Shown here: piece after piece, positions 1-64,000 of the stretch | Layout: the number at the start of each line of letters is the position of its first letter | How positions within the stretch are numbered: the stretch's first letter is position 1 | From: an uncultured Alphaproteobacteria bacterium | GTDB lineage: Bacteria > Pseudomonadota > Alphaproteobacteria > Rs-D84 | Assembly: GCA_944392815.1 (NCBI GenBank) | Contig: CALXXY010000001.1 | Span: 133,141-197,140, forward strand | DNA length: 64,000 nucleotides | Direction: 5' to 3' | The notes under the pieces: generated by a model | What the model was told of the DNA's origin: nothing | Seen by the model: only the letters and a program-made list of their open reading frames with translations | Database searches by the model: none | Program-made: the position numbers and the translations under genes

Positions 1-768
1 GGCAGTCAGCGCAATTTCAGGCATCATCAATAACACAGACGCCCCACGACTGTACGCGCGCCACGCGGCGTCAAAATATACCTGGGTTTTGCCACTGCCG
101 GTGATGCCGTCCAATAAATATACAGAAAATCCGCCGTTATCTATTGCGGTGCAAATCTCGTGCGCTGCGGCCGATTGTTCGGCATTTAATGTGACGTTGC
201 CCATATCGTGATATTGATATTGCGAAAAATCTGTTTCGCGGCGTCTGGCTACGGTTGGTATTAATGCGCCGTGCGTTATCATGCCACGCACCACGGCACC
301 ACTGACGTGGGCGATGTTTTGAATATCAGATATACTCATTGCGTCGTTGTCATTTGACGCAAATGCGTCCGCCACTGATTGACGGGCGTCTGTCATGCGG
401 ATTTTATCGTCGTGGTTATATACATATAATTGTTCCATGCGTGGTGGCGAAAACGCGTCGGGCACATTTACAATCAATCGTAGTACAGCACCCGGCGTCA
501 TCAATGTCCAGTTGGACATTTTTTGAATCCATTGCAAATCTGCAACCGACAAATGTTCTGGGAATACATCGATGGTGTTTTTGATTTTTTCGGGTGGCAA
601 AGCACTGTCCCCGATACCGTACACCACCCCGATATAGGGACGGTTCATAACACTGACGCGTACAAAACTGCCCAAATCGGCCGGTGCGGTTAATCGGTAG
701 TCATAGCCCGCATTCACAACGTTTGGAATTAAAATTTTGACAACGTCACCCGTTTTGAACATGTCCAT
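1..768 (-). CDS. priA: Primosomal protein N' (PriA helicase), N-terminal part; gene continues beyond window start
   Basis: Minus-strand translation from ATG (complement of 766-768): MDMFKTGDVV...YLLDGITGSGKTQVYFDA, the PriA Walker-A region; frame is open to position 1. The ORF track omits it because it is partial. Confidence 0.75.
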   Translation of the reverse strand, partial: MDMFKTGDVVKILIPNVVNAGYDYRLTAPADLGSFVRVSVMNRPYIGVVYGIGDSALPPEKIKNTIDVFPEHLSVADLQWIQKMSNWTLMTPGAVLRLIVNVPDAFSPPRMEQLYVYNHDDKIRMTDARQSVADAFASNDNDAMSISDIQNIAHVSGAVVRGMITHGALIPTVARRRETDFSQYQYHDMGNVTLNAEQSAAAHEICTAIDNGGFSVYLLDGITGSGKTQVYFDAAWRAYSRGASVLLMMPEIALTA

Positions 769-812
769 AAATTACTTGTTTTTTTATTTTTTTTCAATAT
801 TATTTATGGAAA

Positions 813-1613
813 ATGGCACCGTGGAAACAATTTTTTGGAACGCTGTGGGGTTTGTCGTATTGCATACCCGTGCGTAAATGGCGCAATTGGATACGCAGCG
901 AAAAATTGTTCGGATACGGCGATAAACTGAACGCATTACGCAGAACTTTCCCGGATTTAGATTGGAAACATTTTCGCCTGGCCAAGGGTGGCGGCAGTTT
1001 GGCGTTCATTGTTGGTGGGCGCGTGTTTAAAATTCGCAAATTTCACCAGCGCGATGATTCTGTGCAACGTTTTAATCGCGAAAAAAGAATTACTGATGCC
1101 ATTGCGCCCATTTTGCCGATAATGGTGCCGCATATTGATATTTTTCAAATTGATGAATACACAGTGTATTCGACTGAATTTATCCCGGGACGTATTTTAT
1201 TGGATTTGCCAATGAAAAAAATTCTGGCCCACAGGGACGAAATCGGGCAATCATTGGGGCAAATTATATATACCCTGTTTAATGCGCGGTTGCCTGAATT
1301 GGACGACATGCGTCCCGTTGATGGCGACCCGAATGATACCGGTATGGTGCACGGTGATATGTGCAGTAATATTTTGGTTGACCCGGACACTATGAAAATC
1401 ACAGGCATTATTGATTGGGAATATTCTGGGTTTGGGTCACTGCGACGCGAATTTTTTGGAATATTTTGGGTGCGCAGAAAAATGCGCCTGACAGATATTG
1501 CGCCGACAGCCATGTGGGAATATTACCGGCTGCGCGACAACAATGCCCCAGGAAGGAAAGGAAACAAATCTGTTTCAGCCCAGGGAAAAAAACATGAAAA
1601 AAAACAAAAATAA
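813..1613 (+). CDS. Aminoglycoside/choline-kinase-like phosphotransferase (APH family)
   Basis: HGDMCSNILVD...ITGIIDWEYSG catalytic-loop and DWE motifs of the APH/protein-kinase-like fold; lysine-rich tail. Confidence 0.6.
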   Translation: MAPWKQFFGTLWGLSYCIPVRKWRNWIRSEKLFGYGDKLNALRRTFPDLDWKHFRLAKGGGSLAFIVGGRVFKIRKFHQRDDSVQRFNREKRITDAIAPILPIMVPHIDIFQIDEYTVYSTEFIPGRILLDLPMKKILAHRDEIGQSLGQIIYTLFNARLPELDDMRPVDGDPNDTGMVHGDMCSNILVDPDTMKITGIIDWEYSGFGSLRREFFGIFWVRRKMRLTDIAPTAMWEYYRLRDNNAPGRKGNKSVSAQGKKHEKKQK

Positions 1614-2154
1614 TAAAAAACAAACAGCGGCACAACGCGCGTTCTCGTCATACACGACATATATTTCAGAAACAGTTATCGATACGTACGGACCGTCATA
1701 TGCGAACCAGGAAACTATGCGAAACACATGGCGCAACCAAATTCCGTATACTGATGAAATCGCTGATTTTTTAGTATTCAAAACACATATGTATATCAGA
1801 TTTTTGGACGCACGCGATTCTAATTCCACCAACCCCCAATTTTTGCGGGCATTAACACATTTGATGGCTGATTATTTGTCGGCGTATACTATGCACAGTT
1901 CGGCAAAAATAACCCGAAAAAGGGCCAAAGAAATTTTAAAAAAATTGCTGTACGATAATTCTGCGTACATTCAAAATCTGTTGGCGCGCCAGGAATTGGA
2001 ACGCAACGCGCGTGAATCCCGGCATAAAAACGCATACAAACGTCCCAACAGTATTCAGAAAAAGAAACAACAGCAATCTGCAAAACGCAAATTTAATGAA
2101 AAACAGAATCAAAAACAGGCAACTGTTATCGAAATCGTAATTCGGCAACGTTAA
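1594..2154 (+). CDS. Hypothetical basic (Lys/Gln-rich) protein
   Basis: ATG at 1594 preceded by gggaaaaaaac; MKKNKNNKKQTAAQ...; no recognisable domain. Confidence 0.35.
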   Translation: MKKNKNNKKQTAAQRAFSSYTTYISETVIDTYGPSYANQETMRNTWRNQIPYTDEIADFLVFKTHMYIRFLDARDSNSTNPQFLRALTHLMADYLSAYTMHSSAKITRKRAKEILKKLLYDNSAYIQNLLARQELERNARESRHKNAYKRPNSIQKKKQQQSAKRKFNEKQNQKQATVIEIVIRQR

Positions 2155-3021
2155 TTATTTAATTGCGTGATTTATTTCCAAATCGGCAGCGAATTGTGTA
2201 CGAAACCATGTTCGTTGCCGTTTTGCATATTGATTGGTTTTATTTATCCAATCGGCCACACATTCATCGCGCGATATTTCCCCACGCAGATATGCGCACA
2301 ATTGTGCCGCACCAATCGCACGTGACGCGTCCCAGTTGGCGGCGATTATTGCGCGCGCTTCGTCCAATGCGCCGCCCGCCACCATTTTTGGAATACGTGC
2401 CACAATGCGCGGGCGCAGTTCAGACATATCTGGGTTAATTAAAACCTTGTACGGGGTTGGTGTTATCGCACCACTGCGGGGCAATTTTTGCCATTCGGTT
2501 AAATGACGCCCCGTTTCCAGGAACACTTCCACCGCGCGGGCAACACGCTGGGGGTCGGTGGCGGTAAATTCAGGCGGCAACATTTTTCGCGCGGCGTCCA
2601 AATCGGTCGCCACCATTTCGCGGGCACGCGCACGATTTTCATGCGATATTTCCGGCATTGGCGAAATGCCGTTTATTATCGCATTCATGTAATATCCAGT
2701 GCCACCGACAAAAATCGGCGTGCGCCCCGCCCCGCGTGCAGCATCATATTCGCGCCGTGCCATTTGCAGATAATCCGCCACGCTGATTTGCGCCGACAAC
2801 GGCAATATGGAAAACAACCGATATGGCACACCATCGATTTCATCAGAAACACTGCGGCCGGCGAACGGACTGGCCGATATGTTTTCTATGCCGCTGTAAA
2901 TTTGCACACTGTCACAATTAATAATCACGCCGTTGTGTTCGCGTGCCAAACGGTGTGCGTATTCACTTTTGCCCGATGCAGTTGGCCCCGTGACAATAAA
3001 AGATGTATGTTTTTCAACCAT
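2155..3021 (-). CDS. miaA: tRNA dimethylallyltransferase
   Basis: FIVTGPTASGKS P-loop, NCDSVQIYSG, GGTGYY motifs. Start moved to the ATG at 3021; the track start at 3030 is a TTG. Confidence 0.85.
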   Translation of the reverse strand: MVEKHTSFIVTGPTASGKSEYAHRLAREHNGVIINCDSVQIYSGIENISASPFAGRSVSDEIDGVPYRLFSILPLSAQISVADYLQMARREYDAARGAGRTPIFVGGTGYYMNAIINGISPMPEISHENRARAREMVATDLDAARKMLPPEFTATDPQRVARAVEVFLETGRHLTEWQKLPRSGAITPTPYKVLINPDMSELRPRIVARIPKMVAGGALDEARAIIAANWDASRAIGAAQLCAYLRGEISRDECVADWINKTNQYAKRQRTWFRTQFAADLEINHAIK

Positions 3022-3155
3022 TTGCGGCAATTATAAACGCGCACGCCCCGGAATTCAAGCACAACCCACACGTGAAAATTTCAGATTGCACATTTTTCAT
3101 ATCGCGCTATAATACCCGTCGTCCAATAATAGTAAAAAAACGAAAGGAATAAATT

Positions 3156-4157
3156 ATGTCAAAAGTAAGAGTTGCTATTAACGGTTTCGGCCGCATTGGT
3201 CGTTTGGTGTTGCGCGCGGCGTTGGTATCTGGGCGTGACGACATTGAATTTGTGGCGGTGAACGATTTGGCACCGGCCGAACAAAATGCGTATTTGTTGC
3301 AGTATGATTCTGTGCACGGCAAATTGCCGATGGACGTCAAACTGGACGGCGAATATATCATCGTCGGCAACCAGAAAATCAAATGTATTGCTGAAAAAGA
3401 TCCAACTAAATTGCCATGGCGCGATTTGGATATCGACATCGTTATGGAATGCACGGGCATTTTCACCGCTGCGGACAAAGCGCGCGTGCATTTGGACCAG
3501 GGCGCAAAGCGCGTTTTGGTTTCTGCGCCGTCTGCGGGTGCGGATAAAACAATCGTGTTTGGCGTGAACCAGGATACCCTGACATCAGACGATTTAATCG
3601 TGTCCAACGCGTCATGCACAACAAATTGCCTGGCCCCAGTGGCCCAGGTTTTGGATAACACATTCGGTATTGTGTCTGGGTGGATGACCACTGTACACGC
3701 GTACACCGGCGACCAACAATTGTTGGATAAAAATCACAAAGATTTCCGCCGTGCACGCGCAGCTGGGCTGTCCATGATTCCGACCAGCACCGGCGCAGCC
3801 AAAGCAATCGGATTGGTGTTGCCGAAATTGGCGGGTAAATTGGACGGCATGGCCATTCGCGTGCCGACACCGGACGTATCCGTTGTTGAATTGGTTGTGA
3901 ATTTGGAACGCGACGCCACGGTTGACGCCGTGAACAACGCCATGCGCGCGGCTGAATCCAAAACATTCGGATATAACGAATTGCCGATGGTTTCCGTCGA
4001 TTTCAAAGGCGACATGCACAGTTCCATTTTTGACGCCACCCAGACCAAAGTCCTGGGCGACCGTTTGGTGCATGTGACCGCATGGTACGACAACGAATGG
4101 GGATTTTCGAACCGCATGGGCGACACAGCCGTAGCGATGGGAAAATTAATCAAATAA
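3156..4157 (+). CDS. gap: Glyceraldehyde-3-phosphate dehydrogenase
   Basis: MSKVRVAINGFGRIGR Rossmann motif, SNASCTTNCLAP active-site Cys; 333 aa. Confidence 0.95.
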   Translation: MSKVRVAINGFGRIGRLVLRAALVSGRDDIEFVAVNDLAPAEQNAYLLQYDSVHGKLPMDVKLDGEYIIVGNQKIKCIAEKDPTKLPWRDLDIDIVMECTGIFTAADKARVHLDQGAKRVLVSAPSAGADKTIVFGVNQDTLTSDDLIVSNASCTTNCLAPVAQVLDNTFGIVSGWMTTVHAYTGDQQLLDKNHKDFRRARAAGLSMIPTSTGAAKAIGLVLPKLAGKLDGMAIRVPTPDVSVVELVVNLERDATVDAVNNAMRAAESKTFGYNELPMVSVDFKGDMHSSIFDATQTKVLGDRLVHVTAWYDNEWGFSNRMGDTAVAMGKLIK

Positions 4158-4184
4158 AAACCGGGGCATTCGCCCCGGTTTTTA
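4157..4184 (+). terminator. Rho-independent terminator of gap
   Basis: ccggggc-attc-gccccgg hairpin followed by ttttta. Confidence 0.7.
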
Positions 4185-4186
4185 TT

Positions 4187-4246
4187 AGAGTGAAGAGTGG
4201 AGAGTATAGAGTGCAGATGTTGTCTGCGGGCATTCGCCCGCAGTGC
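4187..4246. repeat. Repeat family A ('agagtgNagagtggagagtatagagtgNagat' + palindrome), copy 1
   Basis: Near-identical copy at 33712-33764. Confidence 0.8.
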
Positions 4247-4271
4247 TTTTTTATTTCTCGCGATGACAAAG

Positions 4272-4317
4272 GGGGAGTAAGGGGATTGTCTCGCACTCTC
4301 TGACCACCCCGCCCTGC
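4272..4317. repeat. Repeat family C ('ggggagtaag...tctcgcactctctNaccaccccg'), copy 1
   Basis: Second copy at 5801-5845; partial at ~5590-5610. Confidence 0.8.
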
Positions 4318-4351
4318 GGGCACCCCTCCAATGGAGGGGAACTGGCTGCGT

Positions 4352-4414
4352 ACCGTCGCGGAGTAAAGTTCCCCTCTGCGGAGGGGTGGCACGAAGTGCC
4401 GGGGTGGTTTATTC
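4352..4414. repeat. Repeat family B ('attaccgtcgcgg..aaagttcccctctgcggaggggtggc..cggggtggt'), copy 1
   Basis: Copies at 5405-5478 and 33766-33835; contains the cccctc/gagggg hairpin. Confidence 0.8.
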
Positions 4415-4735
4415 CATTGCGCAGGGTTGTTCGAATTCATATATGCCGGTGGTGTCTGTATACGATACACCCGCTGGGGCGTACATTATGCACGAACCGT
4501 CTGGGCTGGTCACAAGGCAACTGGTTGCTGTGCCGGCGGACGTATAGCCCGTTGGGCATGAAGTGTTCGCAATATCCATGTGTTCCTCGACCACCGCGAT
4601 ATAACCCGACGGGCATGAAGTTGATGGGGTGCTTATTGCCTGCGCTGGCGGAACAACGACTACTCCACCTCCTACATCCAGGGCCATCGCAGATACCGGA
4701 CAACATAATGCACATAAAATCAGTATTCTTTTCAT
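4409..4735 (-). CDS. Small secreted Cys-rich protein (signal peptide), hypothetical
   Basis: MKRILILCALCCPVSAMA signal peptide; internal TSCPSGY/TSCPTGY repeats; ATG preceded by a gggggc RBS; in tandem with the next gene. Confidence 0.45.
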   Translation of the reverse strand: MKRILILCALCCPVSAMALDVGGGVVVVPPAQAISTPSTSCPSGYIAVVEEHMDIANTSCPTGYTSAGTATSCLVTSPDGSCIMYAPAGVSYTDTTGIYEFEQPCAME

Positions 4736-4747
4736 TGCGCGCCCCCG

Positions 4748-5191
4748 TTAGTCAGACAGATAACGAAACAGCGCAGACCGAAAGGCCGCAAGGTCCCGGA
4801 CGTTGGTCGCACAGTTGGCCGCGCAAAGCTGGGCGCAAACACCGGCCGACGAGTACGAGGAGTACACCCAGCGCGAAACGGCTGGACTTATCATACGACA
4901 CCAGCAATATTTATTATCGTCACTTGTTGATGATATATCCAGTTTTGTCGCTGTGGCGTATTGATATGCGCCTTTTGTACTACTGCATATTCCTATACCG
5001 CTTATCGGTGTGCTTACCCCGTTTGTTGTACACGTATCTGCCCAATCGGTATGATATTGGTATTGTGTAGGACTTGAGGTGCACGTCGTACTGCTGTTCA
5101 AGGCCACGCACTTCGTCACGGCGTGGGCGCCGGTGGTGGTTATGGCGCATAGCATTGCGCCGGCGATTAAAAACAGTTTCGAAATTTTCAT
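4748..5191 (-). CDS. Small secreted Cys/Ser/Thr-rich protein (signal peptide), hypothetical
   Basis: MKISKLFLIAGAMLCAITTTGAHA signal peptide; ATG with gggggagtcagagta RBS; 147 aa. Confidence 0.45.
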   Translation of the reverse strand: MKISKLFLIAGAMLCAITTTGAHAVTKCVALNSSTTCTSSPTQYQYHTDWADTCTTNGVSTPISGIGICSSTKGAYQYATATKLDISSTSDDNKYCWCRMISPAVSRWVYSSYSSAGVCAQLCAANCATNVRDLAAFRSALFRYLSD

Positions 5192-5404
5192 TACTCTGAC
5201 TCCCCCTGTATGTCCCCATCGATTCGTGTTTGGGGGCCAATCCCCGCAGAATCCAAAGGGTCGTTTATTTTCGGCATTTCTATGTGGACATTATAGTGGA
5301 ATTTCTGGGCTTGCGTCAACTAAACAAATGCCGAATCTAAACCACCCTTTATTTTCGGCATCTTTTTTTGCATTTTTCGGCAGATTTCCGCGCCACAGCG
5401 CGCG

Positions 5405-5478
5405 ATTTTATTACCGTTGCGGAATAAAGTTCCCCTCTGCGGGGGGGTGGCGCGCTTTGCGCGACGGGGTGGTCATTG
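5405..5478. repeat. Repeat family B, copy 2
   Basis: attttattaccgttgcggaataaagttcccctctgcgggggggtggcgcgctttgcgcgacggggtggtcattg. Confidence 0.8.
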
Positions 5479-5481
5479 TGT

Positions 5482-5494
5482 CCCCCCCCCCCCC
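5482..5494. repeat. Homopolymeric C13 tract
   Basis: tg-tccccccccccccc-gtcatcg; a simple-sequence repeat prone to slipped-strand mispairing. Confidence 0.85.
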
Positions 5495-5514
5495 GTCATC
5501 GTAAACGATGACAC

Positions 5515-5578
5515 CCCCGCCCAGAACCACCCACGCAAACTATGTTTGCGCGGGGCCCGATGGGTGCGGTGGGCATTC
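5515..5578. repeat. Repeat family E (composite palindrome 'ttcccgcc..ccacccacg.aaa..tttgcgcggg..ggtgcggg'), copy 1
   Basis: Related copies at 5731-5796 and 6832-6890. Confidence 0.7.
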
Positions 5579-5614
5579 GAGTATGTCATTGCTCGCGCAC
5601 TCTCTCCCCCTGTC

Positions 5615-5634
5615 ATTCCCGCGCAGGCGGGAAT
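5615..5634. repeat. Perfect palindrome ATTCCC-N8-GGGAAT (dRS3-like)
   Basis: attcccgcgcaggcgggaat; a similar ATTCCCGC...GCGGGAAT palindrome is at 33684-33708. Confidence 0.8.
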
Positions 5635-5730
5635 AGGGCTTGGATTGTTATTAGTTATTTAATTAGGGAAATAATTCTGCGTTGTGTTTTTATTATTACG
5701 AAATCTGCGATATGAATTTAATAGACCATA

Positions 5731-5796
5731 TTCCCGCCTTGTCCACCCCACAAACACATTCGTGTTTGCGGGGGCCCCGGGCGCGGGAATGACAAG
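5731..5796. repeat. Repeat family E, copy 2
   Basis: ttcccgccttgtccaccccacaaacacattcgtgtttgcgggggccccgggcgcgggaatgacaag. Confidence 0.7.
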
Positions 5797-5800
5797 TTAT

Positions 5801-5895
5801 GGGGAGTAAGTGCATTTTCTCGCACTCTCTAACCACCCCGGCCTGGCCACCCGCGCGACGTGTCGCGTGGGTGGCCAGGCCAGGGTGGTCATTGT
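5801..5895. repeat. Repeat family C copy 2 plus a long perfect palindrome (ggccacccgcgcgacg/tgtcgcgtgggtggcc)
   Basis: Direct comparison with 4272-4317; the palindrome spans 5843-5879. Confidence 0.8.
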
Positions 5896-5978
5896 ACTGG
5901 CGGTGGGCATTCTGGGGCGGCGGTGTTTGCCGATGAAAAGGTGGGACAGACGTGAAGTTTATTTTTTATAAAAAACTG

Positions 5979-6006
5979 CTTGCATTTATTCCGGGAACAG
6001 TATAAT
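5979..6006 (+). promoter_or_regulatory. Candidate sigma70 promoter of tRNA-Asp with AT-rich UP element
   Basis: cTTGCAt-15/16-TATAAT ending 17 nt before the tRNA; attttttataaaaaa lies upstream. Confidence 0.5.
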
Positions 6007-6022
6007 ATATGTCCTGCTCTTT

Positions 6023-6100
6023 GGGGTTGTAGCTCAGCTGGTTTAGAGCGTCTGCCTGTCACGCAGAAGGTCGCGGGTTCGAGCCCCGTCAATCCCGCCA
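6023..6100 (+). tRNA. tRNA-Asp (GTC)
   Basis: ggggttgtagctcagctggtttagagcgtctgcctgtcacgcagaaggtcgcgggttcgagccccgtcaatcccgcca; anticodon loop cuGUCac. Confidence 0.9.
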
Positions 6101-6221
6101 CAAATTTGCCGCCGCATGGCGGCGTTTTTATTTCCCGCCACGCCGCGCATGCGGAATAATATTCTGTTGATATATTTTGGTGGATTGATATACTGTTATC
6201 AACCATAACAAAGGGGAAAAT

Positions 6222-6710
6222 ATGAACATCAAATCTTTTGCCTGGATTGCGGGCGCTTTGGCTTTGGCCGCGTGCGGTGACAATACGCCGAATCCTGAAA
6301 TGTTAAAGGGTATGAATTTTATTTCTGCGGGCGCGGGTGCCGATATCACATTGTCGTTCGACGCGAATGAAATGCGCGTCAATGGCCAGGTCGTGAACCT
6401 GTACAACGGTTCGTACGAGGCCAACGGCAACCAAATCAAATTCAGCCCGTTCGCGTCAACTATGATGATGGGCCCAATGGACGCTATGCAGACGGAACAG
6501 GATTATTTCCAATTCATGACAACGGTTGAAACGTATGAATTGGCCGATGGACGTTTGACTTTGAAAAACGCAGACGGCAAAGAAATCGTGTTCCAACAGA
6601 TTGAACCAACCCAGGTAGAAACTGTCGAAACAGTCGAAGTTGCCACAGATGCCCCGGCCGACGCAGTCGCGATTCCGGTTGCGGCGCCTGATTCTGCGGT
6701 TGCTGAATAA
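6222..6710 (+). CDS. Lipoprotein with META (HslJ-like) domain
   Basis: Lipobox LALAAC; ...RVNGQVVNLYNGSYEANGNQIKFSPFASTMMMGPMDAMQTEQDYFQF...YELADGRLTLKNADGKEIVFQQ matches the META/HslJ pattern. Confidence 0.65.
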   Translation: MNIKSFAWIAGALALAACGDNTPNPEMLKGMNFISAGAGADITLSFDANEMRVNGQVVNLYNGSYEANGNQIKFSPFASTMMMGPMDAMQTEQDYFQFMTTVETYELADGRLTLKNADGKEIVFQQIEPTQVETVETVEVATDAPADAVAIPVAAPDSAVAE

Positions 6711-6746
6711 TACAGACAAACAAAATTTATAACCGGCAATATTGAC

Positions 6747-6775
6747 TTGACAACAGTTCAAATGCCGGTTATAAT
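6747..6775 (+). promoter_or_regulatory. Consensus sigma70 promoter (TTGACA-17-TATAAT)
   Basis: ttgaca at 6747-6752 and tataat at 6770-6775 with exact 17-bp spacing, ~155 bp upstream of tRNA-Glu. Confidence 0.6.
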
Positions 6776-6831
6776 TTGCCGGCGTTTTGGATTGAATAAA
6801 TTCAAAATCAGTGGCAGTTTTGGCCCCATCG

Positions 6832-6890
6832 TTCCCGCCAGAACCACCCACGAAAATAAATTTTCGCGGGACCCGGTGCGGGAATGACAG
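6832..6890. repeat. Repeat family E, copy 3 (between promoter and tRNA-Glu)
   Basis: ttcccgccagaaccacccacgaaaataaattttcgcgggacccggtgcgggaatgacag. Confidence 0.7.
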
Positions 6891-6929
6891 CGGCCCAGGT
6901 AAAATTGAAAGGTTTTACCGCACAGTTTT

Positions 6930-7005
6930 GGCCCCATCGTCTAGAGGCCCAGGACACCGCCCTTTCAAGGCGAGAACACCAGTTCGAATCTGGTTGGGGC
7001 TGCCA
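6930..7005 (+). tRNA. tRNA-Glu (TTC)
   Basis: ggccccatcgtctagaggcccaggacaccgccctttcaaggcgagaacaccagttcgaatctggttggggctgcca. Confidence 0.9.
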
Positions 7006-7236
7006 AAATAAATAACGACCCGTTTGGGTCGTTTTTTTATTTTGCTGTCTGCCCCCAGATTTGAACTGGTACAGTTCGTGCGCGAAGTTGGTGAAAACAC
7101 GCATTGCGTGTTTGAACCTTACGAGCCGAAAGGGGCCCGCCATGCCGCCAGGCATGGTGGGAATTACAATCTGGTTGGGGCTGCCAAAATAAATAACGAC
7201 CCGTTTGGGTCGTTTTTTTATTTTGCTGTCTGCCCC
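6986..7236. repeat. Tandem direct repeat: ~70-bp unit (3' 19 nt of tRNA-Glu + terminator) present twice, 181 bp apart
   Basis: 6986-7055 is essentially identical to 7167-7236 (aatctggttggggctgccaaaataaataacgacccgtttgggtcgtttttttattttgctgtctgcccc). Confidence 0.85.
7012..7040 (+). terminator. Rho-independent terminator after tRNA-Glu (duplicated at 7193-7221)
   Basis: cgaccc-gttt-gggtcg + T7. Confidence 0.7.
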
Positions 7237-7374
7237 AGGGCGGCAACCCCGTTTGAACATTGCCTGGGGACGATTTAAACATAGGAATCTTTACTGCTGT
7301 ACACGTGTGGGAATACGTGATACTATTCAACCTATCCTAGAACACGTTCTGGGTTATAAACAAGGAGAGAGAAA

Positions 7375-7605
7375 ATGACACATAATAATGTATGGTCTGC
7401 GGTTGACAGAATCGCGGCAAAAATGGGCCTGTCCTGTTCCGGGTTGGCACGGGCGTGCGGCATGGACCCGACCGCGTTCAATAAAAGCAAGCGCGTATCC
7501 AAATACGGCAAACCACACTGGCCATCGGGCAACACTTTGTCCAAAATTGTGTCTGTCGCGAAATTAAGCCCAGAAGAATTCGGCAGAATTTTACGTCAAA
7601 AATAA
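7375..7605 (+). CDS. Small HTH DNA-binding protein (XRE/Cro-like), hypothetical
   Basis: aaggagagag RBS; MTHNNVWSAVDRIAAKMGLSCSGLARACGMDPTAFNKSKR..., a helix-turn-helix pattern; 76 aa. Confidence 0.45.
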   Translation: MTHNNVWSAVDRIAAKMGLSCSGLARACGMDPTAFNKSKRVSKYGKPHWPSGNTLSKIVSVAKLSPEEFGRILRQK

Positions 7606-7612
7606 CACATGC

Positions 7613-7640
7613 CCCCGCCCCATCGGCGGGGTATTTTCTG
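7613..7640 (+). terminator. Terminator after the HTH gene
   Basis: ccccgcc-ccatc-ggcgggg then tattttct. Confidence 0.5.
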
Positions 7641-7644
7641 GGCA

Positions 7645-7677
7645 GACAAAAATTAACGGGGCGTTCGCCCCGTTATT
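7645..7677 (-). terminator. Terminator of the oleate hydratase gene (bidirectional hairpin)
   Basis: aacggggcgttcgccccgtt; the minus strand reads the hairpin followed by ttaatttttg. Confidence 0.6.
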
Positions 7678-9448
7678 ATATCAGTTTCGCATCGCGCAAC
7701 AACTGTTCCAGGTATGTACCACGAACGTGTTTCATGCCCTGTTTTTCCAACAGCTTCATAACCCACGGAACGTCCAATTGCTGCAGTTTTTTACAATCGT
7801 TCAAATAATAAATACTTTGCAACAACATGCGAATATCAAAACAGGAATCGAAAACTTCGGGAACACCGCGGTCGATATTTAACAGGGTGTATACGGCCTG
7901 CATCGCTGTGCGTACCGAATATTCTGTGGTGAACACAGTGTCGCGTTCTGTTTCTGCATAGTTGCCAATAAACGCCAGGTTCACAGAACCACGCGGCACA
8001 ACCAGTGGTCTGTCGCCCAATGCACGCGGCATAAAATACGTTGTTATATACGGCATGTGCGACGGGACTGTGCTGGATTTATTGTGCGCGATATCGTCAA
8101 TTTGCGCCAGTGGCACGCCAATATGATACAGCCATTCCGCGCATAATTCTGCGCCTGTGCAGTCCGCGATTTTTTTCTTTACATAATTTCCGTCTGTGTC
8201 GGACAACAACCCATATGTCCAAACGACAATTTCGTTTGGTTTTTGTGCACGAAAATGCGGCTGGCGCGAAATGCTGAATCCGTACAGCCAATTGGAATCT
8301 TTGATTGTCACAGGACCGCTGCTGACGATTGATCCGCTGTGCGGATTTTTTTTGCAGATTTTTTCTATGTACGGCACGACTGTGTCATCAAACAATGTGA
8401 TTGTCGCAGATATAACCCAATTCGCAGCCGGAATATTTTCACAGAATTTTTCGGGTCGTCCAAATTCATCGCACTGGGCCGCCAGATTTTTCCACAACTG
8501 CCACGACGCGCCCAATTCGTGCGTTTGTTCTGCGGGGGTGTCGTTATCGCCGTATGTGGTGCTTTCGGTTATGGAACCATTGGTGACGAAAACCAAATCA
8601 TCTGGTGACAATTTGATTTCGCGACGACGGCCCGATTTTATCAATTCTATTTTTTGGGCGATTTTTTTGTTTTGTTTGCAATTGACGTCTATGTTGGTAA
8701 TCGTTGTATCAAAATGAAATTTTACACCGTGCGATTCCAACCAGCGCACCAGCGGCGTTATCAGTGATTCATATTGATTATATTTCGTGAATTTTAATGC
8801 AGACATGTCCGCCAATTTGCCAACATGATGAATGAAACGCAATAAATAGCGGCGCATTTCCATCGCACTGGACCATTTTTCAAACGCAAACATGGTCGCC
8901 CAATATAACCAGAAATTGGATTCAAAAAATTCATCACCAAATACTTGATCGATTTGAACGTCCTGTAATTTTTCTTCGGGCGTCAGGGCTAAATCTATCA
9001 TTTCACGAATAGCGGTCGGCGTCAGTGTTAATTTGCCGTCGTCGCGCATGCGGTGGCCACGGCGTTCAATCGCACGGCAATGTGAAAAACTGGGGTCGGA
9101 TTTATTCAGCCAATAAAATTCGTCCAACACGGAAATGTCTGGATTTTCCAACGACGGAATCGAACGGAACAAATCCCACAGAGTTTCAAAGTGGGCCTCC
9201 ATTTCGCGGCCACCACGAATAATAAATCCGCGCTGGGGATTTTTTATGCCGTCCATACTGCCGCCGGCGATGGGTAATTCTTCGAAAATGTGAATTTTGT
9301 TGCCGCGCATTTTACCGTCGCGAATCATGAACACGGCGGCCGCCAATCCAGCCAGTCCACCACCAACTATGTACGCAGATTTTTTCGACGCGTCTGATGG
9401 TGGTAATGGGTTGGCAAATGCTTCGTAATTGCCATTGCTGTAATACAT
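7676..9448 (-). CDS. ohyA: Oleate hydratase (MCRA family, FAD-dependent)
   Basis: MYYSNGNYEAF...SAYIVGGGLAGLAAAVFMIRDG FAD motif; 590 aa typical of MCRA hydratases. Confidence 0.85.
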   Translation of the reverse strand: MYYSNGNYEAFANPLPPSDASKKSAYIVGGGLAGLAAAVFMIRDGKMRGNKIHIFEELPIAGGSMDGIKNPQRGFIIRGGREMEAHFETLWDLFRSIPSLENPDISVLDEFYWLNKSDPSFSHCRAIERRGHRMRDDGKLTLTPTAIREMIDLALTPEEKLQDVQIDQVFGDEFFESNFWLYWATMFAFEKWSSAMEMRRYLLRFIHHVGKLADMSALKFTKYNQYESLITPLVRWLESHGVKFHFDTTITNIDVNCKQNKKIAQKIELIKSGRRREIKLSPDDLVFVTNGSITESTTYGDNDTPAEQTHELGASWQLWKNLAAQCDEFGRPEKFCENIPAANWVISATITLFDDTVVPYIEKICKKNPHSGSIVSSGPVTIKDSNWLYGFSISRQPHFRAQKPNEIVVWTYGLLSDTDGNYVKKKIADCTGAELCAEWLYHIGVPLAQIDDIAHNKSSTVPSHMPYITTYFMPRALGDRPLVVPRGSVNLAFIGNYAETERDTVFTTEYSVRTAMQAVYTLLNIDRGVPEVFDSCFDIRMLLQSIYYLNDCKKLQQLDVPWVMKLLEKQGMKHVRGTYLEQLLRDAKLI

Positions 9449-9591
9449 TATGTTTCTCCTTTGGTTATATGCACGCCATAATTTTAAACAGTGCCCGCGG
9501 GCAAATAAACAGGACTGATTTCACATGCCATTTTTCACTTGAGTCATATGAATAAAATTTCTATGATAAAAATAACGAAAGGGGTGACAAC

Positions 9592-10776
9592 ATGGGGAAA
9601 ATTCCGTATTTCTGGGTATTTATGGGTTTGGTGTTGGCGGCATGTACTGATGGTGGGTCGCCTTCGGCGGGGCATATCAACATGCGGCCCGAGGGTATGA
9701 CCCCAGGTCGCGGCCCTGAGACCGACACGGTCAAGGGCAGTAATAATGCCGTCACCGGTATGATTGTCACAAACAAGGCGCAGGTTATTAATTATATCGC
9801 GAGTGAGTTCAAGGGCGCCCCGACATGGGAAAATAAAACGTCCGACAATACGCTTATTGCCAATGCGGCCATTGAAATCGCCAGTGGCGAATACAGCACA
9901 TATGACGCGGAAAACAGTGGCGTATGGGGGCCGGCGCTGTGGGTGGTGTCGCATGATTTATATTCCACGTGCGGGTCGGCGGAAAATGTTGCTAAATGCG
10001 TATCCGATTGGCGTACGGAAAATCCTGATGTGGTCAGCCAGGAACTGAATACACTGTTGCGTAATGCACAGGCACTGGATATCACAGACGCGATTTTTGC
10101 AGACGCGGAAAATACACAATTGCACTTTACCGTTGGCGAAAACGGCAAAATCGACAGCATCGTACTGGGCCGCACAACGTATGGGCGCGACAGTGACAGT
10201 GGAAACGTGTTCACGGCCGAAAACGGCAGCAGTGTGACATATGACAGTGGTGCAACTTTGGCGCAAAAATTCCAATTGTCGTATTCTGATTTTGGAACAT
10301 ATCAAATCACGACCAATGATGTTGCGGGACCAAAAATCGCCTTTGCTGGTGGGTACGGTGATAAACGTATTGAGATAGCAAACGTTGCCGCGTTGGACGG
10401 CAAAACGACAACGTTTACCGGCAAAGCCATTGGGACCGTCGCAAATGGCAATAAAACAATAGATTTGGACGGCAGTGCGACATTGAAATTTGATGACACG
10501 GGGGCTGCGCCTGTGACTACGTTGGGCGCCACCGGATTTTCCAATTGGTACAGTTTTACCGTCACCCAGGAATCTGACCAAAATCCAACAATTCAATTTG
10601 ATACAAGTTTAACCAATAAAGTCCCCGAAGGTTTCCAGGTCGAGGGCAATGGCGATGTATCCATGAATGTCGGATATTATGGTCCAAATGCCGATACACC
10701 GATAGAGGCCACCGGACTGGTACAATATACCGAGGGCGATATAAAGATGGACATGGCGTTCGGTGTTAAACAATAA
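9592..10776 (+). CDS. Surface lipoprotein, TbpB/fHbp-like (Slam-dependent SLP candidate) 1
   Basis: Lipobox LVLAAC; C-terminal ...YSDFGTY...FAGGYG...FTGKAIG...YYGPNADTPIEATGLV...MDMAFGVKQ shared with the next ORF. Confidence 0.65.
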   Translation: MGKIPYFWVFMGLVLAACTDGGSPSAGHINMRPEGMTPGRGPETDTVKGSNNAVTGMIVTNKAQVINYIASEFKGAPTWENKTSDNTLIANAAIEIASGEYSTYDAENSGVWGPALWVVSHDLYSTCGSAENVAKCVSDWRTENPDVVSQELNTLLRNAQALDITDAIFADAENTQLHFTVGENGKIDSIVLGRTTYGRDSDSGNVFTAENGSSVTYDSGATLAQKFQLSYSDFGTYQITTNDVAGPKIAFAGGYGDKRIEIANVAALDGKTTTFTGKAIGTVANGNKTIDLDGSATLKFDDTGAAPVTTLGATGFSNWYSFTVTQESDQNPTIQFDTSLTNKVPEGFQVEGNGDVSMNVGYYGPNADTPIEATGLVQYTEGDIKMDMAFGVKQ

Positions 10777-10797
10777 ATAATCGCAGGGGGAACGGGC

Positions 10798-12054
10798 ATG
10801 AAGCGAACTTTGGTTGCCACAATCAGTGTGCTGATGTTATTAACCGCATGTGCAACGGACAACAGTTCGCCAACGTACCCGATGGGCAGTGACGGATATG
10901 TGCCCAGGCCGGTAAATCCAGCCACGGGTTTTGAAAACACCGATGATTACGTTGCGATACGTGACAATCAAAACATCACACCAATGTACATGCGCAGCGA
11001 AAATCAGGTTGCTGATTATATCGATTATCGATTAAATGAATGGGATTCTTTTAATCCAGATTTTGGTGATGATGTTAATCGCGGGGATATCGCGGCGGCG
11101 GCGCTGTTTTTGACCAACCCAGATTTAACAGCCAAGGATATAAATAACTATTTCAATGGCAAAGAACAACTGTTTCACATGGCGATGTATGTCATAGACA
11201 ATCGTTTGGACAGATGTTTTGATGGGGGCACCACCCCGGCGGCGTGCTTTATTGATTGGCGCGATGATAAAACTGATGATTTTAATGCCATTGCCACAGA
11301 AATAAAAAACAATGCCGTGGTATTATATCCAACGGAATCTGGGGAAAATCAGGCCATATTTAAAACTGATTCAGATAAACTGTTAACGTTTATTTTTGAC
11401 AATGATTCTGGTCGCATTTCTGGAATAAAATTTGGTGCGGGTGATAATGCAACACAATATTCCACTGGTGACGGTCATGTGTTCGAACAAATAACCGACG
11501 ATGCAATAAAAACATTACAGTATGATTCTGTGTCACGCGCAGATGGTGTTGGACTGACGTATTCTGATTTTGGGCATTATTATACACAAACACTGAATCA
11601 AAACAGCGAAATATCGGATATGGGCAGTGGCGTTTTTGCAGGCGGATATGCGTCAAAGCAAATTACACCAGATGTCGCCAAATTTAACAAAACCGCATTT
11701 TCTGGCAAAGCGGTTGCCAAGGTGACGCCCACTGATAACCAATCACACAATTTTTATGGAAATGCAACTTTATACGTTGACACGAATGGCGACACAAATT
11801 TAACCGCGGACTTTGCAGATTGGTATACTGTTGTTGCGGAATCAACATTGGGTTCGTCTGGGGCACAATTCACATTCACTGGCAACGACCAGAATATTGA
11901 TGAAAAATATCGTTTTAACAACGATACATTATCGGGCACCATGAATATCGAATATTATGGACCAGATGGCACCACCGTGACCGAGGCCGTAGGCCTGATT
12001 AACGTGGCGGAACAAAACGGTTTGCGCGCCGATATGGCATTTGGTGTAAAGTAA
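10798..12054 (+). CDS. Surface lipoprotein, TbpB/fHbp-like (Slam-dependent SLP candidate) 2
   Basis: Lipobox LLTAC; C-terminal ...YSDFGHY...FAGGYA...FSGKAVA...YYGPDGTTVTEAVGLI...ADMAFGVK. Confidence 0.65.
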   Translation: MKRTLVATISVLMLLTACATDNSSPTYPMGSDGYVPRPVNPATGFENTDDYVAIRDNQNITPMYMRSENQVADYIDYRLNEWDSFNPDFGDDVNRGDIAAAALFLTNPDLTAKDINNYFNGKEQLFHMAMYVIDNRLDRCFDGGTTPAACFIDWRDDKTDDFNAIATEIKNNAVVLYPTESGENQAIFKTDSDKLLTFIFDNDSGRISGIKFGAGDNATQYSTGDGHVFEQITDDAIKTLQYDSVSRADGVGLTYSDFGHYYTQTLNQNSEISDMGSGVFAGGYASKQITPDVAKFNKTAFSGKAVAKVTPTDNQSHNFYGNATLYVDTNGDTNLTADFADWYTVVAESTLGSSGAQFTFTGNDQNIDEKYRFNNDTLSGTMNIEYYGPDGTTVTEAVGLINVAEQNGLRADMAFGVK

Positions 12055-12058
12055 TATT

Positions 12059-13435
12059 TTGAAAAAAATAGTTCTGATTATTTGTTTTGTTATGTGTTTG
12101 CCTGGGGTGACCCGGGCAAATTCTGCGTTGGGCACCGCGGGGGTGGCCGACAACAATTCCACCCCGCGCGAAGTGACCATGTCCGCACTGGACGCGATGA
12201 AAATGGTTGGCGCAATGGTGGACAACGGCGAATTGGATATGGCCGAACAAATTCTGGACAAAATGCCTGCGTTTGGGGGCGGGCCGCTGGAAATAGAACG
12301 TTGGTTTTTGACCGCACGAATTGCCGCATACAGGGGCGATTTTGACACTGCAATTGATATTTATCGCGATATTTTGGACGCGCACCCAGATTTGGCACGT
12401 GTGCGTTTCGAATTGGCTGTGTGCTATATGAAAACAAAACAATGGTATCGCGCGGATTATCAATTGCGCCTGGCCATGGCGGGAAATGATTTGCCGGATA
12501 ATATTCGGCAAATGATGAACTATTACCGTTATGTTATTCGGCAAAATAAAAATTGGAATGTTTGGTTTAATTTTGGCGCGGCACCCGATAACAATGTTAA
12601 CAATGCCACCGGTGGCCAGGAATGCGTTATGACGCCGCTGGGGCCGTTGTGTCACAATTTAGTGGAACCTGAATCTGCGGTCGGGTTTAATTTGGCATTC
12701 GGGGGAAATTACGAATTTAAATTGTCCGAACAGTGGCGCTGGAAAACCGAGGCCGGCATATATTCCAACACGTATACTTTGCATGATTATGACGATTTGT
12801 ATCTGTATGCGTCAACGGGCCCGCGATTTATCTGGTCGCGGGGTGATGTATGGGCCGCTGCGGTTGGGTCGCGGCGTTGGTATGGGTGGGACAAATATAA
12901 TTGGTCGGCCGGTGGCCGCATTGGCGCCAGTTATGATTTTACCCGCAAATTACTGGGGCGGTTGGATTTTCAGATTACGTCCAACAAATACGATGTTTAT
13001 GCAGAATATCTGAACGGCGAAACGTATTCGTTGAATACTGAATTGTTTTATTCCATTTTGCCGAATTTTTATACTGTATTGCGCACAGGCGTCGCACGCG
13101 AATGGGCGGCGTCGGAAACATATTCGTATTGGACCCCGCGCGTCAGTATCGGCATTGGCGCAGAATTGCCGTGGGGATTCAATCTGTATGTGGAACCGGC
13201 GTTTTATTGGCAACTGTATGATGGCCAGCAATGGTCTGTCCAGGACGGTTGGTTCAAACGGGTGACTGAACGCGATTTTTCGCAACGCTATGCCGTGTAT
13301 TTATCGAACAATAAATTTGACGTTATGGGGTTCGTGCCGACGGTCGTGTTCAGTTATACCCGCCGCGATTCCAATATATGGCAACGTGAATACGACAGAT
13401 GGGCGGTGGAATTTACAATGTCCCAACGTTTCTGA
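12059..13435 (+). CDS. Slam (surface lipoprotein assembly modulator): N-terminal TPR + C-terminal DUF560 outer-membrane barrel
   Basis: TTG start; signal peptide MKKIVLIICFVMCLPGVTRA; TPR-like ...ARIAAYRGDFDTAIDIYRDILDAHPDLARVRFELAVCYMK...; C-terminal half is aromatic-rich beta-strand sequence ending in F. Confidence 0.7.
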   Translation: MKKIVLIICFVMCLPGVTRANSALGTAGVADNNSTPREVTMSALDAMKMVGAMVDNGELDMAEQILDKMPAFGGGPLEIERWFLTARIAAYRGDFDTAIDIYRDILDAHPDLARVRFELAVCYMKTKQWYRADYQLRLAMAGNDLPDNIRQMMNYYRYVIRQNKNWNVWFNFGAAPDNNVNNATGGQECVMTPLGPLCHNLVEPESAVGFNLAFGGNYEFKLSEQWRWKTEAGIYSNTYTLHDYDDLYLYASTGPRFIWSRGDVWAAAVGSRRWYGWDKYNWSAGGRIGASYDFTRKLLGRLDFQITSNKYDVYAEYLNGETYSLNTELFYSILPNFYTVLRTGVAREWAASETYSYWTPRVSIGIGAELPWGFNLYVEPAFYWQLYDGQQWSVQDGWFKRVTERDFSQRYAVYLSNNKFDVMGFVPTVVFSYTRRDSNIWQREYDRWAVEFTMSQRF

Positions 13436-13445
13436 TACAACAAAC

Positions 13446-13472
13446 ACGGCACCGATTGGTGCCGCGTTTATA
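13446..13472. terminator. Bidirectional terminator shared by Slam and rpmG
   Basis: cggcacc-gatt-ggtgccg hairpin with T-runs on both strands. Confidence 0.5.
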
Positions 13473-13494
13473 AACTGAACATGCCACAAATAAA

Positions 13495-13674
13495 TTAGTG
13501 GGGCATTTTAGCTTCGGTCATTACGACATGTTTACGCAGTTTCGGATCGTATTTGCGGAATTTCATTTTACCGGCGGTATTTTCCGAACGCGTGTTTTTT
13601 GTTGTTGTATAGAAATAGCCAGTTTCTTTGTTTTCCAGCTTTACAACTTCTTTGCTGCCTTTCTTTGATGCCAT
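13495..13674 (-). CDS. rpmG: 50S ribosomal protein L33
   Basis: 59 aa [59 protein letters not shown]; below the ORF-track size cutoff. Confidence 0.85.
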
Positions 13675-13831
13675 TTTATAAACCTTTTATCTATTGTGCG
13701 TGGTATTTTATGGTAAAAATTACTGGAAATCAAGTACTTTTTATCATAGTATTATCAATACGATGCGGGTATGGCGACTACGCAGCGAAGCGAAGTGCCG
13801 CCGGGACGCAGAACATATTGTTGTACAGAAC

Positions 13832-13916
13832 GCGGGTATGGCGAAACTGGCAGACGCGCTGGATTTAGGTTCCAGTGGGGCAACCCATCAGGGTTCAAAT
13901 CCCTGTACCCGCACCA
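13832..13916 (+). tRNA. tRNA-Leu (TAG)
   Basis: gcgggtatggcgaaactggcagacgcgctggatttaggttccagtggggcaacccatcagggttcaaatccctgtacccgcacca; long variable arm. Confidence 0.9.
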
Positions 13917-14046
13917 ATATTTCCCATTAATACACCGGATAATTACGCGGATACGACGCATCGGGGCGTGCCAGTTCGGATTTTACCCCGCACGCCGATG
14001 TTGCCAATGTTGCCAATAACAAAAATCCCAAAAATATTTTTTTCAT

Positions 14047-16278
14047 TTATTTTCCAAATTTACCACTGCGCGGGAAACCAACGGGAACTGTACGCCCCTG
14101 GGACGCACGACGGCCCGCCCATGGTGCCCAATCGTCCAGTTTGGTTGTGCCGCGCCCGGTTGTCCACCCAAATCCGTCCGACGCGTTGAAAAACATCACG
14201 TCCAAAACATATGTGCGTTCTGCATTGTATTTTTGCAGAATTACGCCCTTGCCCCGGGTCATTTCAGGAATTTCGGCGGTCGGGAATATTAACAATTTAT
14301 CATTTGACCCAGACATCGCAACCGTATCGCCAGTGACGGGCACACACATAATTGCCCTGTTGCGATCGTCTGTGTTCATGATTTGTTTGCCGGTGCGTGT
14401 TTGCGCCAGGCAATTTTCACCCGCAACGATGAATCCGGTTCCATGGCGTCCAACCAACAAATATTTTGCCGATGTATCCAATACAAACGCAGCGACTATG
14501 TTTTCGTCCGCACCGATATCGGCCATCATACGCACTGATTCACCAAACCCGCGCGCAGACGGCAAATCGTTCGCCGATAAAGTGAACATTTTTCCACCAC
14601 TGGCAAACAAATTGATTTTATCCGTGGACATGGCGTGAAATGCGAATTGCAGTTCGTCGCCCTCTTTGAATTTCATGTCCAGGTTGTTTAAATCCAGCGT
14701 ACCTTTGGCGGCACGAATCCAACCGGCGGTGGACAGTATGATTGTCAGCGGTTCTTTTTCGATAAATTCATCGGTGTTTACGACGATTTCCTGGGTTGTC
14801 GGCACCCATTGAGTACGACGGTGCCCCAGCGCAGTTTTTTTATCATAGCGTTTTTTAATATCTGCGAACCAGGCCTTTAACTGTTCATTTTGGGCGTCTG
14901 GACTGGCCAATAATTCGCGTAATTGTTTTTGTTCGGCCAATAATGCGGCATCTTCGCGGCGGATTTCCATTTCCTCTAATTTGCGCAATGAACGCAGACG
15001 AGTGTTCAGAATTGCCTCTACCTGGATTTCGGTCAATTTGAATTCGGACATTAATACAGATTTTGCGTCATCTTCGTTTCTGATGATTTCAATTACACGG
15101 TCCAGATTCAAATAAACTATTAATAACCCACCCAGGATTTCCAACCGGCGTTCAATGTTGCCCAGCCGCCAATTCGTGCGACGCACCAGTACGTTTTTCT
15201 GGTGCGCGATAAATTCACGCAAAACATCGCCAATGCCCATAACGCGTGGCACACCACGTGAATCGATGACGTTGAAATTCATATTGAATTTGTATTCCAA
15301 ATCCGTCATCGCAAATAAATGCGCCATCATTTTATCCGCCGGGACATTACGGCTTTTGGGGGTGATTACAATTCGTACAGATGTTGTAGATTCGTCCGCA
15401 ATATCGTCCACCAATGGCAATTTTTTCGCGTCTATTAAATTCGCGATTTGTTCCACCAGTTTAGATTTTATCAATCCATATGGAATTTCTGTGATAACGA
15501 CCTGTTCCGCGCCACGATCCAATTTTTCCACGTCCCATTTTGCGCGAATGCGAAATGCGCCACGGCCTGTATCATAATTTTTTACAATTGTATCAAAAGA
15601 ATCAATCAGTACGCCACCCGTTGGAAAATCTGGCCCGATTAATTTTTTCATAATCTGGGCGGTTGTGGCGTCTGGATTATCCACCACCAGGGTCAAGGCA
15701 TCACAAACCTCGGCCACGTTGTGGGTGGGGATATTGGTTGCCATGCCGACGGCAATACCCATGCCGCCATTGGCCAACAAATTCGGAAATGCCCCGGGCA
15801 TAACCACAGGTTCCACTGTGGTGCCGTCAAAATTCGGCATCATGTCGACGCTGTCTTCGTCAATGCCCTCCATAATCAACATGGCGGCGTCGGTCATTTT
15901 GGATTCGGTATAACGATATGCCGCCTGGGGATCACCGTCGATATTACCAAAGTTTCCCTGGCCATCAATTAATGGATAGCGCACGGAAAAATCCTGGGCC
16001 AGACGAACCATCGCATCGTACACAGATGAATCACCATGCGGGTGATAATGACCCAACACGTCACCAACAACGGTTGCACATTTACGAAATGCCGCACTGG
16101 GCGATAATTTTTGCCGCAGCATCGAATATAAAATGCGACGATGAACGGGTTTCAGCCCGTCACGCACATCGGGCAATGCACGCGACACAATTGTGCTGAC
16201 CGCGTATGACAAATACCGTTGGGACAGTGCGTCCGACAGTTGTTGTGAATCTATTCTTTCGATAATTTCCTTGCTCAT
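14047..16278 (-). CDS. parC: DNA topoisomerase IV subunit A (alphaproteobacterial type)
   Basis: Start moved to the ATG at 16278 ([53 protein letters not shown]...); active-site AAYRYTE Tyr; 744 aa, shorter than GyrA. Confidence 0.85.
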
Positions 16279-16579
16279 GACAGTGATAAAATTAAAACAT
16301 TTGAAAAAAAATAACAACTGAAAAAAATTGCACTTTTTTGACTTGCAATTTATTTTTTTATGTATATATGTATATACAAACTTTGGTTCCCCATTTTTGG
16401 GGCGGGCTGCTGGGGTTTCTGGCAAGTCGGGGCATTTGAATCCGTTTCAGATGTCTGAATGTACGCGACGCGCATATGTCGGCGTTGCGAACCAATCAAA
16501 CAAAACATAAAAACGAACTGTGGTGAAACTGGCCATGCGCGCCAGTCGGCCATTTTGATTGCAAAGCAGGAGGACAATT

Positions 16580-17320
16580 ATGCACATATTAAAAAGAACC
16601 GTTCCGTACGTGCTGTCCAGCGCAGCTGTGATGTTCGGCATAGGAAATATTTCCAATTCAGGCAATCGCGTTGGCAAATATGCCAGTCCTGATACACAAT
16701 TCATTGCGGAAATTCGTCCCGCCCCAAAAACGCCACTGGTGCTGGATTTTGTATCAGACACAAACAAAGACACGGACAGCAGTGCCGTCAGTGCCACCGC
16801 CGCACGATATGATGTTATATACACCCGCGCAAACGGCAACCAATTCCGTCGCAGTGGGGGCACACGCGCATGGCGCAATAATAATCCGGGGTGTTTGCGG
16901 TATTCTGAATTTACTGTGACCCAGGGCGCAATTGGACACGCCGGCGGATTTGCTGTATTTCCCGATGATTCAACCGGAATGCAGGCAATTTGTGCACTGT
17001 TAAAATCGGACAGTTATCGTGATTTAACTATATCCCAGGCGATTTTCAAATATGCCCCGCCCCATGAAAATGATACTGAAAACTATAACGCCAGTTTGCG
17101 GAAAATTACTGGGCTAGATACGGCCACAAAATTATCCGCACTGACCGATGAACAAATTATGCGCGTGGCGCGCGCAATCCGCGTGGTCGAGGGCTGGACC
17201 CCCGGTCGCGAAACATATATCTATGTCGCGCCAAAACAGGTTCCATCACGCGACACAGTTGATTTTTATGCCGCGTTGCAAAATCAGATTGTGCAAAAGC
17301 AATTTGAACGGGTAATATAA
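16580..17320 (+). CDS. Secreted/anchored protein with conserved C-terminal 'RAWRNNNPGN' domain (paralog 1)
   Basis: aggagg RBS; MHILKRTVPYVLSSAAVMFGIGN signal/anchor; C-terminal ~140 aa match 18955-19971 (GGTRAWRNNNPGCLRYS...GFAVFPDDSTGM...YAPPHENDT...EGWTPGR). Confidence 0.55.
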   Translation: MHILKRTVPYVLSSAAVMFGIGNISNSGNRVGKYASPDTQFIAEIRPAPKTPLVLDFVSDTNKDTDSSAVSATAARYDVIYTRANGNQFRRSGGTRAWRNNNPGCLRYSEFTVTQGAIGHAGGFAVFPDDSTGMQAICALLKSDSYRDLTISQAIFKYAPPHENDTENYNASLRKITGLDTATKLSALTDEQIMRVARAIRVVEGWTPGRETYIYVAPKQVPSRDTVDFYAALQNQIVQKQFERVI

Positions 17321-17323
17321 AAA

Positions 17324-17347
17324 ATCGCGCCATTGGCGCGTTTTTTA
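17324..17347 (+). terminator. Terminator after paralog 1
   Basis: cgcgcc-att-ggcgcg + T6. Confidence 0.65.
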
Positions 17348-17348
17348 T

Positions 17349-17624
17349 TTATGACAATTTATTTTTTATTTCGCGTATGCGGGCCAAAATTTCACGCAAA
17401 TCGGCATCTGTCACCGTGGGGGTGGGACGATTATGAATTTCGTCCGCCAATACTATGCACAATGTTGCCAACAGTGCATTTTCCGGCAATGGCCCGATTT
17501 TATCCAATATTTCGCGGGCGCGCGCGTCCACCATTTTGCCCAATTCTATCAGGCGGCCTTCTTGGCCATCTTCGCAACCCATGGGGTAATTTTTGTTGAC
17601 AATTGGTATGGACACAACACTCAT
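17349..17624 (-). CDS. Hypothetical small protein
   Basis: 91-aa ORF, ATGA-overlapped with the upstream ORF; no recognisable motif. Confidence 0.3.
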   Translation of the reverse strand: MSVVSIPIVNKNYPMGCEDGQEGRLIELGKMVDARAREILDKIGPLPENALLATLCIVLADEIHNRPTPTVTDADLREILARIREIKNKLS

Positions 17625-17929
17625 TTCAAATTCTTTAGTATAGATATGGATTGATTTATCATTTCCGTGGCATTGGCATTTTTTTCACGCAGGGTGCGCA
17701 CCTGTTCGGTCAGGATTGCAACCTCCAGATCCGTTTGTTTGCCGGCATTAACCGCCACGGAACGCAATTTTGCGGCCAAATCTTCGACTGTGGCCAATTC
17801 CTGAAAAATTTGTTGTTTTAAATCGGACATATTATCAGTGTAAGATATTTTTTGCATGCGTTCAACACTAAAATGTGGTATAATGTCCGCATCAAGTGGG
17901 GGATTTATTTCAATGAAAACTAAAATCAT
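17621..17929 (-). CDS. Hypothetical small coiled-coil protein
   Basis: 102-aa ORF; heptad-rich QQIFQELATVEDLAAKLRSVAVNAGKQTDLEVAILTEQVRTLREK. Confidence 0.3.
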   Translation of the reverse strand: MILVFIEINPPLDADIIPHFSVERMQKISYTDNMSDLKQQIFQELATVEDLAAKLRSVAVNAGKQTDLEVAILTEQVRTLREKNANATEMINQSISILKNLK

Positions 17930-18935
17930 TTACATTTCGGGTAATGAAGTATTTGATATGGCCGATATTCGTGCCGCTTTTGAAGAGGTTAGAAACACAT
18001 TACACCTGGGGTCGGACACGGTTATGTTTGGCGTGCCGGTTGATAATGATGACGCTTTTGCTGGTGCGGTGAAAACCGATGATGTTGCGCCCGTGCAGGT
18101 TGTGGAAACGGCGCCGGAAATTGATGATGACGTGGCACCTGTAATCACAAGCGTGGCGGTGGCAGATGTTGTACCCGAACCCGAAACTGTGCCCATGAAA
18201 AAATCCACAAAACGCGGTCGGGCAAAAAATAAAGTGACCCAGCCCGTTGTGGACGCGACCCCAGTTGATACGGACGAAAACGCGGACACGCAAAAAATTA
18301 TTCCTATATTATCAGTTTTGGGCGGAAAATCGGAATCTGCGTTGGATAACGCAACCGAAATTTCCGATACAAAATCCGACACGGTCGATGAAATAACAGA
18401 TGAAAGCGCGACGGATATTCCCGATATTGATATCAGTGCTGAATTTGATTCTGTATCCGTGGCGGCCGATGGCGACGATACGCCACATGCGGAAATTGTC
18501 GATATGATAACCGATGACGCGCCCGAGGCACCAATCGAAAAGACACTGGAACAGTTATTGGAAAGCATGACCCCCCTGCGCGAAGATACTGTCGAAGATA
18601 TCGTCCCCACCACCAGCGATGAAAATGTTTCCCCCGACATTGATTTGAATGATCTGGTTGCGGACGATACAATCGACAATGCGGGCGACGGTGATGCAAC
18701 GCTGGAAAAACTGGCGGCGGAATTTGCCGAAAATCAGGATAAAATTCCTGAGACACCAAAACCTGAATCACACAGCAAAATCGGAAAATTAAAAAATATT
18801 CTGCCATTTAAAAAGGCCAAACGCGAAGATACCGGCATTATGGGCGATTTGTTCGGCTGGGCCGGGATTGCAGCCAATGACGATGATTTTTCTATACCGG
18901 GATTTTTTACCCAGGCGGCGTCTTCTAAAAAATAG
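17913..18935 (+). CDS. Highly acidic, low-complexity (D/E/T/V-rich) protein, hypothetical
   Basis: gtggggga RBS + ATG at 17913 (MKTKIIYISGNEVFDMADIRAAF...); long acidic disordered stretch. Confidence 0.45.
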   Translation: MKTKIIYISGNEVFDMADIRAAFEEVRNTLHLGSDTVMFGVPVDNDDAFAGAVKTDDVAPVQVVETAPEIDDDVAPVITSVAVADVVPEPETVPMKKSTKRGRAKNKVTQPVVDATPVDTDENADTQKIIPILSVLGGKSESALDNATEISDTKSDTVDEITDESATDIPDIDISAEFDSVSVAADGDDTPHAEIVDMITDDAPEAPIEKTLEQLLESMTPLREDTVEDIVPTTSDENVSPDIDLNDLVADDTIDNAGDGDATLEKLAAEFAENQDKIPETPKPESHSKIGKLKNILPFKKAKREDTGIMGDLFGWAGIAANDDDFSIPGFFTQAASSKK

Positions 18936-18954
18936 GCAGATTTTATGATTTCAT

Positions 18955-19971
18955 ATGAACACGGATACAATTATTAGATTACTGCAAAATTCTGGATTCC
19001 ATATTTTGGGAATCGATAACTCGTATTTGTATCTGGAAGATCCATCGTGCGTATTACGCAGTTTTGAGACGTTTATCGATTATGCCTGGATTGCCATTAC
19101 ATGCATAGTTGGGGTGTTTTTATTCGGCTGGGCTATATCGATGATACGGGGGGCGAAAACTGACTATTTTACCAATTTACGAAATTTAATCATTATGCTG
19201 GGCACGCTGTCTGCGGGCGGATTTATTGTGAATTTAATCTGGGGTGATGATTTATTTGCACGTGGGTGTCGCACTATTCGCGTGTCCGTCGATGAATTAA
19301 ATACTGTGTTGGATATGCGAAATGCACAACTGTCACAATATAACGAATTTAATTTTTATGAACATTTCGAAATTGACGATTCTGGGGCAACTGCGTATGC
19401 AGATGCACCGCTGATGGCGGCCGGGGCGCCGGTTGATTTACAATCTGTGACTGTGTCCGGTGACGATGATGCCACCCAATTCCAGCCAAATCAGGATATC
19501 GCCGCATCGTATCCCGCAAATGCCCAGTCCCCAGTCAGCGCGCAGGAAATGTCACGCGATGTTGTATACACCAACAGGGACGGCACGCGATACAGAAAAA
19601 CTGGCGGTTCGCGCGCATGGCGCAATAACAACCCGGGCAATATCAGGTATTCTGCATTTACACGTCGTGCCGGCGCCATTGGCCAGGCCGGCGGTTTTGC
19701 CGTATTCCCGGACGAGTCCACCGGTATGCGCGCCATATCATCGTTGTTGCAAAGTGACAGTTATATAAATCTGACCATTGCGGGCGCAATCAGTCGCTAT
19801 GCGCCGCCTGTGGAAAACGATACCGCTGCGTATCACAGATCCATTCAAAAACTGACCGGGCTGTCCATCAATCGCCGTATTAGTGATTTAAGCGAAGCGG
19901 AACTGTCGCGTGTGGCAAATGCTATTCGCCAGATAGAGGGCTGGTCGGTCGGACGAATTGTATCTATGTAA
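18955..19971 (+). CDS. Membrane-anchored protein with C-terminal 'RAWRNNNPGN' domain (paralog 2)
   Basis: TM helix WIAITCIVGVFLFGWAISMI; C-terminus GGSRAWRNNNPGNIRYS...GFAVFPDESTGM...YAPPVENDT...EGWSVGR. Confidence 0.55.
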   Translation: MNTDTIIRLLQNSGFHILGIDNSYLYLEDPSCVLRSFETFIDYAWIAITCIVGVFLFGWAISMIRGAKTDYFTNLRNLIIMLGTLSAGGFIVNLIWGDDLFARGCRTIRVSVDELNTVLDMRNAQLSQYNEFNFYEHFEIDDSGATAYADAPLMAAGAPVDLQSVTVSGDDDATQFQPNQDIAASYPANAQSPVSAQEMSRDVVYTNRDGTRYRKTGGSRAWRNNNPGNIRYSAFTRRAGAIGQAGGFAVFPDESTGMRAISSLLQSDSYINLTIAGAISRYAPPVENDTAAYHRSIQKLTGLSINRRISDLSEAELSRVANAIRQIEGWSVGRIVSM

Positions 19972-19990
19972 AAAAAAACTGGGGGAAATT

Positions 19991-20635
19991 ATGAAGCGCA
20001 ATCAACAATCTGGGAATGTGGTATTTAATATTTTATTGGTCGTTATGTTTATCATAATCGGCGTGTTGATTTATATACTGGCGGGTGGGCCGGTGCCTAA
20101 ATTGGGCGATACGCGTGGTGTTCAATCCCCAGACATGGAATTTACAGACGACGATGCAACCGTGGCGCAAATTACGTCACGCGATACCGGCGAATTTTCA
20201 GATGGTTTGGTGCGCCCCAGTTTTTCTGAACAATATCCGTTGGACGAATTCGGGGCGGGAATTGCCGAACGGGCTGTGTTTGACATCGATATTAACGATG
20301 ACGGGCGCATGGACAGAATTACCCGCGTTCGCAATGAAAATGGGACTGACCATGGGTATTACGAGTATAAAATTGAATTAAATCAAAATGGGAACTGGGT
20401 TGATATTACCCCCGATGGTTTTCGCACGACCGAGGGCGCAGAATGCGCGTTGCAAAAATTACAATTTAATTTTCGCCCGCAATTCAGCGTTGTAAAAATT
20501 TCGCGCAAATGGTCTGAAACATGGGTCACACCAACAATGGCCACGCGGACGGTGTACACTTTTAACGACGGAAAATTGCAGGCGTCTGCGCCCCAGGAAT
20601 TAAAAACTGTATGTGACGTGACAGATTTATTTTAA
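19991..20635 (+). CDS. Hypothetical single-pass membrane protein
   Basis: gggggaaatt RBS; MKRNQQSGNVVFNILLVVMFIIIGVLIYILAGG TM segment; rest unknown. Confidence 0.4.
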   Translation: MKRNQQSGNVVFNILLVVMFIIIGVLIYILAGGPVPKLGDTRGVQSPDMEFTDDDATVAQITSRDTGEFSDGLVRPSFSEQYPLDEFGAGIAERAVFDIDINDDGRMDRITRVRNENGTDHGYYEYKIELNQNGNWVDITPDGFRTTEGAECALQKLQFNFRPQFSVVKISRKWSETWVTPTMATRTVYTFNDGKLQASAPQELKTVCDVTDLF

Positions 20636-21333
20636 TTCAATAAAAACATATTGCGCGCAGAATAAACTATGCCACCGGACACCACATAGTGATCCAGCAA
20701 TTGAATATCGACCGCGGCCAACAAATCCCGAACCACTGTTGTGATTTTTATATCATCGGTTGAAAAAGTTGTGTTTGGCGTCGGATGATTATGTACCATT
20801 AACACCGCAACTGCATTTAATTCCAACGCACGTTTTAATATTTCACGCGGATAAATGGCCGCCCAATCATTTGTGCCAACACTGTGCAGGTCATCTGATA
20901 ATAATCTGTAATCCTGACCCAGGTACAGGACATGACTTTCTTCGCGGGTTTTGCCGCCCAACAGCAACAGGCAATAATTTAACAATCCGCGTTCATTGTG
21001 AAACACCTGTTGTTGTGCCAATTCGCATTTATATCCAGCCAACATAATTTTATGAATGGATTTTATAAAAATTGCGGTATTGCGCCCAATGCCACGATAT
21101 TCCATTAATTTTTCAATTGGTGCGGTGATTATGGGATACAGCCCGCCGAACTGTTTCATCATGCCGCGTGCCAGTGGCCGCACATCGCGGCGCGGGATTA
21201 CAAAACTTAATAATAATTCCAACAATTCGTAATCTGCCAGATTGCCGTCCAAAAATTTCTGGCGCAGACGTTCACGATGTCCGTTATGAAACGCGACATC
21301 TGTGACGCCCATATCCGATTTTTTGTCTGACAT
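20632..21333 (-). CDS. radC: RadC-like JAB-domain protein (UPF0758)
   Basis: HhH-like N-terminus (LADYELLELLLSF), JAMM motif VLMVHNHPTPN..S.DD. Confidence 0.8.
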   Translation of the reverse strand: MSDKKSDMGVTDVAFHNGHRERLRQKFLDGNLADYELLELLLSFVIPRRDVRPLARGMMKQFGGLYPIITAPIEKLMEYRGIGRNTAIFIKSIHKIMLAGYKCELAQQQVFHNERGLLNYCLLLLGGKTREESHVLYLGQDYRLLSDDLHSVGTNDWAAIYPREILKRALELNAVAVLMVHNHPTPNTTFSTDDIKITTVVRDLLAAVDIQLLDHYVVSGGIVYSARNMFLLN

Positions 21334-22097
21334 TATTCCGCCATTTTTTCAGTGAATATTATGACGCCGTCCTCGGTAATTCCCAGGGTATGTTCCCACT
21401 GCGCCGACCAACCACCATCAACTGTGCGCGCGGTCCAACCGTCTGGATCTATTTTACATTCGGGACGCCCCATATTTATCATGGGTTCAATTGTAAACAC
21501 CAATCCCGGTACCATTTTCACCCTGTCCCACATTTTGTCGTAAAAATGGAAAATTTGCGGGTCATCGTGCATAACTTTGCCTATGCCATGGCCAACAAAA
21601 TCGCGCGAGATTGAAAATCCGTGTGGTTTTACGACAGATTCTATGGTTTTGCCGATTTCAGACAATGGAACGCCGGGGCCGCATACTGCGATGGCGGAAT
21701 TTAATGCGTCCTGGCACGTTTGAACCAATTCGCGCGCGCGTGGGGCGACATTACCAATCATAAACATACGCGACGCGTCACCGTGGAATCCTTTGTATTC
21801 TGCGGTTAAATCAACGTTGACGATATCGCCGTCTTTTAATATAACATCGTCGCTGGGGATACCATGCACAATTACATCATTTACAGATGTGCATATGCTT
21901 TTGGGATATCCCTGGTACCCCAGGTCGGACGAACGCGCCCCGTTTTCGCGCAAAAACTGTGCCACCAGACGATCTATTTCCCCAGTGGAAACACCGGCAT
22001 GAATATGCGGGGTTATAAAATCAAAGCAGCGTGCAACTAAATCGCCAACCACACGCAAACGTTTAAAATCTTTTGGCGCGTATACAGATGATAACAT
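21333..22097 (-). CDS. map: Methionine aminopeptidase type I
   Basis: VHGIPSD, DIVNVDLTAEYKGFHGD, FVGHGIG, EPMIN metal-ligand motifs; TAATG overlap with radC. Confidence 0.95.
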   Translation of the reverse strand: MLSSVYAPKDFKRLRVVGDLVARCFDFITPHIHAGVSTGEIDRLVAQFLRENGARSSDLGYQGYPKSICTSVNDVIVHGIPSDDVILKDGDIVNVDLTAEYKGFHGDASRMFMIGNVAPRARELVQTCQDALNSAIAVCGPGVPLSEIGKTIESVVKPHGFSISRDFVGHGIGKVMHDDPQIFHFYDKMWDRVKMVPGLVFTIEPMINMGRPECKIDPDGWTARTVDGGWSAQWEHTLGITEDGVIIFTEKMAE

Positions 22098-22101
22098 TGA
22101 T

Positions 22102-23091
22102 TTATTTCCTTCGTTTAATGGCCATTTTCATTGTGCGCATGGCCAATTTCAGTGCAAAATCACGCAATAATATTTCGCCCGGCATACCAGTCGTGCGCAG
22201 TTGCTGTTCCAATTCGGTCAAACGCTGCAATACCGCAACCAAATCATTTTCTGACCAGATTTTCACAGCCAATTCGAATTTATCCTGGACCTTCCAAAAC
22301 AGGCGGGGCAATTGACCTTCGACAACGGCGGTCAACAGGCGTTTAAAATGTATATTCAGCATGCGAACCAGCGCATTTGGATCAACACCGTTGTACAATA
22401 ATCTGTCCAATGCGGTCATTGTTTGCTGGATATATCCGGCGGTCAAAGAATATAAAAAATCGTCCATGCTGGCCGCGCCTGTATCAGGCAGGCATTTTTC
22501 TACATCGTCCAGTTCAACTGTTTTTTTATCGTTAACATACAATGCGATTTTTGCCAAAAAACCACGCGTAATGCCACGATCGCCCCCCAGGTGCGATGTC
22601 ATGTACGCCATGGCATCGGGGGTGATTTGCTGAATCCCCGCGTCGGCGGATAATTCGCGACGTATTAATGCCGCCAGCGCACGCGCATCGTCCGTATAGC
22701 ACGGCAATGTCGCCAAATCTGTTGCGTTTTCAAACAACGCGCGCAATCCACCACCCGCGCGCAAATCGCCGGCCGCAACAATAACAGTCGCACACAGGCC
22801 TGAATGCGTGACCAATTCCGAGATTAAATCAGCGTCACTGTCGCCGGCGTTGGATATTATCACCATTTTGCGACCACCAAACATAGATGGACTGCAACTT
22901 TCCGCGAACAGTGCGTCTGTTTTGTCACGCAGTTCGTTTGAATCCAGGGCGAACAGGTTATCTTTTTCAATTTCCAATTTTTCAACCGCACGATCACAAA
23001 ATTCGTCCACCTGGCCTGCGTCAGGGCCATATATTAACACTGCACGAATTTTTTCAATGCCGGTATTAAAATCAGATTCTTTCCATTTCAT
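22102..23091 (-). CDS. holA: DNA polymerase III delta subunit
   Basis: MKWKE...VLIYGPDAGQVDEF...; position downstream of lptE as in many Proteobacteria. Confidence 0.75.
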   Translation of the reverse strand: MKWKESDFNTGIEKIRAVLIYGPDAGQVDEFCDRAVEKLEIEKDNLFALDSNELRDKTDALFAESCSPSMFGGRKMVIISNAGDSDADLISELVTHSGLCATVIVAAGDLRAGGGLRALFENATDLATLPCYTDDARALAALIRRELSADAGIQQITPDAMAYMTSHLGGDRGITRGFLAKIALYVNDKKTVELDDVEKCLPDTGAASMDDFLYSLTAGYIQQTMTALDRLLYNGVDPNALVRMLNIHFKRLLTAVVEGQLPRLFWKVQDKFELAVKIWSENDLVAVLQRLTELEQQLRTTGMPGEILLRDFALKLAMRTMKMAIKRRK

Positions 23092-23093
23092 TA

Positions 23094-23567
23094 TTATTTT
23101 TCGTCGTCAGAATTTTCATGCCGATATGTTTCAGTTATTACACGTGTGCCGATTTTATCGGCCAAAACCTGGACCGTGTTTTGAACAGCACTGTTATACG
23201 ACGCGTTCGCCGCAACCAGATATCGCACAAACGTATATGATTCAGACGCACTTTCCGTGCCACTCATTATTTCTGTATCACCCGCCGACAATGTGTATGT
23301 GGCCGTCAGGACGATTTCCTGCCACGTGGCGTCACCGGTGGATTCCAGGGCCTTGTACTGGGTGACGGGTTCCGCCAGGTTTACAGTTAATGTATATTTC
23401 GCGCCCGCATCACGCACACCGCCGAATTTGGCATTTAATTCATTACGCAATTCAATGCCGTTAATACCGCTGATGGGCGCGACATAAATATCTGTATCCG
23501 CGCCAGTGTACATCGGGCGAAAACCGCATGCCGACAGTAATAATAAAATTGGTATGTATTTTTTCAT
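23094..23567 (-). CDS. lptE: LPS-assembly lipoprotein LptE
   Basis: Lipobox LLLSACGF; 157 aa; immediately upstream of holA. Confidence 0.6.
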   Translation of the reverse strand: MKKYIPILLLLSACGFRPMYTGADTDIYVAPISGINGIELRNELNAKFGGVRDAGAKYTLTVNLAEPVTQYKALESTGDATWQEIVLTATYTLSAGDTEIMSGTESASESYTFVRYLVAANASYNSAVQNTVQVLADKIGTRVITETYRHENSDDEK

Positions 23568-23626
23568 CTTTTCCTGTTGCTTTTTATCCTTATATTACCT
23601 AGAGTTTTAATAAATCGCAAGGGGGA

Positions 23627-24865
23627 ATGATGAATATTTTTATGATGATTTTGGTCGCGATATTCATGGTTGGATTTTATATGATAAGCAGCCCCAGCCA
23701 ACGCGTGACAGAACAGGAAACTGAATACGCAATTAATAAATCTGATATGCGGTCAATTGCTGAATGCGCGTCGGCCAAACACAATGCACAAATCAAGGGC
23801 ACCGAATTCAATGATGTTTGTGTGGAACAAAATCAAATCAACAGCCAATTTGTATGTCTGAATTCCAACATGCGTATAACCAGTTGCGAAATTACACGAA
23901 ATAAACGGCCTGAATACAGTTATATCGTGACCGCAACCACACCAATTGATGTCGACAGTTATAACGATATGCTGGAAATACTGGAAGAATATTTCCCAGA
24001 CGCCGGCACATTCGGCATATTTATGGACGGCAAAATTATGGTTGGGGGATTGTCTGGGGCACGAATTGTACCGGACGCCATTATTGATGAAATGGAATTA
24101 ACCAACGGGCAACTGATATATTTCACGCAATATGAAATCCCAGACGAAGAAACTGTTTTCACTGCGCCTGTGCAAACCGATGTTATTTGCCCGATTGGAA
24201 CGGTTAAAACATACAGATTCGGCCGGTGGCAATGCATAGGATATAACACAAAAACAGATTGTGGCGGTGATATGATTTGGGATTCTGAATTGTTAATGTG
24301 TGTGGCCGATGAATCAAAAAAGCCACTGTGTGCGGAACAACAAACGGCTGTGTTGGTCGACAGTGTATGGGAATGCGTGAACCCGTTTCCTGAAAAAGTA
24401 TGTCCAGACGGCATGATTGCACGATTGAATTATAATACACTGGAATGGGAATGCGTTGTAAATCCAAACGAAATTGCAGATACTAAGAAATGTGACACTG
24501 TGTCCCAGGGCGTTATTTTCGGCCCGGTTGGTACAACCGCACGCGTGCCGACAACATCATGCACAGATTGCGAAACTATGATTACAAATCCAGACACGTG
24601 CGAATCCGTGTGCGTGCCCGACCCGTCAAAAATTAACGACCCGGCATGTTATAGTGCCACCGGCGATTGCAGTGGCCCGTCGCGCGGATATTATTTCGGT
24701 TTTCCATCGTATTCATATGCCACGCACGTTGACGCAGTTGCCGGGTACACAATCCCACTGGACGCGGCACATTCACAAAATCGCAAATTTAACTGTTTGG
24801 ATTGTGGCGATGGCGAAATAGATTCAGAAAAATCGTTGCCGCCGTATATTTCTGTGTGCAAATAA
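23627..24865 (+). CDS. Cys-rich membrane-anchored protein, hypothetical
   Basis: N-terminal TM (ILVAIFMVGFYMI); ~30 Cys in the periplasmic part; no known motif. Confidence 0.45.
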   Translation: MMNIFMMILVAIFMVGFYMISSPSQRVTEQETEYAINKSDMRSIAECASAKHNAQIKGTEFNDVCVEQNQINSQFVCLNSNMRITSCEITRNKRPEYSYIVTATTPIDVDSYNDMLEILEEYFPDAGTFGIFMDGKIMVGGLSGARIVPDAIIDEMELTNGQLIYFTQYEIPDEETVFTAPVQTDVICPIGTVKTYRFGRWQCIGYNTKTDCGGDMIWDSELLMCVADESKKPLCAEQQTAVLVDSVWECVNPFPEKVCPDGMIARLNYNTLEWECVVNPNEIADTKKCDTVSQGVIFGPVGTTARVPTTSCTDCETMITNPDTCESVCVPDPSKINDPACYSATGDCSGPSRGYYFGFPSYSYATHVDAVAGYTIPLDAAHSQNRKFNCLDCGDGEIDSEKSLPPYISVCK

Positions 24866-24891
24866 AAATGCGCCGTGTGGCGCATTTTTAC
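24864..24891. terminator. Bidirectional terminator
   Basis: aaaaatgcgcc-gtgt-ggcgcattttta. Confidence 0.65.
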
Positions 24892-25439
24892 CTGGAATAT
24901 TGTTTTATTTGCGCGGCAATTTCCTGCATGCGCTGTATTGTGTCTTCGTATTCCTGGCGATAACGTTCTGTGTCGGCGATGGCCTGTTCGTATGTATTGG
25001 CGTCACGTTCAGATGGGTTCATGTTGGCCTGGGCCGCGAACATTGTATCGGACAAGATTTCAGAATATTCGTCCAATTTGTCATATTGGCGGCGTAATTC
25101 AACCAAACGCGCATCTTTGACGACACGGTCGTATGTTTTATCGAAATTTTCTGCCGCATTTAATTCACGTTGTGCAGACGCCAATTTATTCGCCACAGGT
25201 TGCAGAACACTGATTTCATGTTCCATGTCCGCGATTTCCGATTGGGCCTCTATCGTGTCGGCACGGTCATAACGATTGTTGTCGATAAAACGCTGCAAAT
25301 TGGATATATTGCGGCGATAATTGTCGATTTTGCTGATGGCGCGATGACCGTTATCAACCGCGCTTTGCAGGGCGGGCCGTTTATTGTCCACCAAAGATTT
25401 TAAAATATTAAAAACACCCATATTGACGCGACGTGTCAT
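24888..25439 (-). CDS. Cytoplasmic coiled-coil protein, possibly PspA/IM30-like
   Basis: Start moved to the ATG at 25439, which has a perfect aaggag RBS 7 nt upstream (MTRRVNMGVFNILKSLVDNKRPALQ...); heptad-rich throughout; the family call is weak. Confidence 0.45.
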   Translation of the reverse strand: MTRRVNMGVFNILKSLVDNKRPALQSAVDNGHRAISKIDNYRRNISNLQRFIDNNRYDRADTIEAQSEIADMEHEISVLQPVANKLASAQRELNAAENFDKTYDRVVKDARLVELRRQYDKLDEYSEILSDTMFAAQANMNPSERDANTYEQAIADTERYRQEYEDTIQRMQEIAAQIKQYSR

Positions 25440-25554
25440 ACTCACTCCTTTTACACACGCTAATATAGTACCAAACATATGTTTTGTCAATATACAACGC
25501 TAAAAAATATAAAACTCGGTTGATTTTATAAAAATATTGTGGTCTAATTTTGAT

Positions 25555-25735
25555 GATGACAGGTGTTTCTGTCATTGGGTCTTACTAACCCATGGTGTTG
25601 ATGTCAGAGATGACATTAAATATCTCCAACTGCATCACGGTTGGAGTGCGTGTAATATACAAATAAGCGCGACAATATCAACACATTGTTAGTAAGCTCC
25701 AACCACCAGATTTTTTGTTTGGTGGTGTTTTGTTT
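25555..25735 (+). ncRNA. Candidate structured leader RNA / sRNA upstream of PAP2 gene
   Basis: TTGATT-17-TCTAAT promoter-like at ~25520-25552; long-range complementary cttactaac(25582)/gttagtaag(25688); hairpins gatgtca..tgacat and ctccaac..gttggag; terminator-like ccaccagattttttgtttggtgg+T-run at 25700-25733. Confidence 0.25.
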
Positions 25736-25761
25736 ACCGCACAAAACAAGGAGTTCTGGCG

Positions 25762-26319
25762 ATGTTCAAAAAAACAAATATTGCGTTAATCGCAATATTA
25801 TCAATTGCGTCACCGGCGATTTTTTGCGCGCCTGCAAACGCAGGTGGCCCGTTTTCCAATCCAAATTCACTGGGCGATGTGATGATGGTTATGGCGCCTG
25901 CGTATGCGTTGGGTATGACCGTCATGGCCCGTGACTGGGTGGGCACACTGGAATTAGGCGGTTCCGTTTTGGCCGCACAATTGGCCAGCGAAGGAATCAA
26001 AGCACTGGAACTGGAAAGACGCCCCAACGGCAGCGATTATAAATCTTTGCCCAGCGGACACGCAGCGGGCGCATTTTCAGCCGCAATGTTCGTTCATAAA
26101 CGATATGGGTGGAAACCTGCCCTGATTCCATATGGAATGAGTTTGGTGACCGGCTGGTCCCGTGTAAAGGCCCGCGCGCATTATTGGCACGATGTGTTGG
26201 CTGGTGCGGCAGTGTCCGCATTATTCACGTGGATATTGGTGGATAAATATATCCCAGACGGCGTCAATATTGCTGTCGACACAGACGGCGTGGCGGTTGA
26301 ATTCAAAACTGAATTTTAA
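25762..26319 (+). CDS. PAP2-family phosphatase (signal peptide)
   Basis: KX6RP (LERRPNG), PSGH (SLPSGHA), SRX5HX3D (SRVKARAHYWHD) acid-phosphatase motifs. Confidence 0.75.
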   Translation: MFKKTNIALIAILSIASPAIFCAPANAGGPFSNPNSLGDVMMVMAPAYALGMTVMARDWVGTLELGGSVLAAQLASEGIKALELERRPNGSDYKSLPSGHAAGAFSAAMFVHKRYGWKPALIPYGMSLVTGWSRVKARAHYWHDVLAGAAVSALFTWILVDKYIPDGVNIAVDTDGVAVEFKTEF

Positions 26320-26331
26320 TCGCAAAATAAC

Positions 26332-26366
26332 AAAAAAATATCCGGGGTGACCCGGATATTTTTTAT
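26332..26366. terminator. Bidirectional terminator
   Basis: atatccggg-gtga-cccggatat + T6. Confidence 0.7.
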
Positions 26367-27961
26367 TCTGCGGCGGACACGCGGGTAAATGCGCCATTGT
26401 CCAACATTTCGCGCACGGCGAAATTTTTAATCTTGCGCGCAGATGTTTGTGGCAATTCCTGTTCTGTTATCGCGAAATTACGCACCCATTTATATGGCGC
26501 AATTTTTAAATTTGACGATTTTACCAACGCAGAAACACGCGCAGCCGATGTGCCGGGCGCAACCTGGAATACCGCAAACGGTACAGTTTTGCCACGAATC
26601 ACGTATTCAAACACAGCCGCGGCCAGGATTTCTGAGTTTTGCATGTATAAATCTTCTAATTCGTCGGGATATACATTTTTACCACTGTCCAGAACGATGA
26701 CCTGTTTTTTACGACCCTTTACCACCAGGCGGCCACGTTTATCCAGTTTGCCCAAATCACCTGTTTTGAACCAACCGTTTTCAAACGCCGCCGCATTTGC
26801 GTCGTCATTATCAACATATCCAGGCATAACCAATTTACCACGCACCCAAATTTCACCAACCCCGTGTTTGTCGGGATTATGAATTTCAATTTCATTGCCC
26901 GGCAATGGGCCTGCATAGTGCATGGAACCGTCCGGCAACCGAAACGCGAAATTAAAATTCGCCGGACCGGTTGTTTCCGTCAATCCATAACAGTCACCAA
27001 CAACGAATCCCAGTCGTTCGAAAAATTTCCGAATTGTGGGCTTTAACGTTGCGCCGGCAGACACCAGAACTTTGGTGCGGCCACCAAACAAATCGTGCAC
27101 AGGTTTGGTCACTTTGTTCACAATTGCCCCCAACCCAATGGCACGCAGCACGTGACGCAACGATACAACCACGCGCATTAATGTGTATACATGCTTTTCT
27201 TTGGCTGTGGCGATGATTTTTTTATAGAACGTTTCCCAAATACGCGGAACTGCGGGGATAACTTCGGGCTTGAACTTTTTAAAATCTGCCATAAATTCAC
27301 GCGGGTTTAACACAGGTTGCAACAGCAATTTACCACGCAGCACCAGCGGCGCGATAATATTAATCACCACGCCATATATGTGATACAGCGGTAAAAATCC
27401 ATAAAAAGTATATCCAGGGTGAATGACTGGGCTGTAAAACAATGCGCCATCGCCCAATGATATAATGTTATCGTGGGTTAAACCAACAACCTTTGGATTG
27501 CCGGTTGATCCAGACGTAAATGACAACATCGCAATATCATCGCGTTTGGCCGGGGCCGCAACAAATTCGCGGGCGTCTGTGTCATCAACCGATTCTATGT
27601 CGAACATTTTTGGCACACCGCGACCGGCCACGAAATATTCGCGCTGGGCCAATACCAATTTACATTTCGTGCGGCGCATCATATTAATGTGTTCGGACGA
27701 CGCCAGACCCGTATCCAACATCAAAACGCGTGCGCCCTGGGATACTATGGCGAAATACGAACGTATGAAATCCGGTGTGTTGCCGGATAAAATCGCAACT
27801 GTATCACCACGTTTTACACCGAATTTTTTTGCCAACAGAACCGCGCGTTGTTTCACACGGCGCAATAAATCTGCATAGGTTTCGTTCTGTCTGACAAAGA
27901 AAATACGGTCTTTGTTCTGGGAACATACCTGGTGCAGCATGTCATAGATATTTTTTATCAT
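26363..27961 (-). CDS. AMP-dependent synthetase/ligase (long-chain acyl-CoA / acyl-ACP synthetase-like)
   Basis: AMP-binding motif SFTSGSTGNPKVV; 532 aa. Confidence 0.8.
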   Translation of the reverse strand: MIKNIYDMLHQVCSQNKDRIFFVRQNETYADLLRRVKQRAVLLAKKFGVKRGDTVAILSGNTPDFIRSYFAIVSQGARVLMLDTGLASSEHINMMRRTKCKLVLAQREYFVAGRGVPKMFDIESVDDTDAREFVAAPAKRDDIAMLSFTSGSTGNPKVVGLTHDNIISLGDGALFYSPVIHPGYTFYGFLPLYHIYGVVINIIAPLVLRGKLLLQPVLNPREFMADFKKFKPEVIPAVPRIWETFYKKIIATAKEKHVYTLMRVVVSLRHVLRAIGLGAIVNKVTKPVHDLFGGRTKVLVSAGATLKPTIRKFFERLGFVVGDCYGLTETTGPANFNFAFRLPDGSMHYAGPLPGNEIEIHNPDKHGVGEIWVRGKLVMPGYVDNDDANAAAFENGWFKTGDLGKLDKRGRLVVKGRKKQVIVLDSGKNVYPDELEDLYMQNSEILAAAVFEYVIRGKTVPFAVFQVAPGTSAARVSALVKSSNLKIAPYKWVRNFAITEQELPQTSARKIKNFAVREMLDNGAFTRVSAAE

Positions 27962-28327
27962 TAAATTTTCTCTTTGGTTAATATGCGAATTATTTCACAT
28001 ATATATGAACTATACACATTTTTGGGCCGGAATGACAACCTATTTCATTAAATGGGCAAAATTCACAAAAACTTGTCAAAAAAAGCGGTCATTTATCCGT
28101 CAATTTGTCAATATATAGATATTGATTCGTTATTTTTTATCTATATTTTGTATTTTTGATAAAAAACCGAATCATTTCCCAGGTGAAAAATCTGATTTTT
28201 TTAATACAAAAATTCGTTTGGTATCCGATTCAAGTGAATCGGACAGGCGTCAATGCCCCGGAAAATCCCCTTTTTAAAAAGTAAAGCGAAAAATAAAAAT
28301 TTTTTTCATTTTTATGTGTTGTTAGTA

Positions 28328-28386
28328 ATTCATATATACTATATATTGTTATCAAATAACGGAAACAACCACTATATATTGTGTTT
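28328..28386 (+). promoter_or_regulatory. Two candidate NrdR boxes upstream of nrdD
   Basis: tcatatatactatatattg and accactatatattgtgtt, ~35 bp centre-to-centre, 25-80 bp upstream of the nrdD ATG. Confidence 0.4.
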
Positions 28387-28408
28387 TAAGAATATTGGGG
28401 TATATAAA

Positions 28409-30463
28409 ATGGCTGGGACAGAAAACGATAACAAAATGCAGATTATTCCGACACTTACCACGCGACTGAAAGTTGTTCAGAAACGTTCTGGGGAATCGGT
28501 TCCATTTGATGCGAAAAAAATTTTTGACGCTGTGAAAAAGGCGGTTGCCGTCACGCATGAAATTTCGGACGAGCAAATTGTCGCCATTACGCAAAGCGCG
28601 CTGAATAAATTGGAATCCAAATTTACAGAAAAAAATCCAACAGTCGAAGATGTCCAGGAATCGGTTATTGAATCGCTGATGGACGCGCGTGCGTATAAAA
28701 CTGCGGAATCATATATTATATATCGTCAAAAACGCAGCGAAATTCGTGATTCGTATGTTGACGCGGTCGAAATTATCGAGGGCTATGTCGGTGGTTCCAA
28801 TTGGCGTATCAAGGAAAACGCCAATATCGGTTATTCCATTGGCGGGTTGATTTTGCGTACATCTGAACGTGTGACCGCAGAATACTGGTTGAATTTATAC
28901 CCCCGCGAAGTGGCCGAGGCCCACAAAAACGCCGCGATACATATTCATGACCTGGGGTGGTTGACTGGGTATTGCGCGGGTTGGTCACTGCGCGAATTAT
29001 TGTACGAGGGATTCAACGGTGTTCCCGGATATTTACAGTGCGAACCCGCCAAACATATGGCAACTGCGATTTCCCACATGGTGAATTTCCTGGGGACATT
29101 GCAGAATGAATTTGCCGGTGCCCAGGCGTTTTCGTCCGTGGACACATATCTGGCCCCATATGTCAGAATTGACAATATGACATATGCAGATGTTAAAAAT
29201 GCTATGCAGACGTTGGTGTTTAACTGTGCTGTGCCATGTCGTTGGGGCACCCAGACACCGTTTATCAATTTCACATTTGACTGGACCTGTCCCGAAGATT
29301 TAAAGAATCAGCGCCCATTCGTTGGCAAAAAGCAAATGGATTTCACATATGGCGAATTGCAAAACGAAATGGACATGATTAACAAAGCATTTCTGGAGGT
29401 CATGACCGAAGGTGACGCCCTGGGGCGGCCGTTTACGTTCCCTATTCCGACATATAACATCACAAATGATTTCCCGTGGGAACACCCGAATGTCAAACCT
29501 TTGTTTGATTTGGCGGCAAAATACGGTATTCCGAATTTCCAAAACTTTCTGAATTCCGATTTGAATCCGACAGATGTGCGTTCTATGTGTTGTCGGTTGC
29601 GTCTGGACGTGCGTGAATTGTTAAAACGTGGTGGCGGACTGTTTGGATCGGCGGAAAAAACGGGTTCTATTGGTGTGGTGACAATTAACCTGGCACGGTT
29701 GGGATACACGCACAAGGGCGACCGCGAAGGTTTATTCCGCGAATTAAAACGTTTATTGGATTTGGCACGTGATTCGTTGGAAATCAAACGTCGTATTATT
29801 ACCAAAAATATGGAACGCGGACTGTATCCGTTTACCCGCAGATATTTGGGCAATTGGGATCATCATTTTTCAACCATCGGTGTGAATGGCGCAAATGAAA
29901 TGGTGCGTAATTTCACAAACGATCGCGAAAATATCGCAACGCCAATGGGTAAAAAACTGGTGCTGGATTTGATGGATTTCATTCGTGAAAATCTGGCCAC
30001 GTTCCAGGAACAAACCGGCAACCTGTATAATCTGGAGGCCACCCCAGCCGAGGGCTGTTCATACAGATTTGCAAAAACAGACGTGAAAAATTTCCCGGAT
30101 ATTATAACCGCCGGTACCCACGACGCGCCGTATTATACAAATTCGACGCAGTTGCCTGTGAATTACACAGACGACCCGTTCGTTGCCCTGGAACACCAGG
30201 AAGAATTACAACGCAAATATACTGGTGGAACTATGTTGCATTTGTATATGGGCGAACCTGTTTCCAGTGGCGAAGCCGCGGAAAAAATCGTGCGTACGAT
30301 TTTCGAAAATTACAAGATTCCGTACATGACGCTGACACCGACATTCTCGATTTGTCCGAAACATGGGTATTTGCCTGGCCGGCACGAGTTTTGTCCGAAA
30401 TGCGATGCTGAAATCGCGGCAAATCAAAATGCGGAATCCGCAACAGTTTCACAAGAAAAATAA
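28409..30463 (+). CDS. nrdD: Anaerobic ribonucleoside-triphosphate reductase (class III), lacking the glycyl-radical tail
   Basis: Start at ATG 28409 (MAGTENDNKMQIIP..); ATP-cone (VQKRSGESVPFDAKKIFDAV); C-terminal Zn site ...ICPKHGYLPGRHEFCPKCDAE; stops at TAA 30461 before the glycyl-radical motif. Confidence 0.85.
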   Translation: MAGTENDNKMQIIPTLTTRLKVVQKRSGESVPFDAKKIFDAVKKAVAVTHEISDEQIVAITQSALNKLESKFTEKNPTVEDVQESVIESLMDARAYKTAESYIIYRQKRSEIRDSYVDAVEIIEGYVGGSNWRIKENANIGYSIGGLILRTSERVTAEYWLNLYPREVAEAHKNAAIHIHDLGWLTGYCAGWSLRELLYEGFNGVPGYLQCEPAKHMATAISHMVNFLGTLQNEFAGAQAFSSVDTYLAPYVRIDNMTYADVKNAMQTLVFNCAVPCRWGTQTPFINFTFDWTCPEDLKNQRPFVGKKQMDFTYGELQNEMDMINKAFLEVMTEGDALGRPFTFPIPTYNITNDFPWEHPNVKPLFDLAAKYGIPNFQNFLNSDLNPTDVRSMCCRLRLDVRELLKRGGGLFGSAEKTGSIGVVTINLARLGYTHKGDREGLFRELKRLLDLARDSLEIKRRIITKNMERGLYPFTRRYLGNWDHHFSTIGVNGANEMVRNFTNDRENIATPMGKKLVLDLMDFIRENLATFQEQTGNLYNLEATPAEGCSYRFAKTDVKNFPDIITAGTHDAPYYTNSTQLPVNYTDDPFVALEHQEELQRKYTGGTMLHLYMGEPVSSGEAAEKIVRTIFENYKIPYMTLTPTFSICPKHGYLPGRHEFCPKCDAEIAANQNAESATVSQEK

Positions 30464-30493
30464 CTAAACAAAAAAAACAGGGAGGAAAACATT

Positions 30494-30679
30494 ATGGCAG
30501 CAGAAAACACGCAAAGAACACAATGTGAAGTATTTTCACGTTCAATGGGGTTCATCAGACCTGTGTCCAATTTTAACATTGGCAAATATTCTGAATTCTG
30601 CGAAAGAAAAACGTTTACCGAAGCGAACAGTTTAACAACTGGTCAGCGTCATAGTGAACTGATGAAAAAAGCTGCATAA
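30494..30679 (+). CDS. Separate 61-aa ORF encoding the NrdD glycyl-radical C-terminal motif
   Basis: cagggagg RBS 8 nt before the ATG; CEVFSRSMGFIRPVSNFNIGKYSEFCERKTF matches the NrdD SR..GY.RPV..WN.GK..EF..RK.. glycyl-radical region; same reading frame as nrdD, separated by one in-frame TAA. Confidence 0.55.
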   Translation: MAAENTQRTQCEVFSRSMGFIRPVSNFNIGKYSEFCERKTFTEANSLTTGQRHSELMKKAA

Positions 30680-30682
30680 GTT

Positions 30683-31384
30683 ATGAGAGAGATTCAGATT
30701 GGTGGATTGGTGTCGTTCACGACAATCGATTACCCCGGGAAATTGGCCGCGGTGCTGTTTCTGGTGGGTTGTCCGTTGCGGTGTGCGTATTGTTCCAATC
30801 CCCATCTGATACCATTGCACGACGGCGAATACGATCCTGAAAAGGTGTTTGATTGGCTGAAAAGCCGCGTTGGCAAGCTCGAGGCCGTCGTTTTTTCCGG
30901 GGGCGAAGCGTTGATGCAGGGCGACGCGTTGATTGATTATATGCGGCGCGTGCGTGAATTGGGATTCGCCATCGGATTACATACCAACGGTTTTTATCCA
31001 GAAACACTGGCACGCGCGGCCGATGTCGTGGACTGGATTGGTTTGGATTATAAAACTGTGCGCAACAAATACGGCGATTTGGTTGGGCAAAATATCGCGC
31101 ACGACCATATGGTTCGCAGTTTGACCACGTGGCAATCCACCGGCAAAGATTTCGAGGTTCGTATTACCTGTGACCCGCGTTTTGTGACCAAAATGGATTT
31201 GCTGGAAATCGCAAATGATTTGCATGCGCGTGGTGTGAAAAAATTCGCTGTACAGAAATATATCCCGCATTTCGAGGATTCAACCCATAACACCACACCA
31301 GAACAGCGCAATCAATTTTTTTCTGATGACAATTTACGCGATACAATTAATGCGCTGTTTGATTCTGTCACCTGGCGCGAATAA
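30683..31384 (+). CDS. nrdG: Anaerobic RNR-activating protein (radical SAM)
   Basis: CPLRCAYCSNPH CX3CX2C cluster motif; 233 aa. Confidence 0.85.
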   Translation: MREIQIGGLVSFTTIDYPGKLAAVLFLVGCPLRCAYCSNPHLIPLHDGEYDPEKVFDWLKSRVGKLEAVVFSGGEALMQGDALIDYMRRVRELGFAIGLHTNGFYPETLARAADVVDWIGLDYKTVRNKYGDLVGQNIAHDHMVRSLTTWQSTGKDFEVRITCDPRFVTKMDLLEIANDLHARGVKKFAVQKYIPHFEDSTHNTTPEQRNQFFSDDNLRDTINALFDSVTWRE

Positions 31385-31448
31385 TCGTGATTTTTCCACT
31401 GTTTTGTGATATAATTGATGGCATAATTGATGACAAAGGAATTTGTTC

Positions 31449-33227
31449 ATGCCAAAAACTATGTTTGATATCATAAAAAAGCAAAATGGTGAACGTTTTG
31501 CCAAGGCAATTCGCAATTACGACAATGGGATTTTTGATATTCCGAATCTGGATACAATTGTCAAACATGCCGGTCGCGAAGCCGAACCAATTATGGCGTA
31601 TTTAATATCGCTGAAAAATATTGAAATAAACGAAATGGCTGTGCATATGGATCCGATTAAATTGTTGGATCGCGCGGGATATAACGCATATGTGGTGCAC
31701 AATCTGGCCGAACAGAACGCAATCAAAAAATATTTTGCCCCGGGCGAGGAATTGTGCACTTTCCACGATCCGCACAGATTTGAAAAATACTATATCATAA
31801 ACGCTGTACGCAAGGACGTGGATAATATTCGCCGGGCTGATTTTAAAAATCCCAAACGCGAAGATGAATACGGCACATCGGTCATTTCCATTCAGGTATT
31901 AAAAACTGGCGGATTTATCAGTATCAAAAACAGATATAATCACACTGTTGAAAATCCAGATAATACGTTGAATTCGAATCCTGATAATATTATCCCTGGA
32001 TTGGCGGACGCGATAAAGCACCATTTTAACGTGGATTTTGCGTCACATCATGTGGATTTACCAATTAATTATACCACCATGAACAACCAGATTTTAAAAT
32101 ATAATCTGGAGGTTGAAAATACCTATATCGGGCCGGATTTTTACGCACGCGATGGGCGTGTGTTTGACATTAACAAAGATTATGAAATTATTTTGGACAC
32201 AATCGTATTCAATACAAAAACCAAAGAATTCAAATCTATTGCCCACGCGGACGGTGATTGGCAGATGATTAGTGCACTGTCGACCGCCATTAATGGGAAA
32301 AAGGTAAAAATACAAAACGCGGACAACGACACAAAAATACTGATTGCGGGCGATACACCGATTGTCACATTCCAAAACGGGCAAATATTGTCGCTGAATT
32401 TGCCAAACGTGCGCGAAATCGGCAATTATTTTGCGTTGGATTGTCAAAAATTGACCAGCGTGTCTATGCCTGATTTGGAAACAATGGGCACCAACTGTTT
32501 TCAATTTAATACATTGGAACATGTGAATATGCCGAAATTGCGCGAAATCGGTGAAATGTCTTTCTATAAATGCAGAAATTTACAGGAAATAAACCTGCCG
32601 CAGGTGCAAAAAATGGGCAGTTTCTGTTTTACTGGCGTTTATCAACTGAAAAATGTTAATATGCCACAACTGCGATATGTCGGGGATCATATGTTTCACA
32701 CTGCACCCGCGCTGACTGTGTTGGATTTGCCAAATTTGCAACGCATGGGGCAAAACTGTGTTATGAACGCACAGTTGAAAACAGTGAATTTGCCACAGCT
32801 GCAATCTGTTGACAATAATTGTTTTGTGAATGGTTGTGCCGTGACGGAACTGGATTTGCCGAATTTACAGCATATGGGAAATGTCGTGTTTTACGATGCG
32901 CCACAATTACGCAGTGTAAACGCGCCCAAATTGCAAAACATGGGCGCATTCTGTTTCCGCGCCAGCCAAAATGCCACACATGTATATATGCCGCAACTGC
33001 AACATATCAGCCAGGGCTGTTTTGAATCCAATGCAACCGTTTTCGAAAAACTGGATTCCATCAGAAATATTTCCGGCGAAATCGCCCCGGGGGGATTGGT
33101 CGTCGACCCCGCCGTTGATAACAGTGGCACAAAAAAACTGTTCATGCGCGCCATACAGAAAATTACCAATTACGGCAAAACAAAAAATAAAATCACACCA
33201 ACCAAGGATAATCACAATGACCGATAA
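31449..33227 (+). CDS. BspA-type leucine-rich-repeat (LRR_5) protein with unknown N-terminal domain
   Basis: About 13 tandem ~23-aa repeats of the form LPnLq.iG..cF..c..L..vn.P; N-terminal 300 aa unassigned. Confidence 0.6.
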   Translation: MPKTMFDIIKKQNGERFAKAIRNYDNGIFDIPNLDTIVKHAGREAEPIMAYLISLKNIEINEMAVHMDPIKLLDRAGYNAYVVHNLAEQNAIKKYFAPGEELCTFHDPHRFEKYYIINAVRKDVDNIRRADFKNPKREDEYGTSVISIQVLKTGGFISIKNRYNHTVENPDNTLNSNPDNIIPGLADAIKHHFNVDFASHHVDLPINYTTMNNQILKYNLEVENTYIGPDFYARDGRVFDINKDYEIILDTIVFNTKTKEFKSIAHADGDWQMISALSTAINGKKVKIQNADNDTKILIAGDTPIVTFQNGQILSLNLPNVREIGNYFALDCQKLTSVSMPDLETMGTNCFQFNTLEHVNMPKLREIGEMSFYKCRNLQEINLPQVQKMGSFCFTGVYQLKNVNMPQLRYVGDHMFHTAPALTVLDLPNLQRMGQNCVMNAQLKTVNLPQLQSVDNNCFVNGCAVTELDLPNLQHMGNVVFYDAPQLRSVNAPKLQNMGAFCFRASQNATHVYMPQLQHISQGCFESNATVFEKLDSIRNISGEIAPGGLVVDPAVDNSGTKKLFMRAIQKITNYGKTKNKITPTKDNHNDR

Positions 33228-33675
33228 AATTAAACTGACTTTGCGTGACGGCGACGTCGTAATCCAAACGCTGCCCGAAATCGCGCCAAAACATGTGGCA
33301 CGAATAACAGAACTCGTGAAATCAGGATTTTATAATGGGTTGACATTTCACCGCGTGATTGCCGGATTCATGGCCCAGACCGGTTGCCCCAATGGCGACG
33401 GGCGCGGCGGCAGTGGCGTGAAAATTCCCGCTGAATTTTCGGGTGAAAATTTCAGCCGCGGCGCAGTTGGCATGGCGCGCACTGTCGATGTAAATTCCGC
33501 GGATTCCCAGTTTTTTATATGTCTGGCGGATTGTTCGTTTTTGAACGGCAAATATACCCTGTGGGGACGCGTTATCAGCGGTATGGAATACGTGGACAAA
33601 ATCAAACTGGGCGACGATATGAATAATGGCCACGTGGATAACCCAGACAAAATTATCAAAATGGAAATGATGTGA
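33217..33675 (+). CDS. ppiB: Peptidyl-prolyl cis-trans isomerase, cyclophilin type
   Basis: LTFHRVIAGFMAQTGCPNGDGRGG, FFICL, YTLWGRV cyclophilin motifs; ATG at 33217 overlaps the LRR gene end. Confidence 0.85.
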   Translation: MTDKIKLTLRDGDVVIQTLPEIAPKHVARITELVKSGFYNGLTFHRVIAGFMAQTGCPNGDGRGGSGVKIPAEFSGENFSRGAVGMARTVDVNSADSQFFICLADCSFLNGKYTLWGRVISGMEYVDKIKLGDDMNNGHVDNPDKIIKMEMM

Positions 33676-33683
33676 CGTGTGTT

Positions 33684-33835
33684 ATTCCCGCACCAGCGGT
33701 GCGGGAATAACAGAGTGTAGAGTGGAGAGTATAGAGTGTAGATATTGTCCGCGCATATGCGCGGAATTTTATTACCGTCGCGGGGCAAAGTTCCCCTCTG
33801 CGGAGGGGTGGCACGTAGTGCCGGGGTGGTTATTG
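33684..33835. repeat. Cluster of palindromic repeats: dRS3-like palindrome (33684-33708), family A copy 2 (33712-33764), family B copy 3 (33766-33835)
   Basis: Direct matches to the elements at 4187-4414 and 5405-5478. Confidence 0.8.
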
Positions 33836-33899
33836 TACCCCCCCGCCCCAAAAGGGTGTGGCGGCATCTGAACCCTTGCTTGCAAAAATTATTAATTGT

Positions 33900-34472
33900 T
33901 TATTTGCGGAATAAAAAGCATTTATATTCGTGTGAATTAATGACGCCCGCCGATTGCAGGTATGCATAAACGGTCGTTGTGCCAATGAACTGCATACCAC
34001 GATGACGTAAATCCGCGGCAATTTTATCTGATAACGCAGAACGGGTTTTGCCAACCTGGTGTATTATGCGGCCACGCGTCCAATGCCACAGATATTTTGA
34101 AAAAGTCCCATATTCATGCGCAATGGACGTAAATACCCGCGCGTTATTGACCACAGCCGCTATTTTGCGTGCATTGCGAATTATGCCTGTATCGCTCTGT
34201 AATTGCGCCAATTTTGCCGTATCATAATTACATACGCGCGCAATATCAAAGTTATCAAACGCGCGACGAAATGCATCGCGACGATTTAAAATGCATTCCC
34301 AACTTAATCCCGCCTGGAACGTTTCCAGCACCAGCATTTCAAATAATTTCGCGTCGTCGTATGTCGGCACGCCCCATTCTGTGTCGTGATAGTGAATGTA
34401 TTTTTCATTTTTGGGATTGGCCCAGTGACAACGAACGCGGCCATCTGGCCATGTTTTATTGGGTGCGGTCAT
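33900..34472 (-). CDS. tag: DNA-3-methyladenine glycosylase I
   Basis: Start at ATG 34472 (MTAPNKTWPDGRVRCHW...); 190 aa. Confidence 0.8.
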   Translation of the reverse strand: MTAPNKTWPDGRVRCHWANPKNEKYIHYHDTEWGVPTYDDAKLFEMLVLETFQAGLSWECILNRRDAFRRAFDNFDIARVCNYDTAKLAQLQSDTGIIRNARKIAAVVNNARVFTSIAHEYGTFSKYLWHWTRGRIIHQVGKTRSALSDKIAADLRHRGMQFIGTTTVYAYLQSAGVINSHEYKCFLFRK

Positions 34473-34969
34473 AGGTTTACCCCCTCGGTCCACAGGAGTT
34501 TGTTTTTTATATCCAATCCACCGGCATACCCGACCAATTTTCCATTCGCGCCCAACACACGGTGACATGGGATTATTATCGACACAGGATTGCGGCCAAC
34601 TGCGCCACCCACCGCGCGTGGTGATGTGCCCCGCCCCATGCGCGCAGCAATGTCACCATAGGTCGTCGTTGTGCCGTATGGGATTTTGCGCAATTCGTGC
34701 CACACTGCACGTTGAAATTCTGTGCCGCGGGGGTTCAATGGAATGCGCGATGTGTCTGGGCGGGCGCCCGCGAAATATTCGTCCAGCCATTGTTTTGTTA
34801 TATTAAAAACTGATAAATTTGCATTGCGCGCAGCGTTATCCGGCACGCCCGCACGAAAATATTTTTGCCCGCAAAACCACAGCCCCACCAACGTGTCTGG
34901 GGTCGCGCACAGTGTTAATTCGCCCAATGGGGAATCGTATGTATCAATAAAATATGTCGGTGTGGTCAT
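34469..34969 (-). CDS. ogt: Methylated-DNA-protein-cysteine methyltransferase
   Basis: IIIPCHRVLG active-site motif; start at ATG 34969; ATGA overlap with tag. Confidence 0.8.
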   Translation of the reverse strand: MTTPTYFIDTYDSPLGELTLCATPDTLVGLWFCGQKYFRAGVPDNAARNANLSVFNITKQWLDEYFAGARPDTSRIPLNPRGTEFQRAVWHELRKIPYGTTTTYGDIAARMGRGTSPRAVGGAVGRNPVSIIIPCHRVLGANGKLVGYAGGLDIKNKLLWTEGVNL

Positions 34970-35107
34970 GTCGAAAATCTTAAAAAATACGACGGAAAAA
35001 ATCAATCCAAAACGGGGCAGATGCATATTTTTCATTTGACTTATTTTTTCATATGGGATAGCTTTCATTAGGTATTTATACTTATTCAAAAATACATGGG
35101 AGAAACT

Positions 35108-35971
35108 ATGAAAAAGAAAATTGCTTTATTTATGGCGGCGGCGATGTTCGCGCCATCTGCGTTCGCGGCTGAAATCACACCGTATGTTGGGTTGGGCCTG
35201 GTTATTGACAAGGCCAGCACGTCCGCACGCCGTGTGGGATTTGACCCGTCAAAAATTAATTCATCTGATCCGATGAGTTCTATGACAAACGCCATTATCG
35301 TAAATGGTGGTGGCAATATGGATTTCGACATGGCGTTTGCCGGCGAAATCACCGCAGGTGTGAAATACGGTAATGTCCGTGCAGAGGTCGAAGTTGCAGT
35401 TCGCAGTGCGTCCGAAGATGATTATGATATTTTCAATGGGAATATTAATTTGCCCGGTTCTGCATTAGGGGAAGCAGGAACCATACTGCGCGACGGCATA
35501 AATATTCCATTGGAATTGGAAAATTCAATTTCTGTTCGTCACAATTCGTATTTGGTGAACATGTATTATGATTTCGAATTGGCAAATTCCAATTGGACAC
35601 CATATATCGGTGCCGGTGTTGGTTTTGGTGTATATCATCAAAAGGCAGTTGTCGACATTGATATCGATGAAGAAATGTTAATGGCCGGTGTTATGGCTGG
35701 TTTAGGGGACATGGCTGCACTGCCAGGGGTTTCGGACCAAGTTATCGAAGGAATGGCCCCTGTGCTGGCAGGAATGCGCAAAGCCGAGGGCGAACGCACT
35801 GTTGCCGATGATACCCTGTATCGTTTTGAATGGCAGGTCGGCCTGGGTGCTGTATACAATTTCAACGAAGATTGGGCGATGGATATTGGATATCGTTTCA
35901 ATTCGTCCACTGTCGGTGGTGAATTCGTCTATGCGCACGAGGTTAAATTGGGCGCACGCTATTCATTCTGA
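35108..35971 (+). CDS. Outer-membrane beta-barrel protein (porin/Omp25-like)
   Basis: gggaga RBS; signal peptide MKKKIALFMAAAMFAPSAFA; alternating aromatic strands; C-terminal ...LGARYSF. Confidence 0.6.
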   Translation: MKKKIALFMAAAMFAPSAFAAEITPYVGLGLVIDKASTSARRVGFDPSKINSSDPMSSMTNAIIVNGGGNMDFDMAFAGEITAGVKYGNVRAEVEVAVRSASEDDYDIFNGNINLPGSALGEAGTILRDGINIPLELENSISVRHNSYLVNMYYDFELANSNWTPYIGAGVGFGVYHQKAVVDIDIDEEMLMAGVMAGLGDMAALPGVSDQVIEGMAPVLAGMRKAEGERTVADDTLYRFEWQVGLGAVYNFNEDWAMDIGYRFNSSTVGGEFVYAHEVKLGARYSF

Positions 35972-36048
35972 CGCGCATTTAAAAACACCGCCGTCCCGGC
36001 GGTGTTTTTATACCCCACCCCACACACAACCCAAACACACGGCACAAC

Positions 36049-36363
36049 ATGAACCACAAAATCATCATCAAATTAAAAATCGAATTGGCCATAGAACCCA
36101 GAATTTGCAGCATTTGTGGCCAACCTATATTGGATAATCAGCAAATGTCACTGGACCATTATATTCCACGATGTCATGGTGGCCCGGACGAGGCGTCTAA
36201 TCTGTTTCCGGCGCATTCAATTTGCAACTCGATAAAAAATGATTTAATGCCCGATGAATTTGAACGCGTAAAAAAGCAACTGTATCAGCAGGCATTGGAC
36301 AATTGGCATATTAAACGCAAAGATAAACTAATCGTTGCCCGCGCATTGGAAAAAATGCAGTAA
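36049..36363 (+). CDS. Small HNH endonuclease
   Basis: CSICG...SLDHYIPRCHGGPDEASNLFPAHSICNSIKND HNH motif; 104 aa. Confidence 0.6.
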   Translation: MNHKIIIKLKIELAIEPRICSICGQPILDNQQMSLDHYIPRCHGGPDEASNLFPAHSICNSIKNDLMPDEFERVKKQLYQQALDNWHIKRKDKLIVARALEKMQ

Positions 36364-36465
36364 TTTGTTCGGAATAACCGCAGCATGGAAACTGGTGCTA
36401 TAATATTTTTATCAATTATGGCGGTGGCATTGCATCGCAATTTCCCGACATCGACATTGTACATT

Positions 36466-36508
36466 TATAAAAAAACGCCCCGTTGGGCGTGTTTTATTTT
36501 ATGGCGGA
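36466..36508. repeat. 41-bp direct repeat (terminator hairpin + 'ttttatggcgga'), copy 1; copy 2 at 36641-36686
   Basis: aaaaaacgccccgttgggcgtgttttattttatggcgga occurs twice, 175 bp apart. Confidence 0.85.
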
Positions 36509-37035
36509 TGGGGAGGGGGGATTCCCTCGCACGATGCATACGCATCGGCTGCGGGGCAACCGTGACGATTTGACTGCGTTGCACTGGTCAAATCTACTTG
36601 TTGTCGAACCTGGGGTTTCTCATCCGCCCCACCGATCCATAAAATAAAAAACGCCCCGTTGGGCGTGTTTTATTTTATGGCGGAGGTGTAACATTTGACG
36701 GTATTAGATATGATAAATACAGGGTATTTACAGGGAATTTTTGTCTTTTTACCAGCAGCATTTTCGCCCGCCCCGCCACAGTTCCGACACTTTTGCAAAA
36801 AATCCCGCAAAAATAACAGGGAATTTGATTCCCCAGAACAGGGATTTTAGTTTATCATATCAGGTAAAAATTCTCTGCTTGCCTAAATAGCAGTTAAAAC
36901 ACTATATTAATAATGATCGTCTATTACTTGAACCACTAAAAAATATTATGTCAACAGTATATAATATATAATCTTTGTTCTAACTAATGGCAATTATAAT
37001 ATCCTGAATAACCAGTACTATACAATATTATTTAA

Positions 37036-38031
37036 CTATTTTTTTAATTTACATTTGCTGGATTTTACTGTTTCCCATAGTTCTAGTTTATGGTTTTCAA
37101 GTTCATAATCTTTTACCAAATTGCTTAAAAACAGTTCAAACTCCATTAATGTCTCAGCCAGATGTTTTTTGCGTCTAAATAAAGTCCATTTGTTTATTTT
37201 TACGAGGCGTTCAAAACGTTTGGATGTATTTATCAGTGCGTATTCGGGAAATAGCATATTGATGCGTTGCGTTTCAATGGTATAACGACGAACTCCCAGA
37301 AAAAAGTCATATCGGTTATCTGGTGGATAAAAATACACTTTGGCACCTGGTACGTGTTTTATTGCGTTTTGGCCATATTTATGCACAATAGCCATTGACA
37401 ATATAATATCATCACATATAGGCCCCTTGTCCAAATATAATTTTTTTATAATATTGCGTGGCACGCGTTTTAACCGTGGTGCAAGATTGTATTTTTTCAA
37501 AATATCCTGTGCATCACGCACAATAAACAAGCGCCCATGAAAATAACCGCGTTGCGGCAACAAATAGCGCATTTCGTAGTATGCTTTCATTATTTTTTGA
37601 AAGTTATTAAGTCGCCCCTTGAAAATTGGCAAAACCTTGGCACAGGCAACCCGCAGTGTATCATTTGCACACATGATGTTATATAATTTCTTTATGGCGG
37701 CCCTATCTATTATCACATCGGCATCACAATATAGTATAAACCCATTTAATTTACGAACATTTGCAATCTTCCTTTCGGCCACAAGTTTTCCGGCACGCGA
37801 ATGTACGATGCTTAAATGCAAATCTTTACACAATTCCTGAGTTTGTTTATTTTGTATTACCGCCAATGTATTATCAGTGGTTCCATTCAAACAAATGATT
37901 GTTTCAAATTGTACATGCTTATCCAAACGATTTAACGCTTGTTTTAGCGCCAAAAGGGTTGAGAATATTGTATTTTCCTCATTTTTTACTGGAATGCCTA
38001 TTGTTAGCGGTGGTATCATTGCTGTATCCAA
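37036..38031 (-). CDS. Glycosyltransferase family 2-like
   Basis: N-terminal LTIGIPVKNEENTI (GT-A fold start) and a CDADV D.D-like motif. Confidence 0.5.
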   Translation of the reverse strand: MDTAMIPPLTIGIPVKNEENTIFSTLLALKQALNRLDKHVQFETIICLNGTTDNTLAVIQNKQTQELCKDLHLSIVHSRAGKLVAERKIANVRKLNGFILYCDADVIIDRAAIKKLYNIMCANDTLRVACAKVLPIFKGRLNNFQKIMKAYYEMRYLLPQRGYFHGRLFIVRDAQDILKKYNLAPRLKRVPRNIIKKLYLDKGPICDDIILSMAIVHKYGQNAIKHVPGAKVYFYPPDNRYDFFLGVRRYTIETQRINMLFPEYALINTSKRFERLVKINKWTLFRRKKHLAETLMEFELFLSNLVKDYELENHKLELWETVKSSKCKLKK

Positions 38032-38048
38032 GTTACAAAGGTATCTAC

Positions 38049-38669
38049 ATGATTATAGATGATTTCACGCAATATGCAAGTTGTTATGATTTGTTCATTT
38101 TTGATATAAATGGTGTATTAGATAACAATCATGAAGCAAAGGTAAGAACTTTATCTGAAGCGTTCCCAGCATTATCTGATTTGCAAATTTCCAAAATAAA
38201 TATTGGTATGGAACGTGCATACGAAAAAAGCAAGGATAGCCCAACCGCATCTCATATTGTGACCGCGTTTGAAGATAACGGCATTGTAATAGACAGCAAT
38301 AAAGCGGAAGAATTGGCAAACAGATACTATGACCTAAATCGTATCAAGCCAGAAATCACAAATTTTCTAAATCAATTAAGCGAAACAAAGAAAGTATGCT
38401 TGTACACATCTTTATCTAAAGCAAAGGTGGATTATATAACTAGTAGATGCCCACTGTCGTCCAATATATTGGTATTTGCCCGCGAGGAACAAGTGGAATC
38501 AAAGCCGTCTATTAGCAATTTAGAGGCAATTTTGCGCATAACAAACACACCGATTAATCGCGCCGTTTTGTTTGGTGATAATGTCGCAGTTGATATTATG
38601 CCAGCACATCTACTGGGGATTAAGGCCGTTTTAGTTAGCAATTATGTTGATGCGGTCATCAAAGTATAA
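38049..38669 (+). CDS. HAD-superfamily hydrolase-like
   Basis: Motif I FDINGVL (DxDG-like, N variant), motif IV FGDNVAVD. Confidence 0.45.
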   Translation: MIIDDFTQYASCYDLFIFDINGVLDNNHEAKVRTLSEAFPALSDLQISKINIGMERAYEKSKDSPTASHIVTAFEDNGIVIDSNKAEELANRYYDLNRIKPEITNFLNQLSETKKVCLYTSLSKAKVDYITSRCPLSSNILVFAREEQVESKPSISNLEAILRITNTPINRAVLFGDNVAVDIMPAHLLGIKAVLVSNYVDAVIKV

Positions 38670-39469
38670 ATAAATTTTGAAGCATCTGACACATTACCAC
38701 GTATAAAATACGCTGGGGTGTGGTTAGATATATTTTGTATATCTGCAAGTCGTTGCTTCATGATGTGGCGCGTGTCAAAACTATTTTGCGTTTCGGTAAA
38801 GTTATTATACAAAAAGTTCAAGTTGCGAATATCCCTGCTTGCCTCTTCATACAAGTGCCAAAACAGTTTTAACCTGTCCAATTTATAGCAGGTCAATTCT
38901 GTTTCATTTGTAATAATCGGAAAAACGACCAAAGCTAATTTAGCAGATTTTGTACGAATATTAAGTGTGGAATCACAGGCCGTTTTGTTTTTTAAGTTGT
39001 CCTTCGACAATGGACAAGCGGCCACAATAGTCTGGGTTTGACCATCCAATACAAACTTTTCATCGCCAATAAATTCCGCATTTGGCAGTTGTTGCAAGGT
39101 TACAGCCAATGTCGTCTTACCGATGCCAGACATACCACCAATTATGGCAATGGCCTTGTTATTAATCGCAACTGCCGCGCCATGCACCTGATAAAGTCTG
39201 TGTGCCTGTCTTTTTTGTTCTAATAGTGCCCCAACAATCACAATAACAGATCGCAAATCAACATCTGCATCAGTTATTTTGATATTATTGCCCCGCCAAT
39301 CAAAGGAGGCCCCACGAGAAATCGTCATCTCTGCGGGCTGTGCTGATTTGGTTATACATGCCCCCGGTATATATTCACGTAAAAAATAATGTGCAGATAA
39401 TGTATCATATACGCTTTTTAGCGTATCACATACAACACATTGTCCCAAAGATCGTATAGCTATTCGCAT
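38642..39469 (-). CDS. HprK-related P-loop kinase-like protein
   Basis: HGAAVAINNKAIAIIGGMSGIGKTTLAVTL...EFIGDEKFVLDG resembles the HPr kinase C-terminal P-loop domain. Confidence 0.45.
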   Translation of the reverse strand: MRIAIRSLGQCVVCDTLKSVYDTLSAHYFLREYIPGACITKSAQPAEMTISRGASFDWRGNNIKITDADVDLRSVIVIVGALLEQKRQAHRLYQVHGAAVAINNKAIAIIGGMSGIGKTTLAVTLQQLPNAEFIGDEKFVLDGQTQTIVAACPLSKDNLKNKTACDSTLNIRTKSAKLALVVFPIITNETELTCYKLDRLKLFWHLYEEASRDIRNLNFLYNNFTETQNSFDTRHIMKQRLADIQNISNHTPAYFIRGNVSDASKFIYTLMTAST

Positions 39470-40536
39470 ATTATAGATTTATAAAATTCCAGTAATTTAT
39501 TTGTCTGTTTTTTGACATTCCAATTATTAACCGCTTCAAACTCTGCATTTTTTGCAATCTTTGTTCGCTTCACTTCATTAGATAAAAGTTCCGTGATTGC
39601 ATTTGATAATGCTTTTACGTCTTTTGGTGGCACCAACAGCGCATTATAGTCATGCTTGGCAAAATCAACCATGCCGGCGCAATTCGTTGTTATGATAGCA
39701 CATCCACACATTGCCGCCTCTAACATTGTGGTTAAAACGCCTTCTTTGGCACTGGATGGACATGCAAAAATTTTGGCTCGGTTATAATAATTTATTAATT
39801 CCTGAGTGGATAGATTTTTGTAATGATGAGCATGTGGATATTTTGCGACAATATCTTCTAGTGGTCCCGCCCCCACAACAACTAAATTAAAGTTGTTTGT
39901 ATTTGTCGTTTCTAATAATTCCAAAATACCCTTATGCGGATATAAACGCCCAACAAATAAAACATCAATGTCACGTTCTTGATGCATATTTTTAAATATT
40001 GAACTATCAACCCCGTTGTGTACAACAGATATGGGACGACGCAAAGATTTTATATTCGTTCCCCATGCATCTTTTACACTTTCAGAAACCGCCAGCAGTC
40101 CTGTCGCATTATATAATGCAATTTCCATTAAATTATCAAAATACTCTGGCGTACCGTGTAAATGGACAACTGTCTTATAACGATCGGGGATAAACAACGC
40201 ATCTGTTGTATTATGGATAACGACAATATCAAATTTCTCTGTGTTGCCGGCATAAAAATATTCAGCCGCATATTTACCAAATAAATATGATTCTATATTA
40301 ATATCTGTCCACGTATCCCCTGTTTGTGTCGGCACCCGCAGGGGCAGTTCAACCAGTTTTACAGACGGATGCGATACGATAAATTCGTCAAAAATTCTAG
40401 ACCGCTGACCTACATCAGCGGTTAGTACAGTAATATTGTGTCCTTGACTTACAAATTCGGCACACTGATTCAGGGCAATTACCTCGGCACCGCCGATATA
40501 ATACCCCAATCTGTAGTAGTGAATCAGTATGTTCAT
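39460..40536 (-). CDS. Glycosyltransferase family 4
   Basis: GT-B C-terminal motif ...EGVLTTMLEAAMCGCAIITT... Confidence 0.55.
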   Translation of the reverse strand: MNILIHYYRLGYYIGGAEVIALNQCAEFVSQGHNITVLTADVGQRSRIFDEFIVSHPSVKLVELPLRVPTQTGDTWTDINIESYLFGKYAAEYFYAGNTEKFDIVVIHNTTDALFIPDRYKTVVHLHGTPEYFDNLMEIALYNATGLLAVSESVKDAWGTNIKSLRRPISVVHNGVDSSIFKNMHQERDIDVLFVGRLYPHKGILELLETTNTNNFNLVVVGAGPLEDIVAKYPHAHHYKNLSTQELINYYNRAKIFACPSSAKEGVLTTMLEAAMCGCAIITTNCAGMVDFAKHDYNALLVPPKDVKALSNAITELLSNEVKRTKIAKNAEFEAVNNWNVKKQTNKLLEFYKSIICE

Positions 40537-40544
40537 GATTGCTT

Positions 40545-41012
40545 CTATATTTTACGCACAATTGGCATAACATTTTGCTCAAAATATTCGCGTTGGGCTG
40601 GGAATCCAATTATCTTTTCGTCAACCAATGCCTCGGAATCCAGCCATACAACCTTTACTTTATCCTCACGTTCTTCGCAAAAATCCAGCACAGCATCACT
40701 CGGCACCTTTGCCACAAAGAATATATGAGCCTCGTTATATGCACCACGTTTTTCAATTTTTTGCTCTGCAACTTTAAATTTATATGGTTCTTTTACTTGT
40801 TGTGCCAGTCCAACCATAAATTCTGCTGTTTTACCAAGTTCTTCACGTAATTCGCGGGTTAAAGCCTGTTCCGCGGTAGTTTCGCCGTCATCAAATCGTC
40901 CGCCAATCGTACCATAGGCACCCGGTGCATATTCCAAAATGGCAATTTGCTTTTTATCGCCAACTATGCGTACTGGAATAATATATGCCGCATAACTAAT
41001 ATCTTTGATCAT
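40545..41012 (-). CDS. NUDIX hydrolase
   Basis: Nudix box GGRFDDGETTAEQALTRELREELG. Confidence 0.75.
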   Translation of the reverse strand: MIKDISYAAYIIPVRIVGDKKQIAILEYAPGAYGTIGGRFDDGETTAEQALTRELREELGKTAEFMVGLAQQVKEPYKFKVAEQKIEKRGAYNEAHIFFVAKVPSDAVLDFCEEREDKVKVVWLDSEALVDEKIIGFPAQREYFEQNVMPIVRKI

Positions 41013-41506
41013 TTTTCTCTCCTTGTATTATATAAAATTTCTAAACTTTTTATGTCTGTTGCTGATTTTATCACAGATTGCAATGAATCTAAATCACTTT
41101 CGTATTCTTCATTATTATCCGGGGTATGTATCAGATTACTTGGTGCGTATTTTTCCCACGGGGTACAATATTTATTACGAATATATTTTTTTATTTGTGG
41201 TCCTGTTGCCAGTGCATTGTATCCCTCTACAATAACCAATAAATGATCCCTGCCAGTACGGTCTGGACCTAATTGATAATTTATTGTCGCATCTTTCCAG
41301 TCTTGTGTCATCTCCGTTTTATAATCTGGTGCCAGCACGGGCTGATAACCTATTAACATATCATAGGTCATCTTAAACCTTGCAGAGACTAAAACAGACA
41401 AATTCCGTGACTGTAATTGCTTATAAAACTCAAATCTTGCGCGAAAAGTCCGTAAACTCAGTTGCAGAGCATCTGGTTTTAATAGAAAAAGAGTTTTTTC
41501 TAACAT
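41009..41506 (-). CDS. Divergent nucleoside-diphosphate-kinase-like protein
   Basis: KTLFLLKPDA (cf. NDK ERTFIMIKPDG), LVIVEGYNALATG, NLIHTPD (cf. NIIHGSD, catalytic His). Confidence 0.4.
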   Translation of the reverse strand: MLEKTLFLLKPDALQLSLRTFRARFEFYKQLQSRNLSVLVSARFKMTYDMLIGYQPVLAPDYKTEMTQDWKDATINYQLGPDRTGRDHLLVIVEGYNALATGPQIKKYIRNKYCTPWEKYAPSNLIHTPDNNEEYESDLDSLQSVIKSATDIKSLEILYNTRREK

Positions 41507-41620
41507 ATATTATCCCTATGACGCAGATAAGGCTAACACATTGTTTTTATTTGTCAAATACTTCTATAAATCGTTGCGTGGTGTAAAATTGCTTGGTAAT
41601 ATTGCAGGAAAGGGGTAAAA

Positions 41621-42730
41621 ATGAAAGTTGCTATATTTTGCGACTATCTGCATTCGTTCGGCGGCACAGAATACTATAATGCAACCTTAGCAATGGAATT
41701 AAAAAAACGCGGTATAGATGTGCGTGTATTTGTATGTGAAAAGCCGCAAAATTTATATTGGTTTGACCGCTTGCAAAAACAAGGTATCACAACATACGCT
41801 CCAGAGCGTTTTCGCGAAAACCGTGATGACCACACTATAGATGCCGAATTTGCTGCCGATATTATGGACGAGTTTATTGCATGGGCACCCGATGTTATAC
41901 ATGCCAGCCCCGCTGCAAACATGCTGGGCGCATACATAAAACATAAAAAAGCCCCCCATCTGCCGATTGTGGCAACAGAACATACAACACCCAGCCCAGA
42001 TTCTGCTTTTTGGTATCCTGTGCACTTTGATAAAATTTTGAAAAACATAGATGCTTTTGTGGCGACCTGTAAGGCATCTGTAAATGGCATCAGACAATTT
42101 CATAAATTCCGTGGCCCTATACACATAATACCACACTTTATAAACAAGCCGCTTTTATATAGCACTCGGCGCATACCAAATTCGGTTGCTTGCATTGCCC
42201 GAATGTCACCAGAAAAGGGTATCGGTGTTTTACTGGTGGCATGGAAAAGCGTTATTAAACAAGTACCAGATGCAAAATTATACTTATACGGACACGGTCG
42301 TGCCAAGCTATATTTTGAACGTCTGGCACTATCTTTGGGACTGGGAAACACTGTTCGTTTTGCAGGCGTATTTGATCCACGTCGTGGTCCAAGTGCCATT
42401 GCTGGCAAGCATGACATATTCGTACAACCGTCCTTATTTGAAAGCATCCCTACATCGCTTATTGAACTAGCCTTGCTAGGCAAACCTGTAATTGCCACGG
42501 ATGTTGGTGGTGTTAGGGAGTTAATAAACAATAAAACAGGTGTTTTAATAAAAAGCGCATCAACAGACGTATTATCCAAAGCCATTGTGCAGTTATTGCA
42601 TGATAAAGAACGTCAAGCTGTGTTGGCGAAACAACTGCAACAATCTGTCGCTAATAAATATGACCTAAATGCCAATATTGATGCTATGATCAAGTTGTAT
42701 CAAGATGTTATACAAGCACAGAGCAAGTAA
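41621..42730 (+). CDS. Glycosyltransferase family 4
   Basis: FGGTEYYNATLA N-terminus; ESIPTSLIELALLGKPVIATDVGGVRELI (the E-X7-E region). Confidence 0.75.
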   Translation: MKVAIFCDYLHSFGGTEYYNATLAMELKKRGIDVRVFVCEKPQNLYWFDRLQKQGITTYAPERFRENRDDHTIDAEFAADIMDEFIAWAPDVIHASPAANMLGAYIKHKKAPHLPIVATEHTTPSPDSAFWYPVHFDKILKNIDAFVATCKASVNGIRQFHKFRGPIHIIPHFINKPLLYSTRRIPNSVACIARMSPEKGIGVLLVAWKSVIKQVPDAKLYLYGHGRAKLYFERLALSLGLGNTVRFAGVFDPRRGPSAIAGKHDIFVQPSLFESIPTSLIELALLGKPVIATDVGGVRELINNKTGVLIKSASTDVLSKAIVQLLHDKERQAVLAKQLQQSVANKYDLNANIDAMIKLYQDVIQAQSK

Positions 42731-42731
42731 T

Positions 42732-43910
42732 ATGAAACAATATATTTATGCTTCTAATCGCTACAAACGTTTTTTTGCAAAGTCTATAACTGGCATAAAA
42801 TTCATGCGTTCTTTGCACGTACAAGCCATAGATAATGCCTCTATCATAATTGAACCAGACACGCATCGTTTTGGTGTGTTTGATGCAAAAGGTGCACTTG
42901 TGCAAGATTCACTGCAATTACGCAATAAAATTGTGCAAAGGGCACCGAAATTTATATCGCCGACCAAAATTTTAGATATAGAGGCGGTGTATATAGGAAC
43001 CCTAGAGGACCATTTTGGACATTTCTTATTGGAACACACAAACCGCTTGTACCCCGTTTTGCATATTAAATATAAGCATATGAAATACGTCATATTAAAC
43101 AACAGAAATCTGCCAAAAGTATCAGACTTTGTGTATGAATTTCTGCAAATACTTGGCATCAATGAATCCGACATTTTTATAATAAATGATAATGTAAAAA
43201 TAAAACGATTATATATACCCCCAGTAGCATTTGAAATACCCAATAAATCTTCATCTGCATTTTGTAAAACATTTGATGCCGCTGCGGCGTACGCACAACC
43301 AGCGCACCGGATTAAAAAAGTTTATGTATCCAGGGAACGTTTGTCGGAGCGCGCTACATTTGGCGAACAACAAATACGACAACTATTTGAAAGGAATGGA
43401 TTTACTGTTATTTATCCAGAACAATTGTCTTTGTATGAGCAAATCTGTTATATGAAACATTGCAAATGCCTAGCTGGCATTGCTGGTTCTGCTTTGCATT
43501 TATCGCTATTTATGCCCAAGGGCAGCAAAGTAATACAAATTAAACGCAATAAACTGCTGGCAGACAATGCAAGCACACAGTATTTGTTGTGTAAAACTAA
43601 ACATTGCGACTTTGTTTTGGTGGATTGTGCGTGTGAAATCTTACCTACACATCACTGGTCGGAATTTCCTCAGATAATAGGTTCAACCAAATATTTAAAA
43701 CAGTTTTTAAGAGATTGTCAATTTAATTATACCGCCCAAGACCTTAGTTGTGATAAATCTATTCGTAAAAAATACCGCCACGCCTTTCGTGCAAAAGGTG
43801 GATTTATTCGCTATCAAATAAAACGCACTCTTGTTTATGTTTTGCCACACATGATGCCCACAAAACGATATAAAAATCGTATGCGTCGTTGGTTAAATAC
43901 GCATCTATGA
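42732..43910 (+). CDS. DUF563/GT61-like glycosyltransferase
   Basis: FGHFLLEHTNRLYPV motif typical of the DUF563 capsular/glycan transferases. Confidence 0.45.
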   Translation: MKQYIYASNRYKRFFAKSITGIKFMRSLHVQAIDNASIIIEPDTHRFGVFDAKGALVQDSLQLRNKIVQRAPKFISPTKILDIEAVYIGTLEDHFGHFLLEHTNRLYPVLHIKYKHMKYVILNNRNLPKVSDFVYEFLQILGINESDIFIINDNVKIKRLYIPPVAFEIPNKSSSAFCKTFDAAAAYAQPAHRIKKVYVSRERLSERATFGEQQIRQLFERNGFTVIYPEQLSLYEQICYMKHCKCLAGIAGSALHLSLFMPKGSKVIQIKRNKLLADNASTQYLLCKTKHCDFVLVDCACEILPTHHWSEFPQIIGSTKYLKQFLRDCQFNYTAQDLSCDKSIRKKYRHAFRAKGGFIRYQIKRTLVYVLPHMMPTKRYKNRMRRWLNTHL

Positions 43911-44146
43911 TAAAAATAATACGCGTATAAAATTGTCGGGATAAACAGTCCTAAAACTTCAAGTCGCGTCAGATAAGTTTTCAAGTCAGCCGTTTTATTT
44001 TGGTGATTACAGACATCGGTTGAAAACAAAATCGTTTTTTGGTATTCTGATAGTGAAAGGAGTCGAACTGGCACGTGCGTGCCATAATTGACCCCTTTTT
44101 TTATTTATGTGAATTTCGCATAAATAATAAAACAAGGAGAGAGGAA

Positions 44147-45466
44147 ATGAATAAATTACAAATTGAAAATTTGAAACTGGGTGATATCCACGCGTATAAA
44201 AACAACGCGAAAAAACACCCAGAATCTCAGGTGCAGCAGATTATATCTTCTATAACCAAGTTTGGTTTTAATAATCCAATATTAATCGATGAAAATAATG
44301 AAATTATCGCAGGTCATGGTCGTTTTATGGCCGCCCAGGTAATGAATCTGGAAACTGTTCCAACTGTAAAACTGTCACATTTAACGGATGCACAAAAACG
44401 TGCATATAGATTGGCCGATAACAAAATCGCTGAAAATGGTGGTTGGAATAAAGAATTGTTAAGTCTGGAAATCAAAGATTTGGAAAAGATATGCTTGAAC
44501 GATAATTTTGTAATCCAAGATATTGGATTTAATGATGCGGAATTTGATTCTATCGTTAATTTTACAGACACAAAACCAATCAATCCGAAAACCAATGCTG
44601 TTCCATTTATACCAGAAGATGAAATCATATCCAAACCTGGTGATATATGGCAATTAAGCAAACATCGCATAATCTGTGGTGACAGTTTAAACCCAGAAAC
44701 ATTTGCAAAACTGTTTGAAAATGATAAGGCAGATATGATTCTGCAAGATCCGCCATATAATGTCAAAATAGATGGGCATGTATGTGGTTCGGGCATTATT
44801 AAACACAAAGAATTTGCAATGGCGTCTGGCGAAATGACCGCAGATGAATTCACGCAGTTCTTGATGAATAACTTCGCATTGTGTAAACAGTATTCTAATA
44901 ATGGTTCCCTGCATTATAACTTTATGGATTGGCGTCATGTCTTGGAAATCACAACTGCGGGCAAGAACATATTTGATAAATTCATCAATATGTGTGTATG
45001 GGTAAAAACATCTGGTTGTATGGGCAGTTTATACAGAAGCCAACATGAACTATGTTTTATATTCCAAAACGGCAAAGGATCACATAATAACAATGTTCAA
45101 CTTGGTAAATATGGCCGATACAGAACCAATGTATGGCAATATGCAGGCGTGAATACTTTTGGCAAACATAAACAAGACGGCATCATGCATCCAACGGTTA
45201 AGCCCATAGAGATGCTAAAAGATGCAATATTGGATGTATCAAAACGTGGTGATATTGTGTTGGACAGTTTTCTTGGCTCGGGTAGCACTTTAATTGCATG
45301 TCAACAATCTGGACGAATTTGTTATGGCATAGAATATGAACCGTTGTACATCGATACAACAATACGCAGGTTTCAGAATTTATTCGGGATAGATGCGATA
45401 AATTTATCCATCGATAAAACATACAATGAAATATTGAAAGAGCATAAGGGGGGTAATAATGTATGA
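44147..45466 (+). CDS. ParB-like nuclease domain fused to a DNA (N6-A/N4-C) methyltransferase
   Basis: aaggagagagg RBS; N-terminal ParB/Srx motif (KFGFNNPILIDENNEIIAGHGRFMAA); MTase motif IV ILQDPPYNV and motif I IVLDSFLGSGSTLIACQQSGR. Confidence 0.75.
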   Translation: MNKLQIENLKLGDIHAYKNNAKKHPESQVQQIISSITKFGFNNPILIDENNEIIAGHGRFMAAQVMNLETVPTVKLSHLTDAQKRAYRLADNKIAENGGWNKELLSLEIKDLEKICLNDNFVIQDIGFNDAEFDSIVNFTDTKPINPKTNAVPFIPEDEIISKPGDIWQLSKHRIICGDSLNPETFAKLFENDKADMILQDPPYNVKIDGHVCGSGIIKHKEFAMASGEMTADEFTQFLMNNFALCKQYSNNGSLHYNFMDWRHVLEITTAGKNIFDKFINMCVWVKTSGCMGSLYRSQHELCFIFQNGKGSHNNNVQLGKYGRYRTNVWQYAGVNTFGKHKQDGIMHPTVKPIEMLKDAILDVSKRGDIVLDSFLGSGSTLIACQQSGRICYGIEYEPLYIDTTIRRFQNLFGIDAINLSIDKTYNEILKEHKGGNNV

Positions 45467-45833
45467 TTATGAAATAGGATATGGTCGCCCACCAAAATCG
45501 ACCAGATTTAAACCCGGTCAATCGGGTAACCCAAAGGGTCGTAAAAAGGGTTCTAAAAACACGTACAGCATATTACGTGATATATTGAATCAGAAAGTCA
45601 CAGTAAATACGACTGACAAAGGTGCAATACAAATTACTAAACAACAAGCAATTTTATTGCAAGCAACTAATCAGGCGGTTTCTGGTGATATTAAAGCAAT
45701 AACATTTGTTATGCCGTACCTGTTGAAGATGGACGAAAAAGAAGCAGAACGTAATACATTGAATAAACAATTAAATATTAATGATAAACAAATAATTGAA
45801 ACATGGTTGAAGAACAATGGGACAAAACACTGA
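45459..45833 (+). CDS. DUF5681-like phage protein (terminase small-subunit-like)
   Basis: GRPPKSTRFKPGQSGNPKGRKKGSKN signature; overlaps the start of terL. Confidence 0.5.
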   Translation: MYDYEIGYGRPPKSTRFKPGQSGNPKGRKKGSKNTYSILRDILNQKVTVNTTDKGAIQITKQQAILLQATNQAVSGDIKAITFVMPYLLKMDEKEAERNTLNKQLNINDKQIIETWLKNNGTKH

Positions 45834-47286
45834 TATTTTACTATCACTTTTGCGAACTGATTTTAAATCGTTTTGTATAAAAGTGTTTAATACGATTTCA
45901 AGTGCAGACACATACATGGATAATTGGCATGTAGATGTGATTTGTAATGAAATCGAACAGATGATCGATGGTAAGAATAACCGTTTGATAATAAATATTC
46001 CGCCACGTAATATGAAATCTATTATCTGTTCTGTTGCGCTACCGGCATTTTTGTTGGGGCTCGATCCATCAACAAGAATTATTTGTGTAAGTTATAGTGA
46101 CGAATTGGTAAAAAAGCTATCCAATGATTGCAAAATGGTTATGACAAGTAGTTGGTATAAAGAACTATTTCCGCGTACAGTGATAGATTCAAAACATTGT
46201 TCAGCAACAAATTTTGGAACTACACGCAGTGGCGGTCGTTTTGCAACATCTGTTGGTGGACCATTAACGGGTATAGGTGGCGATTGGATTATTATAGACG
46301 ATCCATTAAAAGCCAGTGATGCATGTTCCGACACAGTAAGAGGAAAAGTAAATAATTGGTATACCAATACATTGTATTCGCGTCTAAATAACAAAAACAC
46401 AGGTCGTATTTTAGTTGTTATGCAACGTTTGCATGAAATGGATTTAACAGGATATTTATTATCAAAAACACTTGGATTCAAACAAATTCGAATACCAATA
46501 ATTGCAGAAGATGACGAGAATTGGTCTTTTACAGATAAATTTAATCGTAACCATAATATAAAACGCAAAAAAGATGAACTACTGCACCCCGCACGTGAAA
46601 ATTTTGACGCGGTCACCGGTATGCGTAATATGATGGGAGAATTTGCTTTTGCCGGGCAATATCAACAACGCCCCGTTCCACAAGATGGTGGCATAGTAAA
46701 AAGGGGATGGTTGCATTATTATAATCAAGTGCCTAAAATATGGCGCATCATCATTTCTTGGGATACTGCCGCAAAAGCTGGTTCTGCAAATGCTTATTCG
46801 GCATGTTCGATTTTTGGAATATGTGACGGTGACAAGCCTGGTAAATACAACCGAAAAATCATATTATTGGAAGTTCGCAGAATGAAGTTAGAATTTCCGG
46901 CTCTAGTGAACTTTATTGAAAGATTTCCAGAAGAAATTCGTGATAAATATCGACAATATTTTACCAACGATTGCGTCCAAGTTGAGACTATCATAGAAGA
47001 TGCGTCATCTGGAACCGCCATAATACAATTTTTACAATCAAAAGGTATACGTGTCAGACCAATAAAGTCCGAAACAGATAAAGAGACCAGATTGACTGGC
47101 ATCACGCATCTTTTAGAAAACGGAACCGTTTTATTACCAAATCAACAAAACGGTGACTTAGTTGATTTCTTTGATGAATTGTTTAAATTTCCAAATTCTA
47201 CATTCAAAGACATGGTCGATTCTTTTTCTCAGGGCGTTCGATACATAGATGACTCCTACATCTCCGGATCACGCGGGTATTTCTGA
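45817..47286 (+). CDS. terL: Phage terminase large subunit (GTA/alphaproteobacterial phage type)
   Basis: W.VDVICNEIEQ...RLIINIPPRNMKSI..LPAFLLGLDPSTRII (ATPase domain) and IIIDDPLK; C-terminal nuclease WDTAAKAG. Confidence 0.7.
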   Translation: MGQNTDILLSLLRTDFKSFCIKVFNTISSADTYMDNWHVDVICNEIEQMIDGKNNRLIINIPPRNMKSIICSVALPAFLLGLDPSTRIICVSYSDELVKKLSNDCKMVMTSSWYKELFPRTVIDSKHCSATNFGTTRSGGRFATSVGGPLTGIGGDWIIIDDPLKASDACSDTVRGKVNNWYTNTLYSRLNNKNTGRILVVMQRLHEMDLTGYLLSKTLGFKQIRIPIIAEDDENWSFTDKFNRNHNIKRKKDELLHPARENFDAVTGMRNMMGEFAFAGQYQQRPVPQDGGIVKRGWLHYYNQVPKIWRIIISWDTAAKAGSANAYSACSIFGICDGDKPGKYNRKIILLEVRRMKLEFPALVNFIERFPEEIRDKYRQYFTNDCVQVETIIEDASSGTAIIQFLQSKGIRVRPIKSETDKETRLTGITHLLENGTVLLPNQQNGDLVDFFDELFKFPNSTFKDMVDSFSQGVRYIDDSYISGSRGYF

Positions 47287-47455
47287 TGCCTACAATTATT
47301 AAAAAACCATTGAATGTGCAAAATTCTCTATCTGAATCCTATTTTATGTAAAATCTTTCTGGGACCCCACCGGGTCCACGTATATCTATTACTCTGCCAA
47401 ATAAATTTAGCAATGATCTATGATGGTGTAATTGCCACTAAACATTAGGTTTATT

Positions 47456-48088
47456 TTAAGCAATCCATTTTGACTGTTTATCCATATATAGTGGTTCAAG
47501 ATTGCGCCTAAATTCTTCAACAATATTACGGATTTCTTTATTGATCTTATCATCAGGATTGATTTTATCAGCTTTCGTTTCGCAAAATATTAAATCATAT
47601 AACGGTTTGTATTCAGGAATGTCCTTACCATAATATAAATTTTTGGAAGCTTGCATAATCACCGAGTTATAATTAGTCAATTTAAGCATAGCCGCCATGA
47701 TTCCGTTACCCCAATACATATAAGCATTGTTTTGTAAAGAACGCAACCTATCTATAATATCTTGCTGTGTTATCAATCGGTGATGCGGAACAAGATAGTT
47801 TATTCTTTCTGGATGTATATCTACCTTGCCAGGATTTGTAATTGCTTCTGATTTAATCCACTCTAGAGTCTCATCATGCTCTGTTTGGGCTATCATGGGC
47901 ATTCTAACATGTATGTATAAATCCTGGATATCGTAAACAGCGCGCATAATTTCAGCAGCAAGTTCAATTTTCTTTTTACCAATAAATTCCCGCTTCCAAG
48001 TATATAAAGCAACCACGGCGAGAATGGGTGTAATAACAGAAGCAATTGCAGAAATAATACTATAAATATTGCAAGTCATCGATATCAC
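47456..48088 (-). CDS. Hypothetical membrane-anchored protein downstream of the R-M genes
   Basis: N-terminal TM IISAIASVITPILAVVALY; no motif recognised. Confidence 0.35.
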   Translation of the reverse strand: MISMTCNIYSIISAIASVITPILAVVALYTWKREFIGKKKIELAAEIMRAVYDIQDLYIHVRMPMIAQTEHDETLEWIKSEAITNPGKVDIHPERINYLVPHHRLITQQDIIDRLRSLQNNAYMYWGNGIMAAMLKLTNYNSVIMQASKNLYYGKDIPEYKPLYDLIFCETKADKINPDDKINKEIRNIVEEFRRNLEPLYMDKQSKWIA

Positions 48089-48095
48089 CCGTTGT

Positions 48096-49271
48096 TTATT
48101 TTAAACGATCAAACACATAATCAACAGGAGATTCGTATTTATTCGGCATCATAGATGATACAAATCTTCTAACTTCCGGACGAGAATTTAACATATTCTC
48201 TATGATATGACGTTGCAAATCAGGAAACGCCCTGTGTGGTGCTAAAGCTCTGTGACATACTGGACATAATTTTACCAAATTATCCAGTACATCAACCGCA
48301 TCAGAATCATTAGCATATGCAATAACATGATTTACTTCAAAATAATATCTATTGTTTCGTGGCATCAGGAATGAACGATCTTTGATATCATACCGATCAC
48401 CACAACCAACGCATACATCCGCGAAAGTTTCTCTTGCGAATGCAACAATTTTTTGATTTCTGATAGAAAATTTATTTTCTGGCACCACATCAATTGGTTC
48501 ACGAAATTCAAGATCTTGTCTTAAGGCGTTTATTTCATTTGGCGTCAACTCTCTGCCAAGAATCTTTTGACGATAAAAAATCAGACGTTCTTCAAACATG
48601 TGATACGCATGAACTTCACCCAAATTTCTTATATTTACTCTTAAGACATCTGTTTTATATTTATTTATATTCGGGTATCTAGTTATTACGTTTTCGTAAA
48701 ACCATTTCAAATTTATTCTAATTTGAGTATTTCTCTCCCTTTCTCCTGTGGCAAACTGCGGTTGTAATTCTCTAAAGTTTAGGTTCAAACGTTCTATCAA
48801 ATTATTTGAAGACAATAACAGTTTAAAAATATTGTCTACATATCGTGGAGTAGGATTTTTAAGATCCAACGCATATAAGCCACGATTAAAATCTGCGCTT
48901 CCACGCAACAAAAACATTGCCAGAGCAACTTCTTCATCTAGTGGGTAATTAACTGGCAATTTATTCAATAATACGATGATTTTTTCATAAATAGCATTCA
49001 GAAAATCATCCAATGATATGCGTTTGTCATTGACGACAGTTGCAGCTATGGTTGTTGCGTTTATTTGAACAAAATCAATTCCATATTTACGAGTCAGCGC
49101 TTGAGCTGTTTTCTTATGTGAATCCGCTGGCAAAGGTAAAAACTTCGTTATTCTGTACCTGGATTGAATTTCAAAATTTCCGTTTTTTTCATCGGCAGCA
49201 TTGAAAAACGCTACGAAAAGAGTTTCTATCGGCATTTGTAATAATTGACCTATATTCATAACAATCCCCAC
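48096..49271 (-). CDS. HNH nuclease, probable restriction endonuclease of the adjacent MTases
   Basis: C-terminal CVGCG...EVNHVIAYAND...CPVCH HNH motif; start overlaps the MTase stop. Confidence 0.55.
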   Translation of the reverse strand: MGIVMNIGQLLQMPIETLFVAFFNAADEKNGNFEIQSRYRITKFLPLPADSHKKTAQALTRKYGIDFVQINATTIAATVVNDKRISLDDFLNAIYEKIIVLLNKLPVNYPLDEEVALAMFLLRGSADFNRGLYALDLKNPTPRYVDNIFKLLLSSNNLIERLNLNFRELQPQFATGERERNTQIRINLKWFYENVITRYPNINKYKTDVLRVNIRNLGEVHAYHMFEERLIFYRQKILGRELTPNEINALRQDLEFREPIDVVPENKFSIRNQKIVAFARETFADVCVGCGDRYDIKDRSFLMPRNNRYYFEVNHVIAYANDSDAVDVLDNLVKLCPVCHRALAPHRAFPDLQRHIIENMLNSRPEVRRFVSSMMPNKYESPVDYVFDRLK

Positions 49272-50011
49272 TAAATATCATTAAAAATTCTTTTATATGA
49301 CATGTTGTAGAATTTTTCATCCAATTCTACACCTATAAAGTGTCTGTTTTGACGGACACATGCAATACCTGTACTGCCACTACCCATAAATGGGTCTAAC
49401 ACCAAATCCCCGGGGTTTGTTAAGGTTTTTACAAGAAATTCCATCAAACATACAGGCTTCTGGGTTGGGTGCCCCAATCTTTCTTTTCCACTTGGCGATG
49501 GGCATTTGATCTCTGGTCTTAAATATGAGCCACTAGTATTATTAAATGTCCATTTCTTTTTGCCTTTGACACACCATATTGCCAATTCATAATCAGCAAC
49601 GAACCGACTGGACATATTACGTGGCATTGGATTTGGTTTAATCCACCTTATCAAGTCTTTTACAGAGTATCCATGTTGCTCTAACGTTTTTGCTATGGTT
49701 CCGATATTCAAAAAACTATTAAATATAACGATATTACCGCCGTCTTTTAATAATGTATCAGCAATATCTAACCAAGATAATAAGTCAAAGCCTTTATCCC
49801 ATTCACCAAAATCCACCCCCTGTCTTTTAGCAGATTTCATTGTTCCAAAATTATTGCTCTTAGATATGTTATATGGTGGATCTGTAATAATAGCATCAAC
49901 TTTTATGCCTTTCTTAGCTAAATCGGTCATAGCAATCAAACAGTCTCCGTGTATAAGTTGAACGGATTCTTTGTTGAGTAAGCCATTAAAATCCATCTGA
50001 CTATTATTCAT
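49271..50011 (-). CDS. DNA methyltransferase, N6-adenine/N4-cytosine (beta-class order)
   Basis: Motif IV DAIITDPPYN precedes motif I LVLDPFMGSGSTGIA. Confidence 0.8.
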   Translation of the reverse strand: MNNSQMDFNGLLNKESVQLIHGDCLIAMTDLAKKGIKVDAIITDPPYNISKSNNFGTMKSAKRQGVDFGEWDKGFDLLSWLDIADTLLKDGGNIVIFNSFLNIGTIAKTLEQHGYSVKDLIRWIKPNPMPRNMSSRFVADYELAIWCVKGKKKWTFNNTSGSYLRPEIKCPSPSGKERLGHPTQKPVCLMEFLVKTLTNPGDLVLDPFMGSGSTGIACVRQNRHFIGVELDEKFYNMSYKRIFNDI

Positions 50012-51071
50012 CTTCAGCTTTTATTATCTCTTGTGCTATTGCGTTGGCTAATCTAGGCGGCACAGCATTGCCAATCTGTTTTATTATAGACGATTTATTG
50101 CCATAAAAGACAAAGTCATCTGGAAATGATTGGATACGCGCTGCCTCTCGCGGCGTTATAGACCTGTTCAAAAACGGGTGATTATTACGACCATTTGATG
50201 GCGTATCAAATCTGGTAACGATGGTAGGTGACGGTTTGTCTTTTTCAAGACGCCCCCATGTTCCACCAAATGTAGATTTAGTCAAATGCTCTTTTGGTAA
50301 AAACTCTTTGCCTTTTTCTGGTGGAATTAAAGATAACCTGTATATGGCTACATCTGAATGCTTTGTCGCCACATGATTATACAATTTCTTGCTGTTTTTG
50401 CGAAGCTCTTTTTGATAATCACTTTGTGCAGCATTTCTATATTCTGAAATAAAATCTCCTTCACCAGATTCTAGATAAGCTAAATCTGAAATGGCGTCCC
50501 AAACCGAAACCTGTCTTGCTTGTAAATTTTGAACAGGTAGTTTGATTTCGCCCCTTTTTGTACCTATAAATACAGCTCTTCTTCTGGTTTGTGGTACGCC
50601 AAAGTATCGGGCATCCAATACCCCATAATTAACAGTATACCCTTGTCTGTGCGCTTCCTTCAAAATAAGTTTCAGGAAATAACCATTTTCTGTACCAAGT
50701 ATACTTGCAACGTTTTCAATGACAAAATATTTTGGATTAAAGAACTTAGTATATCTAAAAAATTCTTTGAACAAAAAGTTTCTCTCATCTTCTCTGCCAA
50801 GACATTTACCACGTGTTGAAAAACCCTGACATGGGGGCCCCCCAACGATGATATCAATTTTTGCGTCTATTTGTTTTGCGATATCTTTTATATCTAACTT
50901 ACAAATATCGCCTATAAATACCTTTGCATTTGGATTGTTTTTAGCATATGAAGCCGCTATCGTTGGGTCCCACTCCAACCCAGCGACAACATTAAAACGA
51001 CCAGTCTGTTCAAAACCAAGACTCAAACCGCCAACACCGCAAAACAATTCAAACAAATTGAGTTTTTTCAT
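50004..51071 (-). CDS. DNA (cytosine-5)-methyltransferase
   Basis: Motif I LFCGVGGLSLGF, motif IV GGPPCQGFS, motif VI ENV, motif X QIGNAVPP. Confidence 0.9.
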   Translation of the reverse strand: MKKLNLFELFCGVGGLSLGFEQTGRFNVVAGLEWDPTIAASYAKNNPNAKVFIGDICKLDIKDIAKQIDAKIDIIVGGPPCQGFSTRGKCLGREDERNFLFKEFFRYTKFFNPKYFVIENVASILGTENGYFLKLILKEAHRQGYTVNYGVLDARYFGVPQTRRRAVFIGTKRGEIKLPVQNLQARQVSVWDAISDLAYLESGEGDFISEYRNAAQSDYQKELRKNSKKLYNHVATKHSDVAIYRLSLIPPEKGKEFLPKEHLTKSTFGGTWGRLEKDKPSPTIVTRFDTPSNGRNNHPFLNRSITPREAARIQSFPDDFVFYGNKSSIIKQIGNAVPPRLANAIAQEIIKAEDE

Positions 51072-51335
51072 TATTCCTTCCGATAGAAAAACTATACAAG
51101 AATTTTACAAACAAAATCAAGGCGATTTACAACTTTCTATAAGCCCTATTTTTACCCAATGTTACTATTCGGAACACTTTAAGGTACAATAAATCGCAAA
51201 ATCTGTGAATGTTATCCAAATAGGGGTGGATAGTCATTTCTTTTATATATCAGACATTTTGTGTAATAGAGTTTTATCAACTTGACTTTCTGCGCTTTGT
51301 AAGCAGTAATTGCACAACCTTAAAAGGATGTGATT

Positions 51336-51773
51336 ATGGCAAAAATTGAATTACCGACGACATTGGATGAATTACGTGCGATGTCGTTCGCAGATCGGGT
51401 GGCATTATGGGCAAAATACAGTCCATATCCGTTTAAACGGCAAATGCGGTCGCTTTGGTATTATATTCAATGTGACCGCCTAAACCTGCGAATTGAGCAT
51501 AAATATCTAGTAAAAATCCGCAAATACAAAGATGAACCAGAAAAATGCTTAACCAGTGTTCAAAAAAACAAATATAACTTTGTTCCTGGCACAATTCTGA
51601 CCCGATATTTCAAGGGCATAAAACACACCATCTTAGTCAATGATGATGGCAGTTTTTCTTATAACGGCGATAAATATTCCACATTGTCGGGGGTAGCAAC
51701 TAAAATTGCTGGTATGAAAATGTCTGGCAACTTCTTTTTTGGTATAAACAAAAGGTACAAACATGACAATTAA
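51336..51773 (+). CDS. DUF2924 protein (recombinase-associated)
   Basis: LDELRAMSFADRVALWAKYSPYPFKRQMRSLWYYIQ pattern; overlaps the recombinase start; aaagga RBS before the ATG at 51336. Confidence 0.5.
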   Translation: MAKIELPTTLDELRAMSFADRVALWAKYSPYPFKRQMRSLWYYIQCDRLNLRIEHKYLVKIRKYKDEPEKCLTSVQKNKYNFVPGTILTRYFKGIKHTILVNDDGSFSYNGDKYSTLSGVATKIAGMKMSGNFFFGINKRYKHDN

Positions 51774-53352
51774 GTGCGCAATTTATACGCGTAAATCAAC
51801 AGAACACGGACTTGAACAAGAATTTAATTCTCTGCAAAACCAAGAAGAGTCCTGCAAAGCATATATTGCATCGCAATCCTTCAACGGCTGGCAATATTAT
51901 AAAACATACAGCGATGCGGCGATATCTGGTGGGACTATGGAACGCCCGGCACTAAAACAAATGTTGGATGATATGGCACACGGTTTAGTAAATACGGTGG
52001 TCGTTTACAAAGTTGATCGATTATCGCGTTCAATCTTGGATTTCCACAATATGATGAAATATTTTGAAAGATACGGTGCAAATTTTGTATCCATTACTCA
52101 GTCATTTGATACCAGTACATCAATGGGGAAACTGACACTGAATATGTTGCTGTCATTCGCCCAATTTGAACGCGAGGTGTCATCGGAACGTGTGCGTGAT
52201 AAAATCCGTGCTAGTAAGGCCAAGGGTCTGTGGATGGGCGGTAATCCGCCACTGGGGTATGATGTGATAGATAAAAAGTTGATCCCGAACACGGCTGAGG
52301 CCACAAACGTTCGGAAACTTTTTGAAAAGTATCTGGAACTGCAATCTGTAAATGCATTAACAGAATATGTCGCGGCGCACAAAATATATGCCAAACAATG
52401 GACAACCGCCAAAGGTATTATCAAAGGTGGTCGTCCCATTGCAAAAATGAGTATGCACCGTATCCTGCGGGATAAGATTTACATCGGTCAAATTGAAAAC
52501 AAAAAAGAAGGCACTTTTGCCAAAGGCGAACACGAACCAATAATTCCCGAAGAACTGTTTAATCGTGTTCAGGTTGCGCTGGCTAATAATTCCAACAACA
52601 AATCACCCAGCACGCGTGCACCGAATATACTAACTGGCAAACTGTTTAATCATAATGGTGTTAAATTTATAAATCAACGCACAAGTGGTAAAGGCAAAAA
52701 GACCGCGTATTATTATGCAACCAAAGGCTTCTATCTGACCGCGACACGCGTGGATGCAATCGCCATAAAAACAATAACGGATTTTCTGAATAGCGATATG
52801 TCGAATTTGCCTATAAACTTGGCCACCATATTAAAACGAATTGATATTACAAATATGACATATACACAAAAACGAGATTTGATTCAATCGCTGGTTGAAA
52901 AGGTTGTATATTCGCAGGAACAATTGATTTATACGCTTACGACCGATGCTACAAAATTGCAACAATTTGTATCCGAAAATTATGTAAATCAAAATACAGA
53001 TAAAATGGAATACATAATTGGAGACAATAGCGTCACAATTACCGAAAAAGTATTTCTTCGTAAATATGTGAATACAGTATACGACCGTGGCAAAAATGGG
53101 GTATTAAATGTCACCGACAACAACCATCTGATTCTGAAAGCCTTTGCCACCGCATGGAAATATCGTGAATTATACGAACAAGATGGTAATGTAGATAATA
53201 TTATTCGCTACCTGCACACTTCGCCACGCCAATTCTACCGTTATCTGGGCATCGCATACATGACCCCAGACAATGTCAACGAAATCTTGTCTGGGAAATT
53301 AAAAATTAATGTTAATGATTTATTTCGGATTGCGAGAGAAAACGATTTTTAA
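51763..53352 (+). CDS. Large serine recombinase (integrase)
   Basis: IYTRKST (catalytic Ser), VDRLSRS, recombinase domain KAKGLWMGGNPPLGYD; 529 aa. Confidence 0.85.
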   Translation: MTIKCAIYTRKSTEHGLEQEFNSLQNQEESCKAYIASQSFNGWQYYKTYSDAAISGGTMERPALKQMLDDMAHGLVNTVVVYKVDRLSRSILDFHNMMKYFERYGANFVSITQSFDTSTSMGKLTLNMLLSFAQFEREVSSERVRDKIRASKAKGLWMGGNPPLGYDVIDKKLIPNTAEATNVRKLFEKYLELQSVNALTEYVAAHKIYAKQWTTAKGIIKGGRPIAKMSMHRILRDKIYIGQIENKKEGTFAKGEHEPIIPEELFNRVQVALANNSNNKSPSTRAPNILTGKLFNHNGVKFINQRTSGKGKKTAYYYATKGFYLTATRVDAIAIKTITDFLNSDMSNLPINLATILKRIDITNMTYTQKRDLIQSLVEKVVYSQEQLIYTLTTDATKLQQFVSENYVNQNTDKMEYIIGDNSVTITEKVFLRKYVNTVYDRGKNGVLNVTDNNHLILKAFATAWKYRELYEQDGNVDNIIRYLHTSPRQFYRYLGIAYMTPDNVNEILSGKLKINVNDLFRIARENDF

Positions 53353-53357
53353 TGAAA

Positions 53358-55286
53358 TTATTTTTTTAGGATATTGTAATATTGATCCTCAAGATATTGT
53401 ATGCCATCTTCTTTATCAATATGACTATTTAACATTTGTTTCATGTTAAATAAAGCTTGCTCGTTTTCATTTAAAATATCAGCCCATGTTTTTATATATA
53501 ATCTTTTATTTGGTGTGTCTTGTACACCATAATTTATAAAACCTGTTTTCTTATTTTCTATTTCTTTTTGAGCTTCCAGTTTAATTTTAGAAGAAACCAC
53601 AATTATATCCATTTCGTATTTATCAAACTGAGCATTTGACGTAATAGTGTTGTAGTATTTTTTAATTTGAGTAACTTCATCAAATCCTATATCAACACTA
53701 GGTCTTTTCAACTCAACTATTAGTGCTTTCGGAGCATCGCCAGAAAAACCTTTTCTAGCAAAAAATAAATCGGGTATATACTCTCCTCCAACAATATCAC
53801 CCTGACAAGCAAAATCTTTTAAACTATCGCGCAATTCTTTTATAATCGTGCTAAAAGCATTATCCGAAGCTAAAAAATTAAACCTTTCGCCAAAAATCCA
53901 CGTTTCATTTTCAATAATTTTATGTAATTGGGAACGTTCTTTTATGTTTTTTAAATCACCATATGCTATTTGCCTTAATCCCTCTAAAAATTTTAATCTG
54001 CGTTGTATTGTTGAAGCGGTTTTGATTATTGAATTTAAAGATACCTCTTTTAGTAAATCAGAAAAATCTTGCATTTCTTCAGCGGTTAAATCCATCAGTT
54101 TTTCCAATACGTCTTTAAAATTTTCAGGATCTTTTTGTATAACTAATTGAATAGTATTAACAATGCCCTTTCTGATATATTGCGGTGTAGAACTTTTAAA
54201 TACTGATGGACGAGTAGTATTTAGTTTTATTAGAATTTTATCATAAATACGTTTAGTCTGTTCTTCTGATACGGTTAGTTCACTATCATCATCGTACGGA
54301 TAAATTCCGTCTCGCTTAAGGATCTGGATAATGTCTTCGGATTTTTGCTTATTATGATTGAAAACAAAAGCATTTTTCATTTCAATCGCTTGGTTTTTTA
54401 TATAAGATAATTCTGGGTCTAAATTAGCAACACCTAAACGATTTTCTTTATACGCATTGGCAACCCTATCTGCTGCTACATACACAGAGTGATTTGACGT
54501 TTTCTTGCTATCATCCAATTTATCTTCCAATAGAGTATTCCAACTTGAATCACACCAAAACAAACGATTATTTTCTGGAGTAGTGGTTTTCCAAACAATC
54601 GTCTTCATTTTTACATCTTCATTTGGATTTGGCAAATTGCTAATATCACTTGTAGCTTCAATATGATCAGAAATATCTAGCAGGACACCGTTTAATGTTA
54701 CAGATATTCGTTTATCTTCAAGAATAGTAACAAAAAAACGTTCTAAGGTTTCTTTTAAGTCTTGTTGTGATGGAATTTTTATAGTTTTCCCATTTGCATA
54801 TGCTGTAAAAATAGTCCCTGTAATTGTTTTTATATCAGAAACATCCGCATCGTCTTCTATTTCTGGTTTTAAAGGATCATTGATATTTATAGTAACTCTT
54901 GTAGAATCTTTGTCTGTTTTGGTTTTCCATTCTACAATATTACCTAAAGCAAAACTTTTAAATCTACCTTGTCCATTACGTCCATGTACCAATCGATGGA
55001 AATCGTTTGTTTGTCCGAGCCTTTTGTTTGACTTTCCGAGAGTTAGAAAGGGGTCAACTTCTGTGTCCTCGTTTGGTTTATAAAAACCCTTACCATTATC
55101 TATAACTGTGATTTTATCGACCACCTTTAATTCATTCATGTAGATATTTATATCGATCTTGCTTGCAGATGCATCTAACGAATTATAGATTATTTCTTCA
55201 AGAGCCTCAACTGGATTTAAATTGCTATAATTAGTGTTAATTAATTTAGGATTGGTTCGTACATTAGCAGTTCGTATCTTTGGCAT
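53358..55286 (-). CDS. Uncharacterised GHKL (HATPase_c) ATPase fused to a C-terminal PD-(D/E)xK nuclease-like domain
   Basis: N-box EALEEIIYNSLDA, G1 DNGKGF, G2 GRNGQGRFKS; C-terminus GEYIPDLFF...ALIVELKRP (PD...ExK). Confidence 0.55.
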   Translation of the reverse strand: MPKIRTANVRTNPKLINTNYSNLNPVEALEEIIYNSLDASASKIDINIYMNELKVVDKITVIDNGKGFYKPNEDTEVDPFLTLGKSNKRLGQTNDFHRLVHGRNGQGRFKSFALGNIVEWKTKTDKDSTRVTININDPLKPEIEDDADVSDIKTITGTIFTAYANGKTIKIPSQQDLKETLERFFVTILEDKRISVTLNGVLLDISDHIEATSDISNLPNPNEDVKMKTIVWKTTTPENNRLFWCDSSWNTLLEDKLDDSKKTSNHSVYVAADRVANAYKENRLGVANLDPELSYIKNQAIEMKNAFVFNHNKQKSEDIIQILKRDGIYPYDDDSELTVSEEQTKRIYDKILIKLNTTRPSVFKSSTPQYIRKGIVNTIQLVIQKDPENFKDVLEKLMDLTAEEMQDFSDLLKEVSLNSIIKTASTIQRRLKFLEGLRQIAYGDLKNIKERSQLHKIIENETWIFGERFNFLASDNAFSTIIKELRDSLKDFACQGDIVGGEYIPDLFFARKGFSGDAPKALIVELKRPSVDIGFDEVTQIKKYYNTITSNAQFDKYEMDIIVVSSKIKLEAQKEIENKKTGFINYGVQDTPNKRLYIKTWADILNENEQALFNMKQMLNSHIDKEDGIQYLEDQYYNILKK

Positions 55287-55484
55287 ATATTTTCCTGTTT
55301 TTCAATACTGATTTTATTATTCATTTTATATAAAAGCAATTTATTTTATTATGAAAACTGGCATCGGGTTTTTGGGCAGAGTATATAGTTGTGATGAAAT
55401 TGGGCGGATTGTTGGCAACTGGCGATATACACTGGTAATATCGTCCGCAAAGATCGCCAGAAACGGGGCGAAAAAGAACATCCC

Positions 55485-55511
55485 GTGTGATTGCCACGGG
55501 ATGTCAGATAT
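55485..55511 (-). terminator. Terminator of tRNA-Ser (inside the island end)
   Basis: catcccgtg-gcaatcac-acgggatg followed by ttcttttt on the minus strand. Confidence 0.65.
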
Positions 55512-55514
55512 TAC

Positions 55515-55604
55515 TGGCGGATGGGGAGGGATTCGAACCCCCGGTGGAGTTGCCCCCACAACGGTTTTCAAGACCGTCGCAATCGACCGCTCTGCCACCC
55601 ATCC
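55515..55604 (-). tRNA. tRNA-Ser (TGA)
   Basis: Minus strand ggatgggtggcagagcggtcgattgcgacggtcttgaaaaccgttgtgggggcaactccaccgggggttcgaatccctccccatccgcca; long variable arm. Confidence 0.9.
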
Positions 55605-55817
55605 TAAACTTTTTTACCGACGGTCTCTCAAACCTACGGTTGTGTTCGCTGACCGCTACCCAACGGTGCCGGCAAAACGTCACGAACGCGCGTATTATAC
55701 AGTACTGGGGGCGTGTTGTCAATTCATCTGTTGGAGGAAAATTATTACGCTTGCGAACGTGCGGGTATATGATATCATTATCCCCATGGAGAGGGCCAAC
55801 ATAAAAGGCAATAAAAC

Positions 55818-56831
55818 ATGGCTAAATCTATTTTGGTGACTGGTGGCGCGGGATTCATAGGTTCGAATTTTGTTCCGTATTTTGCAAAAAAATATCCTGA
55901 ATATCGTATATTTAACCTGGACAAATTGACTTATGCGGCAAATTTGGACAATTTGGCGGAATGTCGCGATATGCCGAATTATAAATTTATCCAGGGCGAC
56001 ATTTGCGATGCAAATTTGGTTGACGCCATATTCCAAGATTGCGATATTCGTGGCGTTATTCATTTCGCAGCCGAAAGCCATGTTGACAATTCCATAACCG
56101 GGCCGCGCGCTTTTATTAATACAAATGTTATGGGGACGACCAATTTATTGGAATCCGCACGTGGTCATTGGATGGACGCGCCACACCGCGTAAAACCCGG
56201 TCATGAATCCGACAGATTTCATCATATTTCCACAGACGAGGTTTACGGTGCGTTGGGTTCGACGGGGCTGTTTACGGAAACCACGCCATATGACCCCAGC
56301 AGTCCATATTCTGCGTCCAAGGCCGCGTCTGACCACCTGGTCAGTGCATGGCACCGCACGTTTGGGTTAAATACAACCATATCGAATTGTTCGAATAACT
56401 ATGGTCCGAAACAGCACCCTGAAAAATTAATCCCGAAAATTATTCAAAATTGTGTTAATTGGCAACCGATACCTATCTATGGGCGCGGTGAAAACGTTCG
56501 CGATTGGCTGTATGTGTTGGATCATGCGCGCGCGATTGATTTAATTTTCCACAATGGCCGTGCGGGGCAAACATATAACATAGGCGGACATAACGAACGC
56601 ACCAATATGCAGATAGTAAATACTATCTGTGCCATTATGGATAAAAAAATGCCGCGGCAATCGGGAAAGTATTCAGATTTAATCACTTTTGTTGCGGACA
56701 GACCGGGTCATGATTTGCGATATGCAATTGACGCATCGAAACTGGAACGCGAGTTGGGTTGGCGTGCGAATGAAACGTTTGATCGTGGAATCGTAAAAAC
56801 TGTTGATTGGTATTTACAAAAATCGCGTTAA
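55818..56831 (+). CDS. rfbB: dTDP-glucose 4,6-dehydratase
   Basis: ILVTGGAGFIGSNF, YSASKAASDH (YxxxK) motifs; 337 aa. Confidence 0.9.
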   Translation: MAKSILVTGGAGFIGSNFVPYFAKKYPEYRIFNLDKLTYAANLDNLAECRDMPNYKFIQGDICDANLVDAIFQDCDIRGVIHFAAESHVDNSITGPRAFINTNVMGTTNLLESARGHWMDAPHRVKPGHESDRFHHISTDEVYGALGSTGLFTETTPYDPSSPYSASKAASDHLVSAWHRTFGLNTTISNCSNNYGPKQHPEKLIPKIIQNCVNWQPIPIYGRGENVRDWLYVLDHARAIDLIFHNGRAGQTYNIGGHNERTNMQIVNTICAIMDKKMPRQSGKYSDLITFVADRPGHDLRYAIDASKLERELGWRANETFDRGIVKTVDWYLQKSR

Positions 56832-56864
56832 AAAATGCCGGCATTTGCCGGCGTTTTTATTTTG
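56832..56864 (+). terminator. Terminator of rfbB
   Basis: gccggc-attt-gccggc + T-run. Confidence 0.7.
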
Positions 56865-57126
56865 TTCTGTACGCGTCAGATATTTTTTTCAGACACAGTG
56901 ATTTTATATCCATACATTCGCGCGCATAATCAGGCCACACAAACGGTACATCACGCGGCGTGCCGTGTGCCAATGTCCAATATACGCCATGGCCACGCGT
57001 GTCCTGGCACTGCATTTTATAACATGCCTGGTGATAATTGTTAAAACAACACGCATCGCATTTTGCGCCAGTGGATTTATTTGCGATTAATAATTCATTT
57101 AAATCAGATACGGAATCATATTTCAT
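56857..57126 (-). CDS. Hypothetical small Cys-rich protein
   Basis: 89-aa ORF with C..CC...C...C..H spacing; could be spurious. Confidence 0.3.
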   Translation of the reverse strand: MKYDSVSDLNELLIANKSTGAKCDACCFNNYHQACYKMQCQDTRGHGVYWTLAHGTPRDVPFVWPDYARECMDIKSLCLKKISDAYRTK

Positions 57127-57128
57127 TT

Positions 57129-57959
57129 TTATTTACCCCTTTTGAAAGCAACAGCGCACACAACCGCGCCGGCGATAAACATTATCGCACTTAACAATTG
57201 TCCCATGGTCAGGCCCCAACTGGTTAAAAAACCTATTTGCACATCTGGGGCACGGAATTGTTCACAAAATATGCGAAACACAGCGTACAGCATCGCCAAC
57301 ACGCCGCCCAGTGCGCCCGGGTATTTACGCAATTTTGTAAAACGATACAGGCAATACATGATGATGAACAGTAATATGCCCTCGGTCGCGGCCTCGTACA
57401 AAGGGCTGGGGTGGCGCGGAAGTGGCGTTTGACCGGCAAACACCACCGCCCAGGGCACATCTGTGGGACGTCCCATAACCTCGATATTAATAAAATTGGC
57501 AATTCGGCCGAAAAACAGGCCAATGGGTGTAATCACCGCCAAAATATCCAGAATGTTAAATGCTGTTTTATATGTGCCACCAGATATTGCGCCACGACGA
57601 TTTTGTGACACAGCGAATAAAAATACCGCGACAATGACACCCACCAGGCCGCCATGGAAACTCATTCCGCCGTGCCATACAGCAAAAATTTCCAGCGGGT
57701 GCGCGATAAAAAACGGCAGGTTATACAGCAACACATATCCCAATCGGCCACCGATTATAACGCCCAATATAATTGCGGTCAGCAAATCGTCCAACTGTTT
57801 TTTATCCAGTTTTATTTGACTGTCGTCACGGCGTGTGAACGCGCGCAGCATAAAATATCCAATCACAAATGCCGCAACATAGGCCAGCGCATACCAGCGA
57901 ATATCCAGCCCAAAGACTGAAAACGCCACAGGCGAAATCGGGTTAATCATTATTGCCAT
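57129..57959 (-). CDS. lgt: Prolipoprotein diacylglyceryl transferase
   Basis: Multi-TM protein; HGGMSFHGGLVGV signature. Confidence 0.85.
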   Translation of the reverse strand: MAIMINPISPVAFSVFGLDIRWYALAYVAAFVIGYFMLRAFTRRDDSQIKLDKKQLDDLLTAIILGVIIGGRLGYVLLYNLPFFIAHPLEIFAVWHGGMSFHGGLVGVIVAVFLFAVSQNRRGAISGGTYKTAFNILDILAVITPIGLFFGRIANFINIEVMGRPTDVPWAVVFAGQTPLPRHPSPLYEAATEGILLFIIMYCLYRFTKLRKYPGALGGVLAMLYAVFRIFCEQFRAPDVQIGFLTSWGLTMGQLLSAIMFIAGAVVCAVAFKRGK

Positions 57960-58018
57960 AGTTTTATCCTGTAAATGATATAACTTGAATTAATGCCCGA
58001 ATTGTATTATATAATGCA

Positions 58019-58783
58019 GTGACTAACAAGGAGAAAAACATGGCAGTAAAAAATGTCGCAATTAAAACCAAACCTGACGCCATTCGGCATGCTCAATCCG
58101 ATGGTGGTATTGGTGTATATTTAAAAAGAATTTTCGCGCTGATGTTCGGCGCGGTTGCAGTGACGGCGCTGACGTCGTGGTTGACCATATTCACCCCGCT
58201 GGGCGGCATATTGGTGACGGCGCACGGCAGTTTGTCTGCCATGTATTACGTGCTGTTGTTTGGTGGATTGGCATTGTCCATCTGGGCCCAGGCGCGTGCG
58301 TTCAGTTTCAAACCGTCAACAGGTGCGCTGTTGTTATTCCTGTACGCAATTATTATCGGCATAGTTATATCGCCGATGTTGCTGTACGTCAGTGTATCTA
58401 ATCCGATGTCAATTCCGATGGCGTTTGGCATTGCGGCCGCTATGTTCGCGTGCATGGCGCTGTTCGGATATAAAACGGTTAAAAACCTGTCGTTTTTGGG
58501 AATCTTTCTGTTTATGGGCATGATTGGGTTGGTGCTGGTTGGATTGGCGTCTTTGATATGGCCGGTAATTGTCAGCGGCACATTTGGCACAATCGTATCC
58601 ATTATTGGTGTGTTGGTATTCGCCCTGTTTACCGCATACGATATGCAAACGCTGAAAAATGCGTACGCAATGGGTGGGGACGACACACGTAAAAATCAGT
58701 TGGCTGTGCTGGGGGCATTGCAACTGTACATTTCTTTTGTTGCACTGTTCCAATACATTTTGGATTTGTTCAACAGAAATTAA
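58019..58783 (+). CDS. Bax-inhibitor-1/YccA family membrane protein
   Basis: 7-TM protein; C-terminal ...FTAYDMQTLKN; real start may be the Met at 58040. Confidence 0.7.
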   Translation: MTNKEKNMAVKNVAIKTKPDAIRHAQSDGGIGVYLKRIFALMFGAVAVTALTSWLTIFTPLGGILVTAHGSLSAMYYVLLFGGLALSIWAQARAFSFKPSTGALLLFLYAIIIGIVISPMLLYVSVSNPMSIPMAFGIAAAMFACMALFGYKTVKNLSFLGIFLFMGMIGLVLVGLASLIWPVIVSGTFGTIVSIIGVLVFALFTAYDMQTLKNAYAMGGDDTRKNQLAVLGALQLYISFVALFQYILDLFNRN

Positions 58784-58817
58784 TTAACCAAATAACCAAG
58801 TAATATGGAGTTATAAA

Positions 58818-59000
58818 ATGGCTTATAAAATCGATCCTGCGAAATGCATTGGTTGTCACACTTGCATGGGGGCATGCCCTGTGATGGCGATATCCACGGG
58901 CCCAGACGGCAAATGTGTGATTGATCCGGCAAAATGTATTTCATGCGGTACGTGCGCGGCTGTATGCCCAGTGGCGGCAATTGCCCCGGACGCAAAATAA
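58818..59000 (+). CDS. 2x[4Fe-4S] ferredoxin
   Basis: CIGCHTCMGACP and CISCGTCAAVCP cluster motifs; 60 aa. Confidence 0.75.
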   Translation: MAYKIDPAKCIGCHTCMGACPVMAISTGPDGKCVIDPAKCISCGTCAAVCPVAAIAPDAK

Positions 59001-59018
59001 ATATGACATTGCGTTGAA

Positions 59019-59047
59019 TAAAACGGGGGTTCGCCCCCGTTTTTATT
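59019..59047 (+). terminator. Terminator after ferredoxin
   Basis: acggggg-ttcg-cccccgt + ttttatt. Confidence 0.7.
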
Positions 59048-59112
59048 GTAAAAAATGTTGCAAACAAACAAATTCTGTATAACAATACATCGGTAAAATT
59101 TGGGGGTATAAA

Positions 59113-60474
59113 ATGCCAGCGAAAACAGTTAATGATATCGTCGCATTATGCAAACGGCGTGGTTTTATTTTTACAGGTTCTGAAATCTATGGCGGAATGG
59201 GCGGCACATACGATTATGGCCCATATGGTGTGGAATTAATGAAAAATATCCGCAACGCATGGTGGAATTCTATGATTTATTCCCGTAATGATATAGAGGG
59301 ACTGGAGGCCGCAGTCATAACCAACCGTTTAATGTGGAAATATTCTGGGCATGAATCCAGTTTTTCTGATCCACTGGTTGAATGTAAAAAATGCGGTGCC
59401 CGCATGCGCCAGGATAAAATGCGCGACCAAACAAAATGCGATAATTGTGGCAGTACTGATTTAACCCCGCCACGCGCGTATCAGTTGATGATGGGGCTGT
59501 CAATCGGCGCAACGGCTGATGGTGAAATAAACGCGTATTTGCGGCCGGAAACTGCGACAACGACATACGTTAATTTTAAAAATGTTTTGGACGCGTGTCC
59601 GCATAAATTGCCGTTTGGTATCGCCCAAATTGGCAAAGCGTTCCGTAATGAAATTTCACCGCGTGGATTCGTGTTCCGCATGCGTGAATTTGAACAGGCC
59701 GAAATGCAATATTTCGTTAATCCTGCGGACGACGAAAAATATTTTGAAATGTGGAAAAAAATCCGTATGGCATGGTGGATTGACGTATTGGGAATACCTG
59801 CGAACAAATTGCGTTTCACACCACATGAAAAATTGGCCCATTATGCCAAGGCCGCCGGCGACATCGAATACGAATTCCCCGACGGATTCGACGAAGTCGA
59901 AGGTATCCATAACCGCCAGGATTTTGACCTGGGGTCGCATACAAAATCGCAAAACGAATTCAAAATCAATGCCCGCGTTATGGAAAATCGCGACAGTACT
60001 GTAAAATTGGCATACAGTGATCCGCAAACGGGCGAAAGTTTTATCCCGTACGTTATTGAAACGGCCATGGGGGTAAATCGCGCCATGTTCGCGGTTATGC
60101 TGGACGCATATACCGAAGAACAATTGCCGGACGGGAAATCACGCGTGGTGCTGAAATTAAAACCTGCGCTGGCCCCGGTAAAGGCCGCGGTTATACCGTT
60201 GGCGCGCAACGTGCCTGAATTGGTGACAATTGCGAACAATATTGAAAACGATTTGCGTAAATTACATATTGGCCGCATAGAATTGGAAAATTCCGGCAAC
60301 ATCGGTAAAAATTACCGCAGACATGACGAAATCGGCACGCCGGTGTGCATAACTGTCGACCACCAAACTATGGAGGATAACACCGTCACCCTGCGTCATC
60401 GTGATTCCATGCAACAGGAACGCGTGGCGGTATCTGATGTGCCGCGTCGCGTGATGGAAATAATAAACGGGTAA
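59113..60474 (+). CDS. glyQS: Glycine-tRNA ligase, dimeric alpha2 type
   Basis: MPAKTVNDIVALCKRRGFIFTGSEIYGGMGGTYDYGPYGVELMKN...; class II motifs; anticodon-binding domain; 453 aa. Confidence 0.85.
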   Translation: MPAKTVNDIVALCKRRGFIFTGSEIYGGMGGTYDYGPYGVELMKNIRNAWWNSMIYSRNDIEGLEAAVITNRLMWKYSGHESSFSDPLVECKKCGARMRQDKMRDQTKCDNCGSTDLTPPRAYQLMMGLSIGATADGEINAYLRPETATTTYVNFKNVLDACPHKLPFGIAQIGKAFRNEISPRGFVFRMREFEQAEMQYFVNPADDEKYFEMWKKIRMAWWIDVLGIPANKLRFTPHEKLAHYAKAAGDIEYEFPDGFDEVEGIHNRQDFDLGSHTKSQNEFKINARVMENRDSTVKLAYSDPQTGESFIPYVIETAMGVNRAMFAVMLDAYTEEQLPDGKSRVVLKLKPALAPVKAAVIPLARNVPELVTIANNIENDLRKLHIGRIELENSGNIGKNYRRHDEIGTPVCITVDHQTMEDNTVTLRHRDSMQQERVAVSDVPRRVMEIING

Positions 60475-60475
60475 A

Positions 60476-60507
60476 TAAAAATCCCGCCGTATGGCGGGAT
60501 TTTTATT
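60476..60507. terminator. Bidirectional terminator
   Basis: aaaaatcccgcc-gtat-ggcgggatttttatt. Confidence 0.7.
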
Positions 60508-62203
60508 ATTCCTGCTCGGGCACAACGGACATTGCGGGAATGGCCACTGTATCGTTATATTTACTTAAATATCTGTCGCCTGTAATGCAATATACAGTTG
60601 TCAAAGAATCCGTGTATTCACGCGACGCGGCCGTCCAACGATTTTGAACGTCCAATTGTGCGCCCTGGTACCCGGACAGACCGCCCAACGCACCACCAAC
60701 ACCCGCACCAATCAATGTGCCTTTCAGGCGGGCTTTGTTGCCAAAATCAATCAAACCGCCGTCGGTGGCACTTTCCTTCATGGGATAAAAATTATCGAAA
60801 TCATCTTGTAAATCATCGGGCAATGTATATGCCGTGCCATTACCAGAACGTCCGTAAATTGTTTTCCCGGCACTGCGGGTTGATTTCCATTCGGACCAAT
60901 CTTCGCTGGACAGTCCAAACGCCCGATCGTCCATTTCAACCATGGCGGCAATTTGACGGTCAATTGTGCCCGCCCCAGATTCAATCGGCGTGAACACCCC
61001 GGTGCCACTGACGATATTATCCGTTTGTTCGCCATCGGGAATTATGACCATTTTGCCATTTTGGTTGGACATGTAATAACGCAAACTGATATCTTCGTTA
61101 ACCTTGGTTTCCAGTTCGGCTGTGTCGATATCTTCGATATCCCTGCCCGGGAATGCGGTTAATTTAACCGACACCAGTTCCTGGTCTGTACAGCCATCTG
61201 TTGGGTCGCAAACATATGTTTCACGGGTCGTCACGTTGTAATATGCAGTTTGATCCGCATCCAATGGCTTTGGCGTCACCAACGCCCCCCACAAACATGT
61301 CGTGTCATGTCCGTCAATGGTACATTTTTCAATACGCAACACAGAATCACCAGATGCCGCCATGTTGCCAACAACCCCACCGGCCGCGGCATTAACCCCA
61401 ACGGACAAAATCGTATCGCCGGCCACTTTGCCCGCATACGCATTGCCGGCCATTAATGCACCGCCAGACAATGCGCCGATAACTGTATTTTGTATTTTTC
61501 CCTGGTCCGTGCCCAATAAACTGCTGTTGCCTGGGTCGTTTGCGCCACTCATATTCCCGCCCAGTCCACCAATTATCACACCGGCCGCGATTTTCAGGCC
61601 CGCGTTTTTCTTTTGTTCCTGGTTCATTTGGGCAATCACATCGTCCATAGTCGGGGCGTTATCCGCCGGGAAAGTAAAACTTTCGACCGCACTGGCAATC
61701 ATTGTTGATTCCGGGAAAGATGAAATATTGCATTTTATGCTGTCGCCGGCCGCCAAATTCGCCCGTGCCAAAACCAAATCAGTGCCGTTTGGGCCGGCCT
61801 GGTACCCGCGCAATTCAACAACCGCCACGCATGTATCCGCACCACCAACCCCCGCACCAACGGTTGGGGCGTCCCACGCGAATTCACCATTCGGATATAT
61901 CATCGCGCATCGGGCTAAACGATCGTACGCCGCGGAATCCGTACTGGACGCAGAAATTTCCTGGGCCAAATCAGCGTCGGCCACGCGAACAGGCAAATTA
62001 TTTTCAACATCTGTTGATGGGGTCACGACAGTCGGGGTTTCTGTGGTTTGCACGGGCGTGTTCAGGGCATTGACCTGTTGATACGCCTGGGCATAACTGC
62101 GCGAATGATTACCAACACGCATGGCCGCAAACGTCATCGTCGGCACGACGCCAATTAACGCCGCAAACAAAGAATAGTGAATAATCGCACGTTTTGTATT
62201 CAT
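60506..62203 (-). CDS. Large secreted Gly/Ala/Thr-rich protein, hypothetical
   Basis: ggggg RBS + ATG at 62203 (MNTKRAIIHYSLFAALIGVVPTMTFAA signal peptide); no known motif; co-directional with, and immediately downstream of, the OMP gene. Confidence 0.5.
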   Translation of the reverse strand: MNTKRAIIHYSLFAALIGVVPTMTFAAMRVGNHSRSYAQAYQQVNALNTPVQTTETPTVVTPSTDVENNLPVRVADADLAQEISASSTDSAAYDRLARCAMIYPNGEFAWDAPTVGAGVGGADTCVAVVELRGYQAGPNGTDLVLARANLAAGDSIKCNISSFPESTMIASAVESFTFPADNAPTMDDVIAQMNQEQKKNAGLKIAAGVIIGGLGGNMSGANDPGNSSLLGTDQGKIQNTVIGALSGGALMAGNAYAGKVAGDTILSVGVNAAAGGVVGNMAASGDSVLRIEKCTIDGHDTTCLWGALVTPKPLDADQTAYYNVTTRETYVCDPTDGCTDQELVSVKLTAFPGRDIEDIDTAELETKVNEDISLRYYMSNQNGKMVIIPDGEQTDNIVSGTGVFTPIESGAGTIDRQIAAMVEMDDRAFGLSSEDWSEWKSTRSAGKTIYGRSGNGTAYTLPDDLQDDFDNFYPMKESATDGGLIDFGNKARLKGTLIGAGVGGALGGLSGYQGAQLDVQNRWTAASREYTDSLTTVYCITGDRYLSKYNDTVAIPAMSVVPEQE

Positions 62204-62253
62204 GTATTCTGCCCCCACCGCGCCGAATTTATGGCGCGCCCCCATTAAAAATA

Positions 62254-63345
62254 TCAGAACTGCAAACGCAAACGCAGGCCCAGGTCAATCATGCTTAAAC
62301 GGCCACCCTCGTACCAATTGGTGTAATGATACACACTGTCGTACGGGGCGGGGTATTCCATACCTGCGCCGTCGCCCAGCCATTCTGTTTGTGAAACGAT
62401 GATACTGCCAGATGTTCTGACACGCCCCAAATTAGTATATCTGACAAAGAAATCGATTTTAATTCCACCGTCCATTTCAGTGGTCAGGCCGCCTTCGACC
62501 ATGAATGCAAACTGTTCAGATGTGCCGCCATTATGATACGCGTACACGTCCGAAATACCGGTTAAATCACCGGCACCAGCCACACTGGGGTCCATTTCGG
62601 AATAAAAAGTGTTATCATATACAACATAGTCGGCAATGGTGTTCAATGAAATACCAGCACCCACACCGACATACGGGCGCAACATACCACCGGCCAAATA
62701 TCCCGTGTACGAATCGATATTATAATACACGTTCAACATTGTTGCGTTTGCGGTGATGGCGCCGCCCTCTACTGTGGCATCGACATAGCCACCAACACCG
62801 TCGGCGGATTTAACCATTGACGGATACGCAATTCCCGAATAACGCAGATATCCAAAATCCACGCGCAAATCATTATTAATCGACGCACCAACCGACAATT
62901 GCAGTGGAATCACTGTGTCGGTGGCGAAATCGGCCTCTTGAAAAGCGCCGGGGACGAATTGGCCACCCTCTTCGTCCATATAGTCGGACAAAACCGTGCC
63001 GCTGACACTGGCCGAATAACCAACAGACAAACCAACGTACAGACCACTGTCCGCCAAACGGTCGAAATCAGTGGGCTGATAATATTGACGGCCCGCGACC
63101 GTGGTGGTTGCGGTTGTTGCATTTGAACCAACACGCGGCAAAGTGCCCGTCACCCGTGTGGGATTGGCAACATTTGGGTTGTTTGTTTGCATAACAGTCC
63201 CGCTGGCGGTTGGTAATAACACAACCTGGCCCGCGGCATTTGTGCCCTGATACCCGGAATAAACAGGATATGTCGCAGCATTTGCCACGCCGTGCGCGCC
63301 AAACAAAACACCCGTCAATGCCGCAAGAAAGCCGACTTTTTTCAT
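62254..63345 (-). CDS. Outer-membrane beta-barrel protein
   Basis: Signal peptide MKKVGFLAALTGVLFGAHGVANA; C-terminal ...GLRLRLQF. Confidence 0.6.
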   Translation of the reverse strand: MKKVGFLAALTGVLFGAHGVANAATYPVYSGYQGTNAAGQVVLLPTASGTVMQTNNPNVANPTRVTGTLPRVGSNATTATTTVAGRQYYQPTDFDRLADSGLYVGLSVGYSASVSGTVLSDYMDEEGGQFVPGAFQEADFATDTVIPLQLSVGASINNDLRVDFGYLRYSGIAYPSMVKSADGVGGYVDATVEGGAITANATMLNVYYNIDSYTGYLAGGMLRPYVGVGAGISLNTIADYVVYDNTFYSEMDPSVAGAGDLTGISDVYAYHNGGTSEQFAFMVEGGLTTEMDGGIKIDFFVRYTNLGRVRTSGSIIVSQTEWLGDGAGMEYPAPYDSVYHYTNWYEGGRLSMIDLGLRLRLQF

Positions 63346-63482
63346 TGCCTTTCCATTTTCCTTTTATGCCATTATACCACAAAAATATTCGCGATAAAAG
63401 CATTTTCACGGCCACATAATAAAATACCCCGCGGATGCGGGGTATTTTTGTCCAATATAAGTTAATTCAGTTTTTTTTCGTA

Positions 63483-64000
63483 TTAGAACGCCAGGTTCAA
63501 ACGAACACCAACCTCGGCCTTGACATCTGTGCCGTTTTGAGAGTTGGCATGCGCTTCGTCGAATGTGTATTCGCCGTACACAGCAACCTGGACATTGTCT
63601 GTCAATTGATTTGCCGCAGACAGTGTGACGATGTATTCATCGAAACCATCGTTCATGTCGGACAGTGGGGCAATAATCCCACTTGCCACCGCATTCCCCA
63701 TTGCGTCTAATTCTGTAGCCAAACTTTTAACACCATTGTCGGCGTGGTGATTATATTTGAATCCCGCACCGAATGACCAGCGGTCGTTTAACTGATAAAA
63801 TGCGTTCAAACCAAAGTTAACCTCGGTTGTGGATTTCAGGTTAACAGAAATCTCACTCGGGATACCAGCCGCTGCCAACGCGCCCCTCATTTCAGCATTC
63901 AAGCCAGCAATATCAATCACGTTGTTGCTGTTGCCGAATGTTTTCAGAACTTCCACAAACGCGCTGGTGGTCAATTTGCTCCAAGTTTTACCAAAGCGAA
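63483..64000 (-). CDS. Outer-membrane beta-barrel protein, C-terminal part (gene continues past window end)
   Basis: Ends ...GVRLNLAF; the frame is open to the window end; the track 'M' is a TTG. Confidence 0.5.
   Translation of the reverse strand, partial: RFGKTWSKLTTSAFVEVLKTFGNSNNVIDIAGLNAEMRGALAAAGIPSEISVNLKSTTEVNFGLNAFYQLNDRWSFGAGFKYNHHADNGVKSLATELDAMGNAVASGIIAPLSDMNDGFDEYIVTLSAANQLTDNVQVAVYGEYTFDEAHANSQNGTDVKAEVGVRLNLAF

Follow-up and report, generated by a model that had tools for sequence, protein, structure and literature searches.

The eight genes at positions 37036–43910 of the window (the whole stretch of 64,000 nucleotides analysed) constitute an autonomous, conserved and uncharacterised sugar-attaching cassette, which is horizontally mobile between small-genome bacteria and archaea. 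They encode four glycosyltransferases (GT2, GT61 and two GT4 enzymes, GT4a and GT4b), a P-loop kinase of the PEPCK/HprK fold, an NDK-like protein, a NUDIX hydrolase and a HAD hydrolase (Table 1). This inventory and the ParB-methyltransferase beside it had been anticipated in the original prediction, and all were recovered by Pfam or by AF2 models searched with Foldseek. As the best explanation, we tentatively propose a self-contained, mobile cytoplasmic pathway leading to a small soluble glycoside or short oligosaccharide via a phosphorylated intermediate.

Purifying selection acts on each of the eight genes (dN/dS 0.06-0.13; 0.10 for GT2), and no TM segment was predicted in any of their products. 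A Pfam/NCBIfam scan of the cassette revealed no gene for an initiating transferase, a flippase, a polymerase, an exporter or the synthesis of sugar nucleotides. None of the enzymes has a characterised close orthologue, all NCBIfam scores being far under the cut-off.

Table 1 Cassette genes and neighbouring features in the window.
Feature	Position	Strand	Length	Assignment
GT2 (GT-A) glycosyltransferase	37036..38019	-	327 aa from ATG	Pfam PF00535, E 3e-10
HAD-superfamily hydrolase	38049..38669	+	206 aa	PF13419 (HAD_2)/PF00702 (Hydrolase), E 1e-7
P-loop kinase, PEPCK/HprK fold	38642..39469	-	275 aa	alignment, AF2 + Foldseek
GT4a (GT-B) glycosyltransferase	39460..40536	-	358 aa	PF00534 (E 2e-28)/PF13439
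NUDIX hydrolase	40545..41012	-	155 aa	PF00293, E 1e-9; intact Nudix box GGRFDDGETTAEQALTRELREELG
NDK-fold phosphotransferase	41009..41506	-	165 aa	AF2 + Foldseek
GT4b, second GT4 glycosyltransferase	41621..42730	+	369 aa	Pfam, E 6e-28
GT61/DUF563 glycosyltransferase	42705..43910	+	401 aa, or 392 aa from 42732	PF04577, E 7e-19
ParB_N + N6_N4_Mtase (DNA methylase)	44075-45466	+		Pfam; context, outside pathway
DUF5681	45459-45833	+		Pfam; context, outside pathway
Large terminase	45817-47286	+		Pfam, PHROGs phrog_498; context, outside pathway
DUF2924	51330-51773	+		Pfam; context
Large serine recombinase	51763-53352	+		Pfam; context
tRNA-Ser(tga)	55515..55604	-		ARAGORN; right end of low-GC island

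Genomic setting and distribution

The cassette lies on a low-GC island (35-40% over about 36000-55500, compared to 42-49% in the 10 kb on either side) that ends at the tRNA-Ser gene. The earlier claim of horizontally acquired island cargo is borne out. The DUF2924 and large serine recombinase genes are likely the island's mobility module; the same pair, without methylase or terminase, directly adjoins the cassette in locus L018 and lies 1.2 kb from it in L016. The terminase of the window matches 1,737 phage terminases, and no portal or capsid genes were found downstream of it in the window.

The same gene order was found, at 50-90% identity, in at least nine other alphaproteobacterial loci with unrelated flanks. 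The alphaproteobacterial carriers are gut MAGs, one of them named Ca. Enterousia; the cassette was also found in MAGs of Saccharimonadales, Woesebacteria, Peribacteria and Nanoarchaeota. The core in Patescibacteria (CPR) and Nanoarchaeota MAGs comprises a GT4 followed by the kinase, GT2, NUDIX and usually NDK-like and HAD genes, to which class-I methyltransferases, FkbM and hexapeptide acyltransferases are sometimes added. In a census of 38 distinct kinases, 23 had at least 7 kb of flank. Among these, the order GT4 then kinase and a GT2 gene were each seen in 23/23 cases, NUDIX in 22, NDK-like in 18 and HAD in 16 by HMM, with one more (L057) by Pfam. The HAD gene is absent from about 30% of cassettes and the NDK-like gene from those of the Nanoarchaeota type.

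Glycosyltransferases of the cassette

The GT2 reading frame reaches a TTG at 38031, the likely start being the ATG at 38019, in agreement with the L001 call. The soluble protein carries a DAD motif (YCDADV), and its family profile matched only generic GT-A enzymes in the PDB, e.g., chondroitin and heparosan synthases. GT4a shares 10 nt with the start of the kinase gene and stands directly upstream of the kinase in every locus; the two genes are translationally coupled. The top PDB matches of the GT4a family profile were BshA structures (2jjm, 3mbo, 5d00), aligned over the full length and both domains at E 1e-34 to 1e-32, followed by sucrose-phosphate synthase, MshA and PglA. The match to the lipid-linked PglA covered the C-terminal two-thirds (137-370 of 372; 1e-27). 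GT4a scored 62.9 bits against BshA TIGR03999 (cut-off 273.7). By its profile, the GT4a family is closest to GT4s with small-molecule acceptors (BshA, sucrose-phosphate synthase, MshA).

GT4b is divergent from the NDK-like operon across a spacer of 114 nt and found its best PDB matches in TarM (1e-16) and also PimA/PimB'. With no orthologue in the CPR loci L022-L024, it is an add-on seen in the alphaproteobacterial version. By synteny, GT61 is an alphaproteobacterial add-on as well, missing in L013, and no PDB relative of it was found.

A separate family of PEPCK/HprK-fold kinases

The motifs HG...GxSGxGKT...DEKF are conserved in the kinase family alignment. The sequence reached none of the Pfam and NCBIfam thresholds, scoring 15.9 bits against Hpr_kinase_C (cut-off 33.3) and 23 against TIGR04352 (cut-off 200). 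Given this weak call, the fold was confirmed by predicted structure: the AF2 model (pLDDT 88.6) matched ATP-PEPCK from end to end and HprK/P in the P-loop half only, each with a Foldseek probability of 1.0. A single-sequence search retrieved only 18 clusters among 5.8e9 and a profile search 213 representatives at E<=1e-10. The kinase forms a family of its own with about 200 representatives and serves as the cassette's signature gene. One family member has a precomputed match to PF27840, an entry outside the Pfam copy used here, and a fusion of an MTase-like protein and the kinase (P0162) was also found.

HAD, NUDIX and NDK-like enzymes

The HAD gene converges on the kinase gene, overlapping it by 28 nt. 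Its motif I (FDINGVLD) retains the nucleophile Asp and has Asn in place of Asp+2 (DxN), whereas motif alignments gave the canonical D-x-D-D-T for the HAD of Nanoarchaeota-type cassettes. Lacking the general-acid Asp+2, the window enzyme is possibly no simple phosphatase. For the NUDIX hydrolase, no close characterised relative was found; the start of its gene is overlapped by the NDK-like gene by 4 nt. The NDK-like protein scored 17.8 bits against Pfam NDK (cut-off 27), and here too the weak sequence call was followed by confirmation of the fold from a predicted structure (pLDDT 91.3), which matched NDKs with a Foldseek probability of 1.0, TM 0.6-0.78 and 15-18% identity. The divergent NLIHTPD reading, noted in the original prediction, was confirmed. 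When the protein was aligned with the CPR forms and with the NDKs of E. coli and Dictyostelium, the catalytic His was found retained in this motif, and the NDK residues Lys, Arg, Asn and Glu were kept as well.

A possible route to a soluble glycoside

Gene content, folds, catalytic motifs, synteny, selection, mobility, solubility and the absence from the phage collections searched are observed; for the proposed soluble-glycoside pathway we infer the order of steps, the small size of the acceptor molecule and what the NDK-like and NUDIX enzymes do. The acceptor phosphorylated by the kinase would be small and either anionic or hydroxylated, perhaps a C3/C4 hydroxy-acid, polyol or sugar, and the BshA/MshA/SPS-like GT4a would transfer a first sugar to it from an NDP-sugar. 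The HAD enzyme would then take off the phosphate, GT2 would add a second sugar, and GT4b and GT61 would add further ones in the alphaproteobacterial version. On the nucleotide side, the NDK-like phosphotransferase and the NUDIX hydrolase might re-phosphorylate NDP left by the glycosyltransferases, clear it, or control the NDP-sugar pool. Such handling may matter in hosts like Rs-D84, in which nucleotide synthesis is reportedly lacking.

This proposal builds on the recurrence of the syntenic cassette in unrelated flanks with all genes under purifying selection, on the census of GT4, GT2, NUDIX, NDK-like and HAD genes around the kinase, and on the sharing of the cassette with the CPR and Nanoarchaeota MAGs. 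The overlap and constant adjacency of GT4a and kinase, the profile fit of GT4a and the P0162 fusion point the same way. A small-molecule acceptor is suggested by the whole-length fit of the kinase model to PEPCK, a small-molecule kinase; a cytoplasmic location by the lack of TM segments and of export or initiation genes; and a decorated saccharide by the methyltransferases, FkbM and hexapeptide acyltransferases of the CPR/Nanoarchaeota versions. The DxN motif of the window HAD and the cassettes that lack this gene count against the proposal, as does the distance of every enzyme from characterised orthologues. Also against it, the classical substrates of HprK-type kinases are proteins or peptides, and GT4 and GT2 enzymes can use lipid-linked acceptors from genes elsewhere in the genome. 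Nucleotide housekeeping also leaves up to three NUDIX genes, an occasional adenosine-deaminase-family gene and the lineage-specific insert of the NDK-like protein unexplained; these hint at a nucleotide-derived substrate.

Alternative explanations

A nucleoside or nucleotide might itself be shifted between phosphorylation states by the kinase, NDK-like, NUDIX and HAD enzymes, four of the eight being from phosphate- or nucleotide-handling superfamilies, and the glycosylated product, which some lineages would also methylate or deaminate, might for example act as a metabolite, as a signal or as an analogue with antiviral or antibiotic effect. We consider this rather unlikely. The NDK-like catalytic His is kept in every version, CPR cassettes carry 1-3 NUDIX genes, and defence-island-like contexts were seen in L013 (GmrSD-like/EcoRI methylase), L024 (SMODS and Panacea) and the window (R-M); however, PADLOC returned no matches, the universal core holds no nucleoside-specific enzyme and an NDK-like gene is missing from cassettes of the Nanoarchaeota type. 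Five loci with an adenosine-deaminase-family gene (PF00962, E 4e-30) right behind the kinase, and L040, L045 and L046 with a neighbouring PRPP synthetase, fit this reading, but in compact genomes both could be salvage genes that have nothing to do with the cassette. The nearest GT4a relatives use malate, inositol phosphate or fructose phosphate rather than nucleosides. The surface-glycan cassette of the original prediction held up as regards acquisition; its surface role (LPS, capsule or protein glycan) is weakly supported. That the four glycosyltransferases decorate an envelope component (LPS core, lipid, secreted or outer-membrane protein), with carriers and exporters encoded elsewhere and the kinase and HAD adding or removing glycan phosphate, is in our view rather unlikely; if true, it would mean altered antigenicity or phage receptors. 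TM proteins, flippase, polymerase, initiating transferase and NDP-sugar genes are absent from every cassette version, GT4a is nearest to small-molecule GT4s, and the core is kept in CPR bacteria and Nanoarchaeota MAGs, lineages that are not known to make LPS. Mobile-island cargo is nevertheless typical for surface-variation genes, GT4b resembles TarM and PimA/B with their polymer or lipid acceptors, and GT61 relatives include protein O-GlcNAc transferases. Surface-type neighbours occur (an OMP gene in the window and L016; OmpA, collagen-like and autotransporter genes in L009), but neighbours differ from locus to locus.

It appears improbable that the kinase phosphorylates Ser/Thr residues of proteins or peptides, in the manner of HprK/P or the lasso-peptide kinases, and that the glycosyltransferases act on a cytoplasmic protein or ribosomal peptide. 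The 38 kinase neighbourhoods have no conserved candidate substrate gene, precursor peptide, PqqD/RRE, cyclase or protease in common, a PTS context is absent, and the whole-length fold match is to PEPCK, not HprK/P. In favour of this reading, the P-loop, the His upstream of it and the acidic motif downstream are laid out as in HprK/P. Protein O-glycosyltransferases are found within the GT4 and GT61 families, and SdgA/SdgB and GtfA are among the NCBIfam matches to the cassette glycosyltransferases, under cut-off. The reported phosphorylation of lasso-peptide precursors by HprK homologues (PMC8498205) also speaks for a peptide substrate. Phage-like hypermodification or glycosylation of DNA (or RNA) in concert with the adjacent ParB-methylase, to which the original prediction had likened the block, is not supported and highly improbable. 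The window cassette does adjoin ParB-MTase, DUF5681 and TerL, and that of L013 a GmrSD_N-HNH protein and a methylase; yet none of the orthologous cassettes in L009, L010, L013 and L016-L021 is accompanied by the ParB-methylase/DUF5681/terminase trio, and methylase and terminase are missing from all CPR/Nanoarchaeota-type loci. Phage thymidine and hmC hypermodification pathways include kinases and GTs, but a base hydroxymethylase and TET/JBP or aGPT-Pplase domains are lacking in the cassette, and the methyltransferases that accompany it belong to class-I types for small molecules rather than to the DNA methylases. The suggested check for phage homologues retrieved no relative of the kinase or NDK-like protein in 50,697 GenBank phages, IMG/VR or BFVD phage models.

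Comparison with known systems

The kinase shares the HG...GxSGxGK[ST]...[DE][DE] layout with HprK/P and ATP-PEPCK, but is just 10-24% identical to them and scores under the family thresholds. It lacks the HprK N-terminal domain, is smaller than PEPCK and is surrounded by glycosyltransferases, not by PTS or gluconeogenesis genes. The NDK-like protein has the fold of Ndk/NME and conserves the Lys (KPD), the Arg of IR, Asn-x-x-His and the following Glu; it differs by its low identity, by H[TAI][PAST]D instead of HGSD, by an insert of 35-60 aa right before the catalytic His in CPR forms and by its place in a glycosyltransferase operon. The cassette resembles O-antigen, capsule and LPS-core clusters in that a low-GC mobile island carries several genes of the GT2 and GT4 families, but it has neither a Wzx/Wzy/ABC exporter, a WecA/WbaP-type initiator nor sugar-nucleotide synthesis genes, and it is conserved in LPS-free lineages. 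Phage DNA hypermodification (T4 alpha/beta-glucosyltransferases; 5-hmdU DNA kinase pathways) is resembled by the kinase and GTs near methylase and terminase in this genome only; the families differ, and the methylase linkage is not conserved.

Two-step glycosyl-phosphate synthase and phosphatase pathways are represented by sucrose-phosphate synthase/phosphatase (GT4 and HAD), GpgS/GpgP with MggA/MggB for (mannosyl)glucosylglycerate, MshA/MshA2 in mycothiol synthesis and BshA in bacillithiol synthesis. Unlike these, the cassette includes a dedicated PEPCK-fold kinase and NDK-like and NUDIX enzymes; its GT4 scores far under the BshA orthologue cut-off, its window HAD lacks Asp+2, and BshB/BshC- or MshB/MshC-type downstream enzymes are missing. 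The likeness lies in a soluble retaining GT4 near a HAD-family hydrolase and in enzymes that are all cytoplasmic. In the mannosylglucosylglycerate and MGLP pathways, a first glycoside is extended by additional GTs, and the extra GTs of the cassette could extend its first glycoside in the same way.

Results

Gene content and fold assignments

The eight gene calls of the original prediction held up, six of them by Pfam and those of the kinase and the NDK-like protein by structure models. The NDK-like, NUDIX, GT4a and kinase genes form one tight operon, in which NDK-like and NUDIX overlap by 4 nt, NUDIX and GT4a are 8 nt apart and GT4a and the kinase overlap by 10 nt. The kinase and HAD genes are convergent and overlap by 28 nt, the GT2 gene is divergent from HAD, and a second operon, comprising GT4b and GT61, is divergent from the NDK-like gene; the block has four transcription units. 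Transmembrane segments are absent from all eight proteins (maximum 19-residue Kyte-Doolittle score ≤1.64).

Features of the window and of related loci (window coordinates unless a locus handle is given)
Feature	Coordinates	Strand	Basis or content
GT2	37036-38031	-	Pfam
HAD	38049-38669	+	Pfam
'HprK-like' kinase	38642-39469	-	below family cut-offs; confirmed by structure model
GT4 (GT4a)	39460-40536	-	Pfam
NUDIX	40545-41012	-	Pfam
NDK-like	41009-41506	-	weak by sequence; confirmed by structure model
GT4 (GT4b)	41621-42730	+	Pfam
GT61	42705-43910	+	Pfam
ParB_N + N6/N4 methylase (neighbour)	44075-45466	+	Pfam
Left host flank	28253-35971		NrdD anaerobic ribonucleotide reductase and activase, BspA-type LRR, cyclophilin, Tag, Ogt, OMP beta-barrel
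Low-GC island	about 36000-55500		35-40% GC vs 42-49% in the flanking 10 kb on each side
39-nt direct repeat, two copies	36470-36508; 36646-36684		perfect repeat
Methylase/DUF5681/terminase trio	44075-47286		ParB-methylase, DUF5681, large terminase
Variable slot	47456-51071	-	between terminase and DUF2924
Variable slot, related strain	L001:1190-4198		corresponding slot
HATPase_c_3 protein	53358-55286	-	642 aa, MORC/GHKL-type; between serine recombinase and tRNA-Ser
tRNA-Ser(tga)	55515-55604		island end
Right host flank	55818-57959		NDP-sugar epimerase/dehydratase (55818-56831), Lgt
GmrSD_N-HNH neighbourhood	L013:4331-6744		EcoRI-type methylase, GmrSD_N-HNH, second NUDIX paralogue, tRNA-U5-methyltransferase-like gene; cassette without GT61
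Saccharimonadales cassette	L022:6699-12280		NUDIX, NDK-like, GT2, GT4, kinase, HAD, FkbM methyltransferase
Adenosine-deaminase-family gene (example)	L033:10748-11674	-	PF00962

The kinase did not pass the cut-offs of PF07475 (15.9 bits, cut-off 33.3), TIGR00679 (17.4, cut-off 240) or TIGR04352 (23, cut-off 200). It does contain a Walker A motif GxSGxGK[ST], preceded by a His and followed by an acidic pair (VHG...GGMSGIGKT...GDEKF), and this stretch aligns with the motif of L. casei HprK. In a fold search with the AF2 model (pLDDT 88.6), ATP-PEPCK matched over the whole length (probability 1.0, TMq about 0.5), and the match to HprK/P (probability 1.0, TMq 0.25) was confined to the P-loop half, about 110-180 alignment columns. 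No ptsH/PTS gene was present in any of 38 kinase neighbourhoods. Only the motif layout fits HprK/P; the family thresholds are missed, the fold of the whole protein is nearer to PEPCK and there is no PTS/HPr context.

A single-sequence search returned only 18 kinase clusters among 5.8e9, and a profile search of 1.84e9 representatives gave 213 relatives at E<=1e-10, nearly all of them single-domain proteins of 270-300 aa. Scanning metagenomes with the subfamily alignment A4 added 31 further loci; a plasmid search gave no match for the kinase. In one 639-aa relative from the representative library (P0162), a BpsA_C (aminopropyl/methyltransferase-like) domain is fused to the cassette kinase, paralleling the kinase-then-methyltransferase adjacency of the Nanoarchaeota-type loci. 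Another family member, P0086, has a precomputed match to Pfam PF27840, so the kinase family may have been curated very recently.

The NDK-like protein scored 17.8 bits against Pfam PF00334 and did not pass the cut-off of 27. Its AF2 model (pLDDT 91) matched NDKs with a Foldseek probability of 1.0 (TM 0.6-0.78, 15-18% identity), and the NDK constellation is kept in the alignment as K10, R110, N124, H127 and E134, the catalytic His lying in NLIHTPD. As modeled, the protein has an NDK fold with the catalytic residues, and phosphotransfer activity is predicted.

Searched against the PDB, the family profile of GT4a matched BshA best (1e-34, full length, both domains), followed by sucrose-phosphate synthase (3e-31) and MshA (5e-27); maltose-1-phosphate synthase was also among the matches after BshA. 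The lipid-linked PglA came behind BshA, sucrose-phosphate synthase and MshA, matching the C-terminal two-thirds only (6e-27). BshA is a UDP-GlcNAc:L-malate transferase, and the acceptors of BshA, sucrose-phosphate synthase, MshA and maltose-1-phosphate synthase are small acids or sugar-phosphates. By NCBIfam, GT4a is not an orthologue of BshA, sucrose-phosphate synthase or MshA. Single-sequence PDB searches gave no match for GT2, HAD or GT61, and for NUDIX only unnamed MutT proteins. Motif I of the HAD protein reads DxN in versions of the window's type and DxG[DN] in CPR (Patescibacteria) type 2, and the Nanoarchaeota type has the canonical DxDDT. Because the general acid at Asp+2 is missing from the window's HAD, the protein's role as a phosphatase is putative.

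A conserved cassette on a recombinase-bearing island

Metagenome contigs carry an exact copy of the NDK-like protein in 92 index blocks (22 contigs read), and in the places listed the region from GT2 to TerL is identical. The order of the eight genes is kept at 50-90% identity, with wholly different flanks, in other gut Alphaproteobacteria MAGs, comprising one Ca. Enterousia, MAGs from sheep, buffalo and roe-deer gut and an uncultured proteobacterium. CYTH, OmpA, a collagen-like protein and an autotransporter flank the related locus L009. At L013, where the cassette lacks GT61, its neighbours are an EcoRI-type methylase and GmrSD_N-HNH at one end and LigA at the opposite end. DUF2924 and a serine recombinase directly abut the cassette in L018 and lie 1.2 kb away in L016, both without the methylase and terminase. 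Measured against L016, dN/dS was 0.06-0.13 for all eight genes, which are under purifying selection. The block is an autonomous, conserved cassette.

In the window, the cassette lies on a low-GC island ending at tRNA-Ser(tga), and the element that bears it carries DUF2924 and a large serine recombinase, a terminase/DUF5681/ParB-methylase remnant, a complete type II R-M system and the HATPase_c_3 protein. The cassette is cargo of this DUF2924/serine-recombinase element. The original prediction of horizontally acquired glycosyltransferase cargo is borne out. The gene content of the host flanks fits an anaerobic, host-associated diderm.

Searching for att-type repeats bounding the island returned only short, probably chance repeats and a 39-nt terminator-like duplication. 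This perfect direct repeat (AAAAAACGCCCCGTTGGGCGTGTTTTATTTTATGGCGGA) sits in the 670-bp gap from a small HNH gene to GT2, each copy containing a GC hairpin between runs of A and T and so resembling a bidirectional terminator. Five to six additional genes, a DUF488 gene among them, are present at this site in related strains (L001, L002, L007, L008), and the repeat may be a deletion or recombination scar. The variable slot is filled in the window and in L005 by a 210-aa unknown protein plus the complete R-M system, with an HNH-type REase (PADLOC REase_II, 6e-68), an N4/N6 methylase and a C5 methylase, and in other strains by one protein of 1002 aa that neither Pfam nor PADLOC matched. The best phage match of the large terminase is a human faecal contig (47% identity), and the whole island lacks portal, capsid and tail genes; the trio represents a prophage remnant or else a packaging module of satellite-like kind. 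The HATPase_c_3 protein has weak PADLOC matches to the REase_II model and the SduA DUF4263 model, and for this reason may be a defence gene.

Occurrence in CPR bacteria and Nanoarchaeota

Saccharimonadales, Woesebacteria and Peribacteria MAGs contain distant homologues of the kinase. By Pfam, all three CPR loci keep NUDIX, GT4, kinase and HAD together, with GT2 as well except in the Woesebacteria core; two of the three have an NDK-like gene. For a census we used our own ORF calling, clustering and HMMs, which gave 38 distinct kinases, 23 of them with at least 7 kb of flank, on which the counts are based. A GT4 gene lies directly upstream of the kinase in 23/23 and GT2 is present in all 23, NUDIX in 22, NDK-like in 18 and an adjacent HAD in 16, or 17 with one more recognized by Pfam. 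Accessory genes differ by lineage and include class-I SAM methyltransferases, FkbM, extra NUDIX copies and an adenosine-deaminase-family gene; GT4b and GT61 are additions that only the Alphaproteobacteria show. MAGs labelled Nanoarchaeota have the order HAD-GT2-GT4-kinase-methyltransferase, together with NUDIX and, in some, a hexapeptide acyltransferase, and in one such locus ftsZ and aIF5A adjoin the cassette.

The alphaproteobacterial, Saccharimonadales and Peribacteria versions have in common both the convergent overlap of GT4 and kinase with an opposite-strand HAD and the HAD motif FDxNGVLD, a pattern consistent with lateral transfer between ultra-small organisms that live in the gut or in association with hosts. 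The cassette appears to move between CPR, Nanoarchaeota and Rs-D84-type hosts on recombinase-bearing islands.

In five environmental cassettes (L031-L034, L051), the adenosine-deaminase-family gene (PF00962, E 4e-30) directly follows the kinase and is convergent to it; HAD is missing in L033 and L034, and L032 has both genes. In a Saccharimonadales MAG (L022), insertion of the cassette separates tuf from fusA, usually direct neighbours in the str operon. A link to translation was rejected, because this context is not conserved.

Discussion

The original prediction had favoured a surface-glycan cassette and, more speculatively, phage DNA hypermodification. Horizontal acquisition stands; the surface-glycan part is doubtful. 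Pfam and NCBIfam gave no WecA/WbaP-type initiating polyprenyl-phosphate sugar-phosphate transferase in the eight proteins or their neighbours, and Pfam gave no transporter domain in the cassette for a flippase, polymerase or ABC exporter. No sugar-nucleotide synthesis gene lies within the block, the sole epimerase/dehydratase being outside the island, beyond tRNA-Ser. CPR and Nanoarchaeota lineages are not known to make LPS. With these components and membrane proteins missing, and the cassette also present in CPR and Nanoarchaeota, a classical LPS/capsule cluster was rejected. As for phage DNA, ParB-methylase, DUF5681 and TerL adjoin the cassette in the window's strain group and only there; the methylase is not beside the orthologous cassettes of L009, L010, L013 and L016-L021. 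Neither Pfam nor PHROGs gave a dNMP hydroxymethylase or TET/JBP domain in the cassette, and PHROGs matches were limited to generic GT and NUDIX families. The proposed check for homologous blocks in phage genomes failed to recover the kinase and the NDK-like protein: tblastn against 50,697 GenBank phages gave no match, IMG/VR pattern scans with the kinase alignment A1, A4 and a further alignment, A2, found none, and a BFVD fold search matched only giant-virus PEPCKs. GT4a and GT61 gave only weak, partial tblastn matches in GenBank phages (23-33% identity, unannotated faecal contigs). A phage DNA-modification module was rejected on this absence from the phage collections searched, the unconserved linkage and the lack of a base-activating enzyme. 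The only hint of a DNA link outside the window is the GmrSD_N-HNH neighbourhood of L013. GmrSD is a type IV restriction family targeting glycosylated DNA; its presence here is probably a defence-island coincidence. A known anti-phage defence system was likewise rejected, as none of the eight cassette proteins had a significant PADLOC match.

The block is a cassette for the biosynthesis of a glycoside or glycan. Two of its enzyme families are uncharacterised, and its distribution across domains, in symbionts with small genomes, is unusual. Most likely, the cassette's route runs from kinase to GT4 to phosphatase and yields a soluble glycoside, since the whole-length PEPCK-like kinase fold, the constant coupling of GT4 and kinase and the adjacent HAD fit this order. 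The kinase would act first, giving a phosphorylated small-molecule acceptor, and GT4a next, with HAD as the phosphatase after them; GT2 would extend the glycoside, and GT4b and GT61 would extend it further in the alphaproteobacterial version. Coupling of the kinase gene to GT4a, and of the NDK-like gene to NUDIX, suggests that each pair of proteins forms a complex. Weakest in this model is the role of the NDK-like and NUDIX proteins, which may handle NDP and NDP-sugars. The methyl- and acetyltransferases carried by other lineages point to a saccharide that is decorated. The main interesting rival is a nucleotide-derived substrate, for which the conservation of the NDK-like and NUDIX proteins speaks together with the adenosine-deaminase-family gene. 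We consider it unlikely that the cassette is a cross-domain mobile pathway by which ultra-small nucleotide-auxotrophic symbionts (CPR bacteria, Nanoarchaeota, Rs-D84 Alphaproteobacteria) glycosylate a nucleoside, a nucleotide or a nucleic-acid end. Such a pathway would rely on two new enzyme families, small kinases of the PEPCK fold and NDK-like phosphotransferases active through His, and its product would be a new glycosylated nucleotide metabolite, signal or antiviral.

CPR bacteria and Nanoarchaeota are the other main groups of ultra-small host-dependent microbes, and a shared accessory pathway could reveal a common need of this lifestyle, such as a protective or storage glycoside, the remodelling of scavenged metabolites or nucleotide-linked chemistry. 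Rs-D84 and Ca. Enterousia have genomes under about 1 Mb, without nucleotide, amino-acid or lipid synthesis (PMC12306168). If the window's host genome is that small, the 6.9-kb cassette would make up about 0.7% of it, and given the purifying selection on all its genes it presumably does something important. A search of full-text literature on the enzyme combination and on HprK-like kinases returned no description of the cassette. Two uncharacterised families emerge from our analysis: the kinase of PEPCK/HprK fold, with about 200 representatives, and the NDK-like protein embedded in the operon. For annotation, the lesson is that glycosyltransferases on an island are not automatically LPS or capsule genes.

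The proposed kinase-GT4-phosphatase route would be analogous to the SPS/SPP, MshA/MshA2 and (mannosyl)glucosylglycerate pathways, each with a glycosyl-phosphate synthase and a phosphatase. GT4a itself is nearest to glycosyltransferases with small-molecule acceptors.

What the first reader, a model, noticed from the sequence alone, without database searches (positions are those of the whole stretch)
53358..55286. Orphan 642-aa GHKL-ATPase / PD-(D/E)xK nuclease fusion at the island's att end: candidate uncharacterised defence protein
The N-terminus carries the three hallmark boxes of the Bergerat fold (E..N..DA, DxGxG, GxxGxG) as in MutL/MORC/Hsp90. The C-terminal 150 aa contains a clean restriction-endonuclease core: GEYIPDLFF followed ~18 aa later by IVELK. 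The gene sits between the island's serine recombinase and the attR/tRNA-Ser junction, which is classic defence-island real estate. It has no partner methylase in operon, although two MTases and an HNH nuclease lie 2-7 kb away on the same element. Aravind and colleagues described prokaryotic MORC-like GHKL ATPases associated with R-M contexts. I do not recognise this as a named system (Gabija, Septu, PARIS, Lamassu and similar), so it may be an unnamed single-gene ATP-dependent nuclease system.
Basis: partly seen in the sequence, partly recalled or inferred. Interest (0 to 1): 0.8.

Follow-up and report, generated by a model that had tools for sequence, protein, structure and literature searches.

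The report
ATPase-nuclease phage-defence gene, known kind
The gene is real and does fuse an ATP-driven GHKL "clamp" module to a restriction-type nuclease, but it is not an orphan: it belongs to a very large family that is a full-length, distant relative of VcSduA, a single-gene anti-phage nuclease of Vibrio cholerae validated in 2025.

Summary
ORF 53358-55286 (-) encodes a 642-aa protein. All Bergerat-fold boxes and a D...ExK nuclease core sit at the stated residues, and all are invariant in 42 homologues. The gene is under strong purifying selection (dN/dS 0.05-0.09). Structure prediction gives a MORC-like GHKL+S5 ATPase, a helical linker and a PD-(D/E)xK domain close to N.BspD6I, Shedu, FokI and NucS.

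The protein is not an orphan: 1,410 clusters (50% identity) match at E<=1e-30, on plasmids, prophages and islands. The architecture was described in 2008 as paraMORC3. It was classed in 2023 as Shedu type 1D and shown to defend against phages in 2025 (VcSduA, where E27A and K557A abolish defence).

A profile-profile comparison of this family with the VcSduA family is collinear over 547 columns (99.2%, E 2.4e-19, about 15% identity). It aligns E31 with E27 and K527 with K556/557. Yet none of the 543 published VcSduA hits carries this family's motifs, and PADLOC and Pfam SduA_C do not recognise it.

It is therefore an untested sister clade of a known single-gene, ATP-dependent defence nuclease, carried as end cargo of a serine-recombinase island at tRNA-Ser. 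New member of a known kind; modest interest.

The parts
53358..55286 (-). Complete gene, 642 aa plus stop: GHKL ATPase - S5 transducer - helical linker - PD-(D/E)xK nuclease
   Evidence: ORF list and translation. dN/dS 0.05-0.09 against three orthologues. 113 homologues of the same length and architecture.
54777..55286 (-). GHKL (Bergerat-fold) ATP-binding domain, aa 1-170
   Evidence: Pfam HATPase_c_3 E 6.9e-14, aa 27-137. Profile against PDB: MutL, PMS2, Topo VI-B and MORC2 at 1e-9 to 1e-6. Foldseek MORC2/3/4 at E 1e-10.
55170..55196 (-). GHKL motif I, E31-IIY-N35-SL-D38-A (predicted general base Glu and Mg-binding Asn)
   Evidence: N35 and D38 are invariant. E31 is conserved except for 7 homologues that carry Gln. 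E31 aligns with VcSduA E27.
55086..55100 (-). GHKL motif II, D63-N-G-K-G67 (adenine-binding Asp)
   Evidence: D63, G65 and G67 are invariant; coordinates checked.
54963..54983 (-). GHKL motif III / ATP lid, G102-RN-G105-Q-G107-R108
   Evidence: G102, G105, G107 and R108 are invariant; coordinates checked.
54417..54767 (-). S5-fold transducer (middle) domain, aa about 174-290
   Evidence: Beta-rich block in the AF2 model. It is included in the 350-450-column Foldseek alignments to MORC ATPase-S5 modules. It aligns with the VcSduA family through W232, C245 and Y269.
53961..54416 (-). All-helical linker/clamp region, aa 291-442
   Evidence: DSSP of the AF2 models. The weak PADLOC SduA match covers aa 410-469.
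53361..53960 (-). PD-(D/E)xK nuclease domain, aa 443-642
53886..53939 (-). Nuclease motif I region: E450-RSQL-H455 ... W463-IFG-E467
   Evidence: E450, W463 and G466 are invariant; E467 and H455 are conserved in at least 90%. They align with E468/H472 and W493/E497 of the VcSduA family.
53763..53789 (-). Nuclease motif II: G-G500-EYIP-D506-LF
   Evidence: D506 is invariant and G500 is conserved in at least 90%. D506 aligns with D526 of the VcSduA family.
53700..53720 (-). Nuclease motif III: IV-E525-L-K527-R-P529
   Evidence: K527 and P529 are invariant; E525 is conserved in at least 90%. K527 aligns with K556 of the V. fluvialis protein, which corresponds to VcSduA K557.
53655..53669 (-). Nuclease motif IV: Q540-IKK-Y544 (RecB-like QxxxY)
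   Evidence: Q540 and Y544 are invariant. Q540 aligns with Q574 of the VcSduA family.
55515..55604 (-). tRNA-Ser(TGA), the integration target. The island-derived sequence supplies its 3'-terminal 26 nt (55515-55540).
   Evidence: ARAGORN. Homology with L002 and L081 stops exactly at 55540. The same island end abuts tRNA-Ser(GGA) in L002 and L082.
55477..55505 (-). Terminator-like hairpin just after the tRNA, upstream of the gene. It suggests the gene is not read through from the tRNA promoter (55722-55694).
   Evidence: Consensus scan only.
51763..53352 (+). Large serine recombinase of the island, convergent with the gene (context, not part of the system)
   Evidence: Pfam Resolvase 1.5e-39 plus Recombinase. 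PHROG 95 integrase 6.7e-96.

Best explanation
The gene encodes a stand-alone anti-phage, or more broadly anti-mobile-DNA, nuclease of the GHKL-S5-PD-(D/E)xK kind (paraMORC3 / GHKL-type 'Shedu type 1D'). It belongs to a large sister family of V. cholerae VcSduA.

Likely mechanism:
- The protein dimerises.
- ATP binding to the N-terminal GHKL domains closes an N-terminal gate, as in MutL, MORC and Topo VI-B.
- Through the S5 transducer and the long helical linker, this gate controls access or activation of the paired C-terminal PD-(D/E)xK sites (E450/E467, D506, E525, K527, Q540).
- These sites then cut invading DNA directly, without killing the host.

The gene travels as cargo at the tRNA-Ser end of an island of about 11.5 kb that carries a serine recombinase and resembles a prophage or satellite.

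Shown here by computation: an intact gene under purifying selection; all catalytic motifs invariant; fold assignments; full-length collinear homology to the VcSduA family; no conserved partner gene; residence on islands, plasmids and prophages.

Shown by others for VcSduA only: phage protection in E. coli and V. cholerae; dependence on E27 and K557; a non-abortive phenotype.

Inferred: ATP-gated dimer clamp, DNA as substrate, direct cleavage. Unknown: the trigger and how self is spared.
For: - Domains and motifs.
- Purifying selection: dN/dS 0.05-0.09. The gene stays intact at 88% identity in L081, where the adjacent recombinase is reduced to a remnant.
- Homology to the validated system: hhalign of A1 against the VcSduA-family alignment A3 gives Prob 99.2%, E 2.4e-19 over 547 collinear columns. 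E31 aligns with E27, D506 with D526, E525xK527 with E554xK556, and Q540 with Q574.
- A3 is anchored on a V. fluvialis protein that is 61% identical to the VcSduA N-terminus and has E27/K556.
- VcSduA phenotype, from PMC12137116.
- Single-gene unit: the most frequent neighbour family occurs in 4 of 80 loci.
- Mobile and defence contexts: 46 plasmids; Pasteurella phages Pmp3 and Pmp14, where the gene sits as a moron between tail and anti-repressor genes; PHROG 6203 at E 2.6e-59; 26 IMG/VR contigs; neighbours such as MTase, Abi_C, SNF2 and AAA_13.
Against: - No member of this particular family has been tested.
- Identity to the VcSduA family is only about 15%. The link rests on profile-profile comparison and shared architecture.
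- PADLOC 2.0 gives no significant full-length match.
- Pfam SduA_C does not match.
- The dimer/clamp step is by analogy. No multimer model was run. The monomer model has pTM 0.52, so the domain arrangement is uncertain.
- Seven homologues carry Gln at the catalytic Glu, so ATP hydrolysis may not be universally needed.
- No own promoter was found by the simple scan between 55287 and 55476.
Confidence: 0.68

Rival explanations
1. It is the ATPase-nuclease arm of a restriction-modification-like system. It works in trans with the island's methyltransferases (44075-45466, 49271-50011, 50004-51071), as proposed in general for prokaryotic MORC/paraMORC proteins. Self DNA would be spared by methylation.
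For: Three MTases and an HNH nuclease lie on the same island. Iyer et al. place most paraMORCs in R-M contexts and leave open unlinked R-M partners for paraMORC3. P0024 lies beside an N6_N4 MTase and a SNF2 helicase. PADLOC 'REase_II' models match the N-terminal GHKL part.
Against: No MTase, or any other gene, is a conserved neighbour in 80 loci. The MTase-MTase-HNH genes form their own overlapping operon on the island. Homologues sit alone in phages and plasmids. Iyer et al. describe the nuclease-bearing paraMORC3 proteins as stand-alone. VcSduA protects when expressed alone in E. coli.
Confidence: 0.12
2. Its primary role serves the mobile element rather than the host. It could exclude or compete with other elements (helper or rival phages, plasmids), or stabilise the island in an addiction-like way.
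For: The gene always sits on or next to mobile DNA. Here it is the end of an island with a serine recombinase, a ParB-MTase, DUF5681 and a TerL packaging module. Elsewhere it is on plasmids, prophages and viral contigs. A serine recombinase is the most recurrent neighbour, though in only 4 of 80 loci.
Against: This overlaps mechanistically with defence. The gene survives when the island decays: the recombinase is truncated in L081 and TerL is deleted in L002. That argues for a benefit independent of the element's life cycle. No antitoxin-like partner is conserved.
Confidence: 0.12
3. It is a housekeeping DNA-repair or recombination enzyme: a MutL-like ATPase joined to a NucS/RecB-like nuclease.
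For: The N-terminus matches MutL/PMS2 profiles. The nuclease resembles NucS/EndoMS and carries a RecB-like QxxxY motif.
Against: The distribution is patchy and horizontally transferred: 306 of 185,579 species genomes by one peptide pattern, across many phyla. The gene has 31% GC in a 47% GC genome. It is located on islands, plasmids and phages. It has no MutL C-terminal domain and no NCBIfam equivalog score.
Confidence: 0.03
4. The resemblance to VcSduA is only architectural, by convergent fusion of a GHKL module and a restriction-fold nuclease. The function of this family would then be unrelated to Shedu-type defence.
For: Identity is about 15%. None of the 543 published VcSduA hits carries this family's motifs. 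Canonical SduA_C profiles align only at Prob 15%, E 0.0018.
Against: The alignment with the VcSduA family is one collinear block of 547 columns. It spans the GHKL, S5, linker and nuclease regions, with idiosyncratic non-catalytic positions shared (LxxC, Y269, E-x4-H, W-x-x-x-E, ExKxP). Convergent fusion would not give this.
Confidence: 0.05

Closest known systems
VcSduA (A1552VC_00276) of the V. cholerae VSP-II WASA variant; Adams et al. 2025, PMC12137116
   Same: Same length class (about 640-680 aa) and the same order of modules: GHKL, S5/middle, helical linker, PD-(D/E)xK. It is a single gene on a genomic island. Profile-profile homology is collinear over 547 columns (99.2%, E 2.4e-19), and the two mutated residues of VcSduA align with E31 and K527. 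Like this protein, the VcSduA-type protein tested here (V. fluvialis, 61% identical to the VcSduA N-terminus) is not recognised by Pfam SduA_C. The authors say their genes were not predicted as a known defence system.
   Different: Identity is about 15%. Family signatures differ: ELIWNxxDADA and HGxxGxGRFK here, against EAVVNSIHAI and GxKGVGRFxWLK there. The spacing from motif III Lys to motif IV Gln is 13 residues here and 18 there. None of the 543 published hits belongs to this family. This family is untested experimentally.
paraMORC3 family (Iyer, Abhiman, Aravind 2008, PMC2292703)
   Same: Defined as GHKL + S5 + a conserved C-terminal restriction-fold domain with E-D-ExK motifs related to RecB nucleases. 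Described as stand-alone genes without conserved neighbours, prevalent in Proteobacteria and Bacteroidetes, and laterally mobile. All of this fits.
   Different: No paraMORC3 sequence from that paper was available, so identity of the family was judged by its defining features, not by alignment. That paper predicted no defence phenotype.
Canonical Shedu (SduA, Pfam SduA_C/DUF4263; B. cereus and E. coli structures 8TI8/8TI9, 8PS4/8PS5)
MutL / MORC / Topo VI-B type GHKL-S5 ATPases
   Same: The N-terminal 350 aa match MORC2/3/4, GyrB, Topo II, TRAP1 and MutL ATPase-transducer modules. All ATP-binding motifs are present.
   Different: There is no MutL C-terminal dimerisation/endonuclease domain and no CW or coiled-coil MORC parts. 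The MORC-specific S5 motif was not examined. The nuclease is a restriction-fold domain in the same chain.

Membership tests
GHKL ATPase superfamily | Bergerat-fold motifs I (ExxxN), II (DxGxG), III (GxxGxG) and a matching fold | tested here: met
   Pfam HATPase_c_3 at 6.9e-14. The motifs are invariant in 42 sequences. Foldseek to MORC, GyrB and MutL at 1e-10 to 1e-9.
paraMORC3 (Iyer et al. 2008) | GHKL domain followed by an S5-fold domain | tested here: met
   Foldseek alignments of 350-450 columns cover the ATPase plus transducer of MORC2/3/4. A beta-rich block lies at aa 174-290.
paraMORC3 (Iyer et al. 2008) | Conserved C-terminal restriction-fold domain with E-D-ExK motifs, related to RecB nucleases | tested here: met
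paraMORC3 (Iyer et al. 2008) | Stand-alone gene without a conserved neighbourhood; sporadic, laterally mobile distribution | tested here: met
   The largest neighbour family occurs in 4 of 80 loci. Many phyla carry the family, as do plasmids, phages and viral contigs.
paraMORC3 (Iyer et al. 2008) | Sequence clustering with the authors' paraMORC3 members | not testable with these tools
   The paper's member list and sequences are not held.
VcSduA family (GHKL-type Shedu, type 1D) | Full-length homology to VcSduA, with the ATPase Glu and nuclease Lys conserved | tested here: met
   hhalign of A1 against A3: Prob 99.2%, E 2.4e-19, 547 columns; E31 aligns with E27 and K527 with K556/557. Against the single V. 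fluvialis sequence, only the N-terminal 226 columns reach 93.6%. The C-terminus scores E 2.6e-4 with motifs in register.
VcSduA family (GHKL-type Shedu, type 1D) | Recognised by the published VcSduA model, i.e. among the 543 MacSyFinder hits | tested here: not met
   No listed hit contains GQGRFK, GEGRFK, ELIWN or ELVWN. The model itself could not be run. The family is therefore filed as a sister family, not as a VcSduA orthologue.
VcSduA family (GHKL-type Shedu, type 1D) | Anti-phage protection that depends on both ATPase and nuclease residues | not testable with these tools
   Experimental. Shown only for VcSduA.
Shedu (SduA) sensu stricto | C-terminal domain matches Pfam SduA_C (PF14082, DUF4263) | tested here: not met
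   None of 42 members match at E<=0.1. None of the 120 best C-terminal relatives carries PF14082. The control canonical Shedu in L113 matches at 1.3e-25, while the neighbouring VcSduA-type protein also fails.
Shedu (SduA) sensu stricto | Remote sequence or structure similarity of the nuclease domain to SduA | tested here: inconclusive
MutL | MutL equivalog score and a MutL C-terminal domain | tested here: not met
   NCBIfam mutl scores 28 bits against a cut-off of 180, and only aa 25-72 match.
Other named GHKL-containing defence proteins (MzaB, Tiamat TmtA) | Match to the PADLOC/NCBIfam models | tested here: not met
   MzaB at E 0.029 / 0.01 on the GHKL motif only. TmtA is hit by 1 of 42 members at 0.02.

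The most novel reading that the evidence does not exclude
This sister family has at least 1,410 clusters, and the published VcSduA census, PADLOC and Pfam SduA_C all miss it. It might not be simply 'another VcSduA'. It could have its own trigger or target, for example plasmid or satellite DNA rather than phage, or a particular DNA structure or modification. It could also use the GHKL module as an ATP-binding switch rather than a hydrolysing motor, as the natural Glu-to-Gln variants at the catalytic position in seven homologues hint. It would then be a second, mechanistically distinct class of GHKL-gated nucleases.
Probability: 0.15. Interest if true: 0.5.

Novelty: new member of a known kind. 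Interest (0 to 1): 0.3.

Why it matters
The practical value is for annotation. A very large family is labelled only 'ATP-binding protein' or 'hypothetical protein' in public records. It occurs on plasmids (including Salmonella, Psychrobacter, Streptomyces and rhizobia), prophages and islands. It can now be linked, over its whole length, to an experimentally validated single-gene defence nuclease. Yet PADLOC 2.0, Pfam SduA_C and the published VcSduA hit list all fail to detect it, and defence-system censuses that rely on such models would be expected to undercount this kind.

How a GHKL ATPase gates a restriction-fold nuclease, and what triggers it, is still unsolved even for VcSduA. A second, very divergent family with the same invariant positions gives a useful comparison set for structure and mutagenesis. 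It does not open a new category of biology.

Tried and rejected
- **Direct att repeats.** No copy of the tRNA 3' 26-mer (up to 3 mismatches) or 16-mer was found at the left end, and no informative direct repeats. The left island boundary stays undefined. This is not unexpected for a serine recombinase.
- **C-terminal profile against PDB sequences.** Only spurious IgG Fc hits.
- **Second word-index search with the full alignment.** It returned the same set plus one, so the search was wasted.
- **Third word-index search with the C-terminal profile.** It listed only fragments and GHKL-less relatives, never PF14082, and did not show the twilight zone.
- **Looking for VcSduA by residue numbering.** No protein among 262 family members has an E-to-K spacing of 530. 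Cluster look-ups gave no names.
- **VcSduA sequence from the journal paper.** The journal supplement is truncated and the Gu et al. supplement is not held. I finally obtained the N-terminal 399 aa from the bioRxiv Table 5. I obtained full-length family members from plasmids.
- **PADLOC scans of 20 individual homologues.** They did not find the member with the best SduA hit (6.4e-6). The three homologues that did hit, like the window protein, match only aa 400-469.
- **Single-sequence hhalign to one canonical Shedu.** It gave nothing. The seven-sequence profile gave a weak alignment with motifs in register.
- **Rejected readings.** MutL orthologue, MzaB, Tiamat, histidine kinase and Hsp90 chaperone. 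All match only on the generic GHKL motifs.
Full report
**1. The observation**

The window has an ATG-initiated ORF at 53358-55286 on the minus strand, encoding 642 aa.
- E31-IIY-N35-SL-D38-A
- D63-N-G-K-G67
- G102-RN-G105-Q-G107-R
- GGEYIP-D506-LF
- IV-E525-L-K527-RP, 19 residues after D506

They are not chance look-alikes. In an alignment of 42 homologues down to 22% identity (A1), the following are invariant: N35, D38, D63, G65, G67, G102, G105, G107, R108, E450, W463, G466, D506, K527, P529, Q540 and Y544. E525, H455, E467 and G500 are conserved in at least 90%.

The gene is functional. Against three orthologues at 88-92% protein identity, dN/dS is 0.05-0.09.

**2. Domains**

Pfam gives HATPase_c_3 at E 6.9e-14. 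A family profile hits MutL, PMS2, MLH1, Topo VI-B, MORC2/3/4 and Hsp90 chains in the PDB, all through the N-terminal 200 residues.

The AlphaFold2 model of the whole protein has pLDDT 84.9 and pTM 0.52. It aligns over 350-450 columns with the ATPase-plus-transducer modules of MORC2, MORC3, MORC4, GyrB, Topo II, TRAP1 and MutL (Foldseek E about 1e-10). The N-terminal half is therefore GHKL plus an S5-fold middle domain. It is followed by an all-helical stretch (aa 291-442).

I modelled the last 248 residues separately (pLDDT 89.9, pTM 0.85). The result is a PD-(D/E)xK fold.
- Foldseek: NucS/EndoMS first (E 1.4e-3). E. coli SduA has the highest query-normalised TM score, 0.44.

At the sequence level, 36 of 42 members weakly hit Pfam HSDR_N_2 and none hits SduA_C/DUF4263. 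The invariant QxxxY after ExK is the RecB-type motif IV.

**3. Not an orphan**

The word-index search found 113 full-length relatives of 634-700 aa. The exhaustive HMM search of 1.84 billion cluster representatives found 1,410 at E<=1e-30. The best 150 all match at E<1e-171, nearly all over the full length.

One peptide pattern alone recovers relatives in 306 species genomes. These span Alpha-, Beta- and Gammaproteobacteria (including Vibrio, Burkholderia, Ralstonia and Pandoraea), Firmicutes, Cyanobacteria, Acidobacteria, Nitrospira and others.

Relatives also occur:
- on 46 plasmids, annotated 'ATP-binding protein';
- in Pasteurella phages Pmp3 and Pmp14, as a moron between tail and anti-repressor genes;
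- as PHROG 6203, function unknown, at E 2.6e-59;
- on 26 IMG/VR contigs.

**4. Context**

The gene lies between a large serine recombinase (51763-53352, convergent) and tRNA-Ser(TGA) (55515-55604). The gene has 30.9% GC, the island 35.5% and the right flank 47.5%.

The island from about 44.1 kb carries:
- a ParB-MTase, DUF5681 and a large terminase;
- an overlapping C5-MTase / N4-N6-MTase / HNH operon;
- DUF2924 and the recombinase.

The same island, about 90% identical, occurs in an alphaproteobacterial MAG (L002) with most of the terminase deleted. In both L002 and L081 the homology stops exactly at 55540, which is 26 nt inside the tRNA gene. The flanking tRNA in L002 and L082 is tRNA-Ser(GGA), not (TGA). 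I found no left-end repeat.

A terminator-like hairpin (55505-55477) follows the tRNA, so the gene is probably its own transcription unit.

Across 80 loci, no neighbouring gene family recurs in more than four. Individual neighbourhoods contain MTase, Abi_C, SNF2, AAA_13 and DUF4238 genes. In L081 the recombinase is reduced to a remnant while this gene is intact.

**5. What is known**

Iyer, Abhiman and Aravind (2008) defined paraMORC3 as GHKL + S5 + a C-terminal restriction-fold domain with E-D-ExK motifs related to RecB nucleases. They described stand-alone genes in Proteobacteria and Bacteroidetes. Every listed feature is met here.

Gu et al. (2023) list GHKL (HATPase_c_3) plus a middle-domain N-terminus among type 1D Shedu proteins.

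Adams et al. (2025) showed the following for V. cholerae VcSduA, described as GHKL + 'DUF4263':
- It protects E. coli against Drexlerviridae and V. cholerae against phage X29.
- E27A and K557A abolish protection.
- Protection is non-abortive.
- DefenseFinder and PADLOC had not predicted it.

**6. Direct test against VcSduA**

The journal supplement is truncated. The bioRxiv Table 5 gave the first 399 residues of the V. cholerae IEC224 protein and of other hits. With that sequence I found full-length family members on plasmids. A V. fluvialis protein is 61% identical and has E27 and K556. I aligned seven of these members as A3.

Profile-profile comparison of A1 with A3 gives Prob 99.2%, E 2.4e-19. 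It is one collinear block of 547 columns running from motif I to the C-terminus. Aligned residue pairs (this protein / VcSduA family):
- E31 / E27
- N35 / N31
- the DxGxG and GxxGxGR boxes
- E450, H455 / E468, H472
- W463, E467 / W493, E497
- D506 / D526
- E525xK527xP / E554xK556xP
- Q540 / Q574

Identity is about 15%. The two families are distinct. None of the 543 published VcSduA hits contains this family's signature peptides.

Pfam SduA_C does not recognise the VcSduA-type protein either, whereas the canonical Shedu gene next to it on the same plasmid scores 1.3e-25. Against a seven-sequence canonical SduA_C alignment (A4):
- this family scores Prob 15%, E 0.0018;
- the VcSduA family scores Prob 21%, E 0.001.

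Both alignments have the catalytic motifs in register. So this family is as much, or as little, a 'Shedu' as VcSduA is. The robust statement is that both are sister families of the paraMORC3 kind.

**7. Mechanism**

- Shown here: an intact, selected gene with complete ATPase and nuclease motif sets, no partner gene, and a mobile context.
- Shown for the sister protein: defence needs both active sites and does not kill the host.
- Inferred by analogy with MutL, MORC and Topo VI-B, and with the dimer model reported for VcSduA: ATP-driven closure of the GHKL gate, transmitted through S5 and the helical linker, controls paired C-terminal nuclease sites that cut invading DNA.
- Unknown: the trigger and how self DNA is spared.

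Seven homologues have Gln for the catalytic Glu. This hints that nucleotide binding rather than turnover may be the switch in some members.

**8. Verdict**

This is a new, untested member, in a divergent sister family, of a known kind of defence protein.

Interest is modest at 0.3. The value lies mainly in annotation and in comparative mechanism.

Noticed in passing
Homologues P0011, P0012, P0015, P0016, P0022, P0024, P0025 (position equivalent to E31; window 55194-55196): Seven family members (43-46% identical to the window protein) carry Gln instead of the motif-I catalytic Glu of the GHKL ATPase. All other ATP-binding and nuclease residues are kept. This is the classic hydrolysis-dead substitution, occurring naturally.
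   Followed up: partly
window 48096-51071 (-), plus the ORF at 47456-48088 (-): A C5 cytosine MTase (50004-51071), an N4/N6 MTase (49271-50011) and a 391-aa HNH protein (48096-49271) have overlapping or abutting ORFs. This looks like a self-contained type II R-M operon on the same island.
   Followed up: partly
window 44075-47286 (+); L002 15875-16463: A ParB-MTase fusion, DUF5681 and a large terminase form a phage packaging-type module with no capsid or tail genes nearby. Most of the terminase is deleted in the 90%-identical island copy in MAG OZ007020.1. The element looks like a decaying prophage or a satellite.
   Followed up: partly
window 55515-55604; L002 7685-7775; L082 9685-9775: The same island end abuts tRNA-Ser(TGA) in the window and L001, but tRNA-Ser(GGA) in L002 and L082. 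Homology ends 26 nt inside the tRNA. The recombinase may therefore use the shared 3' end of two tRNA-Ser isoacceptors.
   Followed up: partly
L113 (V. fluvialis IncC plasmid NZ_AP028130.1) 1-4953: A canonical Shedu gene (SduA_C at 1.3e-25) overlaps by 4 bp the start of a VcSduA-type GHKL-nuclease gene. Both lie directly after type I R-M hsdM and hsdS genes. Two 'Shedu-like' nucleases sit in one apparent operon.
   Followed up: no
P0355 (Bosea, 510 aa), P0344, P0382, P0403 and other hits: Many relatives of the C-terminal linker+nuclease part lack the GHKL domain (260-510 aa). Some are on megabase contigs. They may be split genes, pseudogenes, or a GHKL-less version of the nuclease.
   Followed up: no
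window 36470-36508 and 36646-36684; window 32395-32953: There is a perfect 39-nt direct repeat containing a terminator-like GC hairpin, 176 nt apart. Separately, a family of five 28-nt repeats lies inside the ORF at 31443-33227.
   Followed up: no
window 55694-55722 (-): A perfect sigma-70 consensus (TTGACA, 17 nt, TATAAT) lies upstream of tRNA-Ser.
   Followed up: no
L116 (Ca. Manganitrophus plasmid CP114562.1) 1-3480: Two adjacent genes annotated 'ATP-binding protein'. The second is a VcSduA-family member. The first was not examined.
   Followed up: no
window 36000-55500: The low-GC stretch (31-42%) extends left of the island through a glycosyltransferase/NUDIX cluster (37-44 kb). The island therefore sits beside another probably horizontally acquired surface-polysaccharide region.
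   Followed up: no
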